Of a stretch of DNA of 54,085 bases, positions 1 through 54,085 are shown one piece after another (position 1 is the stretch's first letter; each line of letters opens with the position of its first letter). The notes under the pieces were generated by a model. It did not search any database and was not told the DNA's origin. It worked only from the letters and a program-made list of their open reading frames with translations. This DNA is from an uncultured bacterium (GTDB taxonomy: Bacteria > Patescibacteriota > Minisyncoccia > Phycocordibacterales > UBA1006): NCBI GenBank assembly GCA_937868685.1, contig CALMMZ010000232.1, positions 1 through 54,085 of the forward strand. The letters run 5' to 3'. Position numbers and translations under genes: made by a program.

Positions 1-52
1 GGTGTTATTCACCTAAACCAAACACTAGAAACAATCGAGGGAATAATGCCTG

Positions 53-295
53 ATGCTTATAACAACACTGATTATCACAGCCTGCCTCCAGGACGTTGAA
101 GGTAAGCTTACTAAGGAATGCAAGGATCATCATGTTGACATATTTGATGAAAAAATGACAGTACCAAAGTGCCAATCGGAAGCAATGATTAACTTCCCAA
201 AGTGGACAGAAGAACATCCCGGATGGTGGATTAAATCTTGGAGATGCACACAGACAGAAACAGATAACAGAAACGTACAAGAACAGGATATATAG
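53..295 (+). CDS. hypothetical small protein, possible lipoprotein
   Basis: 80-aa ORF. N-terminus MLITTLIITAC resembles a signal peptide with a lipobox Cys. No convincing SD, so this is a weak call. Confidence 0.3.
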   Translation: MLITTLIITACLQDVEGKLTKECKDHHVDIFDEKMTVPKCQSEAMINFPKWTEEHPGWWIKSWRCTQTETDNRNVQEQDI

Positions 296-297
296 GA

Positions 298-1362
298 ATG
301 GCGACAGTCACAGTTACAGCACACCACAATTCTTCTTGGAAACAAAAGAATGGTAAGTGGGTAAAGACAGCTGAAAGACCTGAATACAAGAAAGACCTGA
401 AGGAATCTAGAAAAATCTCTAGTGATATTGGTAAGGCCTTTCTTAATAAGACAGCAAAGAAAAGTAAAAATTCCCATACAGATGGCAAGTCCCTTTATCT
501 TCATGGTCATGAAATTGCAAAGCATGGTGAAAATGGTGCAGTACATGGAACAATGGCTGGTTTGCCAACAAAGACAACCAAAGATAGATTGAATGCAATT
601 TCTAATGATCGTTTCCACACCAAAAAGGGCAAACACTATTATGGTGATAAGGAAATTGGTGAACGTGATTGGGTTCAGATCAAGGAAGCAATCAGAATCA
701 TGGTTGAAGGTGCTATCAAGGACCTGAAAACAAAAGACGAAGAAGAAAAGAGACTCCTAAAGACTGATAAACCTAAGAAGATTCTTACAGACAAAGAACG
801 TGGTCAGTCTAAAGCATTGCAGAAAAAAGACTTGAAGGAAGGTTTATTCTCTAAAAATAAGTCATTGAAACCAACAAAGACAGGTATCAAAAGAGCTCTA
901 CAGAAAGATGCAGAAGAAAATTCTGGTCCTTCAGGTGATGATTATCAACCCACAAAGAAGGGTATTAAGTTGATCAAAAGATTGACTAATGAAGGTGCAA
1001 TGCTAAGAGCTATAGGAAATAGAGTCAAAGCAAACCTAAGAGCTGATAAAGCACAAGCAAAAGATATGATTTTAAAAGCTGGTCCAAAGATTGGTGCGGC
1101 AGCTGAACGTGGTTTAGTTGGATTAGGTAGAGCTGGTCAAACCGCAATTAAGAAAACAATTTATCCTATAATGAAAAGAAATTTTCAGCGTGTGGATGAA
1201 GATCAAGAAACCGCTTCAAGATATAAAAAGGCCTTGGCAGATTCCAAAGGTTCAATTACACCAGAAGGTGAAAAACTAGTCACCGATAGAATTAAGAAAT
1301 TGGAAAAGAAAACAGTTTCCGAATCTTTTAGTCGCACACTGGACAAGATTACTGGCAGATAA
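298..1362 (+). CDS. hypothetical very basic Lys-rich protein (possible prohead core or internal head protein)
   Basis: 354-aa ORF with AGGAA just upstream of the ATG. Lys-rich with many L/I-x-E motifs. Lies directly upstream of the prohead protease gene. Confidence 0.7.
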   Translation: MATVTVTAHHNSSWKQKNGKWVKTAERPEYKKDLKESRKISSDIGKAFLNKTAKKSKNSHTDGKSLYLHGHEIAKHGENGAVHGTMAGLPTKTTKDRLNAISNDRFHTKKGKHYYGDKEIGERDWVQIKEAIRIMVEGAIKDLKTKDEEEKRLLKTDKPKKILTDKERGQSKALQKKDLKEGLFSKNKSLKPTKTGIKRALQKDAEENSGPSGDDYQPTKKGIKLIKRLTNEGAMLRAIGNRVKANLRADKAQAKDMILKAGPKIGAAAERGLVGLGRAGQTAIKKTIYPIMKRNFQRVDEDQETASRYKKALADSKGSITPEGEKLVTDRIKKLEKKTVSESFSRTLDKITGR

Positions 1363-1467
1363 AAGAATCGTATAGTAAAAAATATCAAGCGTCAAAATTC
1401 AATGGTGTCAACATCATTAAGTAAAGTCGCAACAAACAATAAAAGACTACAACAATTGGGCAAATAA

Positions 1468-2136
1468 ATGACACATATGTTCAAACTAATTAGAGAAGAT
1501 GTAACAGACGTACAGGTACTTGTAGAAGAAGACAAGAGTACCGGAAAGAAAAATTACTTTATTGAAGGCATTTTCATGCAGGCAGAACGTCAGAATAAAA
1601 ATGGACGTGTTTATCCTATGCGTGTGCTTCAAAATGAAGTCAATAGATATAACAACGAATATGTCCTAAAGAACCGTGCATTCGGCGAATTGGGACACCC
1701 AGATACACCTTCCATTAACCTTGATCGTGTATCTCATATGATTACTAGTCTAAGACCTGAAGGAAACAATTTCATTGGTAAGTCTAAGGTTCTAGACACT
1801 CCAATGGGAAATATAGTTAAAGGATTACTCGACGGTGGTGCATGTTTAGGAGTTTCTACTAGAGGCGTAGGGTCTCTGAAGGCTCATAACGGCTACCAAT
1901 TGGTTCAAGATGATTTTAAGTTGGCCACAGCGGCTGACATTGTTGCAGACCCATCAGCACCAGATGCTTTCGTTAATGGCATCATGGAAAACTATGACTG
2001 GTGGTTAGATAGTGCAACAGGTGAATGGCATAAGAGATATATTGAAGAAGCAAAGAAAGAGATTAAAGCAGCTAGTAAATCTGATATTGAACGTGTAGCT
2101 ATTAATCTGTTTGAACGATATGTCTCAAAGTTCTAA
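1468..2136 (+). CDS. gp21: prohead core protease (T4 gp21 family)
   Basis: 222 aa. FGELGHPD (candidate catalytic His) and LGVSTRGVGS (candidate Ser) spaced about 53 aa apart, as in T4 gp21. Position is immediately before the scaffold and major capsid genes. Confidence 0.85.
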   Translation: MTHMFKLIREDVTDVQVLVEEDKSTGKKNYFIEGIFMQAERQNKNGRVYPMRVLQNEVNRYNNEYVLKNRAFGELGHPDTPSINLDRVSHMITSLRPEGNNFIGKSKVLDTPMGNIVKGLLDGGACLGVSTRGVGSLKAHNGYQLVQDDFKLATAADIVADPSAPDAFVNGIMENYDWWLDSATGEWHKRYIEEAKKEIKAASKSDIERVAINLFERYVSKF

Positions 2137-2140
2137 AAAC

Positions 2141-2152
2141 AATAAATAAATA
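2141..2152 (+). promoter_or_regulatory. T4-type late promoter candidate (two overlapping AATAAATA)
   Basis: CAATAAATAAATAA lies about 24-28 nt upstream of the gp22 ATG. It matches the NATAAATA variant of the TATAAATA late promoter. Confidence 0.45.
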
Positions 2153-2175
2153 ATCAATTAAGGAGTAATCTAAAC

Positions 2176-3588
2176 ATGGTCAAGTCATTACACGAAACAG
2201 CGAAGTCAATTTTGCTAAAAGAAGGTGAAGTTCCTTCTGTTAGCTCTTCTGACAATAATCCTGATCGCGATGCCAAGAGCTCAAACCCAAATATGGAGAC
2301 TTTGCATCCAAAGACAAAGTATAGCGAACCAGATCCAAAGCATAATGATGCCGAAGACCTAGGTGGTGCTACTCCAACATCTACCGCTAAGGAAAACCTT
2401 GGTGCAAAAGCAGCAAAAGTAGGAAAAGACAAGAGCAAATCTGGTATTCCTTCAGTTGGACCAGAATCACCAAAGAAGCTTTCTGAAAAAGACGAAAATG
2501 ATGACGATTCTGAAACCCTCGATGAAGAAATGGAAATTTCTGAAGAATTACAGGAATTCATCAATAATCTAGTCGCAGAAGGTTACTCAGACGAACAGAT
2601 CGAGGAAGCAATTGCAGAAAACTTTGAATATATCGAAGAATCTGAAGAAGACCCACTAGATGCAGTCATTGCTGAAATGATTGAAGACGGTCTTTCTGAG
2701 GAAGAAATCGTTAATATTCTAAGTGAAATGTCTAAAGAAGAATCAGACGAAACAATTGCCGAATCAGTAAGAACACCAGCAGCAGAAGTTAGAAGATTTG
2801 TTGTTGAATCAGCAAAAGTCACAAACCTTGATGAAGACCTAAAGGTTATGTTTGAAGGGGAAGAATTCTCTCCTGAATTCTTTGCAAAGGCAAAGACAAT
2901 CTTTGAAGCAGCAGTTAATTCTCGCGTAGAAGAAATCACAGATCGCATTCAAGAAAACTACGAAAATTACCTGAACGAAGAAGTAGCAAAGTTGGAAGAA
3001 GTTTATGCTTCTACACTTGAAGAAAGTGTACAGGAAATTGACGAAAAGGTTAACAACTACATGATCTATGTCACAGAACAGTGGCTAACAGAAAATGAAG
3101 TTGCAATTGAATCTGGTCTAAGAACAGAGCTTACCGAAGAATTCATTTCCGGTCTTCGCAACCTGCTTGCAGAACACTATATCGACATTCCTGAAGAAAA
3201 GGTTTCAGTAGTGGAAGAGCTTGGTAATGAAATTGAAAGCCTCAAGGAAAAGTTAAACGAAGAAATTAGCAAGAATGTTGAATTGTCAAACACACTCAAC
3301 GAAGCAGTTAGAGAAGCAGTTATTTCCGAAGCTGCAGATGGTTTGACAGATACTCAAGCAGCTAAGTTAAAGACTCTTTCTGAAAATGTTGAATTCACTG
3401 ATACTGAATCATTTGCTACAAAGGTTCAGACATTGAAGGAAAGTTATTTCCCTATTAAGACTGACAACAGCAAAGTCATTGACAAAGCAGAATCAGTTTC
3501 AAATGGCAAAGCAGAAGTGCTTACCGAAAACCTAAACGGACCAATGGCGACTTACGTTAAGGCTATTGGCGGAAAACTACCAAGATAA
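2176..3588 (+). CDS. gp22: prohead scaffolding protein (T4 gp22-like)
   Basis: 470 aa, highly acidic with Glu-rich predicted coiled coil. AAGGAG SD. Located between the gp21 and gp23 homologs. Confidence 0.8.
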   Translation: MVKSLHETAKSILLKEGEVPSVSSSDNNPDRDAKSSNPNMETLHPKTKYSEPDPKHNDAEDLGGATPTSTAKENLGAKAAKVGKDKSKSGIPSVGPESPKKLSEKDENDDDSETLDEEMEISEELQEFINNLVAEGYSDEQIEEAIAENFEYIEESEEDPLDAVIAEMIEDGLSEEEIVNILSEMSKEESDETIAESVRTPAAEVRRFVVESAKVTNLDEDLKVMFEGEEFSPEFFAKAKTIFEAAVNSRVEEITDRIQENYENYLNEEVAKLEEVYASTLEESVQEIDEKVNNYMIYVTEQWLTENEVAIESGLRTELTEEFISGLRNLLAEHYIDIPEEKVSVVEELGNEIESLKEKLNEEISKNVELSNTLNEAVREAVISEAADGLTDTQAAKLKTLSENVEFTDTESFATKVQTLKESYFPIKTDNSKVIDKAESVSNGKAEVLTENLNGPMATYVKAIGGKLPR

Positions 3589-3596
3589 CAATAAAT

Positions 3597-3627
3597 GCGG
3601 GTCGCGGTGCTACCAACACCCACCCGC
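3597..3627 (+). other. GC-rich compound hairpin
   Basis: GCGGGT(3597-3602) pairs with ACCCGC(3622-3627), with an inner GGTG/CACC helix. It is a GC island in AT-rich DNA just after the gp22 stop, and no U-tract follows. Confidence 0.5.
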
Positions 3628-3653
3628 TCTAATACCTATTGGGAGGTATCAGC

Positions 3654-4202
3654 ATGGATATATATAGATTTTATGTATATGCATATATTAGAGAAAAAGA
3701 TTTAACGCCATATTATATTGGTAAAGGAACAGGGAATAGAATACACAAAAAACATAGAGGTATATCTATTCCCAAAAATGAAAGTTTAAGAATAATTTTA
3801 GAATCAAATCTTTCAGAAATAGGAGCATTAGCTATTGAAAGAAGATTGATTCGCTGGTACGGTAGAAAGAATATTGATTTAAATGGTATACTTTTAAATC
3901 GTACAGAGGGTGGAGATGGAGTTTCTGGCTATAAACATACCTTAGAGACCAGAAAAAGAATTTCAAAAGTTCTTAAAGGAAGTAAAAAACCAAAAAGAAC
4001 TAAAGAACACTCTAAAAGATTAAGTTATAATGCAAAGTTTTGGAAAATAACATTTCCAAATGGAGAAATAAAAACTGTACTTAGTCTAAGAAAATTTTGT
4101 GCAGAAAACAAATTATGTGACAAAGCAATGAGAAATGTCGCTTATAATGTTCAAAATAGAAAACAACACAAAGGTTATAAGGTTAAACCTATAATCCAAT
4201 AA
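3654..4202 (+). CDS. free-standing GIY-YIG homing endonuclease
   Basis: [23 protein letters not shown] gives the GIY...YIG motif plus a downstream conserved Arg. Lys-rich C-terminal half. Much more AT-rich than its neighbours. The ATG at 3654 follows a GGAGG SD. Confidence 0.85.
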
Positions 4203-4223
4203 AAAGAAAAGGAACTACAACTC

Positions 4224-5564
4224 ATGTATTTAACAGAGGCGCTTGAAGACAAGTGGTCACCAGTCCTTGACCACGAAGGTCTTTCTAAGATTAAAGACCC
4301 ATATCGTCGCGCGGTTACTGCTATCATTCTTGAAAACCAGGAAGTTGCAATGGCAGAAGAACGCAGACAACTAAATGAAAGTGCACCTACAAACTCTGGT
4401 GGTGGTCTTGGTTCTGGAACCAACGTTGGTTCTTACGACCCAATTCTTATCTCTCTAGTTCGCCGTGCTCTTCCAAACCTTATCGCTTATGATGTTTGCG
4501 GTGTTCAGGCTATGACTGGTCCTACCGGTCTAATCTTCGCAATGCGTTCTAAGTACAAGACAATGGGTGGAACAGAAGCTCTATTTAACGAAGCAAATAC
4601 AGCATTTTCATCTACCAACGCTCTTGGTGCTAACGGTAACGTTTCTACCGGTTACGCAAACACAGACCCTGTTTATGACCTTTCAAGCGCAGGTGCTTAC
4701 GGTCTAGGACGTGGTATGACTACAGCTCAGGCTGAAGCTCTTGGTGACGTTTCAACAAACCAGTTTGCTGAAATGGCATTCGCAATTGACAAGGTAACTG
4801 TTACTGCTCGCAGCAAGGCGCTAAAGGCAGAATACACCATGGAACTTGCACAAGACCTTAAGGCAGTTCACGGCTTGGATGCTGAAACAGAATTGGCAAA
4901 CATTCTGTCAACAGAAATCCTTGCAGAAATCAACCGTGAAGTTATCCGTTCTATCTATATCTCTGCTACAGTTGGGGCACAGTATGGTGTAACAACCGCA
5001 GGAACATTCGACCTTGACACAGACTCTAACGGTCGTTGGTCAGTTGAAAAGTTCAAGGGTCTTATCTTCCAAATCGAACGTGAAGCGAATGCTATCGCAA
5101 AGGCAACACGTCGTGGTAAGGGTAACGTTCTGATCGTTTCTTCAGACGTTGCATCAGCTCTTGCTATGGCAAAGGTTCTTGACTACACACCTGCTCTAAG
5201 TGCAGACCTACAGGTTGACGACACCGGCAACACCTTTGCTGGTACAATCCACGGCAAAATCAAAGTTTACATCGATCCTTACTTCGGTGGTTCTGCAAAC
5301 GGTAACGAACTTGTAACAGTTGGTTACAAGGGTTCTTCACCATTCGACGCTGGTCTATTCTATTGCCCATACGTTCCTCTACAGATGGTTCGTGCAATTG
5401 GTCAAGACACATTCCAGCCAAAGATTGGTTTCAAGACCCGTTATGGCATGGTTGCTAACCCATTTGCTACAACCGCTGGTGATGGTTCTGTCGCAAGCAG
5501 AATTACAAATGCTAACAACGCAAATATATATTACCGGATTTTCCGCGTGACCAACTTGAGCTGA
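4224..5564 (+). CDS. gp23: major capsid protein (T4 gp23 family)
   Basis: 446 aa. Long colinear similarity to T4 gp23, e.g. VRRALPNLIAYDVCGVQAMTGPTG, ALKAEYTMELAQDLKAVHGLDAETELANILSTEILAEINREV and FKTRYGMVANPFA. Confidence 0.95.
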   Translation: MYLTEALEDKWSPVLDHEGLSKIKDPYRRAVTAIILENQEVAMAEERRQLNESAPTNSGGGLGSGTNVGSYDPILISLVRRALPNLIAYDVCGVQAMTGPTGLIFAMRSKYKTMGGTEALFNEANTAFSSTNALGANGNVSTGYANTDPVYDLSSAGAYGLGRGMTTAQAEALGDVSTNQFAEMAFAIDKVTVTARSKALKAEYTMELAQDLKAVHGLDAETELANILSTEILAEINREVIRSIYISATVGAQYGVTTAGTFDLDTDSNGRWSVEKFKGLIFQIEREANAIAKATRRGKGNVLIVSSDVASALAMAKVLDYTPALSADLQVDDTGNTFAGTIHGKIKVYIDPYFGGSANGNELVTVGYKGSSPFDAGLFYCPYVPLQMVRAIGQDTFQPKIGFKTRYGMVANPFATTAGDGSVASRITNANNANIYYRIFRVTNLS

Positions 5565-5643
5565 TTTGCGTAATTTCACTAAAAATGTGAAGTATATTAC
5601 GCATAAAATACCATAATAATAATAAACATCACTACCAACTTGG

Positions 5644-5669
5644 GAGGGGGAGAAATCCCCCTCTTTTTT
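5644..5669 (+). terminator. intrinsic terminator after gp23
   Basis: GAGGGGG-agaaat-CCCCCTC stem-loop followed by TTTTTT. Confidence 0.8.
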
Positions 5670-5673
5670 ATTG

Positions 5674-5681
5674 CATAAATA
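5674..5681 (+). promoter_or_regulatory. T4-type late promoter candidate (CATAAATA)
   Basis: CATAAATA lies 27 nt upstream of the ATG at 5709, similar to the spacing of the gp22 candidate (24-28 nt). Confidence 0.45.
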
Positions 5682-5708
5682 TAGGGTATAACACATAGGA
5701 TCAACCCA

Positions 5709-6239
5709 ATGACAGCAAGATCACCATTGACTGAAGTTCCAGTAAATACTAGTTTCCTCCAGTCAACTAAGTTTCAGTTTAGTTTTCCTACTCTGCCATT
5801 CTTGAGATATTTTGTTCAGGGTCTATCTATTCCTGGTGTATCAACTACAGCACCATCTGTTCCTTCTCCATTTGCTACAATGTATCGTCACGGTGATACA
5901 TTGGTATTTGATCCACTGACTGTTACAGTTGTTATCGATGAAGACCTGAGAGTTTGGGAAGAAACATACAAATGGTTAGTTGCATTAACCAAACCACAAA
6001 ATTTCCGTCAGTACATTAGAACAATCAATGGAAATGAAACACCATACCATGATGGTATCCTAACTATGCTGACCAATGCAAACATTCCCAATATTCGATA
6101 CAAGTTTACCTTCTGTCACCCACTTTCTATCAGTGCAATTCAGTTCACTCCTTCCGATTCTGCGGACGTTATACTGACAGCAGATATTGTTTTCAGATAT
6201 GATCAAATGGAAATAGAAAGATTACCAATTACTAGTTGA
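5709..6239 (+). CDS. gp3: tail completion / sheath stabilizer protein (T4 gp3-like)
   Basis: 176 aa, the same length as T4 gp3. Occupies the gp23-gp3-uvsY-uvsW position typical of marine T4-like phages. The call rests mainly on synteny and size. Confidence 0.5.
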   Translation: MTARSPLTEVPVNTSFLQSTKFQFSFPTLPFLRYFVQGLSIPGVSTTAPSVPSPFATMYRHGDTLVFDPLTVTVVIDEDLRVWEETYKWLVALTKPQNFRQYIRTINGNETPYHDGILTMLTNANIPNIRYKFTFCHPLSISAIQFTPSDSADVILTADIVFRYDQMEIERLPITS

Positions 6240-6264
6240 CATACTGTCTGGAATACTGTATAAT
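6236..6264 (+). promoter_or_regulatory. sigma70-type (early) promoter
   Basis: Perfect TTGACA-N17-TATAAT, 27 nt upstream of the uvsY ATG. Confidence 0.7.
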
Positions 6265-6290
6265 TAGACTTTAATGTTGAAAGGTGACAC

Positions 6291-6740
6291 ATGATTCCTC
6301 CAGTTAAGATTGACGATTTGATGGTGATGTGGGAAAAGGATGCAAAGGTGGATCCACTTGATCCTGGAGCATCTATGGCAGACATTCCCAGACTCCATGC
6401 AAAGTATCTCCGAATACTTACCTACCACAATCTCATGGTAAAGAAGTACAACAAAGAATTCAATGAATTGAAAAAGGTAAAATGGGAATACTACAACGGT
6501 GATCTGAATAATCCGGAAGACTTAAAGAAGCATGGCATGGAACCACAACTGAAGAAAATTCTAAGGCAGGATATTCAACTATATATTGATGCAGACAAAG
6601 ACTTGAATACAGCATTGGCAAGAAAAGCAAACAACCAGGAAATTGTGGATGCCTGCACATATATCCTGAAAGAATTACATAGCAGGACATTTCAAATAAA
6701 GTCTATAATCGAATGGACAAAATTTACTGATGGAACATAA
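6291..6740 (+). CDS. uvsY: recombination mediator UvsY
   Basis: 149 aa. The pattern LHAKYL...KWEYYNG...DADKDL...SRTFQIKSIIEWTKF parallels T4 UvsY (LYSKWL...LDYYSG...SADKDV...SRGFAIKHIQDM). Confidence 0.8.
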   Translation: MIPPVKIDDLMVMWEKDAKVDPLDPGASMADIPRLHAKYLRILTYHNLMVKKYNKEFNELKKVKWEYYNGDLNNPEDLKKHGMEPQLKKILRQDIQLYIDADKDLNTALARKANNQEIVDACTYILKELHSRTFQIKSIIEWTKFTDGT

Positions 6741-8213
6741 GTGAAAATAAGAATAGTAAACGTAAACGAATCATACATCAAAGTGAATTGTGAACCAAGC
6801 ATTGCTTATGAAATAAGTGATGCTTTTACCTTTATGGTTCCAGGAGCACATTTTTCACCAAAATATAGATCGAGAATTTGGGATGGTAAAATCCGATTGT
6901 TCTCAGTAGCAACAGGACTTCTATATAGAGGTCTTGTGCAGAAGCTTATCAACTTCTGTGTTGATAGAGATTATGAATACGTTTACGACAATGAGTCTTA
7001 CGATACTGAATTTTCCTTAAAGGAAGCGGAAGAGTATATCAAGAAACTGAATCCGGTACATGATGCAAGAGACTATCAGATTGATGGTTTCATGCACGCA
7101 ATCAGGATGGGTCGTTCTATTATGCTTTCTCCGACTGCATCTGGTAAATCATTTATCATCTACCTGATTGTCAATTACCTACTTGAAAAGCAAGGACACG
7201 AAAGAGGTCTGGTTATTGTTCCCAAAATTTCATTGGTTGAACAGTTATATACAGACTTTGAGGATTATTCAGTAAACAATAAATTCGACACGGAGAAAAT
7301 GTGTCATAAGATATACCAAGGGGCAGACAAAAAGTCTACTAAACCAATAACTATTTCCACTTGGCAATCAATTTACACCCTACCTAAGTCTTACTTCCAC
7401 CAATTTGATTTTGTCATTGGTGATGAAGCACATGAATTCAAAGCAAAGTCTTTGATTCACATTATGACCAATCTCGAAAATGCTTCTTTCAGACTTGGCA
7501 CCACAGGAACACTTGATGGCACCAAAACTCACGAATGGGTTTTGGAAGGTCTGTTTGGTCCCACAAGACGTGTCATTTCCACCAAGGAATTGATGGATCA
7601 AAAGCATGTTGCAGACTTCAATATCAAATGCTTATTGCTGAAGCATCCTGAAGAAGCATGTAAGGCTGCAAAAAAGTTTAGTTATCAGGAGGAAATGGAC
7701 TACATTGTAAGGAATGAAAACAGAAACAATTTCATCAAGAACCTTGCATTGTCCTTGAAAGGTAACACTCTCATACTATATCAATATGTGGAGAAGCACG
7801 GAAACATACTATTCAATCTTATAAATAGTGAAAATAAGGGCAGGAAGGTATACTTTGTTCATGGAGGAACAAAGGTACAGATACGAGAACAAATCAGAGG
7901 GATTGTTGAAAAGGAAAATGATGCCATCATTGTTGCTTCATATGGCACATTCTCAACAGGAATCAATATCAGAAACCTGCACAACGTAATCTTTGCAAGC
8001 TCATATAAATCTAGAATCAAAAACTTACAGTCGATTGGAAGAAGTCTTAGAAAGTCCGATACGAAATCTAAGGCCACTCTATATGATATTGCAGACGATC
8101 TAAAATACAAGAATCGCGAAAATTATACACTGAAGCAATTTTCAATCAGACTCCAATTGTATATGGAGGAACAGTTCGACTTCAAGTTGTATAAAATCTC
8201 TTTAAAAGGATAA
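6741..8213 (+). CDS. uvsW: UvsW RNA-DNA/DNA-DNA helicase (SF2)
   Basis: GTG start. N-terminus is colinear with T4 UvsW (IWDGKIRLF vs NWDGRIRLL). Walker A SPTASGKS, DEAH box GDEAHEF, and VASYGTFSTGINIRNLH vs T4 VASYGVFSTGISVKNLH. Confidence 0.95.
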   Translation: MKIRIVNVNESYIKVNCEPSIAYEISDAFTFMVPGAHFSPKYRSRIWDGKIRLFSVATGLLYRGLVQKLINFCVDRDYEYVYDNESYDTEFSLKEAEEYIKKLNPVHDARDYQIDGFMHAIRMGRSIMLSPTASGKSFIIYLIVNYLLEKQGHERGLVIVPKISLVEQLYTDFEDYSVNNKFDTEKMCHKIYQGADKKSTKPITISTWQSIYTLPKSYFHQFDFVIGDEAHEFKAKSLIHIMTNLENASFRLGTTGTLDGTKTHEWVLEGLFGPTRRVISTKELMDQKHVADFNIKCLLLKHPEEACKAAKKFSYQEEMDYIVRNENRNNFIKNLALSLKGNTLILYQYVEKHGNILFNLINSENKGRKVYFVHGGTKVQIREQIRGIVEKENDAIIVASYGTFSTGINIRNLHNVIFASSYKSRIKNLQSIGRSLRKSDTKSKATLYDIADDLKYKNRENYTLKQFSIRLQLYMEEQFDFKLYKISLKG

Positions 8214-8218
8214 CAATA

Positions 8219-8689
8219 ATGGAGATGCTACCACCAGAGGAATTAAACCAGATCAAATTCATTAGAATGAACAATGGAGAGGATATTATCTCCAAGGTAT
8301 CTAAAATGGTTAAAATTGAGAATGGTAAGACACACTATTACTTAGACAAACCTCTTAAAATCATCTATACTGTTAGACAGAGCTCGCCACAATCAGATGC
8401 TTTGGTAATTACTCTTGTCCAGTGGATTTTTGATTATGTCAGTGAGACTCAAAGTTTCTCAGTCTTGGAAGATAACATTATGACTCTATCCAATCCTTCT
8501 GCGGAAATGCTCAAGTATTATACTGAAGCAATTGAGAAGTACAATAATAGGAAAGATACCAAGAGAAACAAGATGGTTTCCAGTAATGTGGAACCAGATA
8601 ATTCATTTGATAGTTTAACAGATGAAGAATTGGATGCTCTGGAATCTATACTGAATGAAATGCTACCAGATAAATCAAAATTACATTGA
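8219..8689 (+). CDS. hypothetical protein (distant paralog of 43813..44124)
   Basis: 156-aa ORF. N-terminal IKFIRMNNGEDIISKV ... ITLVQW pattern is shared with ORF 43813. Acidic C-terminal tail. Confidence 0.7.
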   Translation: MEMLPPEELNQIKFIRMNNGEDIISKVSKMVKIENGKTHYYLDKPLKIIYTVRQSSPQSDALVITLVQWIFDYVSETQSFSVLEDNIMTLSNPSAEMLKYYTEAIEKYNNRKDTKRNKMVSSNVEPDNSFDSLTDEELDALESILNEMLPDKSKLH

Positions 8690-8696
8690 GGATAAC

Positions 8697-8975
8697 ATGA
8701 CTAAGGAAAACTTTATAGACATAGATGAAGATGATGATGATTTTGGATTCTCATTTGCATCTGAGGATGAAGTCCTATCAACCAATATTACCTACTCTAG
8801 TATGAGTGAGGAAGTGGAAGCCTTAAAGTCTAGATTGAGAACACTAAGGAAAATCTTTATGCCATTACTAGAAAAACTAGTGGATGAACCAGATAAGGTA
8901 TTCATCAAATGGCCTAATAGGAAGGATATAGTGGATAAACAGATCAAGAGATTGAAGGATTTAACTAGCGTCTAA
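8697..8975 (+). CDS. hypothetical acidic protein
   Basis: ATG at 8697 is preceded by GAGGA. 92 aa with a run of Asp/Glu at the N-terminus. The longer track ORF (8655) would overlap the upstream gene. Confidence 0.6.
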   Translation: MTKENFIDIDEDDDDFGFSFASEDEVLSTNITYSSMSEEVEALKSRLRTLRKIFMPLLEKLVDEPDKVFIKWPNRKDIVDKQIKRLKDLTSV

Positions 8976-9054
8976 GCTACCAGCTAAGCCATCATTATTA
9001 ATCGGTACATAGCCAATGTATCAGTTGTCAAGCGAAATGTCAAGGGAAAAATGC

Positions 9055-9612
9055 ATGTCACACGAAAAAAAGAAATCCATACATTATGTTAATAACCAAA
9101 AACTAGCAGAGGAAATCTCTAAGTATAGAGAATCCGTGGAGAAAGCGCAGAAAGAAGGAAAACCTGAACCAAGGATTCCTGATTACATTGGGAAGTGTAT
9201 TTGGGACATTGCAGAGAAGTTGTCCACAAAACCATGCTTCATAAACTATTCCTTCCGTGATGAAATGGTTTCAGATGGGATAGAAAACTGTTTCCTGTAT
9301 TTCAAGGATTATGATCCAAATTTCATCAGTGAGACCTCTGCGGCAAAAGGAACAGGTCCAAATCCATTTGCTTACTTTACTCAGATCATTTACTATGCGT
9401 TTATTAGAAGAATCAACAAGGAAGAAAAGAACAGATATATCCTTTATAAAAACTTCAATGAGACCTTATCCCATGTGGATCCTGCACTATTAGCAGATGG
9501 TGATAATAGGGAAGTTATTCCTACTCAAATGTACGAAAACATTAATACCTTTATGAAGAAGTTTGAGGAAAAGGAAAAGATGAAAAAGTTAAAGAGGAAA
9601 AATCAAAAGTAA
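9055..9612 (+). CDS. gp55: late-transcription sigma factor gp55
   Basis: YVNNQKLAEEI vs T4 YVNNKELLQAI. NPFAYFTQIIYYAFIRRINKEEK vs T4 [23 protein letters not shown]. Start is uncertain: 9016, 9037 or 9055, and 9055 has an AGGGA SD. Confidence 0.85.
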   Translation: MSHEKKKSIHYVNNQKLAEEISKYRESVEKAQKEGKPEPRIPDYIGKCIWDIAEKLSTKPCFINYSFRDEMVSDGIENCFLYFKDYDPNFISETSAAKGTGPNPFAYFTQIIYYAFIRRINKEEKNRYILYKNFNETLSHVDPALLADGDNREVIPTQMYENINTFMKKFEEKEKMKKLKRKNQK

Positions 9613-9622
9613 GAATATTCTA

Positions 9623-9650
9623 TTGACATTTTTTTCTGATATTGTATAAT
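9623..9650 (+). promoter_or_regulatory. sigma70-type (early) promoter
   Basis: TTGACA-N16-TATAAT with TG immediately upstream of the -10. It precedes the ATG at 9675. Confidence 0.65.
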
Positions 9651-9674
9651 GTATCAAGAAACGGAATTAAAACC

Positions 9675-9878
9675 ATGAATAACAAGAGTTCATATGTTCC
9701 ACATCAAGTGGCACAGTTAATTGACAGTATGCTTTCCAAGGATGATAATGTATATCTCCGCGGAAACTATAGAGCTCGTCTGGATATTATCCAAGAGGAA
9801 ATAAACAAGGCGATCCGAAAATATGATTATGAGTTGCAGCTATCGGATGCATCAAAACAAAAAACGAAACGAGCTTAA
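9675..9878 (+). CDS. hypothetical protein
   Basis: 67-aa ORF from the first ATG downstream of the promoter. The track ORF start (TTG at 9642) lies inside the promoter. Confidence 0.55.
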   Translation: MNNKSSYVPHQVAQLIDSMLSKDDNVYLRGNYRARLDIIQEEINKAIRKYDYELQLSDASKQKTKRA

Positions 9879-9880
9879 TT

Positions 9881-10450
9881 ATGAGATATATTATTGCACT
9901 ATTAATTGTTATGATCACTACCAATGCATTTGCTGCCCAGGAAGCAGGATCCATAAATCTTCCAAATTACTGGAAGCTTATAAAGTACAACAAAGATAAT
10001 AGTAGTGAATTTTCACATTGTTCTATAATGAATGAATGGGTTCCATCAACGGAATATAATAAGAAAAGGATGCGAGCATCGGTTCTTCATTTTGCGTTGA
10101 AAGTATATAAAGGAAAGAGTATGGAATTGCTTTTGGGTGGTTCTGGTTGGGAATTAAATCCCGCTACAAAATATACAATCAAAACTATAACATCCGATGG
10201 ACAAAGTTGGGTCTTTGACCGGGTTACAGCAATAGATCAATCAATTCTATCTGCAATATTTACCCCTCAAGATGGTAAATGGTATTCATCCATGATGAGA
10301 TCAGATTCAGTTGAATTTCTCATAAATGGACAATCTATCGGACAATTTACACTTGAAGGATCACGCATTGCATTTTCGGAACTATTGAATTGTTGGTCTT
10401 CTAGTCTAGATACGCAGAAATTTGATCCTTCATTTGGAGGTAATAAGTGA
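9881..10450 (+). CDS. hypothetical secreted protein
   Basis: 189 aa. N-terminal signal peptide MRYIIALLIVMITTNAFAAQE. Confidence 0.65.
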   Translation: MRYIIALLIVMITTNAFAAQEAGSINLPNYWKLIKYNKDNSSEFSHCSIMNEWVPSTEYNKKRMRASVLHFALKVYKGKSMELLLGGSGWELNPATKYTIKTITSDGQSWVFDRVTAIDQSILSAIFTPQDGKWYSSMMRSDSVEFLINGQSIGQFTLEGSRIAFSELLNCWSSSLDTQKFDPSFGGNK

Positions 10451-11526
10451 GCAAGCTTGCAATTATAACTGATACACACCATGGAGTAAGAAACGATAGT
10501 CCAGTTTTCCATGAATACTTCGACAAATCATTTAAGTGGTTTTTTGAGGAAATAGACAAACAAAACATTGAACACATCATCCACGCAGGTGATGTGGTAG
10601 ACAGAAGAAAGTATGTAAACTATGTCACAGCACACAAACTCAGAACTCAGTTTCTGGATCCAATCGATTCAAGACGTATAGAGACACACATTATCTGTGG
10701 TAACCATGACGTAACGTATAAGAATACAAATTACATTAATGCCTTGGATGAATTGATTGGTGATCGCTATCCTTCCATTCATTTGTATATCAACCCAGCA
10801 ATGATCAACATTGACGGTCTTGATATTCAGTTGCTTCCCTGGATCAATCAGGAGAACTGGGCAGATTCACACCACACCATTCAATCAACCACATCTGAAA
10901 TTTTGATTGGGCATCTTGAGTTGCTTGGGTTTGAGTTGTTCCGTGGTGTCACATCCGATCATGGTGAAAGCAAAGAATTGTTTTCAAAGTTTGATATGGT
11001 AATGTCAGGTCACTATCACCACAAATCAACGGTAGACAATATACATTATCTTGGTGCATTTACTGAACATACCTGGAGCGATTATAATGATCCTCGAGGT
11101 TTTCATATCTTTGACACTGATACACGCAAATTGGAATTCCATCAAAATCCATTTGTGATGTTCAAGATGATATCCTATGATGACGTTAAGTATCCAGATA
11201 TAATGGAGAAGATAGCACAGAAGGATTATTTCTCATACAAAGATTCCTACGTTAAAATCGTATGTGTGAACAGAACTAATCCATATGCATTCGATTTGCT
11301 TTTGGATAAGTTGAATAATGTTGGTGTGGTAGATATTTCAATCGTGGAAGACCTGGGTATTAATTCTGACACTGGTGTTGAAGAAGACTTTGATCAAACA
11401 CAGGATACATCCGCAATCCTTTCCAATTACATAAAAGGATTGACATTACCCGTTGATAATAGTATAATGATAAATTACATGAAAGAGATTTACTTGGAAG
11501 CAATTAGTCAGGAACACGTAGAATGA
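10447..11526 (+). CDS. gp47: recombination endonuclease subunit gp47 (Mre11-like)
   Basis: Calcineurin-like phosphoesterase motifs ITDTHHG, HAGDVVD, GNHD and SGHYHH. GTG start overlaps the upstream stop. Adjacent to the Rad50-like gp46. Confidence 0.9.
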   Translation: MSKLAIITDTHHGVRNDSPVFHEYFDKSFKWFFEEIDKQNIEHIIHAGDVVDRRKYVNYVTAHKLRTQFLDPIDSRRIETHIICGNHDVTYKNTNYINALDELIGDRYPSIHLYINPAMINIDGLDIQLLPWINQENWADSHHTIQSTTSEILIGHLELLGFELFRGVTSDHGESKELFSKFDMVMSGHYHHKSTVDNIHYLGAFTEHTWSDYNDPRGFHIFDTDTRKLEFHQNPFVMFKMISYDDVKYPDIMEKIAQKDYFSYKDSYVKIVCVNRTNPYAFDLLLDKLNNVGVVDISIVEDLGINSDTGVEEDFDQTQDTSAILSNYIKGLTLPVDNSIMINYMKEIYLEAISQEHVE

Positions 11527-11966
11527 TACAGCATAAACATTTAATTGTCAGAGCGGAAGTTAATTCCCCACCACTAGCAGATCAAAAGGATCTTGTTGGG
11601 GACAACATTGTTCAATTAATCAGTGATTTAGGTATGAAAATTTTATCTGGTCCTCATGTTGAATATGTTAATGTTCCTGGTAATGCAGGTATGACAGCAG
11701 TTTGTATTATTGAAACTTCGCACATAGCAATGCATGTTTGGGATGAAGTGGAACCAGCACTACTACAATTGGATGTCTATAGTTGTAGTTCATTGGATGA
11801 ACAAATTGTATTTGATTGGTTGAAGTTTTTCGATCCAGTGAGAATTGAATATAAGTATCTTGATAGAGAACACTTTTTACAACTGGTTAAGGATGGAACA
11901 TTAGAAAAGAAGGATGGTTCTTTTGTTGTTTCACCAGGAGTAGAAATGTCCGAGAAAGATGATTAA
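11523..11966 (+). CDS. speD: S-adenosylmethionine decarboxylase proenzyme (pyruvoyl type)
   Basis: 147 aa. HLIVRAE ... CIIETSHIAMHVWDE matches the bacterial SpeD/SpeH E-S self-cleavage site context (ESHxxxHTWPE). ATGA overlap with gp47. Confidence 0.75.
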   Translation: MIQHKHLIVRAEVNSPPLADQKDLVGDNIVQLISDLGMKILSGPHVEYVNVPGNAGMTAVCIIETSHIAMHVWDEVEPALLQLDVYSCSSLDEQIVFDWLKFFDPVRIEYKYLDREHFLQLVKDGTLEKKDGSFVVSPGVEMSEKDD

Positions 11967-11975
11967 GGGAAATGA

Positions 11976-13697
11976 ATGTTAGTATTGCAGACAATAAGAT
12001 GGAAGAATTTTCTAAGCACGGGAAATGCCTTTACTGAAATACCTCTCAATGAAGAATCAACTACACTAATCATCGGTGAAAATGGAAGTGGAAAGTCAAC
12101 GATAATGGATGCGTTGACTTTTGTTTTGTATGGCAAACCTTTTCGCAAGATTAACAAACCAGGTCTTGTAAATAAAATCAACAACAAGAACTGCGTGGTT
12201 GAAATAGAATTTTCTATTCACAACAAAGAATATAAAGTGATCCGAGGTATCAAACCAAACATATTTGAGATTTGGTGTGATGGTGTCTTTATCAATCAAG
12301 ACAGTGCATCTAGGGATTATCAAGACTATCTTGAAAAGTTTATCCTCCGAATGAACTATAAAACGTTCACTCAGGTCGTTATTCTAGGTTCAGCAGCATT
12401 CGTTCCTTTCATGCAGTTGACACCAGCAGATAGAAGACAGGTGATTGAAAACCTACTTGATATCCAGGTCTTCTCCACAATGAATATGATCATCAAACAG
12501 AAGTATCAGGTCAACAGAGAGGAACTTGAAAAAAACAAGATTGAGTCTTTGGGTAAAGTCAACAACAAAGACTACATGGAGAAAAATCTTGAAAGTCTAA
12601 GAAAGAATACAGAATCTCAGATGGAAAAACTTAAAAAGGAAAGTGACGAATACCAAGAGGCAATCAATACTCTTTTGGATGATACAAATCTCTTTGAGCA
12701 CAAACAAGATAGTGTTTTGAAGACTTATAAGGAACTTTTGGATAAAGATTTTGTAAAGACAAAGAATGAGTATGTTAAAGTCCAGGTAAAGATTGAATCA
12801 AACTTGAATAGACTCATTAAAGACATGAATATTTTTCATCAAGACAATTGTCCGACATGCAAACAGTCAATTGCAACCAATCACAAGGAGATTGCACTTG
12901 AGGAAGCAAACCTAAAGAAAATTGAGTATGAATCGGCACTGGAATCTATTGCCAAGAAATTGGAACATTTGGATAATATGATTGCTGAACAAAATGATGT
13001 AAATGCTCGTTTGGTTAAATTTAACAACGTAATATCTTCCAACAAATCGGAAATCAGATCACTGGAAAGAATGGTTGCTGCGATAAAAGATAACTTGCAA
13101 TCGTTCAAGAATTCTGATATACTGATCGAAGACAATGAAAAACAACTGGAAATTATTACAGAGGAAATCTTGTCTCTGGAAAAGAAAAAACAGGAACTAT
13201 TGGATGAAAGACAGTTGATTGATACTGCTACCATGCTACTCAAGGATGGTGGTATCAAAACAAAGATCATCAAACAATATCTTCCTATTATCAACCAGAA
13301 GATCAACAAGTACCTAATGAAAATGGGATTCTTTTGTAGTTTCAATTTGAATGAAAACTTCGAGGAAGTGATTCAATCAAGGTACATGGATGAATTCTCT
13401 TATCACAATTTCAGTGAAGGTGAGAAGGCAAGAATCGACCTTGCAATTCTTTTTGCATGGCGAGAAGTTGCACGAAAGAGAAACAGTGCAAATTGTAATC
13501 TGCTAATTTTCGATGAAATCTTTGATAGTTCCCTTGACGCAAAGGGAACAGATGATTTTATGACTATTATGTTAAGTCTTACCTCTGGTGAGAATGTAAT
13601 TGTTATCAGTCACAAAACAGACCAGATCATTGACAAGTTTAGAAAGACATATAAGGTCACCAAGGTCCAAAATTTCAGTCGTGTTGCAGAGCACTAA
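11976..13697 (+). CDS. gp46: recombination endonuclease subunit gp46 (Rad50/SbcC-like ATPase)
   Basis: Walker A GENGSGKST. Zinc-hook-like CPTC in the central coiled coil. Signature FSEGEKARIDLAILFAW. Walker B LLIFDEIFD. Colinear with T4 gp46. Confidence 0.95.
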   Translation: MLVLQTIRWKNFLSTGNAFTEIPLNEESTTLIIGENGSGKSTIMDALTFVLYGKPFRKINKPGLVNKINNKNCVVEIEFSIHNKEYKVIRGIKPNIFEIWCDGVFINQDSASRDYQDYLEKFILRMNYKTFTQVVILGSAAFVPFMQLTPADRRQVIENLLDIQVFSTMNMIIKQKYQVNREELEKNKIESLGKVNNKDYMEKNLESLRKNTESQMEKLKKESDEYQEAINTLLDDTNLFEHKQDSVLKTYKELLDKDFVKTKNEYVKVQVKIESNLNRLIKDMNIFHQDNCPTCKQSIATNHKEIALEEANLKKIEYESALESIAKKLEHLDNMIAEQNDVNARLVKFNNVISSNKSEIRSLERMVAAIKDNLQSFKNSDILIEDNEKQLEIITEEILSLEKKKQELLDERQLIDTATMLLKDGGIKTKIIKQYLPIINQKINKYLMKMGFFCSFNLNENFEEVIQSRYMDEFSYHNFSEGEKARIDLAILFAWREVARKRNSANCNLLIFDEIFDSSLDAKGTDDFMTIMLSLTSGENVIVISHKTDQIIDKFRKTYKVTKVQNFSRVAEH

Positions 13698-13764
13698 ATA
13701 AATGAATTATTATTTGTGCATTTAGCTAAAAAAGCACTTAAATTTCACGCAGAAAGGACATAAC

Positions 13765-13989
13765 ATGTCTAAGCTACCGTATGATAGTTTTATATCAGCA
13801 TTGAATAACTACCAAACTCTGGATATTCTATCGGAGTCATTGGGAACAAATCAATCAGAAGTTATCAAGTGGGTACTAACTATGCAGCAAGAAGCATATA
13901 GAGAGTTTGCAAAGTTTGCATTCCTATACATTTCATTTCTTGCTTATCCATTTATCTCCAAATGGGCCCCAGCAGCAAAATTGTGCTAA
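13765..13989 (+). CDS. hypothetical protein
   Basis: 74-aa ORF with AAAGGA SD. Confidence 0.5.
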   Translation: MSKLPYDSFISALNNYQTLDILSESLGTNQSEVIKWVLTMQQEAYREFAKFAFLYISFLAYPFISKWAPAAKLC

Positions 13990-14003
13990 AGAAGGATTAG
14001 ATC

Positions 14004-14192
14004 ATGGCAAAACGAAACAAGAAAGCAACTTTCAAAATCAATAAAGGTAGTCCAGATAGAAACATGGCAAAATATCATATTGGGAAACCAGTTTTGCCAT
14101 GGTATCTGCATGTTCAAATGGAAGATTTGAAAGACATGCAAGAGAAGATCAAGGTTGATACAGGTCAAGGTGATACAATTAGAATTGAATAG
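14004..14192 (+). CDS. hypothetical basic protein
   Basis: 62-aa ORF with GAAGGA SD. Confidence 0.5.
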   Translation: MAKRNKKATFKINKGSPDRNMAKYHIGKPVLPWYLHVQMEDLKDMQEKIKVDTGQGDTIRIE

Positions 14193-14199
14193 GTGATGT

Positions 14200-14934
14200 A
14201 TGGCATGGTACGACCATGAGGAACTTAAGAATCCGGAACACAGAAGCACAAGATACAAGTTTACATTTTCAACATATTACTCCACTAAAGAATTACAGGA
14301 TGAATGGGATTCCCTAAACGAAACTCAGAGACATGAATATATTGATGTTACACCACGTTGGTTGTTGGATCAAGTATCCATGCATTCTGGTGGTGCAATA
14401 GGTGCAGATTCATTCTTTGGTGCATGTGCTCGCGCTGTTGGACATAGGGTAATTCATCATTCTTTTGAGGGTCATGCAACGAAAGTTCCAATCAATGAAA
14501 TATATCGGCATTCTCAACATGATCTTGAGGAAGCAACTCTTGCAACTGTTTTAGCAGCACAAGTATTGCAGAGAAACTTAGGTAAGGATCAATATGTAAA
14601 AAAGTTGATTCTTCGCAATTCTCTTATAATCAAACATGCTTCAATAGTTTTTGCCGTTGGATATATTAATAGAGACGGAATTAAAGGTGGAACAGCATGG
14701 GGAGTAGCTATAGCAGCACAAGATAAAATTCCTACATATGTTTATGACATGAATACTAGATGCTGGTACTCATACATTCTGGATGATAATAAACTAAAGA
14801 GTATTCCTGTCACTGGAGATAATTTGCTTATTAGAAATGCTGACTATGCAGGTATAGGTTCCAGAAAACTAACAGAAGATGGTGAGCAAGCAATTAAGAA
14901 TTTGTATGTGAGATATTTGAATGAAAAACACTAA
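14200..14934 (+). CDS. SLOG / DprA-like Rossmann-fold protein (nucleotide- or DNA-binding), function unknown
   Basis: 244 aa. HSGGAIGADSFFGACA followed by LILRNSLIIKHASIVFAVGY...GGTAWGVAIA matches the GGAxGxD ... RN ... GGT pattern of DprA/Smf, YpsA and DUF2493-type SLOG proteins. Confidence 0.5.
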   Translation: MAWYDHEELKNPEHRSTRYKFTFSTYYSTKELQDEWDSLNETQRHEYIDVTPRWLLDQVSMHSGGAIGADSFFGACARAVGHRVIHHSFEGHATKVPINEIYRHSQHDLEEATLATVLAAQVLQRNLGKDQYVKKLILRNSLIIKHASIVFAVGYINRDGIKGGTAWGVAIAAQDKIPTYVYDMNTRCWYSYILDDNKLKSIPVTGDNLLIRNADYAGIGSRKLTEDGEQAIKNLYVRYLNEKH

Positions 14935-16522
14935 ATTGATGGAAAGTCCTGTCAACAAAACCTTTGAGGAGATTTTGGTGATGGATGATGATTCATTTAC
15001 ACAATGGGTAATAGATTTACGTGAAACGGTGGTGGACCTTTGGGACAACGAAGGACTGCCACCCAAAGTTGGTTATAGCAAGGAAGAAATCATCGATAAC
15101 TTCAAAAAGATGATTGCATACCCAGTCAATGAAATTGAGATTGAGAAGGATGTTATTCGTAACACAACCATTCTTGGCAATGCAGTCAATGAGTGGTTTC
15201 CTACTATGATGAAGACCAAGATATCCTATAGCTCAAAGGGTAATGCAAAGTCAATTTATGACTATTTCAAGGAACCAGACCTTCTGGAAACATTCATAAC
15301 ATATGCAAAGAGACATTTTAAGAGAGATAGTTTCTATCACTATTCAAACCCAATTAGTGTTGGTGATGTATTAACATTTGGTCAAAAACCATATGTTGTG
15401 ACAACACCAGAAGAATTCCGTGATTGGTTTGAAAAAAATGGAATGAGAAACAAAAGTGAGTATGACTATTGGTTATGCCCAGTGAAGGAGAAGTCTGCTT
15501 ATTCGGGATACAATACTGATCTAAGCAAAAAGCAAAACTTGTTTGTTGATGGGGATTTTAAGGCACCTCGAAGATGCAAAACAAATGTTGATAAAACCCG
15601 TTCTAATAAATACTCGATTAGATTATATAAGAGGGGCCAGAAATTGTTCCCTATTGGGTTGAAGGCGTTTCGTGTGTCTTTCTGTCAGTATGCAGTTAAT
15701 TTTCCACCTCTAACAGCAAGGTACCTATATGAACGTTTTACTAAACATATACCAAAAAATTCACAGGTTTATATATATGACCCTTCAATGGGCTGGGGCG
15801 GTAGGTTGGTTGGTGCTTTGTCTAGCACCTTGGATCGGAATGTTTGCTATGTGGGGACTGACCCTAACACTGATCACAATATTTCGCACGGTGTCACTAA
15901 GTATCACCAGATTGGTGAATTCTTTAACAAGAATGTACGAATCAGTGGTTCTTTGTTTGGTAGACACCATAAGTTTGATATTTTCCAAGATGGGTCGGAA
16001 GTAATTTCTGAAAACCCAAAGTTTCAGAAATACAAAGGTAAACTGGACTTGGTGTTTACAAGTCCACCATATTTCAATAAGGAAGTTTATTCAGATGACG
16101 AGGAGCAATCCTGTCATAAGTTTGAGAATTATGAAGCGTGGAGAGACGGGTTTTTAAAACCAACTTTGGCCACATGTGTAGAATATCTTAAGCATGATCG
16201 TTATCTGTTATGGAACATTGCAAATATTGTCCTAGCAGGAAACATGCTTCCTCTTGAAGAGGATTCAAAAAAGATATTAGAAGACCTTGGGATGCAATAT
16301 GTCACAACTATCAAGATGACACTTGCTCAGATGCCAGGATCAAATCGATTGGAGGAAACAGGTGAAATTGAGTCTGTACGAATTAATACAGTCTTTGGTG
16401 AGATTACCAAAGAAGTCCCAGTTACAAAGGGACAGATGAAAAACTTTGTAAAGATTAAGGACAAAAAGAATAAAAACATGATGCTCAAATATGAGCCAAT
16501 TTTTTGTTACTACAAACCATAA
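14921..16522 (+). CDS. DNA methyltransferase (N6-adenine or N4-cytosine; motif I before motif IV) with large N-terminal extension
   Basis: 533 aa. SAM motif I-like IYDPSMGWGGRLVG, then catalytic motif IV FTSPPYF about 95 aa downstream. The N-terminal 270 aa or so are unassigned. Confidence 0.7.
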   Translation: MKNTKLMESPVNKTFEEILVMDDDSFTQWVIDLRETVVDLWDNEGLPPKVGYSKEEIIDNFKKMIAYPVNEIEIEKDVIRNTTILGNAVNEWFPTMMKTKISYSSKGNAKSIYDYFKEPDLLETFITYAKRHFKRDSFYHYSNPISVGDVLTFGQKPYVVTTPEEFRDWFEKNGMRNKSEYDYWLCPVKEKSAYSGYNTDLSKKQNLFVDGDFKAPRRCKTNVDKTRSNKYSIRLYKRGQKLFPIGLKAFRVSFCQYAVNFPPLTARYLYERFTKHIPKNSQVYIYDPSMGWGGRLVGALSSTLDRNVCYVGTDPNTDHNISHGVTKYHQIGEFFNKNVRISGSLFGRHHKFDIFQDGSEVISENPKFQKYKGKLDLVFTSPPYFNKEVYSDDEEQSCHKFENYEAWRDGFLKPTLATCVEYLKHDRYLLWNIANIVLAGNMLPLEEDSKKILEDLGMQYVTTIKMTLAQMPGSNRLEETGEIESVRINTVFGEITKEVPVTKGQMKNFVKIKDKKNKNMMLKYEPIFCYYKP

Positions 16523-16550
16523 GCATACTGATTAAATTTCTTTCTCCGGA

Positions 16551-16602
16551 AGAAACTTTGTTTCTTGCCAGTAATCATTCTTGGTGAGAAACTTTGTTTC
16601 TT
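16551..16602 (+). repeat. two copies of a 16-nt dyad-symmetric element AGAAACTTTGTTTCTT
   Basis: Identical 16-mers at 16551-16566 and 16587-16602. Each is a palindrome (AGAAAC ttt GTTTCT). Both lie in a 178-nt non-coding gap. Confidence 0.8.
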
Positions 16603-16653
16603 CTGAATACTATTATATGTGAAAAATGCATAGCAGTCATGCAGGATTGTATG

Positions 16654-16682
16654 TTGCATCTGACGCAATAATCGTTTATTAT
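16654..16682 (+). promoter_or_regulatory. sigma70-type promoter candidate
   Basis: TTGCAT-N17-TATTAT upstream of the ATG at 16701. Confidence 0.4.
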
Positions 16683-16700
16683 AAAGACTGAAATTTTGCA

Positions 16701-19025
16701 ATGGAGAACGTGATGGCAATGCCCGTCGAGAAAATCAACACTACAGATAAATTCCAAATTAAGTCTCAATTGGCACGGTTGCTCGCAATTGAGAACATTT
16801 CTATCCGTCACGAACCTTCTTTGAAGACCGCAGGTTTTGACGTTAAAAATCGTGTCCTCTACATTCCTAACTGGACAGGCATTTCAGAATATCTTTATGA
16901 TATGTTGCTGGTGCATGAAGTCGGTCATGCTCTTAACACTCCCACAGAAGGTTGGGGTGAGGCGATTGATTCGATTGCCGCAAAGAACGGTCAAGACAAA
17001 AATATGCGAGCAAAGGCATCTATCAAGGACTTCCTGAACGTTGTGGAAGATGCTCGAATTGACAAACTGCAAAAGCGTCGTTATCCTGGTTCAAAGTCTG
17101 ACTATATTGTCGGTTACAAAGAACTTTTTGAACGTGACTTTTTCGGCATCAAGGGTAGGAATGTTGATGCATTGTCATTCATTGATCGTGCAAACATTTA
17201 CTTCAAAGCAGGTGCACATATCATCGTAAACTTTTCTAATGAAGAAAAGGTTTTCATCAAGCGTATGGAACGTCTCGAAACATTCGAGGAAGTTATTGCT
17301 CTTACGGCCGAAATTTACGAATTCTCAAAGCAGAATTGCACAACTAATTCCAATCACTACATTGAAGATGAAAACGGTGACGTATTCATGGAAATGGATG
17401 ATGAAACTGAAGGTGAAGACAATTCAGAAGAAGGTGGTGAAGACGAATCAGAAGAAGGTGGTGAAGACGAATCAGAAGAAGGTGGTGAAGACGACGGCGA
17501 GGCCGCTGATGGTGATGATCCAGGCGATTCGGAAGATGGCAAAGATTCTGATTCAGGTGATGCAGAAGACGATGAAGATTCTGAAGAAGATCAAAGTGGT
17601 GAAAAGTCTAAGTCAAACAAAGGTCACGGTGGTGATCTGAAGGACGACGACATTGTTCCCGAAAGTTTGACGGAACAATCCGCACGCAAGTCTGTGGAAT
17701 CGATTGTTGATTCTTCTTCAAATAAAATTTTACATGTTAAACTTCCTACTTTTAATGAAAAGGTAATTCAGGACTATAAGATTGTTCTTCCTCGTATGCG
17801 TAATGCCGCATCTGTATCTAGATCGTACAAGTATAGCTATTCTGATAGCTCCACTTATGGTACTCGTATGAATGAATTGGATGTGGAATTGCAAGAGTGG
17901 AAGATGCGTGAAGGCAAGACAATTTCTTTCATGGTGAAAGAATTTGAAATGCGCAAAGCAGCAGCAACTTATGCGAAAATTGCAACTGCTCGTACTGGTG
18001 TAATCGACACAAATCGTTTGCACTCATACAAGTATAATGATGATATTTTCCGTCGTGCTATGACAATCCCCAAGGGTAAGAACCATGGTTTTGTTATGCT
18101 GATCGACTGGTCAGGTTCGATGCAAGGAAACATCAAATCGACTTTGAAGCAGTTGTATACCCTTGTAATGTTCTGTAAGAAAGTTCAAATTCCTTTTGAA
18201 GTGTATTTCTTTAGATCACGCAATGTTGCATGTCCCGATGATGTGCAATTACCACAATCTTATGGTGCAAATGAATTGGTGTTTTCTGCGTTTGCAGTTT
18301 GCAACATTCTTTCTTCTCGCATGAATGCGAATGAATTGAATGAAGCAATGCGTTTGATGTACTACAACGGCCAATTGCGCATCGGTGTTGACACCTTCAC
18401 TAGCACACCTCTTAATCAGTCTATTTTGGTTCTTGACAAGATCGTCAATGAATTTCAAAAGAGAAACAAGATTCAGATTGTGAGCACTATCATTCTGACT
18501 GACGGTGAGTCTGATGTTGTAGGTTCATGGGGTCAGCAAAATCGCGTATATAACGATCAAACTGGTCGATGTGATTATGCAAACTATATGTTGGAGGATC
18601 CTCAAACTAAGCAAACATACTTTATCGACGCAAGCAAACGAGGATGGGAGCGCCGTGGTGTGACTGAAACGTTCTTGAAAATTCTTAAGTCGAGAACCAA
18701 CAGTCATTTGATTGGTTTCTTCATTGCTTCTCGTCAAGGTGAAGTTGAAGAAGTTATGAGTGGTGATCATATGACACCTGATCAAATCAAGTTCTGGAAA
18801 GATAATCACTATCTGGGTCTGAAGAATGCTGGTTATGATGAATATTTTGTAATTAATGTTTCTGCAATGGACCGTTCAGCAAAGATGGATGAAAACATTC
18901 CTATTAGTTCCAACATGTCCATGAAGCGCGCTGCAAAGGTGTTTCAGAAGTTTACAGAAAACAAAACAGTAAACAGATCGATGCTCACTAACTTTATCAA
19001 GTGGATATCATCTGATATTGTTTAG
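16701..19025 (+). CDS. cobT: 'CobT-like' VWA-domain protein with N-terminal HExxH motif and acidic linker
   Basis: 774 aa. HEVGH at nt 16914-16928. Asp/Glu/Gly-rich repeat linker. VWA MIDAS motif LIDWSGSM, then ILTDGESD. Followed by a MoxR/CobS-type AAA+ gene. Confidence 0.8.
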   Translation: MENVMAMPVEKINTTDKFQIKSQLARLLAIENISIRHEPSLKTAGFDVKNRVLYIPNWTGISEYLYDMLLVHEVGHALNTPTEGWGEAIDSIAAKNGQDKNMRAKASIKDFLNVVEDARIDKLQKRRYPGSKSDYIVGYKELFERDFFGIKGRNVDALSFIDRANIYFKAGAHIIVNFSNEEKVFIKRMERLETFEEVIALTAEIYEFSKQNCTTNSNHYIEDENGDVFMEMDDETEGEDNSEEGGEDESEEGGEDESEEGGEDDGEAADGDDPGDSEDGKDSDSGDAEDDEDSEEDQSGEKSKSNKGHGGDLKDDDIVPESLTEQSARKSVESIVDSSSNKILHVKLPTFNEKVIQDYKIVLPRMRNAASVSRSYKYSYSDSSTYGTRMNELDVELQEWKMREGKTISFMVKEFEMRKAAATYAKIATARTGVIDTNRLHSYKYNDDIFRRAMTIPKGKNHGFVMLIDWSGSMQGNIKSTLKQLYTLVMFCKKVQIPFEVYFFRSRNVACPDDVQLPQSYGANELVFSAFAVCNILSSRMNANELNEAMRLMYYNGQLRIGVDTFTSTPLNQSILVLDKIVNEFQKRNKIQIVSTIILTDGESDVVGSWGQQNRVYNDQTGRCDYANYMLEDPQTKQTYFIDASKRGWERRGVTETFLKILKSRTNSHLIGFFIASRQGEVEEVMSGDHMTPDQIKFWKDNHYLGLKNAGYDEYFVINVSAMDRSAKMDENIPISSNMSMKRAAKVFQKFTENKTVNRSMLTNFIKWISSDIV
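17424..17494 (+). repeat. 24-bp in-frame tandem repeat (about 2.9 copies) encoding SEEGGEDE
   Basis: TCAGAAGAAGGTGGTGAAGACGAA is repeated at 17424, 17448 and, partially, 17472. Confidence 0.9.
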
Positions 19026-19039
19026 AAAAATATTCTACG

Positions 19040-19074
19040 TCCAGGGGGGAAAAAGCAAAAATATTTCCCCTGGA
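19040..19074 (+). other. stem-loop after cobT-like gene
   Basis: TCCAGGGG ... CCCCTGGA 8-bp stem. No U-tract follows, and a promoter-like element comes immediately after. Confidence 0.5.
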
Positions 19075-19078
19075 CCAC

Positions 19079-19107
19079 TTGCAAAACCACTATATCTATG
19101 TTATTAT
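19079..19107 (+). promoter_or_regulatory. sigma70-type promoter candidate
   Basis: TTGCAA-N17-TATTAT, 30 nt upstream of the ATG at 19138. Confidence 0.45.
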
Positions 19108-19137
19108 AAGTCACAATTATGAAAGGAAAAGTGACCT

Positions 19138-20370
19138 ATGGCACGACAAACTCGTGAAGATTTTTTGAATGCGGTGCAAAAGGTTCTTGGCAATGTCGAG
19201 ACTGTATCCCGCGACGATATTGAAAAAGTTTGCAATAAGACTGGATTAGTATCCCCTCAGTGGTTGACATCCGATGCTGAAGCTCGAGTTTCGCGTGGTG
19301 TCTATCGTCTTCCTTCCAAGGAAGCAGTCAAATCAAAGTCTGAAAAGACGACTAAAGTTTCCAAGAAAACTAAACTAGCAAAAATTCAATCGGACGTTCC
19401 GGTTGTTAAGAATGATTCCATTTCTACTGTTGGAATGATTGCTCGCGCTAAACCCGAACTTGAAATTACACATCACGACGGTGTGTCTCTCGTTCCTGAA
19501 AAGACAAAGGGTTATGTTCCCTTCGGTCATTTCAATGACGTTCGCACTATTATCAAGTCGGGCGAATTCTATCCCGTATATGTAACTGGTCTTTCTGGTA
19601 ACGGTAAAACTGTTATGATCGAACAGGTCTGTGCGGCAGAGAAGCGGGAGATGATCCGCGTGAATATCATCGCACAAACTGATGAAGACGATTTGCTTGG
19701 CGGTTTCCGTTTGATGGACGGAAAGACTGTTTGGCAAAATGGTCCTGTAGTTGTTGCAATGGAACGCGGTGCAGTCCTATTGCTCGACGAGGTCGATCTT
19801 GGTACTGAAAAGCTTTTGTGTCTGCAACCCGTTCTTGAAGGTAAGCAAATTTACCTAAAGAAGATCAACAAGATTGTAAAACCCGCACCTGGATTTACGA
19901 TCATTGCAACTGCAAACACCAAGGGTAAGGGTTCTGAAGACGGTCGTTTCATTGGTACAAATGTTTTGAATGAAGCATTCCTGGAACGTTTTACTATCAC
20001 ACTTGAACAGGAATATCCTGCGTCTCGTTACGAAACTAAGATTCTCAACAACGTCCTTGCAGCAAAGGAAATTGAGGATGCTCAGTTTGTAAGTCTGCTT
20101 GTCAATTGGGCAGAAATTACTCGCAAGTCATTTGCTGAAGGTGTTGGTACGGAAATTATTTCTACTCGTCGTCTGGTGCATATTTGTCAGACTTACTCAA
20201 TCTTTAAGGATAAGGAAAAGTCTATTACTGCGTGTTTGAATCGTTTCGATGCTGACACAAAGCAATCGTTCCTATCTCTTTACAAGAAACTTGACGAGAG
20301 TATGAATGCACCACCCAAAAATGAGGAAAATAATGTTCCGAAGACGGATAGCGATCCTTTCCCATTCTAA
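19138..20370 (+). CDS. cobS: 'CobS-like' MoxR-family AAA+ ATPase
   Basis: 410 aa. Walker A GLSGNGKT and Walker B LLLDEVD. The N-terminal 130 aa or so precede the ATPase core. Confidence 0.85.
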   Translation: MARQTREDFLNAVQKVLGNVETVSRDDIEKVCNKTGLVSPQWLTSDAEARVSRGVYRLPSKEAVKSKSEKTTKVSKKTKLAKIQSDVPVVKNDSISTVGMIARAKPELEITHHDGVSLVPEKTKGYVPFGHFNDVRTIIKSGEFYPVYVTGLSGNGKTVMIEQVCAAEKREMIRVNIIAQTDEDDLLGGFRLMDGKTVWQNGPVVVAMERGAVLLLDEVDLGTEKLLCLQPVLEGKQIYLKKINKIVKPAPGFTIIATANTKGKGSEDGRFIGTNVLNEAFLERFTITLEQEYPASRYETKILNNVLAAKEIEDAQFVSLLVNWAEITRKSFAEGVGTEIISTRRLVHICQTYSIFKDKEKSITACLNRFDADTKQSFLSLYKKLDESMNAPPKNEENNVPKTDSDPFPF

Positions 20371-20408
20371 GAATTAGCATCCCAAGCTTTTAACTTGGTA
20401 AATGCTAT

Positions 20409-20455
20409 GTGGTACTGGCGGCTGTTTGGTCACTTGTCGCCGGTACCACTTTTTG
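20409..20455 (+). terminator. intrinsic terminator after cobS-like gene
   Basis: GTGGTACTGGCG ... CGCCGGTACCAC forms a 12-bp stem with one G-U pair, followed by TTTTT. Confidence 0.7.
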
Positions 20456-20488
20456 TATGCGTATAGTGACATTAACAAGGAGAACTAC

Positions 20489-20701
20489 ATGAGTCAATTA
20501 ACTCGAATTGCAAAGCACCTTAGACGCAACACCGACGGTCCAGGTATCACACCAGGAAAGTTGGCGTTTTTGGCGGGAGTGCCCAAGAAGGCAGTATATC
20601 GCAGAGTTTCTGATCTTCGCAACGTTGAAGGCAAGGAAATTTATAGCAATACTCGCGTGGTAAATGGGCGCAAGCGCATGTTTTACCGAATTGCGTCTTA
20701 A
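20489..20701 (+). CDS. small helix-turn-helix / winged-helix DNA-binding protein
   Basis: 70 aa from the ATG behind an AAGGAG SD. ITPGKLAFLAGVPKKAVYRRVSDLR is HTH-like. The upstream part of the track ORF covers the terminator. Confidence 0.6.
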   Translation: MSQLTRIAKHLRRNTDGPGITPGKLAFLAGVPKKAVYRRVSDLRNVEGKEIYSNTRVVNGRKRMFYRIAS

Positions 20702-20717
20702 TTTGGTATGATACCTC

Positions 20718-20746
20718 AAAGGGAGACTTCGGTCTCCCTTTTTTTG
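20718..20746 (+). terminator. intrinsic terminator
   Basis: AAAGGGAGAC-ttcg-GTCTCCCTTT followed by a run of T. Confidence 0.85.
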
Positions 20747-20818
20747 TTTTACGTGTGAATTTTTCGTTATGGAGGAGGACTATATACTAATGGGCATCTG
20801 AAAGACCCATTATAAAGT

Positions 20819-21652
20819 ATGGAGAAGTATAATATGGAAATTTCCATTTTAGCGGAAGACTTGCGAAAGGTTAAACTATTTGTTGCCACCCCAATGTATG
20901 GTGGACAGTGTTTTGGAATGTATACCAAAGCAGCATTAGACCTGCAAATGATCTGCGCTCATAGAGGAATAGAAGTCAAGTTTTCTTTCCTGTTCAATGA
21001 AAGTCTAATTACAAGAGCAAGAAACTATATGGTAGATGAATTCCTACGAAGCGGGTTCACTCATATGCTTTTCATTGACTCGGACATTAATTTCAACCCC
21101 GAAGACATTTTGACATTGATTGCACTTGATAAGGACATTATTGGTGGTCCTTATCCTAAGAAGTCAATCAATTGGGGTGCTATCTGGAAAGGTTGCAAGA
21201 AAGTGTTAGCACAACCCAATTTTGATGAATCCAAATGGAACCCTGGAGAGTTAGAAGGCCTCGCCGGGGATTATGTATTTAATCCTGTTCCTGGAACAAA
21301 AGAATTCAGAGTTACTGAACCTCTTGAAGTAATGGAAATTGGTACAGGTTTTATGATGATCAAGAGGTCAGTCTTCCTCAAATTCAAGGATGAATTCCCA
21401 CATCTATCATATAAACCAGATCACATCGGACAACCAAACTTTGATGGATCAAGATACATCCATGCATTTTTTGACACAGTTATTGATCCCAACACCCACA
21501 GATATTTGTCAGAAGACTACATGTTCTGTCAATACTGGAGGTCTATCGGTGGTAAGATTTGGTTGTGTCCATGGATGAAGACTACTCACATTGGTACATA
21601 TGGGTTCCAAGGTGACATGCCAAAAATTGCTGCAATAACCGGAAGTTTGTAG
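20819..21652 (+). CDS. putative GT-A fold glycosyltransferase
   Basis: 277 aa. FVATPMYGG near the N-terminus. ARNYMVDEF and a DxD-like LFIDSDINF. Confidence 0.5.
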   Translation: MEKYNMEISILAEDLRKVKLFVATPMYGGQCFGMYTKAALDLQMICAHRGIEVKFSFLFNESLITRARNYMVDEFLRSGFTHMLFIDSDINFNPEDILTLIALDKDIIGGPYPKKSINWGAIWKGCKKVLAQPNFDESKWNPGELEGLAGDYVFNPVPGTKEFRVTEPLEVMEIGTGFMMIKRSVFLKFKDEFPHLSYKPDHIGQPNFDGSRYIHAFFDTVIDPNTHRYLSEDYMFCQYWRSIGGKIWLCPWMKTTHIGTYGFQGDMPKIAAITGSL

Positions 21653-21699
21653 CACACTCGTTTTTACTAAACATATAAGAAGATTATAAGGAATACAAA

Positions 21700-22383
21700 A
21701 TGAGAAAAGTGATTGGACTGCTAGGTTTTGCCGGCAGTGGTAAAGGAACTGTAGCTGATATTTTGGTGGATCAATATGGTTATACCAAAATATCAATTGC
21801 TGATTCAGTAAAGGATGTTGCATCTGTTTTATTTGGATGGCCCCGAGACTTACTAGAAGGTGACACAAAAGAAAGTCGTGAGTTTAGAGAAACAAAAGAC
21901 TTATTTTGGACTCGCAAACTGGGTTATGATTTTACACCAAGAATGGCACTCCAGAAGATTGGTACTGAAGCAGGTAGGGAAGTGTTTCATCCCGATCTGT
22001 GGATTTTTACTCTTGAGAAAAAACTGGAATATTCAAACAGAATTGTAATTGCAGACACAAGGTTTCCTAACGAGATTCAATTCCTGAAAAATAAAGGTGC
22101 TCAAATTGTAACTGTTACAAGAGGAAATTATCCAGAATGGTATGCCTGGGCAGTAAAACAAAACAGACGAGAACTTTGTTATGATCATATGCAGCAATAC
22201 TATCCCGACGTTCATATTTCCGAATGGGCACGGTTAGGAACAAAGGAAGACTATATTATTCCAAATGAAGGTGATCTAAAAGATTTGGAAAGAGAGGTAA
22301 AATTGTTCTTGCAATGGAAACCAAAACGTGATATTATGACACTATCTGAAAATAAGGAGAACATTTATAATGAAACTATCTGA
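21700..22383 (+). CDS. deoxynucleoside monophosphate kinase-like P-loop kinase (T4 gp1-like)
   Basis: 227 aa. P-loop GFAGSGKGT at the N-terminus. ADTRFPNE motif. Sits before gp45. Confidence 0.6.
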   Translation: MRKVIGLLGFAGSGKGTVADILVDQYGYTKISIADSVKDVASVLFGWPRDLLEGDTKESREFRETKDLFWTRKLGYDFTPRMALQKIGTEAGREVFHPDLWIFTLEKKLEYSNRIVIADTRFPNEIQFLKNKGAQIVTVTRGNYPEWYAWAVKQNRRELCYDHMQQYYPDVHISEWARLGTKEDYIIPNEGDLKDLEREVKLFLQWKPKRDIMTLSENKENIYNETI

Positions 22384-23038
22384 GCAAACAATTAATGTCC
22401 TGAAGAATTTTGCTAATATCCATTCCCGCATTGTGCTTGAACCAGGAAAGGTTCAGAAGACACTCGCGCCTGGGGATATCATCATGGCATCTGCAAACCT
22501 GGAAGAGATTACAGATCATAAGTTTGGAATTTATGACCTCAATCAGTTTCTGGGAAACATTGTTACACTGAAGGATCCTGAACTTGAATTTGGTGACAAG
22601 TTTGTTACTATTTCATCAGGAAGAATCAAGATGAAGTACCATGCATGTCCAACAGAATTGATTGAGGATTCTGATAATGCATTGATCAATCGTGAAGTAA
22701 AGGTGGACAATCCGGACGTGACGTTTACACTTGCCGGTGATGTATTAAATAACATTCTTCGCCTCGCATCGATGAATGAACTACCTCATTTGTCAATCCT
22801 GAGTGAAAGTGGTGAGTTGAAGTTGAGAGTGCATGACCGAGAAAATGATACGTCAAACTTTGTTGACGTTGATCTTGGAACACATGATGAAGACTTCGTT
22901 GCAACATTCAAGGTAGAAAATATCAAACTTATTGCCGATGATTATGTTGTCGATCTTTTGGTTGGTAAATTCGCAAGATTTACTGGTCAGACAAAAGGTG
23001 TGACATATTTCGTTGGCTTGGAGACAAATGATGAGTAA
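22370..23038 (+). CDS. gp45: sliding clamp gp45
   Basis: MKLSEQTINVLKNFANI vs T4 MKLSKDTTALLKNFATI. FGIYDLNQFLG vs T4 VAIYDLNGFLG. 222 aa vs 228 aa in T4. Confidence 0.9.
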   Translation: MKLSEQTINVLKNFANIHSRIVLEPGKVQKTLAPGDIIMASANLEEITDHKFGIYDLNQFLGNIVTLKDPELEFGDKFVTISSGRIKMKYHACPTELIEDSDNALINREVKVDNPDVTFTLAGDVLNNILRLASMNELPHLSILSESGELKLRVHDRENDTSNFVDVDLGTHDEDFVATFKVENIKLIADDYVVDLLVGKFARFTGQTKGVTYFVGLETNDE

Positions 23039-23429
23039 AGACAAATCAAAAAAGAAACCAAAGGTTGAAAAACCAAAAGGTGGATTGGCATTGTCAGAAG
23101 ACAGATACCTTCTTAGGAAGGAAATGCCTGCTTCTGCATTGAAGGAAGTAGTTGACATTTCAGATATTGACTTGAATATTCCTGTCAATGAAAAAGAAGT
23201 AAAGTTATATGCCAAGCAAGATGATGCAGTCCTTTTTGATGATAGTGACAAACCGGTAGGTGTGTATAGAACATATTGTATTCAGCAATTATTCACATAC
23301 ACTGGAGTGCCCAAAGAGGGAGACATTGTATGTTGGTATAACGACCTTGGTCCATTGTGTGGTTCTGCCGGTTATATGTTGCTTCGCGATGGATACGTGA
23401 GAAGCACATATGCGGTTAGACGAGCATAA
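23028..23429 (+). CDS. hypothetical protein with Lys-rich N-terminus
   Basis: 133-aa ORF. The ATG at 23028 is preceded by GGAGA. It overlaps the gp45 stop by 11 nt. Confidence 0.6.
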   Translation: MMSKDKSKKKPKVEKPKGGLALSEDRYLLRKEMPASALKEVVDISDIDLNIPVNEKEVKLYAKQDDAVLFDDSDKPVGVYRTYCIQQLFTYTGVPKEGDIVCWYNDLGPLCGSAGYMLLRDGYVRSTYAVRRA

Positions 23430-23476
23430 TGTTCTTTTGGTTTTGGTTTTGGTATGGTTTTTTTATGGAGAATGAA

Positions 23477-23764
23477 ATGGGACTAATTGGTCATAATAAG
23501 CAGACTGTAACAGTTAATTCGTTGAGTGTTACAGATAAAGAGAAGTTGAAGAATGCAGTAAGTGAATTAAACGATTCAATGACAAGAGTATCAGCAGAGA
23601 AGGACCTCCAAAAGGAGATTGTTGATGACCTGCATGAAAAACTAGGTCTTGAAAAGAAGTTGATTAGACGCCTTGCAAAGACTTACTTCAAGGCAAACTT
23701 CAATGAAGAAATGGAAGAAACAAAGAATTTCGAGGACTTCTACGCACTTCTTCTAACAAAATAA
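23477..23764 (+). CDS. hypothetical protein, possibly T4 DsbA-like dsDNA-binding protein
   Basis: The C-terminal KLGLEKKLIRRLAKTYFKANFNEEMEETKNFEDFYALL resembles my recollection of the T4 DsbA C-terminus. Start is uncertain: 23429, 23465 or 23477, and 23477 has a GGAGA SD. Confidence 0.45.
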   Translation: MGLIGHNKQTVTVNSLSVTDKEKLKNAVSELNDSMTRVSAEKDLQKEIVDDLHEKLGLEKKLIRRLAKTYFKANFNEEMEETKNFEDFYALLLTK

Positions 23765-23778
23765 TCGAAGGATATATT

Positions 23779-24717
23779 ATGAAAGATTTTCTGTGGACTG
23801 AAATATATCGTCCAAAGACTGTGGCGGAATGCATTCTTCCAGATAGGTTGAAGTCTGTATTCCAATCTTACGTGGATAAAAGAGAGATTCCAAATCTCCT
23901 ATTGACAGGTACAGCAGGTGTCGGTAAGACCACAATTGCAATTGCAATGTGTGAGGAAATCGGCATCAACTACATGTTTATCAAATCGTCCGAAGAAAGT
24001 GGTATTGACACAATCCGAAACAAGATTACCAACTATGCATCCACAGTATCATTGATGGGTGATAGAAAGGTAATCATTTTGGACGAGGCCGATGGTCTTT
24101 CACATGAAGCACAAAAGGCATTGAGAGGTGCAATCGAGGCATTCTCAAAGAATTGTACCTTCATTCTGACTTGCAATTACAAGGCAAAGATTATTGAAGC
24201 AATCCACTCACGTTCTGCGGTAATTGACTTCACACTTAGAAGTGAAGAAAAACCAAAGATGGCATCATTGTTCTATAAGAGACTTTGTGCAATTCTCAAA
24301 GAACAGAATGTGGAATATAAGCAAGATGTTCTTGTGAAAATTGTTGAGAAGTATTTTCCCGACTTCAGACGAATTGTAAATGAGTTGCAAAGGTATTCAT
24401 CGACTGGAAAGATCGATGAAACCACTCTTGCTCAAATCAATGCAATCAAGAATATCTCTGATCTTGTTGCTCTATTGAAAGACAAGAATTGGTCTGGTAT
24501 GCGTAAATGGGTAACACTAAACTCAGATACAGACCAGGCAACAATCAATCGAAAGATTTACAATGGCATGAGTGAATTTCTGAAACCAGAAAGCATCCCC
24601 CAATGCGTTGTGATTATTGGTAGGTATCAGTATCAGGCAGCATTTGTCAGTGATTTAGAAATAAACATGGTTGCAATGTTGACTGAAATCATGGTAGAGT
24701 GTGAATTTTTACCATAA
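23779..24717 (+). CDS. gp44: clamp loader large subunit gp44 (AAA+)
   Basis: YRPKTVAECILP vs T4 YRPSTIDECILP. Walker A GTAGVGKTT. Walker B ILDEADG. PDFRRIVNELQ vs T4 PDFRKTIGELD. Confidence 0.95.
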   Translation: MKDFLWTEIYRPKTVAECILPDRLKSVFQSYVDKREIPNLLLTGTAGVGKTTIAIAMCEEIGINYMFIKSSEESGIDTIRNKITNYASTVSLMGDRKVIILDEADGLSHEAQKALRGAIEAFSKNCTFILTCNYKAKIIEAIHSRSAVIDFTLRSEEKPKMASLFYKRLCAILKEQNVEYKQDVLVKIVEKYFPDFRRIVNELQRYSSTGKIDETTLAQINAIKNISDLVALLKDKNWSGMRKWVTLNSDTDQATINRKIYNGMSEFLKPESIPQCVVIIGRYQYQAAFVSDLEINMVAMLTEIMVECEFLP

Positions 24718-24725
24718 CTAAATAT

Positions 24726-24751
24726 ATTTGTCGCAGTTGTCTGCGACAAAT
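24726..24751 (+). promoter_or_regulatory. perfect 11-bp stem-loop abutting the SD of the HNH gene
   Basis: ATTTGTCGCAG-ttgt-CTGCGACAAAT. The GGAGG SD begins at 24752, and no U-tract follows. Confidence 0.7.
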
Positions 24752-24761
24752 GGAGGTTAGG

Positions 24762-25289
24762 ATGATAACAAACGAAACCAGACGGAAAATGTCTGAATCG
24801 GCAAAGAAAAGAGTTGCTAGGGGCATACTCCCAGATAATACTGGGAAATCACCTTGGAACAAAGGTAAAACTGCAGCTGATGATAAAAGAATTGGAGAAT
24901 ATGCAAATAAACAAAAAGGACAAAAAAGAACAGGTAATTATTTTTCTCCCATACGATGGAAAGGTAAAGATAATCCATGGTATGGAAAACAAAGAAAAGG
25001 ATCAGATAGTCCAAGATGGGTCGAGCATCGTCATTCTAGGGAGTATAAAGATTTTTATAACAGTGTAATTTGGGAAAGTGAAAAGACATACATAAAATAT
25101 AAGAATGAAATAAACCCATATGATCATCCAAGAACACTTTGTGGCGTTCCTGGAGGTTATCAATTAGACCATATAAAGTCAATTGATTTTGGATGGAAAA
25201 ATGGGTTAACAATTGAAGAATTGAGCTGTAAAGAAAATTTACAAATGTTATTATGGGAAGAAAATATAAAGAAATCTAACAAACAATGA
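24762..25289 (+). CDS. HNH homing endonuclease with N-terminal NUMOD3-like repeats
   Basis: PWNKGKT and NPWYGKQ NUMOD3-like motifs. C-terminal YQLDHIKSI...NLQMLLWEENIKKSN is an HNH core. AT-rich and Lys-rich. An alternative ATG at 24750 lies inside the hairpin. Confidence 0.8.
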   Translation: MITNETRRKMSESAKKRVARGILPDNTGKSPWNKGKTAADDKRIGEYANKQKGQKRTGNYFSPIRWKGKDNPWYGKQRKGSDSPRWVEHRHSREYKDFYNSVIWESEKTYIKYKNEINPYDHPRTLCGVPGGYQLDHIKSIDFGWKNGLTIEELSCKENLQMLLWEENIKKSNKQ

Positions 25290-25327
25290 ATTCCTATAAA
25301 TATCCAACAACCCAAAGGGGGAAGGAT

Positions 25328-25672
25328 ATGGCAAGAATTATCGTTAGACCACCAGGTTCAGGCAGACAATTTAGACATGGTGGTTTCCATTCATATCACA
25401 GAGGTAGTCCCATTCCAGGATTTGTGGGTGGAGTGTTTGGTGGTTTGATTGGTTCTGCAATTGCAAATTCAAATCGCGATGACTATGATGAAAGAGACAT
25501 TGAAGAAGAAAATGATGCCCGTGTAAAGAAGTTACTGGACTTCATTAATACAGCACCTCCAGGTGCCACAGTGAAATTAACACCAGATGAATTCAAACTC
25601 CTAAGCATGAAACAAATGGTATATTGGCAAGAAAAGCAACCATTTGTAGCAGGGAGATTGATCGAACAATAA
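25328..25672 (+). CDS. hypothetical glycine-zipper membrane protein
   Basis: The ATG at 25328 follows GGGGGAAGGA. GFVGGVFGGLIGSAIA is a GxxxG-type zipper segment, followed by an acidic soluble tail. Confidence 0.55.
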   Translation: MARIIVRPPGSGRQFRHGGFHSYHRGSPIPGFVGGVFGGLIGSAIANSNRDDYDERDIEEENDARVKKLLDFINTAPPGATVKLTPDEFKLLSMKQMVYWQEKQPFVAGRLIEQ

Positions 25673-25686
25673 CTAAGGATTTTATT

Positions 25687-26844
25687 ATGACAGTTTTTGA
25701 TCTTGACCTTAAGTTGGAAGAAAAAGAAGATAGGTATACTCTGCCACGAGATAGAATCCTACAAAGATTCTACTCTGATGGTGCATATACTACGCGGTAT
25801 GACAATATTACTCGCAATAGGACTATCACAGAAACAGAGAAGGTCTTTTACACAGACCTTCCTGAAAAAGCAGATATGTTCCACATAAACTATCTATCTT
25901 ATCTCAATTCCTCATACGCAATGCATAGAAAAATTGTATTGACACCAGACATTTTTTGGTATACAATTACATGTGAAATTGCGAAGCATGTGAAGAAATT
26001 TCCAGAGGAACACAGAAGTCTATTCACAAGACAACCAGGTAAGGTTAGTATTATTGTTCCTTGTTCCTCAGAGGAAGAACCTCTGAGAATGGATGCAATC
26101 TATGATAAACTGATGGAACTTGTGCCTACAAATACAAAGGCATTCCTTCCAAAGTTTTCTACAACCACTGAGAATTCCAGAATGGCAACACTTGCCGCGT
26201 TCCTGGAAACATGCTCACCTTACTACAATTATATGATGCTTCTGTGTGGTTTCATATCAATTAAGGTAACTGGTACTCTGGATGATTGGGACAAGTTATA
26301 TGAATGCCTGAATGAATTGATTGTAAACTTCAATTCTATTGGTAGCTCACTTGCTCATTTCTTGACTTTTTCAGTTGCACCTATTGTTCTGGGTATTATC
26401 GAGGCTCTGAAGAGGAAGGATTCTGAATTCTTTAAGGATATCTTCTATGATAAGAGGTGTGGTTCTGGGCATGATGCGGTTGATGGATGGTTCACAAAGA
26501 TGTTTATGGAAATTCCTAACCCAGCAAAGGTTGATAATTTTTCATCACACATCACAGTAGTTCCTTATACAACCTTACCATCTGGTAGAAATTGGAATAT
26601 GGTATTTGCTTTGGCACATTCAAACAAAGACAAGGATGGATTCCTTGTTCCTGAGTTTTCTCGTGCTCAAATGCTCAAGTTACCAAACCCAGTTTATACA
26701 ACGATTGAACCACAAGAACCCATTTTACCTAGGTATGAGGTTTATGACGTTAAGGCAAATACCCGCACATTGAAGGCAGAATATACTATAGAACAATCTC
26801 AAGACCTGGAAGCTGTGCATAGTATCGGAGAGGAAGATGAATAA
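25687..26844 (+). CDS. DUF4419-like protein with C-terminal major-capsid-like segment
   Basis: 385 aa. SSYAMHRKIVLTPDIFWYTITCEIAKHV and CGSGHDAVDGWFTKMF fit my recollection of DUF4419. The last 30 aa (TRTLKAEYTIEQSQDLEAVHSI) copy a gp23 segment. Confidence 0.65.
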   Translation: MTVFDLDLKLEEKEDRYTLPRDRILQRFYSDGAYTTRYDNITRNRTITETEKVFYTDLPEKADMFHINYLSYLNSSYAMHRKIVLTPDIFWYTITCEIAKHVKKFPEEHRSLFTRQPGKVSIIVPCSSEEEPLRMDAIYDKLMELVPTNTKAFLPKFSTTTENSRMATLAAFLETCSPYYNYMMLLCGFISIKVTGTLDDWDKLYECLNELIVNFNSIGSSLAHFLTFSVAPIVLGIIEALKRKDSEFFKDIFYDKRCGSGHDAVDGWFTKMFMEIPNPAKVDNFSSHITVVPYTTLPSGRNWNMVFALAHSNKDKDGFLVPEFSRAQMLKLPNPVYTTIEPQEPILPRYEVYDVKANTRTLKAEYTIEQSQDLEAVHSIGEEDE

Positions 26845-26989
26845 TTCAAACACATCAAATACCATAACTGAGGTGGATTTTGACTTTTTCTTAACTTTCC
26901 CTCTAGATATGCCGGATTTAAAAATTGATGAAGGCCCAGCATTTATGAATGTGATTTTCAAATATGAATATTGGGGAGATAAAGACTGA
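26837..26989 (+). CDS. hypothetical 50-aa protein
   Basis: ORF below the track cutoff. Its ATG overlaps the upstream stop (ATGAATAA), and its TGA overlaps the gp62 ATG (TGATG), which suggests translational coupling on both sides. Confidence 0.4.
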   Translation: MNNSNTSNTITEVDFDFFLTFPLDMPDLKIDEGPAFMNVIFKYEYWGDKD

Positions 26990-27420
26990 TGGCGGACCTA
27001 TTTAAGGAAATTATCCCTGCTATACTGCAAACCAAGCAAAATGTCCTGGAAGAGGAAAAAGACTATGTGCCATTCATTGTAAATAGAGCATTATCCTATC
27101 ACTATGATTGTATTATGTTTGCCAATGAAATGAACAGGTTGCCTAATCTGGACCGGAAGCTTCAGTTTGATTTTTATCTAAATACCATTAGGTCATATAA
27201 GAGACCTTTTCAAAAATGGCAAAAGCGCGAAACTGTTGAAGATTTGGAAATTATCAAAGAATATTTTAACTATTCTAACGAAAAGGCCAAGCAAGCTATG
27301 ACAGTCCTGACTTCTGCCCAAATTGATGAAATAAGAACAAAAATATATAAAGGTGGAAGTGAAAATGGTCCAAAACATAGACGAACTATTCAAGGAGCTA
27401 ATAGAGGTAAAGCTTCATAA
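26989..27420 (+). CDS. gp62: clamp loader small subunit gp62
   Basis: KDYVPFIVNRALSYHYDCIMFANEMN vs T4 gp62 [26 protein letters not shown]. Lies immediately upstream of regA, as in T4. Confidence 0.8.
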   Translation: MADLFKEIIPAILQTKQNVLEEEKDYVPFIVNRALSYHYDCIMFANEMNRLPNLDRKLQFDFYLNTIRSYKRPFQKWQKRETVEDLEIIKEYFNYSNEKAKQAMTVLTSAQIDEIRTKIYKGGSENGPKHRRTIQGANRGKAS

Positions 27421-27787
27421 CGAAGATGACTTCCTAAAGGTTAGGGAAACCTTAACACGTATCGGGGTCGCACCAAAAAAGGACAAAATCCTCTATCAAT
27501 CTTGCCATATTCTACACAAACAGGGTAGATATGCAATTGTTCATTTCAAACAAATGTTCCTATTAGATGGTAAGAATTCTGACTTTTCAGAAGACGATAG
27601 AGCTAGGTTAAATACGATTGCAAACCTTCTTGAGGAATGGGGTCTGGTGGAAATAGTTAACCCAGCCAAAACTGTGAGTCCAGTCGCACCTTTGAATCAA
27701 ATAAAAATCATCACTCATAAAGAAAAACCAGAGTGGCAATTAGTGGCAAAATATACATTTGGAAAGAATATACAGCGAAAGGAATAA
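27365..27787 (+). CDS. regA: translational repressor RegA
   Basis: EDDFLKVRETLTRIGVAPKKDKILYQSCHILHKQGRYAIVHFKQMF vs T4 PEDFLKVKETLTRMGIANNKDKVLYQSCHILQKKGLYYIVHFKEML. Confidence 0.95.
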   Translation: MVQNIDELFKELIEVKLHNEDDFLKVRETLTRIGVAPKKDKILYQSCHILHKQGRYAIVHFKQMFLLDGKNSDFSEDDRARLNTIANLLEEWGLVEIVNPAKTVSPVAPLNQIKIITHKEKPEWQLVAKYTFGKNIQRKE

Positions 27788-27790
27788 ATT

Positions 27791-28009
27791 ATGAGTGTGA
27801 AACCGGATTTTGAATCTTATACAGCACATGGGGTTGTCGTGGGACCTAATGAACTAGTAGTTGAACAGTCGGTGAGATTGGAAATGATTAAACTACTACT
27901 ACCACAAAATCCAAATGCACCACTAATATCGGTGTTAAAAATAGCAAATCTTTATACTGACTTTATTTTGAGAGGTGATATACCGAATGACAAAACTAAA
28001 ATTTTATAA
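27791..28009 (+). CDS. hypothetical protein
   Basis: 72-aa ORF tightly packed between regA and dut. Confidence 0.5.
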   Translation: MSVKPDFESYTAHGVVVGPNELVVEQSVRLEMIKLLLPQNPNAPLISVLKIANLYTDFILRGDIPNDKTKIL

Positions 28010-28544
28010 GACACACCCAGACATTGAACTACCAAAGTTTCAGACAGAGCAAAGTGCCTGTTTTGATATTTGCTTTAGACAAGATGGTAAAACTCACTAT
28101 GAGGGATTTAATTCTTTCAATTCACCAATAAAGAGAAATTTCTCCACCGCTTCAATTCATATTGCTTCCGGCGAAAGAGTTATGGTTCCTACCGGTTTGA
28201 TCATGGATATCCCTGAAGGATACTCAGTCAGAGTCCATCCAAGGTCTGGTCTATCATTCAAGAAAGGTATTATTCTTGCGAATTTGGAAGGTATTGTTGA
28301 CTCGGATTATGTTGAGGAACTATTCCTGCTTATCCACAATACCTCATTGCTTGGGATTACTTTCCAGAATGGTGACAGACTTGCTCAGGGGGAATTGATT
28401 AAGTTGGAAACATACACAATGGAAGAAACTACCGAACGTCCTGCTAAGAAGACCAGCAGGGATGGTGGTATGGGTTCCACTGGTGTTTCAAAGGAAAAAA
28501 AGGTCAAGACTGAGAAAAAGCTTGACAAAGAAGAAGCAGTATAG
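27987..28544 (+). CDS. dut: dUTP pyrophosphatase (trimeric dUTPase) with Lys-rich C-terminal tail
   Basis: Motifs SACFDI, HPRSGLSFKKG, GIVDSDY and RDGGMGSTG. The ATG at 27987 is preceded by GAGGTGA. Confidence 0.85.
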   Translation: MTKLKFYKTHPDIELPKFQTEQSACFDICFRQDGKTHYEGFNSFNSPIKRNFSTASIHIASGERVMVPTGLIMDIPEGYSVRVHPRSGLSFKKGIILANLEGIVDSDYVEELFLLIHNTSLLGITFQNGDRLAQGELIKLETYTMEETTERPAKKTSRDGGMGSTGVSKEKKVKTEKKLDKEEAV

Positions 28545-28552
28545 TATAAATA
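28545..28552 (+). promoter_or_regulatory. T4-type late promoter (exact TATAAATA)
   Basis: Exact TATAAATA right after the dut stop, 92 nt upstream of the hsp20 ATG. Confidence 0.5.
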
Positions 28553-28643
28553 CAGAGTTGGGGTGATAGGTGTTGCGTTCCCCAACCACTTGCCTAATGG
28601 GAGTGGAAAACACCAAAACTTGCTTAAAGAGGAGTTTAAAAGC

Positions 28644-29111
28644 ATGACAAACGATCTAGATAAAATTTGGCCTTCCCTAACAAAGGGTGCTATTGGTTTT
28701 GATGACCTTGTGAATAGAATCAAGAAATTCAATGCAGGAACACTTCCAACTGTTCCAACATACCCACCTTACAATATCAAGAAGACCGATGAAAACACCT
28801 ATGTCATTGAAGTGGCATTAGCAGGGTTTTCAAAGAACGATATTACACTTGAATTGAGGGACAGTACCCTGGTAATTTCAGGATCCATCAAGTCGAATGA
28901 ACAGAATGATTATATCTTTAATGGTATCGCAGACAGAGCATTTACACATAGATTTACTCTCGCTGATACAATCGAAGTTAAGAATGCTGATCTGATTAAT
29001 GGTATGCTGAAGATTTGGTTAGAAAAGTTTATTCCAGAATCTTCTAAACCAAAGATCATCGACATTAACGATGGTTCGGAAACAAAGTCAAAGAAAAAAG
29101 ACGTTGCTTAA
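28644..29111 (+). CDS. hsp20: small heat-shock protein (Hsp20/IbpA family)
   Basis: PPYNIKKTDENTYVIEVALAGFSKNDITLELRDSTLVISG vs IbpA [22 protein letters not shown].... The ATG at 28644 follows an AGAGGAG SD. Confidence 0.9.
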   Translation: MTNDLDKIWPSLTKGAIGFDDLVNRIKKFNAGTLPTVPTYPPYNIKKTDENTYVIEVALAGFSKNDITLELRDSTLVISGSIKSNEQNDYIFNGIADRAFTHRFTLADTIEVKNADLINGMLKIWLEKFIPESSKPKIIDINDGSETKSKKKDVA

Positions 29112-29125
29112 TTTGAAGTAATTTG

Positions 29126-29154
29126 AAAGGCGGGCCCGCAAGGCTCGCCTTTTT
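29126..29154 (+). terminator. intrinsic terminator after hsp20
   Basis: GGCGGGCC-cgcaa-GGCTCGCC stem with one G-U pair, flanked by AAA and TTTTT. Confidence 0.8.
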
Positions 29155-29190
29155 GACTAAATACCTCAAACCACTAAAGAGGGACAAATA

Positions 29191-30030
29191 ATGAGCACCA
29201 TTAGCATACCATTACAACTACAAACCTACCTAAAGAAAAACGGATTCTATAAGGGTGCCCTTGATGGGAAACTAGGATCAAGCACATATGATGCTATCGC
29301 ATTAGCAATCCAAGCACAAGGTGTCAACACCAAGGGTTGGAACAAAAAGAGATTATATACAGGTGGCCAGCAAGTTCTATTCAGAGCAAATAAAATCGAA
29401 ACAGGTATTGTTGATGGCAAAGAAGGTCATGTAACAGAATACGCAAGAGAAAAGTTCCTTGCACTGATCACCATAAACTATGTTGATGAAACGGAGAAGT
29501 TGGTAGATGTAGGTGCAATTAAACCTGTTCCCGTGAAAGTTTCCTCTTCTGCAATTTCTTCATCACACTGGCCACTACAAAAGAATTGCACTTCATTTTA
29601 TGGCAAACCAGGATCAAATCAGGTAGATGCGATCATGCCATATCCATTGCGTGTTGCATGGGACTTGAAGTCAACTGTTAAGAAATTCAGTGTTCACAGA
29701 CTAGTGAAGGTGAACATTGAAAGAGTCTTTCAAAGAACCCTTGATTACTATGGTTATGAAAGAATTAAGGAACTGCACCTTGATCTTTGGGGTGGTTGCC
29801 TAAATGTTCGTAAGATGCGTGGAGGAAAGAATTACTCTATGCACTCTTGGGGTATTGCAGTTGACATGGATCCAGATAGAAATGGATTCAAGACTTCATG
29901 GAAGAATGCGGAATTCTCTAAACCTGCTTACAAGCAGTGGGTTCAATTTTGGTATGATGAAGGTGCTATCAATCTTGGTCTAGAGAGAAACTTTGATCCT
30001 ATGCACTTTCAGTTTGCACGTTTGAGATAA
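29191..30030 (+). CDS. endolysin: peptidoglycan-binding domain + M15-type zinc peptidase
   Basis: The N-terminal LQTYLKKNGFYKGALDGKLGSSTYDAI is a PG_binding_1-like motif. The C-terminal HSWGIAVDMDP ... DPMHFQ gives M15-like His/Asp/His zinc ligands. Confidence 0.75.
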   Translation: MSTISIPLQLQTYLKKNGFYKGALDGKLGSSTYDAIALAIQAQGVNTKGWNKKRLYTGGQQVLFRANKIETGIVDGKEGHVTEYAREKFLALITINYVDETEKLVDVGAIKPVPVKVSSSAISSSHWPLQKNCTSFYGKPGSNQVDAIMPYPLRVAWDLKSTVKKFSVHRLVKVNIERVFQRTLDYYGYERIKELHLDLWGGCLNVRKMRGGKNYSMHSWGIAVDMDPDRNGFKTSWKNAEFSKPAYKQWVQFWYDEGAINLGLERNFDPMHFQFARLR

Positions 30031-30045
30031 GAAAGGTTTTATATT

Positions 30046-30483
30046 ATGGAAAATTATGTTTCGGAAAGATCACTTGAATTGCAGGAAATGGCATTGATAC
30101 GAATTAAACAACTGCAATCAGAAGTGGATGCAATGATTACTGAAGCAGGCGGAGCCCCAGGTGGACAAATCAAAGACTTTAAGTTACTGTCTAAGGAAAA
30201 ACTCCTAGAGGCCGCAGCAAAACTACAGGAAGTGGATGATCTTTTCATTAAATTCTGTCCAATACAGAGTATCGTTAAGGAAGTTCAGGAAACTACACAT
30301 TGCATCCAAGATATGGTGGATTTGATTACTGAATCTGATATAGCAGTTCAGGGTGAAATTGAACAACTAAGTGAATTGATCCAGAAGATGAAAGCATCGG
30401 GAAAAACAGATACAGAAATTCTTGATGAACTTGAATCAGTTATGAAACATATCATTGAGTATTGTAAGACTGGGTGGAGATAA
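30046..30483 (+). CDS. hypothetical acidic helical protein
   Basis: 145-aa ORF. Confidence 0.55.
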   Translation: MENYVSERSLELQEMALIRIKQLQSEVDAMITEAGGAPGGQIKDFKLLSKEKLLEAAAKLQEVDDLFIKFCPIQSIVKEVQETTHCIQDMVDLITESDIAVQGEIEQLSELIQKMKASGKTDTEILDELESVMKHIIEYCKTGWR

Positions 30484-30484
30484 T

Positions 30485-31045
30485 ATGAGTAGTTTGAGAA
30501 ATTTTTGTATGATTACAAAAGATGCGTTGGATGTTAGGGTTTGTGATGAATTGATTGAAGTCTTCAAAGCAAACCCCGACTACCATGAAAGATATGATAA
30601 TAATGGTACCCCAAATTTCACGCAACTAAATCTCACAAAACATAAAGAATTGATTCCTGAAATTCAGGCATATCTGTCTTGGCAGGCCTGGGGTTTACTA
30701 CAAACATATAAGGAATCAGTATCAGAAACCAAATACTGGCCTGAACAATATATGTTTGAAGAATTCAGAATCAAACATTACAAGGGGGATGGTCACGATC
30801 AATTTGATATGCATGTGGACGCAATCTCAGCATCCACCGCAAAAAGGTTCTTTGCTTTCTTCTGGTATCTGAATGATGTTGAAGAAGGTGGTGAAACAGT
30901 ATTCCCAACCCTTGATCTGGTTGTTAAGCCAACCAAGTCAACCAGTTTCATGTTTCCACCATTGTGGTTATATCCACACAGAGGAAACCCAGTAACAAAA
31001 GGTGAAAAGTACCTATTGAGTTCATACCTACATTATATGGAGTAA
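30485..31045 (+). CDS. 2OG-Fe(II) oxygenase (prolyl 4-hydroxylase-like)
   Basis: IKHYKGDGHDQFDMHVD contains an HxD. GGETVFP and a distal His in LYPHRGNPV. The ATG at 30485 follows GGAG. Confidence 0.7.
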   Translation: MSSLRNFCMITKDALDVRVCDELIEVFKANPDYHERYDNNGTPNFTQLNLTKHKELIPEIQAYLSWQAWGLLQTYKESVSETKYWPEQYMFEEFRIKHYKGDGHDQFDMHVDAISASTAKRFFAFFWYLNDVEEGGETVFPTLDLVVKPTKSTSFMFPPLWLYPHRGNPVTKGEKYLLSSYLHYME

Positions 31046-31047
31046 TT

Positions 31048-31794
31048 ATGGAAGTTAAAGTATTACCCACGGTGGTGGTGATCACACCCACCATCGGCCA
31101 GGATTCGCTTGAAAAAGCAATTGAATCTGTCAAAAATCAAACATATACAAATATCAGACACCTGATTGTTATTGATGGCCCACACTATTATGGAACAGCT
31201 CTCAATATAATCGATAAGAATATGTCCAGTGAGCATAATGTTATGATTGCAACTCTACCAGAAAATACTGGTGCAAACGGTTTCTATGGTCATAGAGTAT
31301 ATGCAGCATTCCCACATCTAGTCAATGAAGACCTTGTTGCCTTTCTTGACGAGGATAATTGGTGGGATCCAGATCACATTCAAAGTCTAGTCGATACATT
31401 TAAGGAAAATAAGGATTGTGCATGGGTTCACTCATTGCGCAAAGTATATGTTGGTGATGAATTCCTAGCAAATGATTGCTGTGAATCTATTGGTAGATGG
31501 CCTATTGCATGGACAGCAGATAGAAACGATCCTGAATATCTTGTTGACACATCTTCCTATCTTTTTCATCGCGAATTCATAAAACAGACCTGTCATTTGT
31601 GGCATTGGGGTTGGGGTGGTGATAGACGATTCTTTATGTTGGTAAAAGATGCTGCACCCTATGCAACCTCAGGAAAGCATACATTGAATTACAAGTTGCC
31701 AGATATGAACAAGGCATATGGTGGTCAAATGGACATTTTTGAAAAGTACAATGAAGAAACAAAACGAAAATATGGAGGATATCCTTGGAATTAG
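31048..31794 (+). CDS. family 2 glycosyltransferase
   Basis: VVVITPTIGQDSLEKAIESVKNQTY is a typical GT2 N-terminus. DxD-like FLDEDNWW. Confidence 0.8.
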   Translation: MEVKVLPTVVVITPTIGQDSLEKAIESVKNQTYTNIRHLIVIDGPHYYGTALNIIDKNMSSEHNVMIATLPENTGANGFYGHRVYAAFPHLVNEDLVAFLDEDNWWDPDHIQSLVDTFKENKDCAWVHSLRKVYVGDEFLANDCCESIGRWPIAWTADRNDPEYLVDTSSYLFHREFIKQTCHLWHWGWGGDRRFFMLVKDAAPYATSGKHTLNYKLPDMNKAYGGQMDIFEKYNEETKRKYGGYPWN

Positions 31795-32438
31795 TAACTC
31801 TTAAGATAATCGAGGGAAACCTCCAATCACAGTGTCGCCAAGATGAATGGGTTTTGGAAGAAACAAACAAGAAACGAAACGGATATTTTGTAGAATTCGG
31901 TGCAACAGATGGTAAGACGATTAGCAACACCTATGGTCTTGAAAAAGACTATGGGTGGACTGGTATCGTAGCAGAGGCAAATCCAATATACAAGGATGCA
32001 TTGATTGCTAATAGATCATGCGCAATCTATACAGGTGCAGTATATACCCATGATGATGGTGTGAAATTCAATATGACCGTTGCTTCTGATCTATCAACCA
32101 TTAGTGGTTATGGTACAGATGATGAACATGCAATCAATAGACTTTCGGGGAATCTTATCAATGTTGAAACATGCACCTTGAGACAGTTGCTTGAACGTAA
32201 TGACGCACCAACAAATATCGACTATATATCTATAGACACAGAGGGCAGTGAATATGACATCCTTAAGTGTTTCTTTGATGATCCACAGTCAGACAAATAT
32301 AATGTTCAGTTATTTACTGTTGAGCATAATTTTACTCCAGCAAGAGAGAAAATTAAAGGACTGATGGAAGAACAAGGATATGAGAGAGTAAGAACTGACA
32401 TATCCAGATTTGATGATTTTTATAGGAAGAAAATATGA
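31785..32438 (+). CDS. FkbM-family methyltransferase
   Basis: SQCRQDEWVLE ... GYFVEFGATDGKTISNTYGLEKDYGWTGIVAEANP fits the FkbM pattern. Confidence 0.7.
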   Translation: MELVTLKIIEGNLQSQCRQDEWVLEETNKKRNGYFVEFGATDGKTISNTYGLEKDYGWTGIVAEANPIYKDALIANRSCAIYTGAVYTHDDGVKFNMTVASDLSTISGYGTDDEHAINRLSGNLINVETCTLRQLLERNDAPTNIDYISIDTEGSEYDILKCFFDDPQSDKYNVQLFTVEHNFTPAREKIKGLMEEQGYERVRTDISRFDDFYRKKI

Positions 32439-33319
32439 GCAAGACTGCAATAATTGGTGGTGCTTCTGGCTACACCTGGAACGATTTGAAGTATTGGGTG
32501 AATTCTATTAGACAAACTGATTTTGATGGTGATATTGTTATTGTTACTGACAATATGACAGTTGAAACTCAGGACAAGTTACTTGAAAAGAATGTTCTTA
32601 TCCATGCATTTGGAAATAGAAATTCTGAAGGTAATGTAGTAAATCTAGAGAAGAATTTACCTCCCCATGTATCTAGGTTTTTCTACATTTGGGATTTTCT
32701 AAATCGAAATGAATATGATATAGTTACAGTAACAGATACTCGTGACGTTATCTTCCAAAGCAATCCAGATACCTATTTGAGATTCTTTTCACTCGGTAAT
32801 ATTGTTGGATCCAAAGAAGGATTGACTTATGAAAATGAACCTTGGGGTAAATCAAATCTCTTCCAGTCTTTTGGGCCATACTTCTATAATAGGATTAAGG
32901 ATAAGGAAATTTTGAATGTTGGTGTTATTGGTGGTGATGCAGCTTCCATTAAGGACCTAATGCTTTTAATTTTCCAGTTGAGTTTTAATAGACCAATTCC
33001 AATTGTAGACCAGGCAGTCTATAATTTCATTCGATATGAATTTGAAAAATCATTCCACTTTATGGATAACGAGAGTCCATGGGCAATTAATCTTGGTACC
33101 ACTATCGAGGCAGTAAAGGCGGGATATGGTGATCTTGGGCAAGCTTGCCGATATGATCATAAGTTACTTGAAAAGTACGAAAAAGATTACCTACTCATGC
33201 AACCAGTAATTAAAGGTGATACTGTGATGAATTCTGATGGTGGACAATATTATGTGGTGCATCAATACGATAGAGTACCAAAACTAAAAGATATGATCCA
33301 AATTAAGTATGGAGACTGA
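32435..33319 (+). CDS. hypothetical protein, possible nucleotide-diphospho-sugar transferase
   Basis: 294 aa within the glyco-island. VTVTDTRDVIFQSNP is a DxD-like acidic motif. This is a weak assignment. Confidence 0.35.
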   Translation: MSKTAIIGGASGYTWNDLKYWVNSIRQTDFDGDIVIVTDNMTVETQDKLLEKNVLIHAFGNRNSEGNVVNLEKNLPPHVSRFFYIWDFLNRNEYDIVTVTDTRDVIFQSNPDTYLRFFSLGNIVGSKEGLTYENEPWGKSNLFQSFGPYFYNRIKDKEILNVGVIGGDAASIKDLMLLIFQLSFNRPIPIVDQAVYNFIRYEFEKSFHFMDNESPWAINLGTTIEAVKAGYGDLGQACRYDHKLLEKYEKDYLLMQPVIKGDTVMNSDGGQYYVVHQYDRVPKLKDMIQIKYGD

Positions 33320-33320
33320 T

Positions 33321-33884
33321 ATGAATAATGACGTTGGTATGATGCTCAAAGACCCCGAGTTATATACCGTTAAAGAAAAGATGACTGTGCAAATGTGGCC
33401 ACCTTCAATCGATAATGTTGCTGATAGCATGATGCCATATGTCAATAGAATGGCAGCACCCGTCAGAATTCTCATTGTGGGAACATTCAATGGTGAAGCA
33501 GCATATCGTTTCCTAGAATTGGATGAAAAGAAAAAGATAGGTGAAATAGTTTCCTTAAGTATCACAGACGACGAAATCCCATTTAACATAACTGCGGAAA
33601 GAAACCTGCAAGGAAAGGACGTTGTTCTCGGAACAAGTATTCCCGAAACAGAGTTATTTGACCTGGTATTTGTAAATTCGGAAACTAAGATTCCACTTGA
33701 CAGTCTTTATGAAAAATACTATAATAACGTCAAAGTAGGTGGTATCATCTGTGGAAATGATCACCACAAAGAAAAGGTGCGGGAATATTTGGCAGTTTTT
33801 ATGAGGGAAAAGAAATTAGGACTATCCCTGAATATTTCCAATAGAACAGTGTGGTTTTTATATAAGCACGCAAGGAGAGGTTAG
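33321..33884 (+). CDS. class I SAM-dependent methyltransferase-like protein
   Basis: ILIVGTFNGEAAYRFLE is glycine-rich and motif I-like. DLVFVNSE and GGIICGNDH. The ATG at 33321 follows GGAGA. Confidence 0.5.
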   Translation: MNNDVGMMLKDPELYTVKEKMTVQMWPPSIDNVADSMMPYVNRMAAPVRILIVGTFNGEAAYRFLELDEKKKIGEIVSLSITDDEIPFNITAERNLQGKDVVLGTSIPETELFDLVFVNSETKIPLDSLYEKYYNNVKVGGIICGNDHHKEKVREYLAVFMREKKLGLSLNISNRTVWFLYKHARRG

Positions 33885-33885
33885 T

Positions 33886-34236
33886 ATGGAATTACCATTG
33901 ACAACAATCAATACATATCCTGTGGAACTTTTCAAAACAGACAAGATCAAAACATTGGTTGACAATAAAAGGTGTTTTATTATATTGGGAGAGCCCAGCA
34001 GCTCAAATCTTATCGATGTGGATAAGATTGTAGGTGTTGTAAATGAACTGAAAGAAGACAAAGAAGATTTAATCGTTGATTTTAATGTATTGAAAACTCC
34101 AATGGGAACATTGTTCCAAGCTTTGTTTGACAACAATGCAAAAATAGCATTGCGTCCTTGTGGTGTTGGGCAAGTCGATCTTAATAACAACGTAACTGAA
34201 TATACACTCAACTATTTTTGGATTGATGCAGCATGA
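33886..34236 (+). CDS. truncated, catalytically inactive paralog of prohead protease gp21
   Basis: KRCFIILGEPSSSN...VLKTPMGTLFQALFDNNAKIALRPCGVGQ aligns with gp21 NRAFGELGHPDTPS...VLDTPMGNIVKGLLDGGACLGVSTRGVGS. His is replaced by Glu and Ser by Arg. Confidence 0.7.
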   Translation: MELPLTTINTYPVELFKTDKIKTLVDNKRCFIILGEPSSSNLIDVDKIVGVVNELKEDKEDLIVDFNVLKTPMGTLFQALFDNNAKIALRPCGVGQVDLNNNVTEYTLNYFWIDAA

Positions 34237-34268
34237 AAACAGCGTTGGTATTAGGAGCAGGTGGATAA
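34233..34268 (+). pseudogene. orphan 5' stub of an SDR (epimerase) gene: MKTALVLGAGG*
   Basis: The ATG overlaps the stop of the upstream ORF (ATGA). The 11 codons match the N-terminus of the functional gene at 34948 (KTALVCGAGG) and stop exactly within the GxxGxxG motif. Confidence 0.7.
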
Positions 34269-34289
34269 AGGTTTCAATTTTACTAAATA

Positions 34290-34309
34290 CTCCTGTGTAA
34301 CAACAGGAG
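34290..34309 (+). promoter_or_regulatory. hairpin sequestering the SD of the GIY-YIG gene
   Basis: CTCCTGT-gtaaca-ACAGGAG. The 3' arm contains the AGGAG SD, 7 nt before the ATG at 34316. Confidence 0.65.
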
Positions 34310-34315
34310 ATACAA

Positions 34316-34960
34316 ATGGAAAAAACCGGATTTATCTATATTTGGTATGATCGCAAACACAAAAAATACTATATCGGAAGTCATTTAGGGACAGAAGATG
34401 ATGGTTATGTTTGTTCATCTAGGTGGATGCGTCAATCTCACAAGCGCAGACCACAAGACTTTAAGAGAAGGATCCTTCAGAGAAATATCAGTAAAGAAGT
34501 GCTAAAAGAAGAAGAACATAAGTGGTTGAAGTTAATTAAAAATGATGAATTGGGTAAAAAATACTACAACTTAACCATTGCTTTGAACGGCAATGGTTGG
34601 GAAAAAGGAAAAGAACGATCTGAAAAAACAAAGAAGAAAGTTAGTGATGGTGTTAAACGTGCGTGGGAAGACGGTAGACTCAATAAAGAACTTTGTGGTA
34701 AAAAAGGAACTGTTCCCTGGAATAAAGGAAAAACTGGAATTTATTCTGAGGAAACTAAACAAAAACTTCGTGATGCAAGAAAGAAGCAAGTATTTTCTCT
34801 AGAAGCAATTGAAAAAAGAACATCTAAACTTCGGGGTAAGAAGCGAAGAAAAGAAGATATAGACAAGATGGTACAAACAAAAAAGGAACGCAGAGAAGCA
34901 GGACTTTATAAACCTGTGATTCCGTGGAACAAAGGATTGAAATTGAAATGTCAAAATTAA
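34316..34960 (+). CDS. GIY-YIG homing endonuclease with NUMOD3 repeats
   Basis: GFIYIWYDRKHKKYYIGSH gives GIY...YIG. PWNKGKTG and PWNKGLK are NUMOD3-like. Lys-rich. The 3' end overlaps the start of the epimerase gene by 13 nt. Confidence 0.9.
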   Translation: MEKTGFIYIWYDRKHKKYYIGSHLGTEDDGYVCSSRWMRQSHKRRPQDFKRRILQRNISKEVLKEEEHKWLKLIKNDELGKKYYNLTIALNGNGWEKGKERSEKTKKKVSDGVKRAWEDGRLNKELCGKKGTVPWNKGKTGIYSEETKQKLRDARKKQVFSLEAIEKRTSKLRGKKRRKEDIDKMVQTKKERREAGLYKPVIPWNKGLKLKCQN

Positions 34961-35973
34961 AGACCGCCCTGGTTTGTGGTGCTGGAGGATTTATAGGCAA
35001 CCACATGGTGAATAGGTTAGTCAAAGAAGGGTATTGGGTAAGAGCAGTAGACCTGAAGGAACCAGAATACTCAAAGACAAATGCAGATCATTTCATTATC
35101 AGAGATTTGCGTGATGCCAGAGAAGTAAGTGAGTTAATATCATATGCAGGTTGTCTAAGAAATCCTAACCAGTTATTTTCAAGAGAATTTGATAAGGGGT
35201 TTGATGAAATCTATCAATTTGCAGCAGATATGGGTGGTGCTGGATTTGTATTCACAAAAGAGCATGATGCAGAAATCATGCATAACTCTGCCACAATCAA
35301 TCTGAATGTCCTTGATGCATTGAGCAAAAGAAAAGATGGTCATAAGACTAAGATTTTCTATTCATCTTCTGCTTGCATCTATCCAGAATACAATCAATTG
35401 AATCCAGACAATCCAAAATGCGATGAAGCAAGTGCATATCCTGCAATGCCTGATAGTGAATATGGTTGGGAAAAACTCTTTAGTGAAAGACTATATGATG
35501 CATATCGTAGAAATTATCACCTTCAGACATATGTTGCTAGGTTTCATAATATCTATGGACCCTTGGGAACATGGCAAGGTGGTAGAGAAAAATCACCAGC
35601 AGCAATTTGCAGAAAAGTAATCAAGGCAACAGATCAAATTGAAGTATGGGGTGATGGTAAGCAAACTCGATCATTCCTGTATATCGATGATTGCATTGAT
35701 GCAGTTAGATTACTTATTAATTCCAATTTCAGAGGACCAGTAAATATTGGTTCAGAAGAAATGGTAACTATCAATGAATTGGTTAATACTGTCAAGTCCA
35801 TTGCAGGTAAGAATGATCTAAAGGTTGTTCATGTTGAAGGACCTCAGGGTGTCAGAGGAAGAAACTCTGACAACGAATTGATTGAAGCAAAGTTGGATTG
35901 GCATCCAAATGTATGTCTCTATGATGGTTTGAAAAGAACCTATAAGTGGATTGAGGAACAGGTTAATGGATAA
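34948..35973 (+). CDS. GDP-mannose 3,5-epimerase-like SDR
   Basis: GAGGFIGNH. SSSACIYPEYNQL, YGWEKL, RFHNIYGPLGTWQGGREKSPAAICRK, WGDGKQTRSF and GVRGRNSDNELI closely parallel plant and bacterial GME as I recall it. Confidence 0.8.
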   Translation: MSKLKTALVCGAGGFIGNHMVNRLVKEGYWVRAVDLKEPEYSKTNADHFIIRDLRDAREVSELISYAGCLRNPNQLFSREFDKGFDEIYQFAADMGGAGFVFTKEHDAEIMHNSATINLNVLDALSKRKDGHKTKIFYSSSACIYPEYNQLNPDNPKCDEASAYPAMPDSEYGWEKLFSERLYDAYRRNYHLQTYVARFHNIYGPLGTWQGGREKSPAAICRKVIKATDQIEVWGDGKQTRSFLYIDDCIDAVRLLINSNFRGPVNIGSEEMVTINELVNTVKSIAGKNDLKVVHVEGPQGVRGRNSDNELIEAKLDWHPNVCLYDGLKRTYKWIEEQVNG

Positions 35974-36178
35974 ACCAAATTTAGACACAATGTATAGTGC
36001 CTATTTGGATGGCACACTACAGGATTATTGTACCAAACATGATTTAGATTTTGTATTGGTAAATATGGTTATGAAACACTGGCCTACTGCATTGGCCCAT
36101 GGTATTATTCATGGTTGGCCAACAACCGAACAAGTTGAGGAGATTACAAAAAATGCATCCACCAAAAAAGAAGATTAA
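35966..36178 (+). CDS. hypothetical protein
   Basis: 70-aa ORF. The ATG is preceded by GAGGAA and overlaps the epimerase stop. Confidence 0.45.
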   Translation: MDKPNLDTMYSAYLDGTLQDYCTKHDLDFVLVNMVMKHWPTALAHGIIHGWPTTEQVEEITKNASTKKED

Positions 36179-36383
36179 ATGTGTGTTACATAATTGGTCT
36201 CCTTGGAGAAGAATACAGAATGGAGCAGGCACAGAAACTAGAATTTGCGAAGACTGCCACATAACAGAAACCAGACAATCTAAAATAAAGTATGATGCGG
36301 TTTACTTAGCAACCATGGAAGCAAGTAAAGAATTGGAAACATTGAGAGAAACTTTAGAGAAAAAAGATGAAACCATTACTTAA
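36153..36383 (+). CDS. hypothetical Cys/His-containing small protein
   Basis: 76 aa from the ATG behind GAGGAG. CVLHNW...ICEDCH is a possible zinc-ribbon-like pattern. Confidence 0.45.
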   Translation: MHPPKKKIKCVLHNWSPWRRIQNGAGTETRICEDCHITETRQSKIKYDAVYLATMEASKELETLRETLEKKDETIT

Positions 36384-37254
36384 ACTTGGGTTCACAGATA
36401 CATTTGGTGCCATTGAAGAATTCTTTACTGAAACACTTTCTACAGAATTTGAAATTGTAAGAGACGATGAAAATCCAGACTATCTCATTTTTGGAGATAG
36501 GAATTTTGGGGAGAACAATTTAAGGTATGACGAAACTAAGTGTATTAAGATTTTTTACACGGGAGAGAACCAGAGGCCTTACAATTATCGATGCCATTAC
36601 GCTATTAGCTTCGATCACGATGATAATGGCCGTAACTATAGGCTACCCCTTTATGTAATATATGATTGGGACAACAAGCGAAAGAAGGTAAACAATTCCA
36701 AGACCTTTGCTAGAACTTCCTACTCAATGAGCAAACATGAATTCGAGCAAAGAAAGTTTTGCTCATTTGTTGTCAAGAATGGTGGTTGTCAAAAGAGAAA
36801 TGACTTCTTCCATATGTTGAGTGAATATCAACCAGTCGATGCAGCAGGACCACTATTCAACAATGTTGGATACATACTAGAAGGTGGTGAAAGGGCAGTG
36901 CAGACAAAGTTGGAGTTTCTACCAAAATATCGGTTTAATCTCTGCTTTGAGAATTCATCCTATCCAGGTTACGCAACAGAAAAACTTTATGAAGCAATGA
37001 TGGGTAACACAATTCCTATCTATTGGGGAAGTCCAACTATTGAAATGGACTTCAACCCAGATGCATTCCTAAATTGGCATGACTATGGTAATGACGACGA
37101 TTTTATAGAAGCAATTAAAAGAGTAAATGAGGACTACTATCTCTACCAGGATATGTATTGTCAACCACTCTTTGGCAGAAAAAACAAATTTATGGACTTG
37201 AGTAAATTTGTAAGTTGGTTCATGCTAAACGTGTATAAGGGATCGGGATTATGA
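36367..37254 (+). CDS. GT10-family glycosyltransferase (alpha-1,3-fucosyltransferase-like)
   Basis: FCSFVVKNGGCQKRNDFF...PVDAAGPLFNN and RFNLCFENSSYPGYATEKLYEAMMGNTIPIYWG match the hallmark FucT motifs. Confidence 0.8.
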   Translation: MKPLLKLGFTDTFGAIEEFFTETLSTEFEIVRDDENPDYLIFGDRNFGENNLRYDETKCIKIFYTGENQRPYNYRCHYAISFDHDDNGRNYRLPLYVIYDWDNKRKKVNNSKTFARTSYSMSKHEFEQRKFCSFVVKNGGCQKRNDFFHMLSEYQPVDAAGPLFNNVGYILEGGERAVQTKLEFLPKYRFNLCFENSSYPGYATEKLYEAMMGNTIPIYWGSPTIEMDFNPDAFLNWHDYGNDDDFIEAIKRVNEDYYLYQDMYCQPLFGRKNKFMDLSKFVSWFMLNVYKGSGL

Positions 37255-37451
37255 GCACATTTATTTGGGTGCTTGTCACATGGACAGCATTTAGTTTCAT
37301 ATATGCTTTCTTCATAGCAGACAGAATTCCCGACGGTTTATTTTGGTTCATACTTGATTTTATCATTGCTGCACCAGCAATAATAATTATGATAGCATGT
37401 GTCGTATTATACGAAACTATAGATAACTTTTTTAATAGGAGAAAAAAATGA
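37251..37451 (+). CDS. small two-TM membrane protein
   Basis: 66 aa with two hydrophobic helices and a basic C-terminus (NRRKK). ATGA overlaps on both sides. Confidence 0.6.
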   Translation: MSTFIWVLVTWTAFSFIYAFFIADRIPDGLFWFILDFIIAAPAIIIMIACVVLYETIDNFFNRRKK

Positions 37452-37642
37452 AGTATCTAGTTATGGCAATTGCAACATTTGGTTTGGTTGCATGTAAGGA
37501 AGACAGTGGTGTTCACTTGGGAACATTCAAGGCAGACTGTGCAGCAAAACAAGGAACACTTGCTGAAGTTGCCGGTTCGCCAAACGAATATACCTGCACA
37601 CTACCAGACGGTTCAGTATTGAAGACAACTGAAAAGAAGTGA
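37448..37642 (+). CDS. small lipoprotein
   Basis: MKYLVMAIATFGLVAC is a signal peptide with a lipobox. 64 aa. Confidence 0.65.
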   Translation: MKYLVMAIATFGLVACKEDSGVHLGTFKADCAAKQGTLAEVAGSPNEYTCTLPDGSVLKTTEKK

Positions 37643-37643
37643 C

Positions 37644-38375
37644 ATGAATAAAGCATTGATCATTACACCTACTGGGTGTCCTTATTTTCTCGATGAAGAA
37701 TTTGATAAGGATAATCATTGGGTATTCAGAAAACCTGGAAGATCGTTTGAAACTTGTGCTGTGATCTTCAACGATTTTGAACCAGAACCTGGAACATATG
37801 ATATGGTCATTCACCATAAAGGTAGGAAATGGTCAATGCTTCCAGAAATTGCAAACAAAGTGAAATGGGAAAATTATGACTACATTGCTTATTTTGATGA
37901 TGATTATTGTACTGATATTCAGTCAATCGAGACGGCGTTAAGTATTGCAAGAAGACATGATATGGGATACTTTCAACAGAGCTTGACATCCTGGACGGTT
38001 TACCCTATACTAGAGCACAATCCCGATTTTGTATTTACGGAAACTAATTTTACGGAACTTGGAGTACCTTTCTTCCGGAATGATATATTCCGAAAGGTAC
38101 TCCGTTTCTTTACAGATTATAAACCAGGAAATGCGGAATGGGGAATGGATAAGGTGTTATGTTTCTATTTGCAGATGAACGCCCATATTATCCATGCAAG
38201 TAAAATCAAGCATATGAGACGTGAAAGTTCCTATGATAAAACAGAAGGTTTCCGAGAAATGGATTACCTGATGCGGGAATGGTTCCCAAAGTATATGAAA
38301 GACAAATTCAACCTAGATTATCAGTATGATGATCGACAGGTTGAATTTGCAGGTCTAAAGAAGGTTTCATCATGA
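37644..38375 (+). CDS. hypothetical protein, DUF707-like (possible glycosyltransferase)
   Basis: 243 aa. YDYIAYFDDDY acidic motif. The overall pattern recalls DUF707. Weak assignment. Confidence 0.4.
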   Translation: MNKALIITPTGCPYFLDEEFDKDNHWVFRKPGRSFETCAVIFNDFEPEPGTYDMVIHHKGRKWSMLPEIANKVKWENYDYIAYFDDDYCTDIQSIETALSIARRHDMGYFQQSLTSWTVYPILEHNPDFVFTETNFTELGVPFFRNDIFRKVLRFFTDYKPGNAEWGMDKVLCFYLQMNAHIIHASKIKHMRRESSYDKTEGFREMDYLMREWFPKYMKDKFNLDYQYDDRQVEFAGLKKVSS

Positions 38376-38632
38376 AATTAGAAGATATTACAAGAGTTAG
38401 TATTTTGGCACGATTACTAAACGAAGCAAAAATGCAGTTGGATACATTAAAGTCAAAAAAATTCAAAGAGACTATAATTGTAACAATGTATGAAGATGGT
38501 GCTAGAGATTTACCACCAGTCACCTTCAACATTCGTTTTGATGAAGCTTTACATAAATCATTGGTCAGATCAATGGAAGAAAGAATTGAAAGGTTGGAGA
38601 ATGACATAATTGATTGTGGAGTTGAACTATGA
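38372..38632 (+). CDS. hypothetical protein
   Basis: 86-aa ORF with overlapping start and stop codons shared with its neighbours. Confidence 0.5.
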   Translation: MKLEDITRVSILARLLNEAKMQLDTLKSKKFKETIIVTMYEDGARDLPPVTFNIRFDEALHKSLVRSMEERIERLENDIIDCGVEL

Positions 38633-38856
38633 CGCTATATTATCAGTGCAGACTTGAACAAAAGACAGATGAAGGTATCATCCACCAGGTTGCGTGGATT
38701 GAGGAAAAAGGCGCAAAGCACGGACTTAGAGTCCAATTGATTGGTGAGGAAGGTCTTTGGGAAGTGAAAACAGTATCTCAACCGGGTATGAATAAGGTTG
38801 ATATTCACAATCACAAGACAGCAAAGGGTCTTAAGTCAATCCATTTTTCGAGGTAA
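38629..38856 (+). CDS. hypothetical protein
   Basis: 75-aa ORF with an ATGA overlap with the upstream ORF. Confidence 0.5.
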   Translation: MTLYYQCRLEQKTDEGIIHQVAWIEEKGAKHGLRVQLIGEEGLWEVKTVSQPGMNKVDIHNHKTAKGLKSIHFSR

Positions 38857-38859
38857 ATT

Positions 38860-39225
38860 ATGACAGTTGCAGCATTTTTATATGATAACTACTATTGTTG
38901 GAGTCCCAAAAAGTCTTTCGCTGGTGTTTTTGCTGATGTGGACGAAGCAAAAGAATCACTTAGAGGTGGTAGATATGAAAAGCAAAATCTAGAGACTTTA
39001 AATTTGGATACATATGAGTTTTTGAGGTTTGTATGGAATCCTATTTATGAGAGGAAAGAAGAAGACGGAAAAGAATTCTTCAAACTGAGTTACAAAAACG
39101 GCGGTAATGCACCTGAACCAGAATGGATAGAAGCTGAATATTGGCCACCTAGTGCCAAAGATGGAAGATATAGTACAGAAACACAAGCAAAATATGATGC
39201 TGGATTTTGGAGTGGAAATGACTAA
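38860..39225 (+). CDS. hypothetical protein
   Basis: 121-aa ORF. Confidence 0.55.
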   Translation: MTVAAFLYDNYYCWSPKKSFAGVFADVDEAKESLRGGRYEKQNLETLNLDTYEFLRFVWNPIYERKEEDGKEFFKLSYKNGGNAPEPEWIEAEYWPPSAKDGRYSTETQAKYDAGFWSGND

Positions 39226-39432
39226 ACGAGTATTATTGACGGGTGGAGCAGGTGGAAAAATCCAGATTTTAGAAAAAATCAAATCGAAAAGAAAAAGTTA
39301 ATGTGGTCTACAGGAGAATTTATGGGTAATAAAGGAAAATCGTGGTTTACTGACGGAACAAAAAATATAATGTTAGCATCAAATGATGTAATTCCGAAAG
39401 GATTTTATAAAGGGAGAGTATTTCATGGTTAA
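39218..39432 (+). pseudogene. orphan SDR 5' stub (MTKRVLLTGGAGG...) plus decayed homing-endonuclease remnant
   Basis: A 27-codon ORF begins by overlapping the stop of the upstream ORF and copies the dehydratase N-terminus. The following 43-codon ORF ends NKGKSWFTDGTKNIML...IPKGFYKGR, a pattern typical of HEG C-terminal DNA-binding tails, and overlaps the dehydratase ATG. Confidence 0.55.
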
Positions 39433-40465
39433 GCGCTGTCTCCTGACAGGTGGAGCTGGGTTTATAGGCCACCACATTATTGATTTGTTCCTAGAAAAGA
39501 CCGATTGGGAGATTGTATCTCTTGATCGGTTGGACTATTCTGGAAACCTAAACAGGTTACACAGTGTTCTAGAGAAGTATCCTAAAGAAACACAACAAAG
39601 ACTTAAGGTGGTATGGCATGATCTAAAGGCGCCCATATCAGACCTAACCAAGAATTTCATTGGTGATCCAAATATTATCCTGCACCTTGCAGCATCCAGT
39701 CATGTTGATAGGTCTATCACTCACCCAATGGAATTTGTGATGGATAATACTGTGGGAACAGTAAACGTTCTAGATTTTGCAAGAGGTTTAAAGAACCTTG
39801 AACGTATGATCTATTTCAGCACAGATGAAATCTTTGGTATTGCACCTCCTGGTGTATCGTACAAGGAACGTGACAGATATAACTCAACCAACCCCTATTC
39901 TGCTTCCAAAGCAGCAGGTGAGGAATTCTGTGTTGCCTATGAAAATACCTATAAACTTCCAATCTTCATTACTCATTGCATGAATGTCTTTGGTGAACGT
40001 CAACACCCAGAGAAGTTCATTCCATTGTGTATTAGGAAGATTAGAGACTCAGAAAAGATTTTCATCCATAGTGATTCAACACGTACAATCCCTGGGTCAA
40101 GATTCTATATACATGCAAAGGATGTGGCAGATGCAATTCTGTTTATATTAACTCTATCACCTGAAAACTTGAAAACAATTTACACACCAGATTGGGGTGG
40201 TGCAAAATGCCCCAAGTTCAATATTGTTGGTAAGGAAGAAATCAATAACCTTGAATTGGTAAAGATGATCGCAAATGCACAAGGTAGAACACCTATCTGT
40301 GAAATGGTTGACTTCCATTCATCCAGACCTGGTCATGATTTGAGGTATGCACTTGATGGTGGGTATATGAAAAGTCTGGGTTGGGAACCAAGGTTTAGTC
40401 TTCAGGAAAGAATCAGTGAAGTGACTGAATGGTCACTTGCAAACAAAGAATGGATTGAAATATGA
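39425..40465 (+). CDS. rfbB: dTDP-glucose 4,6-dehydratase
   Basis: GGAGFIGHH. YSASKAAGE (YxxxK). HCMNVFGERQHPEKFIP. RPGHDLRYALD is characteristic of RfbB/RmlB. Confidence 0.85.
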   Translation: MVKRCLLTGGAGFIGHHIIDLFLEKTDWEIVSLDRLDYSGNLNRLHSVLEKYPKETQQRLKVVWHDLKAPISDLTKNFIGDPNIILHLAASSHVDRSITHPMEFVMDNTVGTVNVLDFARGLKNLERMIYFSTDEIFGIAPPGVSYKERDRYNSTNPYSASKAAGEEFCVAYENTYKLPIFITHCMNVFGERQHPEKFIPLCIRKIRDSEKIFIHSDSTRTIPGSRFYIHAKDVADAILFILTLSPENLKTIYTPDWGGAKCPKFNIVGKEEINNLELVKMIANAQGRTPICEMVDFHSSRPGHDLRYALDGGYMKSLGWEPRFSLQERISEVTEWSLANKEWIEI

Positions 40466-41199
40466 CCAATGATATGGAAACAATTGAGATAAACAAAAAA
40501 TATGGATCGGGAGCATATCCTTCCGATATTCTCAGACATGAATTTGATAACCTAACAAAAAGTTCTGATAAATGGGAACATTATTTTGGTATATACACTC
40601 ATTTCTACCACCAATTGAAAAGTCACCAAAGATGTGATATAAAGTCAGGGCAAGTTTTGGTTGAGGTAGGTGTTCAACAAGGTGGTTCATTGGAGTTATG
40701 GGGTAATGTTTGGCCTGGTCAAGTAATTGGTATTGACGTTGATCCAGAATGTCTAAAACTCAAGTATGATAATCCAAGTATCAGTGTTGAATTAGGCGAC
40801 CAGGGTTCACCACATTTCTGGGATGACTTCCTATCAAGGCATCCAAGGATTGATTTTTTCATTGACGATGGTGGACATAATATGGACCAACAGATTATCA
40901 CCTTTGAGAAAGTATTCCCAAAACTATCAGTTGGAGGCATATACATTTGTGAAGATTGCCATACTTCCTACATGCAATACAATGGTGGTGGATTGAATGT
41001 AAAGGGATCATTTATTTCCTATGCAAAATCCTACATTGATATTATCCATGCAGGATGGTGGGAAGAAATGAATGCAGACTTGGAACAAAGGAAGAAAATT
41101 GGGAAAGACTTGACTTCTGTCCATTTTTATGATAGTATAGTCGTGTTTGAAAAGTTTGGAAAAGCGGAAATGAAGCGAGTGACACCCAAAGGGAAATAA
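40462..41199 (+). CDS. CmcI-family (cephalosporin hydroxylase-like) methyltransferase
   Basis: VEVGVQQGGSLELWG, FIDDGGHNMDQQ and GGIYICED fit the CmcI / sugar O-methyltransferase family. Confidence 0.65.
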   Translation: MTNDMETIEINKKYGSGAYPSDILRHEFDNLTKSSDKWEHYFGIYTHFYHQLKSHQRCDIKSGQVLVEVGVQQGGSLELWGNVWPGQVIGIDVDPECLKLKYDNPSISVELGDQGSPHFWDDFLSRHPRIDFFIDDGGHNMDQQIITFEKVFPKLSVGGIYICEDCHTSYMQYNGGGLNVKGSFISYAKSYIDIIHAGWWEEMNADLEQRKKIGKDLTSVHFYDSIVVFEKFGKAEMKRVTPKGK

Positions 41200-41463
41200 A
41201 TGGCAAAGACCTGGTATTTTGCAGAATGTAAAAAATGCATGGAAGTTTGCCGAGTAATGGTAAATAATCCAAAATGCACCGCCGCTTATTTGGGAGATTA
41301 TAATAGACAAATAAGCAAGTGGTTGATTAAGCATTATGGTTGCGAACTGACACTAGGATGGCGTGATGACCACCTAGATGCATTGTGGCCACAAGGATAT
41401 GAAGTTAAAGATTTGTGGTTTGAGAAAACTGATGAGCAATTGGAAGATGATGAAGATGTTTGA
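41200..41463 (+). CDS. hypothetical Cys-rich protein with acidic tail
   Basis: 87-aa ORF directly abutting the upstream stop. Confidence 0.5.
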   Translation: MAKTWYFAECKKCMEVCRVMVNNPKCTAAYLGDYNRQISKWLIKHYGCELTLGWRDDHLDALWPQGYEVKDLWFEKTDEQLEDDEDV

Positions 41464-42754
41464 GAATGGACCAGTAGAAGAATTAAAGACGTGTTTGGCA
41501 TGTGGTGGGAATTGTTTGACTCCACTACTAGACCTAGGAAAGCAACCACCAGCAAATTCACTTAAGAAAACTGCAATTCAGGTACAGGAACAATTTCCCC
41601 TTGCAATTAATCGTTGCTTGGATTGTTACCATGTCCAGTTGACGCATATTGTCAATCCTGAAATTCTGTATAAAGATTACCCATATGTAAGTGGTACTTC
41701 AAAGACTATGATGGAATACTTCGAGTGGTTTTCTAAATTTGCTGACGAATATTATAAGTCACTTAATGACAGAACACCAAAGGTAATTGTAGAGATTGGT
41801 TGCAATGATGGTTCACAATTAGACCAATTCAATAAATTAAACGGAAAATTTGTGACAATTGGTGTTGATCCTGCTGAAAATATTATAAAGAGTGCTAGAA
41901 AAAAGTCTGATCAACACATTTTGTATTGTGGATTTTTTGATAATGAATTTGTCGAATGGATGTACGATGACATTGAATTTGGCTATAACAAACCAGATAT
42001 TGTAGTAGCACAAAATGTGTTTGCTCATAATCCAGACCCATTTACATTTTTAAACAATGTAAAAAATATGATGGCAGCTGATGGTTTGTTATTCATCCAA
42101 ACTTCACAGGCAAATATGATTTTGAATGGTGAGTTTGATACAATTTACCATGAGCACATTTCATTCTACAATATTAACTCGATGCAAGAGCTGTGCAAAA
42201 GAGCAGGGATGGAACTGATTGATGTTATCAAAACTCCTTTGCACGGAACTAGTTACATTTTTGTTATTGGTCAAACCCCACCTGTGACCTCAACAAAATA
42301 CAGAATCGAAAATCTGATTGCGATGGAAAAGGCAGTAGGACTCTATAGTCCAAAGACTTACTATGAATACAAAAAGAAGTGTGAAGCATTGCCTCAAAAA
42401 CTGACTGATGAAATTACTCAATATTGGAGAAGTGATGTTGGTAAGATGGTAGTTGGTTATGGTGCCGCAGCAAAGGGCATGACACTAATTAATTACACTG
42501 ATATTGGTAAATACATGAGTTGCATTGTTGATGATAACCCATTGAAGCAAGGTAAGTTTGCTCCTGGTTCAAAGCTTCCGATTATCAATTCTGATTTTCT
42601 AAAGACAACAGAGGACTCAATTGTATTCATTCCTCTTGCTTGGAATTTCTTTGATGAAATCGTATCGAAGATCAAATCTATCAGAGACAATCCAAATGAT
42701 GTTTTTGTCAGATATTTCCCAAAGGTTGAAAGTTTTAGGATAGACAATGATTAA
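41456..42754 (+). CDS. NDP-hexose C-methyltransferase (TylCIII-like)
   Basis: N-terminal zinc-ribbon CLACGG...C..CYH. SAM motif EIGCNDGSQL. C-terminal VGYGAAAKGMTLINY is typical of sugar C-methyltransferases. The ATG at 41456 overlaps the upstream stop. Confidence 0.75.
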   Translation: MFENGPVEELKTCLACGGNCLTPLLDLGKQPPANSLKKTAIQVQEQFPLAINRCLDCYHVQLTHIVNPEILYKDYPYVSGTSKTMMEYFEWFSKFADEYYKSLNDRTPKVIVEIGCNDGSQLDQFNKLNGKFVTIGVDPAENIIKSARKKSDQHILYCGFFDNEFVEWMYDDIEFGYNKPDIVVAQNVFAHNPDPFTFLNNVKNMMAADGLLFIQTSQANMILNGEFDTIYHEHISFYNINSMQELCKRAGMELIDVIKTPLHGTSYIFVIGQTPPVTSTKYRIENLIAMEKAVGLYSPKTYYEYKKKCEALPQKLTDEITQYWRSDVGKMVVGYGAAAKGMTLINYTDIGKYMSCIVDDNPLKQGKFAPGSKLPIINSDFLKTTEDSIVFIPLAWNFFDEIVSKIKSIRDNPNDVFVRYFPKVESFRIDND

Positions 42755-43559
42755 GAAAATCCTATATTACCACATGTACCTGACCGATGAACCAAGTACA
42801 TGGACTAATATATTCCTTGAACAGATGAAGGCAATGGAAGATTCCGGACTCTTGAGTGAGTTGGATATGATTAAGATTGTTGCAATCACTCAGGATGATG
42901 AACGTATCAGAGAATTGGAATCACTGTGTTCCACTGAAATGGCAGCTGACAAGGGTGTTAATTTTGATATTCATTTTGTCAAGAACCCCTGGGCAAATGA
43001 TATTGCGATGATGGAAAACCTTGAGAGTCCACATACAATCACTGAAAACTATACCTTCAGAAGGATATATGAGGACTGTCAAAACGCAGAGGAAGAATTC
43101 TATGTCATGTATATTCATACAAAAGGAATCACCTCTTGCATGAGACTAATGAGCAAGAATTGTATCCTTGCACAATCGTTCAAGAATTACTATTACTGGC
43201 GTCAGTTTTTGAATTGGGGTGTGATCAAAAGATGGAGGTCATGCGTTGATGCATTAGATGATAACGATGTTGCTGGTGTGAATTTCTTTAGTTCACCATC
43301 ACCACATTTTAGTGGAAATTTTTGGTGGGCAAAATCTTCATATATCAAAACACTTCCCAATCCTGCTACCAAAGATTGGTGGTATGCTCTGAAGGAAAAG
43401 ACTTCCAATATTTGGTTGAAAGGTGCATCTGATAGATTTAGGGATGAACAATGGGTATGCAGTAATCCCGACGTAAAGGTCTATAAGGTGATAGATATGG
43501 ATGAAGGAAACAATCCTGCAGGAAAATATCTACCTACAACCATGTACGATCCCGATTGA
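42747..43559 (+). CDS. hypothetical protein (last gene of glyco-island)
   Basis: 270-aa ORF with ATGA-type coupling. Has a YIHTKG motif. No confident family. Confidence 0.55.
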   Translation: MIKKILYYHMYLTDEPSTWTNIFLEQMKAMEDSGLLSELDMIKIVAITQDDERIRELESLCSTEMAADKGVNFDIHFVKNPWANDIAMMENLESPHTITENYTFRRIYEDCQNAEEEFYVMYIHTKGITSCMRLMSKNCILAQSFKNYYYWRQFLNWGVIKRWRSCVDALDDNDVAGVNFFSSPSPHFSGNFWWAKSSYIKTLPNPATKDWWYALKEKTSNIWLKGASDRFRDEQWVCSNPDVKVYKVIDMDEGNNPAGKYLPTTMYDPD

Positions 43560-43584
43560 CATTTGACACAAACTAGTTTATAAT
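43556..43584 (+). promoter_or_regulatory. sigma70-type (early) promoter
   Basis: Perfect TTGACA-N17-TATAAT. The -35 overlaps the upstream stop codon. 29 nt before the ATG at 43613. Confidence 0.7.
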
Positions 43585-43612
43585 ATACTCACAATTACAA
43601 AAGGAATACATC

Positions 43613-43813
43613 ATGCCTATTGACAAGAATTCCATTCTTGAAACACAATTAGTCCAGCGCGAATTCGATGGCTGCTGGGAACGTATCGTCAAGGTGATGG
43701 ATACGGAAAACAGTTACTCTTTCGTTGATGAAAGAGGAATGAATATGACTTTGACTCCAACAAAGTGGGTCACAGTTGCGGTGTACCCATTTATCATGGA
43801 GGAAGTAGCGTAA
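43613..43813 (+). CDS. hypothetical protein
   Basis: 66-aa ORF with AAAGGAA SD. Confidence 0.55.
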   Translation: MPIDKNSILETQLVQREFDGCWERIVKVMDTENSYSFVDERGMNMTLTPTKWVTVAVYPFIMEEVA

Positions 43814-44124
43814 TGGCGAAGAATATCAAAATCTTGAAATTGGCCACAGGTGAAGAAATTATGGGAGAAGTCCTGAATGTTTCTGAGGCAAATGTAACAC
43901 TAAAGAATGTTGTGCGTGTTATGGTTGTGCCAAGTAGGTCAGATCCAAATACACCAACAGTTGCATTTGCTCCCTGGGCAGAATTCAGTGCAACAAAGGA
44001 TATTCTTGTGAGTGGTGCTCATGTTATTTGTGCATATGAACCAGTCAAGGAATTTATTAATCAGTACAATGCAATGTTTGGTGGAATTATTGCTCCCAAG
44101 ACAGACCTTGTAGGATTCGACTAA
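43813..44124 (+). CDS. hypothetical protein (distant paralog of 8219..8689)
   Basis: 103 aa from an ATG overlapping the upstream TAA. Carries the IKILKLATGEEIMGEV ... VAFAPW pattern. Confidence 0.6.
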   Translation: MAKNIKILKLATGEEIMGEVLNVSEANVTLKNVVRVMVVPSRSDPNTPTVAFAPWAEFSATKDILVSGAHVICAYEPVKEFINQYNAMFGGIIAPKTDLVGFD

Positions 44125-44333
44125 TGCAAAATCGATCCAGAGAACAAAAGTTGGTTGACATATTGTTTGAAGTTGCAATGATTACCAAGGAATCAAAATC
44201 TCTACAGGAACTAGATCGAGAAAAGTATGCTGAATGGATAAGACACCAATTAGATTCGTGTGGTTTCAAGAATTTTGGACCAATAGGTGTGTCATGGTGT
44301 AAACTTTTAGAAGAAAAGAGTAACGATGACTAA
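44124..44333 (+). CDS. hypothetical protein
   Basis: 69-aa ORF coupled to both neighbours. Confidence 0.5.
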   Translation: MQNRSREQKLVDILFEVAMITKESKSLQELDREKYAEWIRHQLDSCGFKNFGPIGVSWCKLLEEKSNDD

Positions 44334-46911
44334 TGACTTTTACACAAACGTAAAGGTTATCGGAAATAAAATTGCCTATAGAGGTATTGAAAATGGGAGA
44401 AGGGTACGATCAAAAATCGATTATTACCCTTCTCTTTTCATTCATTCCGACAACCCTACACAATTCACAACCATATCTGGTGAATTCGTTGAAGAAATTA
44501 GACCTGGCACTATGAAAGAGTGTCGGGACTTTTGCAGGCAATATGAGGATATCCAAGACTTCAAAATTTACGGAAACCAGAGATATGAATATGCTTTCAT
44601 TTCCGATAAGTTTGGTCCAAGGGATCCTATCCCATATGATCTTTCATTCATCAAGGTATGTAATATCGACATTGAGGTTGGCTCGGAAAATGGTTTTCCT
44701 GAGCCCGAAACTGCTTATGAACCACTTACTGCAATCACCTATAAGATGGGCAGTAAGTTCATGGTATTTGGTTGTGGTGAATTTAAAAACACCAGAGAAG
44801 ATGTTGAGTATATTAAATGTTCCAATGAAATCGATTTGATCAATATGTTCCTCAATCAATGGGGACTTGATTATCCGGATATTATCACTGGATGGAACGT
44901 AAAGTTTTTCGATATTCCCTATCTTGTGAACAGGATCACAAGAGTAATGGGTGAGGAATTTGCAAAGAGACTTTCACCTTGGAATTCATACTATGAACGT
45001 GAAGTCTATTATCAGAACAGACAGCAGCAGGTATATATCATTGCCGGTATTGCAATACTAGATTATCTGGAACTGTATCGCAGTTTCCATCCAGGTGGTC
45101 AGGCAAAGGAACAGTATTCACTCAACTTCATTTGCAGTGAAGAAATTGGTGAAAAGAAAATCTCATATGAAGAATATGGGAACCTGTTTCGTTTGTATAA
45201 AGATAATTACCAGAAGTTCATTGAGTATAATATCCATGACGTTGAGCTGGTTGAAAGACTGGATGCAAAACTGAAGTTGGTTGAGGTTGCGATCATTATT
45301 GCCTACACTTGTCGTTGTAATTTTGACGATGTGTTTACACAGGTAACAATGTGGGATTCACTATTCTACAATCGATTACGTTCAAAGCAAATTGTGGTTC
45401 CTCCAAATAAAAAGAGTACAAAGAAGCAAGACTATGAAGGTGCATATGTCAAGGAACCAATTCCAGGTTTCTACAAATACATTGCATCATTCGACCTTGA
45501 CTCACTGTATCCACATTTGATCATGCAGCAGAACATTTCACCTGATACTATTATTGAACCAGGAAACTATGTCGAAGGTATGGCATCGTTTCTTGATAGA
45601 GGTATCAGTGTTGAAAAACTACTCAATAGAACAATCAATACCGTACCATTAAAGGCCTGGAATGCTACAGTTACACCAAATGGTCAGTTGTTCAGACTTG
45701 ATCAAAAAGGTTTCCTTGTGGAAATGATGCAGGAGATTTATGATGACCGAAAGGTCTTCAAAAAGAAAGCAATTGAAGCAAAGAAGCAGATTGAGGTAAT
45801 CAAAAAGAGAATAGCAGAAGAAGGTGAAACGGCAGAATTAAAAGAGGAAATGACCAAGTATAAAAATGATGCAGCGCATTATAACAACATGCAGCTGGCT
45901 ATGAAACTCACCTTGAATTCTGCTTATGGTACTTTGGGGTCTGAATACTTCCGTTGGTTCGACGTTAGACAAGCAGAAGCAATCACGACTTCCGGTAAGC
46001 TTGCAATTCAATGGATTGCAATCAAAATCAACAAATATCTAAATAATGTGTTGGGGACAAAGAAGGATTACATAATTGCGTCAGATACGGACTCAATTTA
46101 CCTATCTCTTGATGAATTGGTACAGCAGACGTTTGGAAGTGAGACTACAGATACTAAACGGATCATCGACTTCATGGATAAAGTCTGTGAGATTAAGTTG
46201 CAACCGTTTATCGATAAGTCTTATAATGAGCTTGCTAAATATCTTAATTCCCTAGAGCAGAAGATGCACATGAAGCGAGAAGTTCTTGCAGACAAAGGAT
46301 TTTGGACTGCAAAGAAACGATATGCTTTGAATGTTTGGAACAGTGAAGGTGTTGCATATGATCCACCAGAAGTTAAAATCTCAGGTCTTGAAATGGTTAA
46401 ATCTTCAACACCTGGTGTCTGTAAGGTAAAACTCAAGAAGGCAGTTGAGTTGATCCTCAGAGGAAATAATGACGATGTGATCAAGTTCATTAGTGAGTTC
46501 AAAAAGGAATTCAAAACATTACCAGTGCATGAGATTGCATCACCTCGTGGTGTATCAGGAATAAAATTCTACAAAGAAAATTCACAAAAAGGATATAAGA
46601 AGGGTACCCCGATGCATGTCAGGGGATCAATCGTATATAACAATTTTCTTGAGCAAAATGATCTGACAAAGAAATATCAAACAATCAAGGAGGGAGAGAA
46701 GATCAAGTATATCTATTTGAAGGAACCAAATATGATCGGCGAAAACATTATTGCGTTTCCTCAAGTCTTACCAGCAGAATTCAACATTGAGAAGTTTGTT
46801 GACTATAACACTCAATTTGAAAAGACGTTCCTAAATCCATTAACGATCATCCTTGATTGTATTGGTTGGAAGGCAAGTCGTGGTTCTTCATTAAGTGCGT
46901 TTTTCTCATAA
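44326..46911 (+). CDS. gp43: DNA polymerase gp43 (family B)
   Basis: Colinear with T4 gp43. ExoI CNIDIEV, ExoII YNIHDVELV, motif A SFDLDSLYPH, motif B KLTLNSAYG, motif C ASDTDSIY, and FWTAKKRYALNV. Confidence 0.97.
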   Translation: MTNDFYTNVKVIGNKIAYRGIENGRRVRSKIDYYPSLFIHSDNPTQFTTISGEFVEEIRPGTMKECRDFCRQYEDIQDFKIYGNQRYEYAFISDKFGPRDPIPYDLSFIKVCNIDIEVGSENGFPEPETAYEPLTAITYKMGSKFMVFGCGEFKNTREDVEYIKCSNEIDLINMFLNQWGLDYPDIITGWNVKFFDIPYLVNRITRVMGEEFAKRLSPWNSYYEREVYYQNRQQQVYIIAGIAILDYLELYRSFHPGGQAKEQYSLNFICSEEIGEKKISYEEYGNLFRLYKDNYQKFIEYNIHDVELVERLDAKLKLVEVAIIIAYTCRCNFDDVFTQVTMWDSLFYNRLRSKQIVVPPNKKSTKKQDYEGAYVKEPIPGFYKYIASFDLDSLYPHLIMQQNISPDTIIEPGNYVEGMASFLDRGISVEKLLNRTINTVPLKAWNATVTPNGQLFRLDQKGFLVEMMQEIYDDRKVFKKKAIEAKKQIEVIKKRIAEEGETAELKEEMTKYKNDAAHYNNMQLAMKLTLNSAYGTLGSEYFRWFDVRQAEAITTSGKLAIQWIAIKINKYLNNVLGTKKDYIIASDTDSIYLSLDELVQQTFGSETTDTKRIIDFMDKVCEIKLQPFIDKSYNELAKYLNSLEQKMHMKREVLADKGFWTAKKRYALNVWNSEGVAYDPPEVKISGLEMVKSSTPGVCKVKLKKAVELILRGNNDDVIKFISEFKKEFKTLPVHEIASPRGVSGIKFYKENSQKGYKKGTPMHVRGSIVYNNFLEQNDLTKKYQTIKEGEKIKYIYLKEPNMIGENIIAFPQVLPAEFNIEKFVDYNTQFEKTFLNPLTIILDCIGWKASRGSSLSAFFS

Positions 46912-46918
46912 ATAGCAG

Positions 46919-47770
46919 ATGAATCAGAAATTTCTAGCAGGCATAGTCCTACTCACAGGACTACTATTATCCGGTGTTGCAGCATATTATTCAATCATCG
47001 GACTAACAACAATATTCTCCGGGGCACGAGAAGCAGTAGTTATTATGGGTTGTGCCCTGGAGATATCCAAACTGGTTGTTGTGTCGTGGTTATACAACAA
47101 CTGGCAACACGTATCTTTCTTCATTAAAACCTATATGACCCTTGCAGTGATCATCCTTATGTTGATCACTAGCATGGGTATATTTGGGTTTCTATCAAAG
47201 GCACATATTGATCAACAATTGAAATTGAATATCGGCATTTCAGACGAAATCAAAAATATCAATAATAAGATCACTGATCAAACTGCAATTCTGGAAGACA
47301 TAGACAAACAAATTGGTGTCATTGATAAGTCGGTAGATAAGTTAATATCCACTGGCAAGGCAAAGTCAGGTCTATCAGCATCCAAATCAAACAAGAGTTC
47401 CAGAGAGGAACTTAATACAAAACGGGAAGCAAAGATGCAGGAGATACTTTCCTTGAAGGAACAAAAGGTATCTTTGGAATCAAAATACAAACAAATGGAA
47501 GCAGAAGTGGGCCCAATTAAGTATGTGGCGGAATTAATCTATGGGGAATCGGATGAAAAAATACTTGACAAAGCGGTCAGATTTGTTATAATCATATTGA
47601 TCTTTGTATTCGATCCTTTGGCAATATTTCTCATGCTTGCATTTAACATTACGATCAACAGAATTGGACATTATAACATGGAATTCTTGGCGATTGATAG
47701 TGAAAATGTTATGAAAAAGAAAAGAAAGAAACGAACCCCTCGCGAAGGAATACAAGGGGGAGATTTTTAG
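46919..47770 (+). CDS. hypothetical multi-TM membrane protein with central coiled coil
   Basis: 283 aa with N-terminal TM helices, a coiled-coil middle, a C-terminal TM helix and a basic tail. Confidence 0.6.
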   Translation: MNQKFLAGIVLLTGLLLSGVAAYYSIIGLTTIFSGAREAVVIMGCALEISKLVVVSWLYNNWQHVSFFIKTYMTLAVIILMLITSMGIFGFLSKAHIDQQLKLNIGISDEIKNINNKITDQTAILEDIDKQIGVIDKSVDKLISTGKAKSGLSASKSNKSSREELNTKREAKMQEILSLKEQKVSLESKYKQMEAEVGPIKYVAELIYGESDEKILDKAVRFVIIILIFVFDPLAIFLMLAFNITINRIGHYNMEFLAIDSENVMKKKRKKRTPREGIQGGDF

Positions 47771-47779
47771 GAGTATTGC

Positions 47780-48115
47780 ATGAATGACCCAGAGACGTTT
47801 AAAAGGACAGTTTGGGGATATTGGGAAGTCCTCAATGAAGGTCCAGGATACAAAGTCAAACTATTATCCATAAATCCCAAAGGAAGTATCAGTAAACAAT
47901 ATCACAATTTTCGATCGGAGACGTGGTGTATAGTTAGTGGTAAAGGACAATTATTTTTGGATGATAAAATGTCTGTAGTATTGACAGGAGACGTATTTAC
48001 TATTCCCGTGAGAGCAGTACACAGAGTTTTAAACATTTCAGAAACAGAAAACCTGGTTGCCATTGAAGTGCAATTGGGATCAATAACGGAAGAAACAGAT
48101 ATAGTAAGGATATAA
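47780..48115 (+). CDS. cupin-domain protein (type II mannose-6-phosphate isomerase / ManC C-terminal-like)
   Basis: WGYWEVL..GPGYKVKLLSINPKGSISKQYHNFRSETWCIVSGKG...IPVRAVHRVLN...LVAIEVQLG...EETDIVRI matches the ManC cupin pattern. Confidence 0.75.
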   Translation: MNDPETFKRTVWGYWEVLNEGPGYKVKLLSINPKGSISKQYHNFRSETWCIVSGKGQLFLDDKMSVVLTGDVFTIPVRAVHRVLNISETENLVAIEVQLGSITEETDIVRI

Positions 48116-48116
48116 T

Positions 48117-48521
48117 ATGAATTTGACCATATTTGAAATGATATTGTTAGCAATTAGTATCGCGATTATTGTTATTTTGTTGTTTGGAGAAACACCAGCA
48201 AAAGCACAAGTTTTCCCACCATATGTCGAAGGACCGAACGTTCAAGAGTTTCCAGCAAAAATGCGATGTATGCCACCACAGGACTTTAAGGTATTACTAA
48301 ACACCAAGGGTCTGCATATCATAGCATTGGAAGCACAGCAAGACGAGTCAACAAAAACAATCTTCACAAACGAAATTGGATCTGTCTTGGTTGCTAATTT
48401 GAGCAAGGATGGTCGAGCATGTATTATAGACATTATGAACATGGCAGACTTCTCAAATGAATTCCACTTCTCGGCACCAAAACCTCAACAAGCACCAAAA
48501 GGAAATGAACATGATCAATAA
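48117..48521 (+). CDS. hypothetical N-terminally anchored protein
   Basis: 134 aa. N-terminal TM segment ILLAISIAIIVILLF. Confidence 0.55.
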   Translation: MNLTIFEMILLAISIAIIVILLFGETPAKAQVFPPYVEGPNVQEFPAKMRCMPPQDFKVLLNTKGLHIIALEAQQDESTKTIFTNEIGSVLVANLSKDGRACIIDIMNMADFSNEFHFSAPKPQQAPKGNEHDQ

Positions 48522-49599
48522 GGAACTATTAAGCAGACTCAAGAAGGCCAGTACAATTGATGATACTGACATTCTAACAAATTCTGAAGTGTATAACAAG
48601 AAAGATATGGTTGACACTGGAATTCCTGCTTTAAACATTGCCCTTTCAGGTGAGATTGACGGAGGATTAACACCAGGTTCAACAGTATTGGCAGGACCAT
48701 CAAAGCATTTCAAATCTGCTTTTGCTATGATCATGGCAGGTGCTTATCTGAAGAAATATGAAGACGCAATCGTCATGTTTTATGATTCTGAGTTTGGTAT
48801 CCCCGAAAAATACCTACAGGCATTTGGAATCGATAAGGACAGAGTATTGCATATGCCAATCTCAACAGTTGAAGAATTGAAGAATGATCTTGTTTTCCAG
48901 TTGGAAAAAATCATTAAAAGAGGTGATAAGATTTGCATTGTAGTTGACTCAATTGGTAACCTTGCTTCCAGAAAGGAAGTGGAGGATGCGATCAACCAAA
49001 AGTCAGTTGCAGATATGACAAGAGCAAAGGCAATCAAGTCATTGTTTCGAGCAATTACACCAAAATTGACTCTCAGGGATATTCCTCTCATTGCTATCAA
49101 CCACACATATACTGAAATGGGATTGTATCCAAGAGAGATTGTCTCTGGTGGTAGAGGCATCATGTATTCTGCAAACAATGTTTGGATCATTGGCAGACAG
49201 CAAGAAAAGGACAAGAACAAGAAACTTGCTGGATATAACTTCATTATTCGAGTTGAGAAATCACGATTCCTGAAAGAGAAGTCTGAGATTCCAATTACCG
49301 TTCTATATGATTCAGGTATCAATAAGTGGTCGGGTCTATTCGATCTTGCAATTGCAGGTGGGTATCTGCAAAAGGAAGGTAATGGATATTGTCTGGTTGA
49401 TGTTGAGAGTGGTGAAGTTGTTGGAGAGAAAATGAAAACAGATGAAGTAGTCAATAACGACGAATTCTGGGAATCTGTTTTGGAAAATACAACCTTCAAA
49501 GAATTCATCAAAAACAAGTTCCAAATGAATTCCGGTGGTTCAGTTGATGTTGAGCTCCTTGAGGATGATGTTGAGGACGAAGAGGAGGATGAAGAATGA
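48511..49599 (+). CDS. uvsX: UvsX recombinase (RecA-like)
   Basis: Colinear with T4 UvsX. LSRLKKAST, IPALNIALSGEIDGG, Walker A AGPSKHFKS, FYDSEFGI, DSIGNLASRKE, MTRAKAIKSLFR and INHTY. Acidic C-terminal tail. Confidence 0.95.
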   Translation: MINKELLSRLKKASTIDDTDILTNSEVYNKKDMVDTGIPALNIALSGEIDGGLTPGSTVLAGPSKHFKSAFAMIMAGAYLKKYEDAIVMFYDSEFGIPEKYLQAFGIDKDRVLHMPISTVEELKNDLVFQLEKIIKRGDKICIVVDSIGNLASRKEVEDAINQKSVADMTRAKAIKSLFRAITPKLTLRDIPLIAINHTYTEMGLYPREIVSGGRGIMYSANNVWIIGRQQEKDKNKKLAGYNFIIRVEKSRFLKEKSEIPITVLYDSGINKWSGLFDLAIAGGYLQKEGNGYCLVDVESGEVVGEKMKTDEVVNNDEFWESVLENTTFKEFIKNKFQMNSGGSVDVELLEDDVEDEEEDEE

Positions 49600-49898
49600 T
49601 TCTAGGAGTGGATTATAAAATCCGAGAAGATAAAGTAAAAGGCGAAGATGGAACGATTCCAATTGAGTTGACTTCTGGGCCATATGCTGATATAATCTAT
49701 CGGTACATTACAGTATCAATTGTGGAAAAGGAAGAACAGGCAGTTGTCAAGTTCGATTATGAAATCATCTATTCTGACCTATTCACAGAAGAAGAATTGA
49801 GGAAAGATCAAAAGTTTGTTGCTCATATCGGATTAGTTTTGAACGCATTGATTTTGGATACATTAGATACACAGGAAGCTTTAGACAGTGCAGATTGA
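49596..49898 (+). CDS. hypothetical protein
   Basis: 100-aa ORF with an ATGA overlap with uvsX. Confidence 0.55.
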   Translation: MILGVDYKIREDKVKGEDGTIPIELTSGPYADIIYRYITVSIVEKEEQAVVKFDYEIIYSDLFTEEELRKDQKFVAHIGLVLNALILDTLDTQEALDSAD

Positions 49899-51258
49899 AC
49901 ACATTATCATTAAGTCGTTATTGGGAAATGAAAACTATACAAGAAAGGTCCTGCCATTCCTAAAAGAAGAATACTTCCAAAATGACTCAGATAAGGTTCT
50001 CTTTGATGTTGTCCAGAAATTCATAACAGCATATAATGTTTCACCAAGTGTTGATGAAATCTCAGTCGAATTGGGTAAGAAACCTGGATTGTACCAGGAT
50101 ACCCTAGACAATGCAATCAAGACACTTGAGAACATTAAGGCAAACACTGACAAGAATCATATTGATTGGTTGACCAAATCGACAGAGGAATTCTGTCAAG
50201 AGAAGGCAATCTATAATGCGATTATGAATTCAATCGAAATTCTAAACAACAAAAGTAAGTTGACCAAGGGTGCGATCCCTGGTCTTCTTTCGGATGCATT
50301 GTCAGTCTCATTTGATCCTAATGTTGGACACGATTATCTGGAGCAGTCAGATTCGCGATTTGATTACTACCATAGAGTGGAAGAGAAACTTCCTTTCGAT
50401 CTTGAGTTTCTGAACAATATCACCAAAGGTGGTATTCCAAATAAGACACTCAACATTATCATGGGTGGTGTTCATTCTGGTAAGTCTTTGTTTCTTTGCC
50501 ACTTTGCATCCGCATACCTAAATCAGGGCAAGAATGTCCTGTATATCTCATTGGAAATGTCAGAGGAAGAAATTGCAAAGAGAATCGACGCAAACCTTCT
50601 AAATATCTCATTTGATGACCTTATGGTTTTACCAAAGGCATTGTATGATGACAAGGTATCAAAGTTAAAGCAGAAAACAAACGGCAAGTTGATCATCAAG
50701 GAATATCCTTCAACGTCCGCCTCGGTACTTCATTTCAAGGCATTGTTGAATGAATTGTCATTGAAGAAAGACTTTGTTCCAGATGTTATCCTCATTGACT
50801 ATTTGAACATTTGTGCATCATCCAGAATTAAGGCATCCTCAGCAAATGACACATATACCTATGTCAAGTCTATTGCGGAAGAAGTCAGAGGTCTTGCGCA
50901 GGAGTTTGGAATTCCCATCTGGTCAGCAACACAGTTGACCAGAACAGGTTATTCAAGTTCCGATCCAGATATGACAGACGTTGCTGAATCATTTGGTTTG
51001 CCAGCGACATGTGACTTATTGTTGGTTCTAATTGTCAGTGAACAGATGAAGCAGATGAACCAAATTATGATTAAGCAGTTAAAAAATAGATATGATGATA
51101 TGAACAGAGTTCCCAGAGGTGTTGTCGGTGTTGATAAGACCAAGATGAAACTCTTTGACTTGTTACAAACCGCACAGAAAAATGTGGTTCATTCAGGAGC
51201 TTCCAAATCATCTAGTCAAAGTCCACAGGTGAACAAATTTAAAGCATTGAAGGTGTGA
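49888..51258 (+). CDS. gp41: replicative DNA helicase gp41 (DnaB-like)
   Basis: GTG start. Walker A GGVHSGKSLF, Walker B ILIDYLN, SLEMSEEEIAKR and IWSATQLTR. Confidence 0.9.
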   Translation: MQIEHIIIKSLLGNENYTRKVLPFLKEEYFQNDSDKVLFDVVQKFITAYNVSPSVDEISVELGKKPGLYQDTLDNAIKTLENIKANTDKNHIDWLTKSTEEFCQEKAIYNAIMNSIEILNNKSKLTKGAIPGLLSDALSVSFDPNVGHDYLEQSDSRFDYYHRVEEKLPFDLEFLNNITKGGIPNKTLNIIMGGVHSGKSLFLCHFASAYLNQGKNVLYISLEMSEEEIAKRIDANLLNISFDDLMVLPKALYDDKVSKLKQKTNGKLIIKEYPSTSASVLHFKALLNELSLKKDFVPDVILIDYLNICASSRIKASSANDTYTYVKSIAEEVRGLAQEFGIPIWSATQLTRTGYSSSDPDMTDVAESFGLPATCDLLLVLIVSEQMKQMNQIMIKQLKNRYDDMNRVPRGVVGVDKTKMKLFDLLQTAQKNVVHSGASKSSSQSPQVNKFKALKV

Positions 51259-51259
51259 T

Positions 51260-51784
51260 ATGGAAGATAAATTTGACAAGTATATTCTACAACAGAAATT
51301 AATGGAAGTGATAGAAAATTCGACCTCTGTCCAAGAAATGGCAAACTGGTGTGCAAGGTTCTCGAAGAAGTATAAAGGTGTTATTCAAGAAACACCTCAG
51401 CCACCTAAAGAAGCAAAGGCGTCGCAATGGAAAGACTTACCTATAGGGACTGGTCAAACATATACAAACAGTCAAGATTCATTAATGGGGCAAATAACTA
51501 TTACACCAAATACAATCCCACATTCATATTATTATTATGGTAAGAAAATATATGCATACTTAGATTATTCATCAAGTATGTTGTCAGACGATGTAGCTAG
51601 AGATTATACAATGAACTTTGCCAAAGTTGAATTGTTGGATAAATTCAAAAACGATATGTTATCAAAAGGTGTTTTTAAATTTGATTGTAAATCAGAAAAA
51701 CAATTTGTCACCTTTGACACAAAGCATAGAGTCTTTATGACAATAGAGTTGGATACACTAATTAAAGAGGTTCTCAATGCATAA
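51260..51784 (+). CDS. hypothetical protein
   Basis: 174-aa ORF starting 2 nt after the gp41 stop. Confidence 0.6.
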   Translation: MEDKFDKYILQQKLMEVIENSTSVQEMANWCARFSKKYKGVIQETPQPPKEAKASQWKDLPIGTGQTYTNSQDSLMGQITITPNTIPHSYYYYGKKIYAYLDYSSSMLSDDVARDYTMNFAKVELLDKFKNDMLSKGVFKFDCKSEKQFVTFDTKHRVFMTIELDTLIKEVLNA

Positions 51785-52022
51785 GTACACGGTTCATCCA
51801 ATACAAAATGACAATGACATTTTCTTTTGTGTCTATGAGGAAGCAACAGAACAAGCAATTGACTTCTTTTTCTTCCAGGAAGATGCGGAAGCATGTAAAA
51901 CTTTCCTAGAAAATGGTGGTGCTTTCCACGGGTTTACTCCTAGGTTTATGCTATTGTCAGTAAAGAGACAAATAGAGAAAAAGAGTGTGGATGAAGCATT
52001 CAAAGAGGTATTTTCGGAATAA
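51777..52022 (+). CDS. hypothetical protein
   Basis: 81-aa ORF overlapping the upstream stop. Confidence 0.5.
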   Translation: MHKYTVHPIQNDNDIFFCVYEEATEQAIDFFFFQEDAEACKTFLENGGAFHGFTPRFMLLSVKRQIEKKSVDEAFKEVFSE

Positions 52023-52030
52023 ATTCCTAC

Positions 52031-52058
52031 TTGACTTTCGTTCCAGATGTGATATAAT
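52031..52058 (+). promoter_or_regulatory. sigma70-type (early) promoter with extended -10
   Basis: TTGACT-N16-TATAAT with TGa immediately upstream of the -10. 39 nt before the ATG at 52097. Confidence 0.65.
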
Positions 52059-52096
52059 ACTAAAATTAGGAAATCATACAATAGGAAGACATTATC

Positions 52097-52387
52097 ATGG
52101 CAATGACAGTGGAAGAAATGGTTGAGTGGTATAAAAATAATAGTGATTGGAGCAATAAAGAGAAATATAAATCTAAGATTGCTTCCGATCTTGAACTATT
52201 GACTGCTTTAAATCCTTTCCTTGAAAAAGGTTATAGTCTGATTGCTGCGGCAGAACATGACGTGGTTTATTTTGGTGTTCTACTGGAAGCATTGGCAAAA
52301 GCAGACGATGAACTGATAAAAGACATATTATCGTATTCCGGTGTTTTCATCGAGGAAGGCACTGATAGTTTGGGGATGTTTGTCTAA
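52097..52387 (+). CDS. hypothetical protein
   Basis: 96-aa ORF downstream of the promoter. Confidence 0.55.
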   Translation: MAMTVEEMVEWYKNNSDWSNKEKYKSKIASDLELLTALNPFLEKGYSLIAAAEHDVVYFGVLLEALAKADDELIKDILSYSGVFIEEGTDSLGMFV

Positions 52388-52397
52388 AGGAAATACA

Positions 52398-52856
52398 GTG
52401 AATACTATACCGACGGTGCCGGCACCTCAATATTCCGGAAAAACTATACAGGAAACCTATCTTAATATTCTAGCAGAAATCGCAACAAAGCATCTATCGC
52501 CAACCAGTGGTAAAGCACGGGTTGCAGCATCTATTGTCTATAAGAATAACCTTGTTTCTTGCTGCATGAATGAGAAAAAGACCCATCCATTTCAGGCAAA
52601 GTATAAGAGCAATGACCATTCTATTTGGTTGCACGCTGAAACGAATGCAATCAAGACTGCATTGAAAGTCCTTACTTTGGATGAATTGTCGAAATCAACC
52701 CTATATATTACTAGGATCAAGTATGTTGATGCAAAGAGAACTGGTCTGGAGTTTGGTAACTCAAAACCATGTGAAGGATGCTTTCGTTGCATAAATACGT
52801 TTCAAATTAGGAAAGTAATTTATTCTATCGATAGTAATGATTATGGTGAATTGTAA
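52398..52856 (+). CDS. cd: deoxycytidylate (dCMP) deaminase-like zinc deaminase
   Basis: HAETNAI and PCEGCFRC zinc-binding motifs. The GTG at 52398 follows AAGGAAA. The longer ATG start (52341) would overlap the upstream gene. Confidence 0.75.
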   Translation: MNTIPTVPAPQYSGKTIQETYLNILAEIATKHLSPTSGKARVAASIVYKNNLVSCCMNEKKTHPFQAKYKSNDHSIWLHAETNAIKTALKVLTLDELSKSTLYITRIKYVDAKRTGLEFGNSKPCEGCFRCINTFQIRKVIYSIDSNDYGEL

Positions 52857-52867
52857 AGGAGAACAAA

Positions 52868-53044
52868 ATGTCTGAGCAATGGATAGTAGAAGAAGTTGAC
52901 CACAAGACAGGTAATAAACTATACTCAAGAGAATTCAATTCTCGCGACGAAGCAATGGAAATCTATGAATCTCTCAAGGAAGAGAACCCAAAGAACTTTG
53001 TAAACTGTTTTAAGTCTTCAAAGAAGCTTCTCCTGGAGGGGTAA
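52868..53044 (+). CDS. hypothetical 58-aa protein
   Basis: ORF below the track cutoff. AAGGAGAA SD. Its TAA overlaps the next ATG (TAATG). Confidence 0.5.
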   Translation: MSEQWIVEEVDHKTGNKLYSREFNSRDEAMEIYESLKEENPKNFVNCFKSSKKLLLEG

Positions 53045-53694
53045 TGCGAAATTTCCTAGTATATGTTGTGGCAATTCTGCTTGCGAATCACAGTGCAATT
53101 GCCCTCCAACCGCAAGATACTTGCACAAATGATGCAATGATCGTAATGGATGCATCTGGATCAATGTCTCAATTGTTCAAGGGTGGCAATTCAAAGATCG
53201 AAGCAGCAAGACTAGCAGCACATGAAGTAGTCCCAATTTCTTCACAACACCGAAGATTGGGACTACTTACTTTAGGTCCAGGAAGAAAAGAACAATGTTC
53301 AAATGTTGATATGGTCGTTCCTGTTCAACTAAATGCATCGAAATCTATTCTTTCGGTGATCGATAATATCAAGACTGATGGTGGAACACCACTATCAACT
53401 GCCCTTGAAAAGGCAGCAGAAGCATTAGACTATGAGCATAAGAAAGCAACAATTGTTGTGCTCACTGATGGTGATGATACTTGTGGAAGAGATACATGCA
53501 AGACAGCAAAGGACCTAAAGGCTAAGTCTTCCGATCTGACAATCCACGTTATTGGGTTGGAAGGTGGTTTTGATGAATTGAAAAATGCTTCATGCATTGC
53601 AGACGAAACTGGTGGGGTATTCGTTGACACAACCACATATCAAGGACTCAAGGATGCATTGAATATAATGTTAGTGTGTCCCAGCATTTCATAG
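53044..53694 (+). CDS. secreted von Willebrand factor A domain protein
   Basis: Signal peptide MRNFLVYVVAILLANHSAIA. MIDAS motif VMDASGSMS, then TDGGTPLSTAL and VVLTDGDDTCG. Confidence 0.8.
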   Translation: MRNFLVYVVAILLANHSAIALQPQDTCTNDAMIVMDASGSMSQLFKGGNSKIEAARLAAHEVVPISSQHRRLGLLTLGPGRKEQCSNVDMVVPVQLNASKSILSVIDNIKTDGGTPLSTALEKAAEALDYEHKKATIVVLTDGDDTCGRDTCKTAKDLKAKSSDLTIHVIGLEGGFDELKNASCIADETGGVFVDTTTYQGLKDALNIMLVCPSIS

Positions 53695-53702
53695 GGGAAA
53701 GA

Positions 53703-54085
53703 ATGAGAGCAACTATTTTTGCACTGATATTATCTATCACTACACCAGCATATGGTAATCCATATGACTGGCCAGTCAAAAGAGTAATCGATGGTGACAC
53801 AGTAGAAGTCTTAGTTGACTTTCTACCTCAACCATTGAAACCTGTTCTCAGCGTCAGAATCCTAGGTGTGGATACTCCCGAAAAAGGACCACGAGCAAAA
53901 TGTCATTTGGAAGAAAGTCTCTCATTGAGAGCAAAGTTGTTCACTACACAGGAAATCTCCCATGCAAAGAAGGTCCAAATACTAGTTAAGAGTTGGGACA
54001 AGTACGGTGGTAGAATTCTTGGTGATGTTATTATCGATGGGAAACCACTCAGTAAAGAATTGATCAAGAACGGATATGCAAAACC
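53703..54085 (+). CDS. secreted staphylococcal-nuclease-like thermonuclease (3' partial at window end)
   Basis: Signal peptide MRATIFALILSITTPAYG. VIDGDTVEV, RILGVDTPE and DKYGGRILGDV are SNase motifs. The ORF runs off the window. Confidence 0.75.
   Translation, partial: MRATIFALILSITTPAYGNPYDWPVKRVIDGDTVEVLVDFLPQPLKPVLSVRILGVDTPEKGPRAKCHLEESLSLRAKLFTTQEISHAKKVQILVKSWDKYGGRILGDVIIDGKPLSKELIKNGYAK

Follow-up and report, generated by a model that had tools for sequence, protein, structure and literature searches.

Positions 39218-39480 of the window (the whole 54,085-nt stretch of DNA analyzed) very probably represent a dead homing endonuclease cassette, derived from a GIY-YIG-type endonuclease gene that was inserted in a phage SDR gene, within its first codons, and has since been disabled by one deletion (Table 1). 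The remains of this cassette, referred to here as locus 2, consist of an orphaned gene start, the tail of the endonuclease gene and a second start for the dehydratase-like gene downstream. The overlap between the stop of an upstream ORF and the ATG that opens MTKRVLLTGGAGGKIQILEKIKSKRKS and a stop codon, and the overlap of a 43-codon ORF with the dehydratase ATG, were both described in the initial annotation and are confirmed from the sequence.

Table 1. Features of the two endonuclease-associated SDR loci in the window
Feature	Position	Strand	Basis or remark
Stub 1, 5′ end of an SDR1-type gene (MKTALVLGAGG, then stop)	34233..34268	+	Resembles the uninterrupted 5′ end in L162, ATGAAAACAGCTTGTGTTTTGGGAGCAGGTGGA followed by TTC
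Cassette leader	34266..34315	+	Stop codon; CTAAATA at 34283-34289; 7-bp hairpin, 34290-34296 / 34303-34309
HEG1, intact GIY-YIG-like homing endonuclease, 214 aa	34316..34960	+	Paralogue of the deleted endonuclease; phrog_314
SDR1 replacement 5′ end MSKLKTALVCGAGG and co-converted TTTATAGGC	34948..34998	+	Comparison with L162
up121, 121-aa ORF	38860..39225	+	TAA stop at 39223-39225 overlaps the stub ATG at 39218
Stub 2, orphaned original 5′ end of the SDR2-type gene, MTKRVLLTGGAG	39218..39252	+	Last codon incomplete
Homing endonuclease gene remnant, last 59 codons and stop	39253..39432	+	Protein identical to the P0156 C-terminus
43-codon ATG ORF inside the remnant	39301-39432	+	Ends ...WFTDGTKNIMLASNDVIPKGFYKGRVFHG and stop; overlaps the SDR ATG at 39425
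Remnant module WFTDGTKNIMLASNDVIPKGFYKGR	39343-39417	+	Within 39253..39432
GGGAGAG, likely SDR-gene ribosome-binding site	39412..39418	+	Read from sequence; inside the endonuclease 3′ end
Endonuclease-linked replacement 5′ end MVKRCLLTGGAG, then TTTATAGGC	39425..39460	+	Cys5 pattern; L276
SDR2-type gene, intact NAD-dependent epimerase/dehydratase, dTDP-glucose 4,6-dehydratase-like	39425..40465	+	Pfam, phrog_540

The upstream ORF, up121, shows where the 5′ boundary of the SDR gene originally lay. This ORF is found in the relatives L162 and L285 and is absent from L284; in L003, a 66%-identical homologue is directly followed by an uninterrupted SDR gene (MTKRVLLTGACGFIGHH), whose start occupies the same overlapping position as the ATG of stub 2. 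The first 12 residues of stub 2 are identical (12/12) to the N-terminus of the uninterrupted homologue L004, bearing out the suggestion that the stub copies the dehydratase N-terminus, and residue 5 is as in alleles without a homing endonuclease gene (HEG-less alleles), which have Val, Leu or Ile there. The resemblance of stub 2 to an SDR gene start is not due to chance. Following the deletion, stub 2 reads through to a stop at 39299-39301.

The intact progenitor of this arrangement is preserved in two near-identical metagenomic relatives, L284 and L285, where stub, leader, a 230-aa endonuclease (P0156; 1052-1744 in L284) and the same gene follow one another. Stub 2 matches their stub at 34 of 36 nt. 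L284 positions 963-998 match window 39217-39252, L284 positions 1565-4244 match window 39253-41932 at 99.81%, and the 566 nt between them (L284 999-1564) are missing from the window, placing the junction at 39252/39253. Relative to L284 and L285, the deletion took the leader and endonuclease codons 1-171, and the 59-codon frame that remains is identical to the C-terminal 59 aa of P0156. With an intact homologue at the same site in relatives and its catalytic part lost, the remnant is a homing endonuclease pseudogene. The initial annotation was therefore right to see a degenerate copy of about 200 nt but not in proposing erosion, as the alignment with L284 shows that the nuclease half was lost in a single 566-nt deletion and not gradually. 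No microhomology was found at the junction. L162 carries the same deletion junction at its SDR2 locus; its remnant differs from that of the window by four substitutions, three of them non-synonymous and all upstream of the WFTDG...GFYKGR module. Four substitutions are too few for a test of relaxed selection.

Comparison with the progenitor also bears on whether the region arose by local tandem duplication of the gene start through replication slippage, with the 43-aa ORF appearing by chance. Short direct repeats of the 5′ coding segment do flank the region, as slippage would leave them. However, the sequence in between is the same as the 3′ end of the complete endonuclease gene carried by relatives, and this identity to the P0156 C-terminus in L284 and L285 refutes slippage, to which we assign a negligible probability. 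The intervening sequence furthermore has 331 significant homologues, and the two copies of the gene start differ at most wobble positions, which is unexpected for a recent duplication.

These homologues were obtained in an exhaustive phmmer search with the remnant (331 matches at E<=1e-3). Among them is P0083 of the HEG1 family, which over its own last 53 aa shares 58% identity with the remnant (E 2e-17). A tblastn search against phage genomes returned 276 records, and the features underlying the 40 matches listed are mostly annotated homing endonucleases. Together with the P0156 identity, the phmmer set and P0083 uphold the endonuclease origin claimed for the 43-aa ORF. The accompanying claim of a strictly C-terminal pattern does not hold: the WxxNG...PxGFxKG module of the remnant recurs, often in tandem, in the 331 proteins, SegE among them, and in homologues it is usually internal or repeated. 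Pfam and PHROGs gave no match to the 43-aa ORF at E<=1 (the query is too short, so this is uninformative), and direct alignment of the remnant with HEG1 yielded no meaningful similarity; the two endonucleases differ in their tails. A scan of IMG/VR with the remnant found nothing, and among INPHARED phages no close relative of either locus was detected, only SDR genes at 65-80% identity.

GGGAGAG, likely the ribosome-binding site of the SDR gene, lies near the remnant's 3′ end, and the intact cassettes of L272, L276, L280 and L284 place this site within the endonuclease 3′ end as well. Probably the 3′ piece has been retained on account of this site. Alternatively, the retained DNA-binding tail, as the 43-aa ORF or as a 27-aa stub fusion, might be expressed as a small DNA-binding protein and selectively kept, its product blocking the target site against related endonucleases or repressing transcription. 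The frame is open back to 39226, for 68 codons in total, with an ATG at 39301; both the window and L162, two genomes that have diverged, retain this deletion; and all four differences between them spare the module, a widespread endonuclease DNA-binding repeat. We nevertheless regard a selected small protein as improbable. Downstream DNA is 99.8% identical to the intact progenitor, leaving too little time for selection on the remnant to show, three of the four substitutions are non-synonymous, and the ATG at 39301 lacks a clear ribosome-binding site upstream. The 3′ end is under constraint in any case, since the SDR gene has its ribosome-binding site and start there. Moreover, a word-indexed protein search with the 58-aa frame found only one copy, 43 aa long and 98% identical, and beyond it no stand-alone family of homologous small proteins was found.

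The gene downstream is complete, and the replacement 5′ end at 39425-39460 is what keeps it so. Pfam domains GDP_Man_Dehyd (8.5e-49), Epimerase (3e-47) and RmlD_sub_bind (5e-12) are detected in 39425-40462, and the SDR1 gene at the second locus (34948-35970) has a Pfam match at E 2e-37; an N-terminal Rossmann GxxGxxG motif and an Epimerase / GDP_Man_Dehyd domain place these genes in the SDR family. Of nine alleles linked to an HEG or a remnant, eight have Cys at position 5, against 0/63 distinct HEG-less alleles; since cassette and 5′ end move together, the association is not independent of phylogeny. In L276, the same MVKRCL start lies beside an intact endonuclease.

Locus 1, at the SDR1 gene, holds an intact sister cassette. 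Its endonuclease, HEG1, matches the homing endonuclease family phrog_314 (9.4e-14) and NUMOD3. The CTAAATA box of the leader is T4-late-promoter-like, and the leader hairpin is predicted to sequester the GGAG ribosome-binding site of HEG1 (fold -11.4 kcal/mol, z -2.2). The locus 1 leader shares 84% identity with the L284 leader, and its equivalent at locus 2 fell within the deletion. At the corresponding SDR1 site, L162 lacks window 33884-34971, differs at eight positions within 34976-34998 and is then identical until 35712. Besides the cassette, the window has an extra 116-aa ORF upstream of the stub relative to L162, so the event at locus 1 was not a simple target-site insertion. A search for stubs in about 100 IMG/VR SDR1-type loci found none except that of the window.

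Two short sequences shared by the loci had been read as common breakpoints. The 12-mer GGAGCAGGTGGA indeed occurs only at 34254-34265 and 39245-39256, and shuffles predict none. It does not, however, end where SDR similarity stops at stub 2: the SDR-derived part there is GGAGCAGG only, and TGGA, at the deletion junction, belongs to endonuclease codons for Trp-Lys. The identity of the 12-mers is therefore in part a coincidence. The 17-mer TTTATAGGCNACCACAT, common to both genes, is likewise confined to 34990-35006 and 39461-39477, but as a strict or fixed breakpoint it fails, the last base of its GGC being polymorphic among relatives at least 99% identical (TTTATCGGT in L284; TTTATAGGT in L285 and L162).

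The proposal that one endonuclease lineage reached two SDR genes fared better. HEG1 and P0156 are 90% identical over the N-terminal 100 aa (N-domain), and the DNA of their leaders and 5′ gene parts combined shows 83.9% identity; in the C-terminal tail the two proteins are 23% identical. P0176, which also targets SDR1, is 71% identical to HEG1 in the N-domain and 46% in the tail. Sequence comparison suggests that the DNA-binding tails, which differ between the two endonucleases, track target gene type. The family has a modular C-terminal DNA-binding region (NUMOD3 and similar), with NUMOD3 in 25 of 34 members (best E 1.9e-34). Assignment to GIY-YIG by sequence is weak: only 6/34 members have a match to PF01541 (best E 0.0017) and 2/34 to SegE_GIY-YIG, and a sequence-based PDB profile search found nothing; the motifs GFIYIW...YYIG, R45, E67 and YYN85 are invariant in the 34 members. 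In an AlphaFold2 model of HEG1, residues 1-80 have pLDDT 87-95, and the top three PDB matches of Foldseek to the N-domain are all the I-TevI catalytic domain (1LN0, 1MK0; probability 0.97-0.99; TM 0.52-0.56 over 80-90 columns, with a Foldseek E of only 0.04-0.09). The HEG1 N-domain is thus predicted to have the GIY-YIG alpha/beta fold. These domain results concern HEG1 and P0156; locus 2 of the window has lost that domain.

A survey for other stub-endonuclease-gene arrangements, as suggested in the initial annotation, revealed eight distinct cassettes, distributed over three types of SDR gene. The insertion point is always precisely the boundary between the Gly and Phe codons of GxxGxxG-FIG, 9-14 codons into the coding sequence, and the stub ends at that Gly, in agreement with the idea that entry occurred via shared motif-coding sequence. 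The eight have a common left end, TARARRTTTC...CTAAATAC, and all eight leaders (HEG1's and seven others) are predicted to fold so as to hide the ribosome-binding site, with differing arm sequences. Several states coexist: empty (L003 for SDR2, L162 for SDR1), intact (L284 and L285, L276, L280 and others), degenerate (the window, and L162 at SDR2) and stubless (L272). In the wider endonuclease family (79 loci), stubs occur only next to SDR genes; other members are ordinary intergenic genes without a stub. Suspected stubs at L126 and L089 were rejected as artefacts of non-ATG gene starts.

Because each stub ends exactly where downstream homology would continue (between G and FIG), one could imagine stub and gene as a pair of exons, united through intron splicing or translational bypassing, and group I introns are a frequent home of phage endonuclease genes. 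We consider this very improbable. The gene downstream comes with a ribosome-binding site, an ATG and a complete N-terminus of its own, so that 12 residues would occur twice if the two were joined; at locus 2 the spacer is shorter than 210 nt; and an in-frame stop directly follows the stub in six of the eight intact cassettes. Rfam gave no intron RNA match at E<=1 in 33800-40600, and with the downstream ORF complete, a group I intron was rejected.

We favor instead a model of homing followed by deletion. In the ancestral state, still intact in L284 and L285, the SDR motif was split between its Gly and Phe codons by a free-standing endonuclease gene of GIY-YIG type. From left to right, the cassette comprises a stop closing the stub, a late-promoter-like TAAATA box, a hairpin over the endonuclease ribosome-binding site and the endonuclease ORF; a new ribosome-binding site, an ATG and 12 recoded codons, overlapping the endonuclease 3′ end, restore a complete SDR frame. 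After the 566-nt deletion, what remained was the stub together with 59 endonuclease codons and the replacement 5′ end. The enzyme may cut endonuclease-free SDR alleles in or near the motif-coding DNA, with repair copying the cassette by means of two homology arms, the stub and the downstream gene body, so that homing would be independent of the variable upstream neighborhood. The recoded 5′ end, including Cys5, may render occupied alleles resistant to cutting, and shuffling of nuclease domain and DNA-binding tail among cassettes could have retargeted the lineage between SDR paralogues. A patchy cassette distribution and a co-conversion tract are observed; the homing, homology-arm and resistance steps we infer. 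Against the homology-arm role, the stub arm is only ~35 nt, short for homologous repair.

We further speculate, while leaning slightly toward doubt, that stub and recoded 5′ end are working parts of a self-contained homing cassette and not debris. The stub would serve as the left homology arm, and the recoded start as both right arm and immunity allele. A free-standing endonuclease could then home into the universally conserved Rossmann-motif DNA of any SDR gene, whatever its neighbors, and tail swaps would allow hops between SDR paralogues within and between phages.

Many of these properties recall the Seg proteins of T4-like phages, such as SegE, SegF and SegG ("intronless homing"), which are small nucleases of GIY-YIG type and have NUMOD3 linkers. 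The endonucleases described here and SegE have a W/YxNGxxN...PxGFxKG DNA-binding module in common, and as with Seg, the genes are free-standing, adjoin the presumed target gene, are patchy among relatives and have co-converted flanking DNA. In T4 endonuclease genes, as in these cassettes, a late-promoter-like box is accompanied by a hairpin that covers the ribosome-binding site. Seg genes sit between genes, whereas insertion here is within coding sequence, 9-14 codons in, and the cassette brings a duplicate, recoded target 5′ end while leaving the original as a stub. As with intron and intein endonucleases and the T4 mobA/gene 60 bypass cassette, a conserved coding motif is targeted without destroying the host gene, and both homology arms lie within the target gene; in contrast to them, there is no splicing RNA found, no intein and no bypass, and the gene is restored in DNA by the replacement 5′ end. 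The succession of states matches the homing endonuclease life cycle of invasion, fixation, degeneration and loss, with nothing differing in principle, and locus 2 is a clear example of the degenerate stage with a single inactivating event identified.

Homing endonuclease genes of fungal mitochondria, free-standing or fused to the 3′ end of a gene, may be accompanied by a partial second copy of the atp6 or cob C-terminus. In one case, degenerated LAGLIDADG ORFs separate cob from a C-terminal duplicate downstream, and a duplicated C-terminus also follows atp6 (PMC6279837). These cases resemble ours in that endonuclease ORFs are flanked by one complete gene copy and one orphaned fragment, but they involve the gene 3′ end in organelles, as opposed to the 5′ end in phages. 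Endonuclease-associated partial duplication of the atp6 C-terminus in Allomyces is a further case. Unlike in the fungal examples, the ribosome-binding site and start are supplied here within the endonuclease ORF, and the arrangement recurs in three paralogous gene types. In the literature we found no phage report of a duplicated target-gene 5′ end beside an endonuclease gene; coverage was incomplete, so this is weak evidence that an intragenic phage cassette with a replacement 5′ end lacks a precedent other than the fungal 3′-end analogue.

Homing endonucleases usually spare the host gene by residing in introns, inteins or intergenic spacers. The phage endonuclease clade described here occupies coding sequence and appears to mend the damage with a spare gene start; if its parts do function as a cassette, this would constitute a third route into conserved coding sequence, beside introns or inteins and intergenic placement. 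The endonucleases target the motif that is best conserved across a very large enzyme superfamily, and they appear to follow its paralogues by exchanging tails, which provides natural material for the study or engineering of endonuclease retargeting. Empty, intact, stubless and deleted states in near-identical genomes make homing, immunity and decay directly testable. Tiny "SDR-like" ORFs and ORFs of 40-60 aa that precede sugar-nucleotide genes in cyanophage islands can be read as cassette scars. The cassettes coincide with variable gene content in glycosylation islands, with gene gain or loss just upstream of stubs.

The short frame upstream of the second SDR gene, at locus 2 (39218-39480), is the tail of a homing endonuclease. 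Reading the window confirmed the overlaps between the upstream ORF stop and the stub ATG, and between the 43-codon ORF and the dehydratase ATG; the remnant frame is open upstream as far as 39226. The 43-aa peptide had no match in the Pfam and PHROGs family libraries. A tblastn search of 50,697 phage genomes with the remnant yielded 276 records; among the 40 matches listed, most stood under homing-endonuclease annotations (best E 5e-4), and T4-type SegE matched at E 0.02. Remnant and matches share a module, W/YxNGxKN...IPxGFxKGR, that is repeated inside SegE. Exhaustive phmmer comparison of the 60-aa frame with 1.84 billion proteins gave 331 matches at E<=1e-3, of which 31 reached E<=1e-10. One of these matches is P0083, a 236-aa protein with 49% identity to HEG1, the intact endonuclease of the sister cassette at locus 1 (E 6e-58); its C-terminus (...GNKGRSWFTDGKTNLMLFPKDEVPFGFYKGRVFHD, stop) aligns with 53 aa of the remnant at 58% identity (E 2e-17).

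Tracing P0083 homologues to their source contigs led us to two Logan contigs, L284 and L285, in which a stub of the SDR 5' end (MTKRVLLTGGAG, stop) is followed by a 53-nt leader, the 230-aa endonuclease P0156 and the same SDR gene, starting MVKRCLLTGGAGFIGHH. The window frame 39253-39429 is identical to the last 59 residues of P0156, which supports the endonuclease tail proposed in the initial annotation. A 566-nt segment of L284 is absent from the window while its flanks match (see table), so that locus 2 derives from it by one deletion. Lost in that event were the leader and codons 1-171 of the endonuclease gene; no microhomology was found at the deletion junction, 39252/39253. L162, a 98.9% relative, has the identical junction, placing the deletion before the window/L162 split. 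The decay is thus one 566-nt event relative to L284, rather than the gradual erosion of a second copy first envisaged. Plain tandem duplication was rejected given the identity to the P0156 C-terminus and the 99.81% match to L284, as was an intron or bypass element, since the downstream ORF is complete and Rfam detected no intron in 33800-40600. Decay of homing endonucleases is textbook biology, and locus 2 exemplifies it cleanly, down to the identified inactivating event.

Coordinates of features at the two loci and their blastn matches (window positions unless a contig is named)
Feature	Position	Strand	Remarks
Extra 116-aa ORF	33886-34236		between 191-aa ORF and stub 1
Stub 1	34233-34268	+	MKTALVLGAGG, stop; upstream of HEG1
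(C/A)TAAATA box, then hairpin	34283-34315; L284 1018-1051		also L280, L276, L290, L286, L288, L046
HEG1, 214 aa	34316-34960	+	phrog_314 'homing endonuclease', 9.4e-14; carries NUMOD3
SDR1-type gene	start 34948	+	downstream of HEG1
Upstream ORF, 121 aa	38860-39225	+	TAA stop at 39223-39225, overlapping ATG at 39218
Stub 2	ATG at 39218	+	opens MTKRVLLTGGAGG...
43-codon ORF	39301-39432	+	ends WFTDGTKNIMLASNDVIPKGFYKGRVFHG, stop, overlapping SDR ATG at 39425
SDR gene, 346 aa	start 39425	+	strong Epimerase, GDP_Man_Dehyd, RmlD_sub_bind matches
Match to L284 1-873	37987-38859		98.7% (blastn)
Match to L284 963-998	39217-39252 (stub)		34/36 (blastn)
L284 999-1564 (566 nt)			absent from window (blastn)
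Match to L284 1565-4244	39253-41932		99.81% identity (blastn)

After the deletion, the 3' piece would still supply the SDR ribosome-binding site (GGGAGAG, 39412-39418) and start, and we propose that it persists because both lie within it. It is conceivable that the remnant is instead a functional DNA-binding mini-protein, a reading for which the open frame is the one supporting observation. Within the retained 3' piece, the FYKGR codons at 39403-39418 (TTTTATAAAGGGAGAG) include a TATAAA string together with that ribosome-binding site; the endonuclease 3' end may also provide host-gene expression signals.

The same endonuclease lineage had been suggested at both SDR genes, and this held: the DNA of L284 997-1375 (leader and endonuclease 5' part) has 83.9% identity to window 34263-34639, and P0156 and HEG1 share 90% identity in their N-terminal 100 aa, falling to 23% in the last 90. 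The tail closest to that of HEG1 belongs to P0176 (46%), likewise in an SDR1-type gene (L290), and those closest to the P0156 tail belong to P0083 (49%) and P0153 (46%), both in SDR2-type genes. Between P0083 and P0157, the latter from a third SDR type (L286), nuclease domains are 86% identical and tails only 21%. Tails therefore follow the target gene and nuclease domains do not, a pattern that points to modular shuffling among cassettes, through domain exchange or gene conversion.

Shared breakpoint sequences fared less well. The window contains exactly two copies of the 12-mer (34254-34265 and 39245-39256) and two of the 17-mer (34990-35006 and 39461-39477). The 12-mer is present at both stubs; at stub 2 it consists of GGAGCAGG from the stub plus TGGA, which represents endonuclease Trp-Lys codons at the deletion junction, so the match to stub 1 (Gly-Ala-Gly-Gly codons) is partly coincidental. 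The 17-mer is not fixed as a breakpoint. What the loci truly have in common is positional, namely insertion at G/F.

We compared eight distinct cassettes spanning three SDR paralogue types: SDR1 (window locus 1, L290), SDR2 (L284/285, L276-279, L280-283, L288-289, L045-047) and a 264-aa RmlD-like SDR (L286-287). In all eight, the Gly codon before the Phe of the G-FIG Rossmann motif, or a position next to it, marks the end of the stub, and in six the next triplet is a stop codon. The cassettes share a conserved left end (TARARRTTTC...CTAAATAC), and the endonuclease stop overlaps the new SDR start, abutting it in L288. Every leader folds into a hairpin whose 3' arm holds a GGAG ribosome-binding site; the L288 hairpin pairs over the start codon instead. 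Arm sequences vary between loci with pairing kept, which suggests temporal control of endonuclease translation, and the upstream TAAATA resembles the T4 late-promoter box. Such a promoter/hairpin arrangement confines expression of T4 endonuclease genes to late transcripts. L272-L275 carry a stubless cassette (around L272 2000-2010), in which P0083 begins 4 nt past an upstream 81-aa gene; L280-L283, which share neighbours and some JGI samples of origin with them, have a stub and an endonuclease 67% identical to P0083. An HNH_3 gene of 152 aa, which probably encodes another homing endonuclease, is found two genes downstream from the SDR2 cassette in L276, at 5418-5876 (also in L277 and L278), flanked by a 224-aa gene and the methyltransferase gene.

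By sequence, the enzyme family shows weak evidence of GIY-YIG membership (PF01541 matches 6 of 34 members), and a PDB sequence search gave no match. Invariant GFIY...YYIG, Arg, Glu and YYN positions are compatible with that family, and the AlphaFold2 model of the HEG1 N-domain (pLDDT ~90) has I-TevI catalytic domain structures as its best PDB matches (probability 0.99, TM 0.52-0.56). Wider family members have no stubs and are ordinary intergenic genes between structural genes; the intragenic design is particular to the SDR-associated clade.

Two relatives define the empty sites. In L003, a homologue of the 121-aa ORF leads directly into MTKRVLLTGACGFIGHH (SDR2), and in L162 the 191-aa ORF leads directly into ATGAAAACAGCTTGTGTTTTGGGAGCAGGTGGA/TTCATTGGAAACCAC (SDR1). 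Relative to L162, window 33884-34971 replaces 18 nt, followed by eight substitutions in 34976-34998 and then identity until 35712, so TTTATAGGC at locus 1 falls within the endonuclease-linked tract. The 116-aa ORF is missing from L162 and all other fetched loci, where 191-aa ORF homologues directly adjoin the SDR1-type gene; the locus-1 difference therefore exceeds simple cassette insertion. This ORF has a 30%-identical paralogue at 1675-1890. Eight residues before the Phe, none of 63 distinct endonuclease-free SDR2 5' ends encodes Cys (the residue is Val, Ile, Leu, Phe or Met); Cys (Cys5) occurs in 6 of 7 endonuclease-linked and both remnant-linked alleles, and stubs have Val. The stub is therefore resident-type, and the replacement 5' end a distinct lineage moving with the endonuclease. 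ATA for Ile is found in 6/9 linked versus 5/63 endonuclease-free alleles, though not universally (L284 has ATC). Surroundings upstream of stubs vary among relatives with 98% identity or more: the 121-aa ORF is missing from L284 (874-962 region), and L285 has a 371-aa N6_N4 DNA methyltransferase gene (1295-2410) between that ORF and the stub.

In the mechanism we propose, the enzyme's probable target is the DNA around the motif-coding sequence of endonuclease-free SDR alleles, which it would recognise and cut; repair would then copy the cassette, with stub and gene body as homology arms, and the recoded 5' end would shield occupied alleles. Because both arms lie inside the target gene, homing would be independent of the upstream neighbourhood. 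In the architecture from which locus 2 derives, a free-standing endonuclease gene lies within the SDR gene, provides it with a replacement 5' end and leaves a stub behind; this design recurs in three SDR paralogue types. We found no phage description of such an arrangement in the literature searched. The nearest analogue is in fungal mitochondria, where partial 3'-end duplications of atp6 or cob sit beside endonuclease ORFs (PMC6279837), whereas the phage cassette carries a 5' end.

Elsewhere in the window, the freshwater-2 RNA motif of Rfam has a weak match (37365-37450, + strand; E 0.21, 29.1 bits where the gathering score is 49.9) that is probably due to chance. Window/L162 mismatches are patchy at 36573-36720 and 37083-37161 (17 and 19 per 250 nt, where the background is close to zero), a distribution indicative of mosaic recombination in the glycosylation island.
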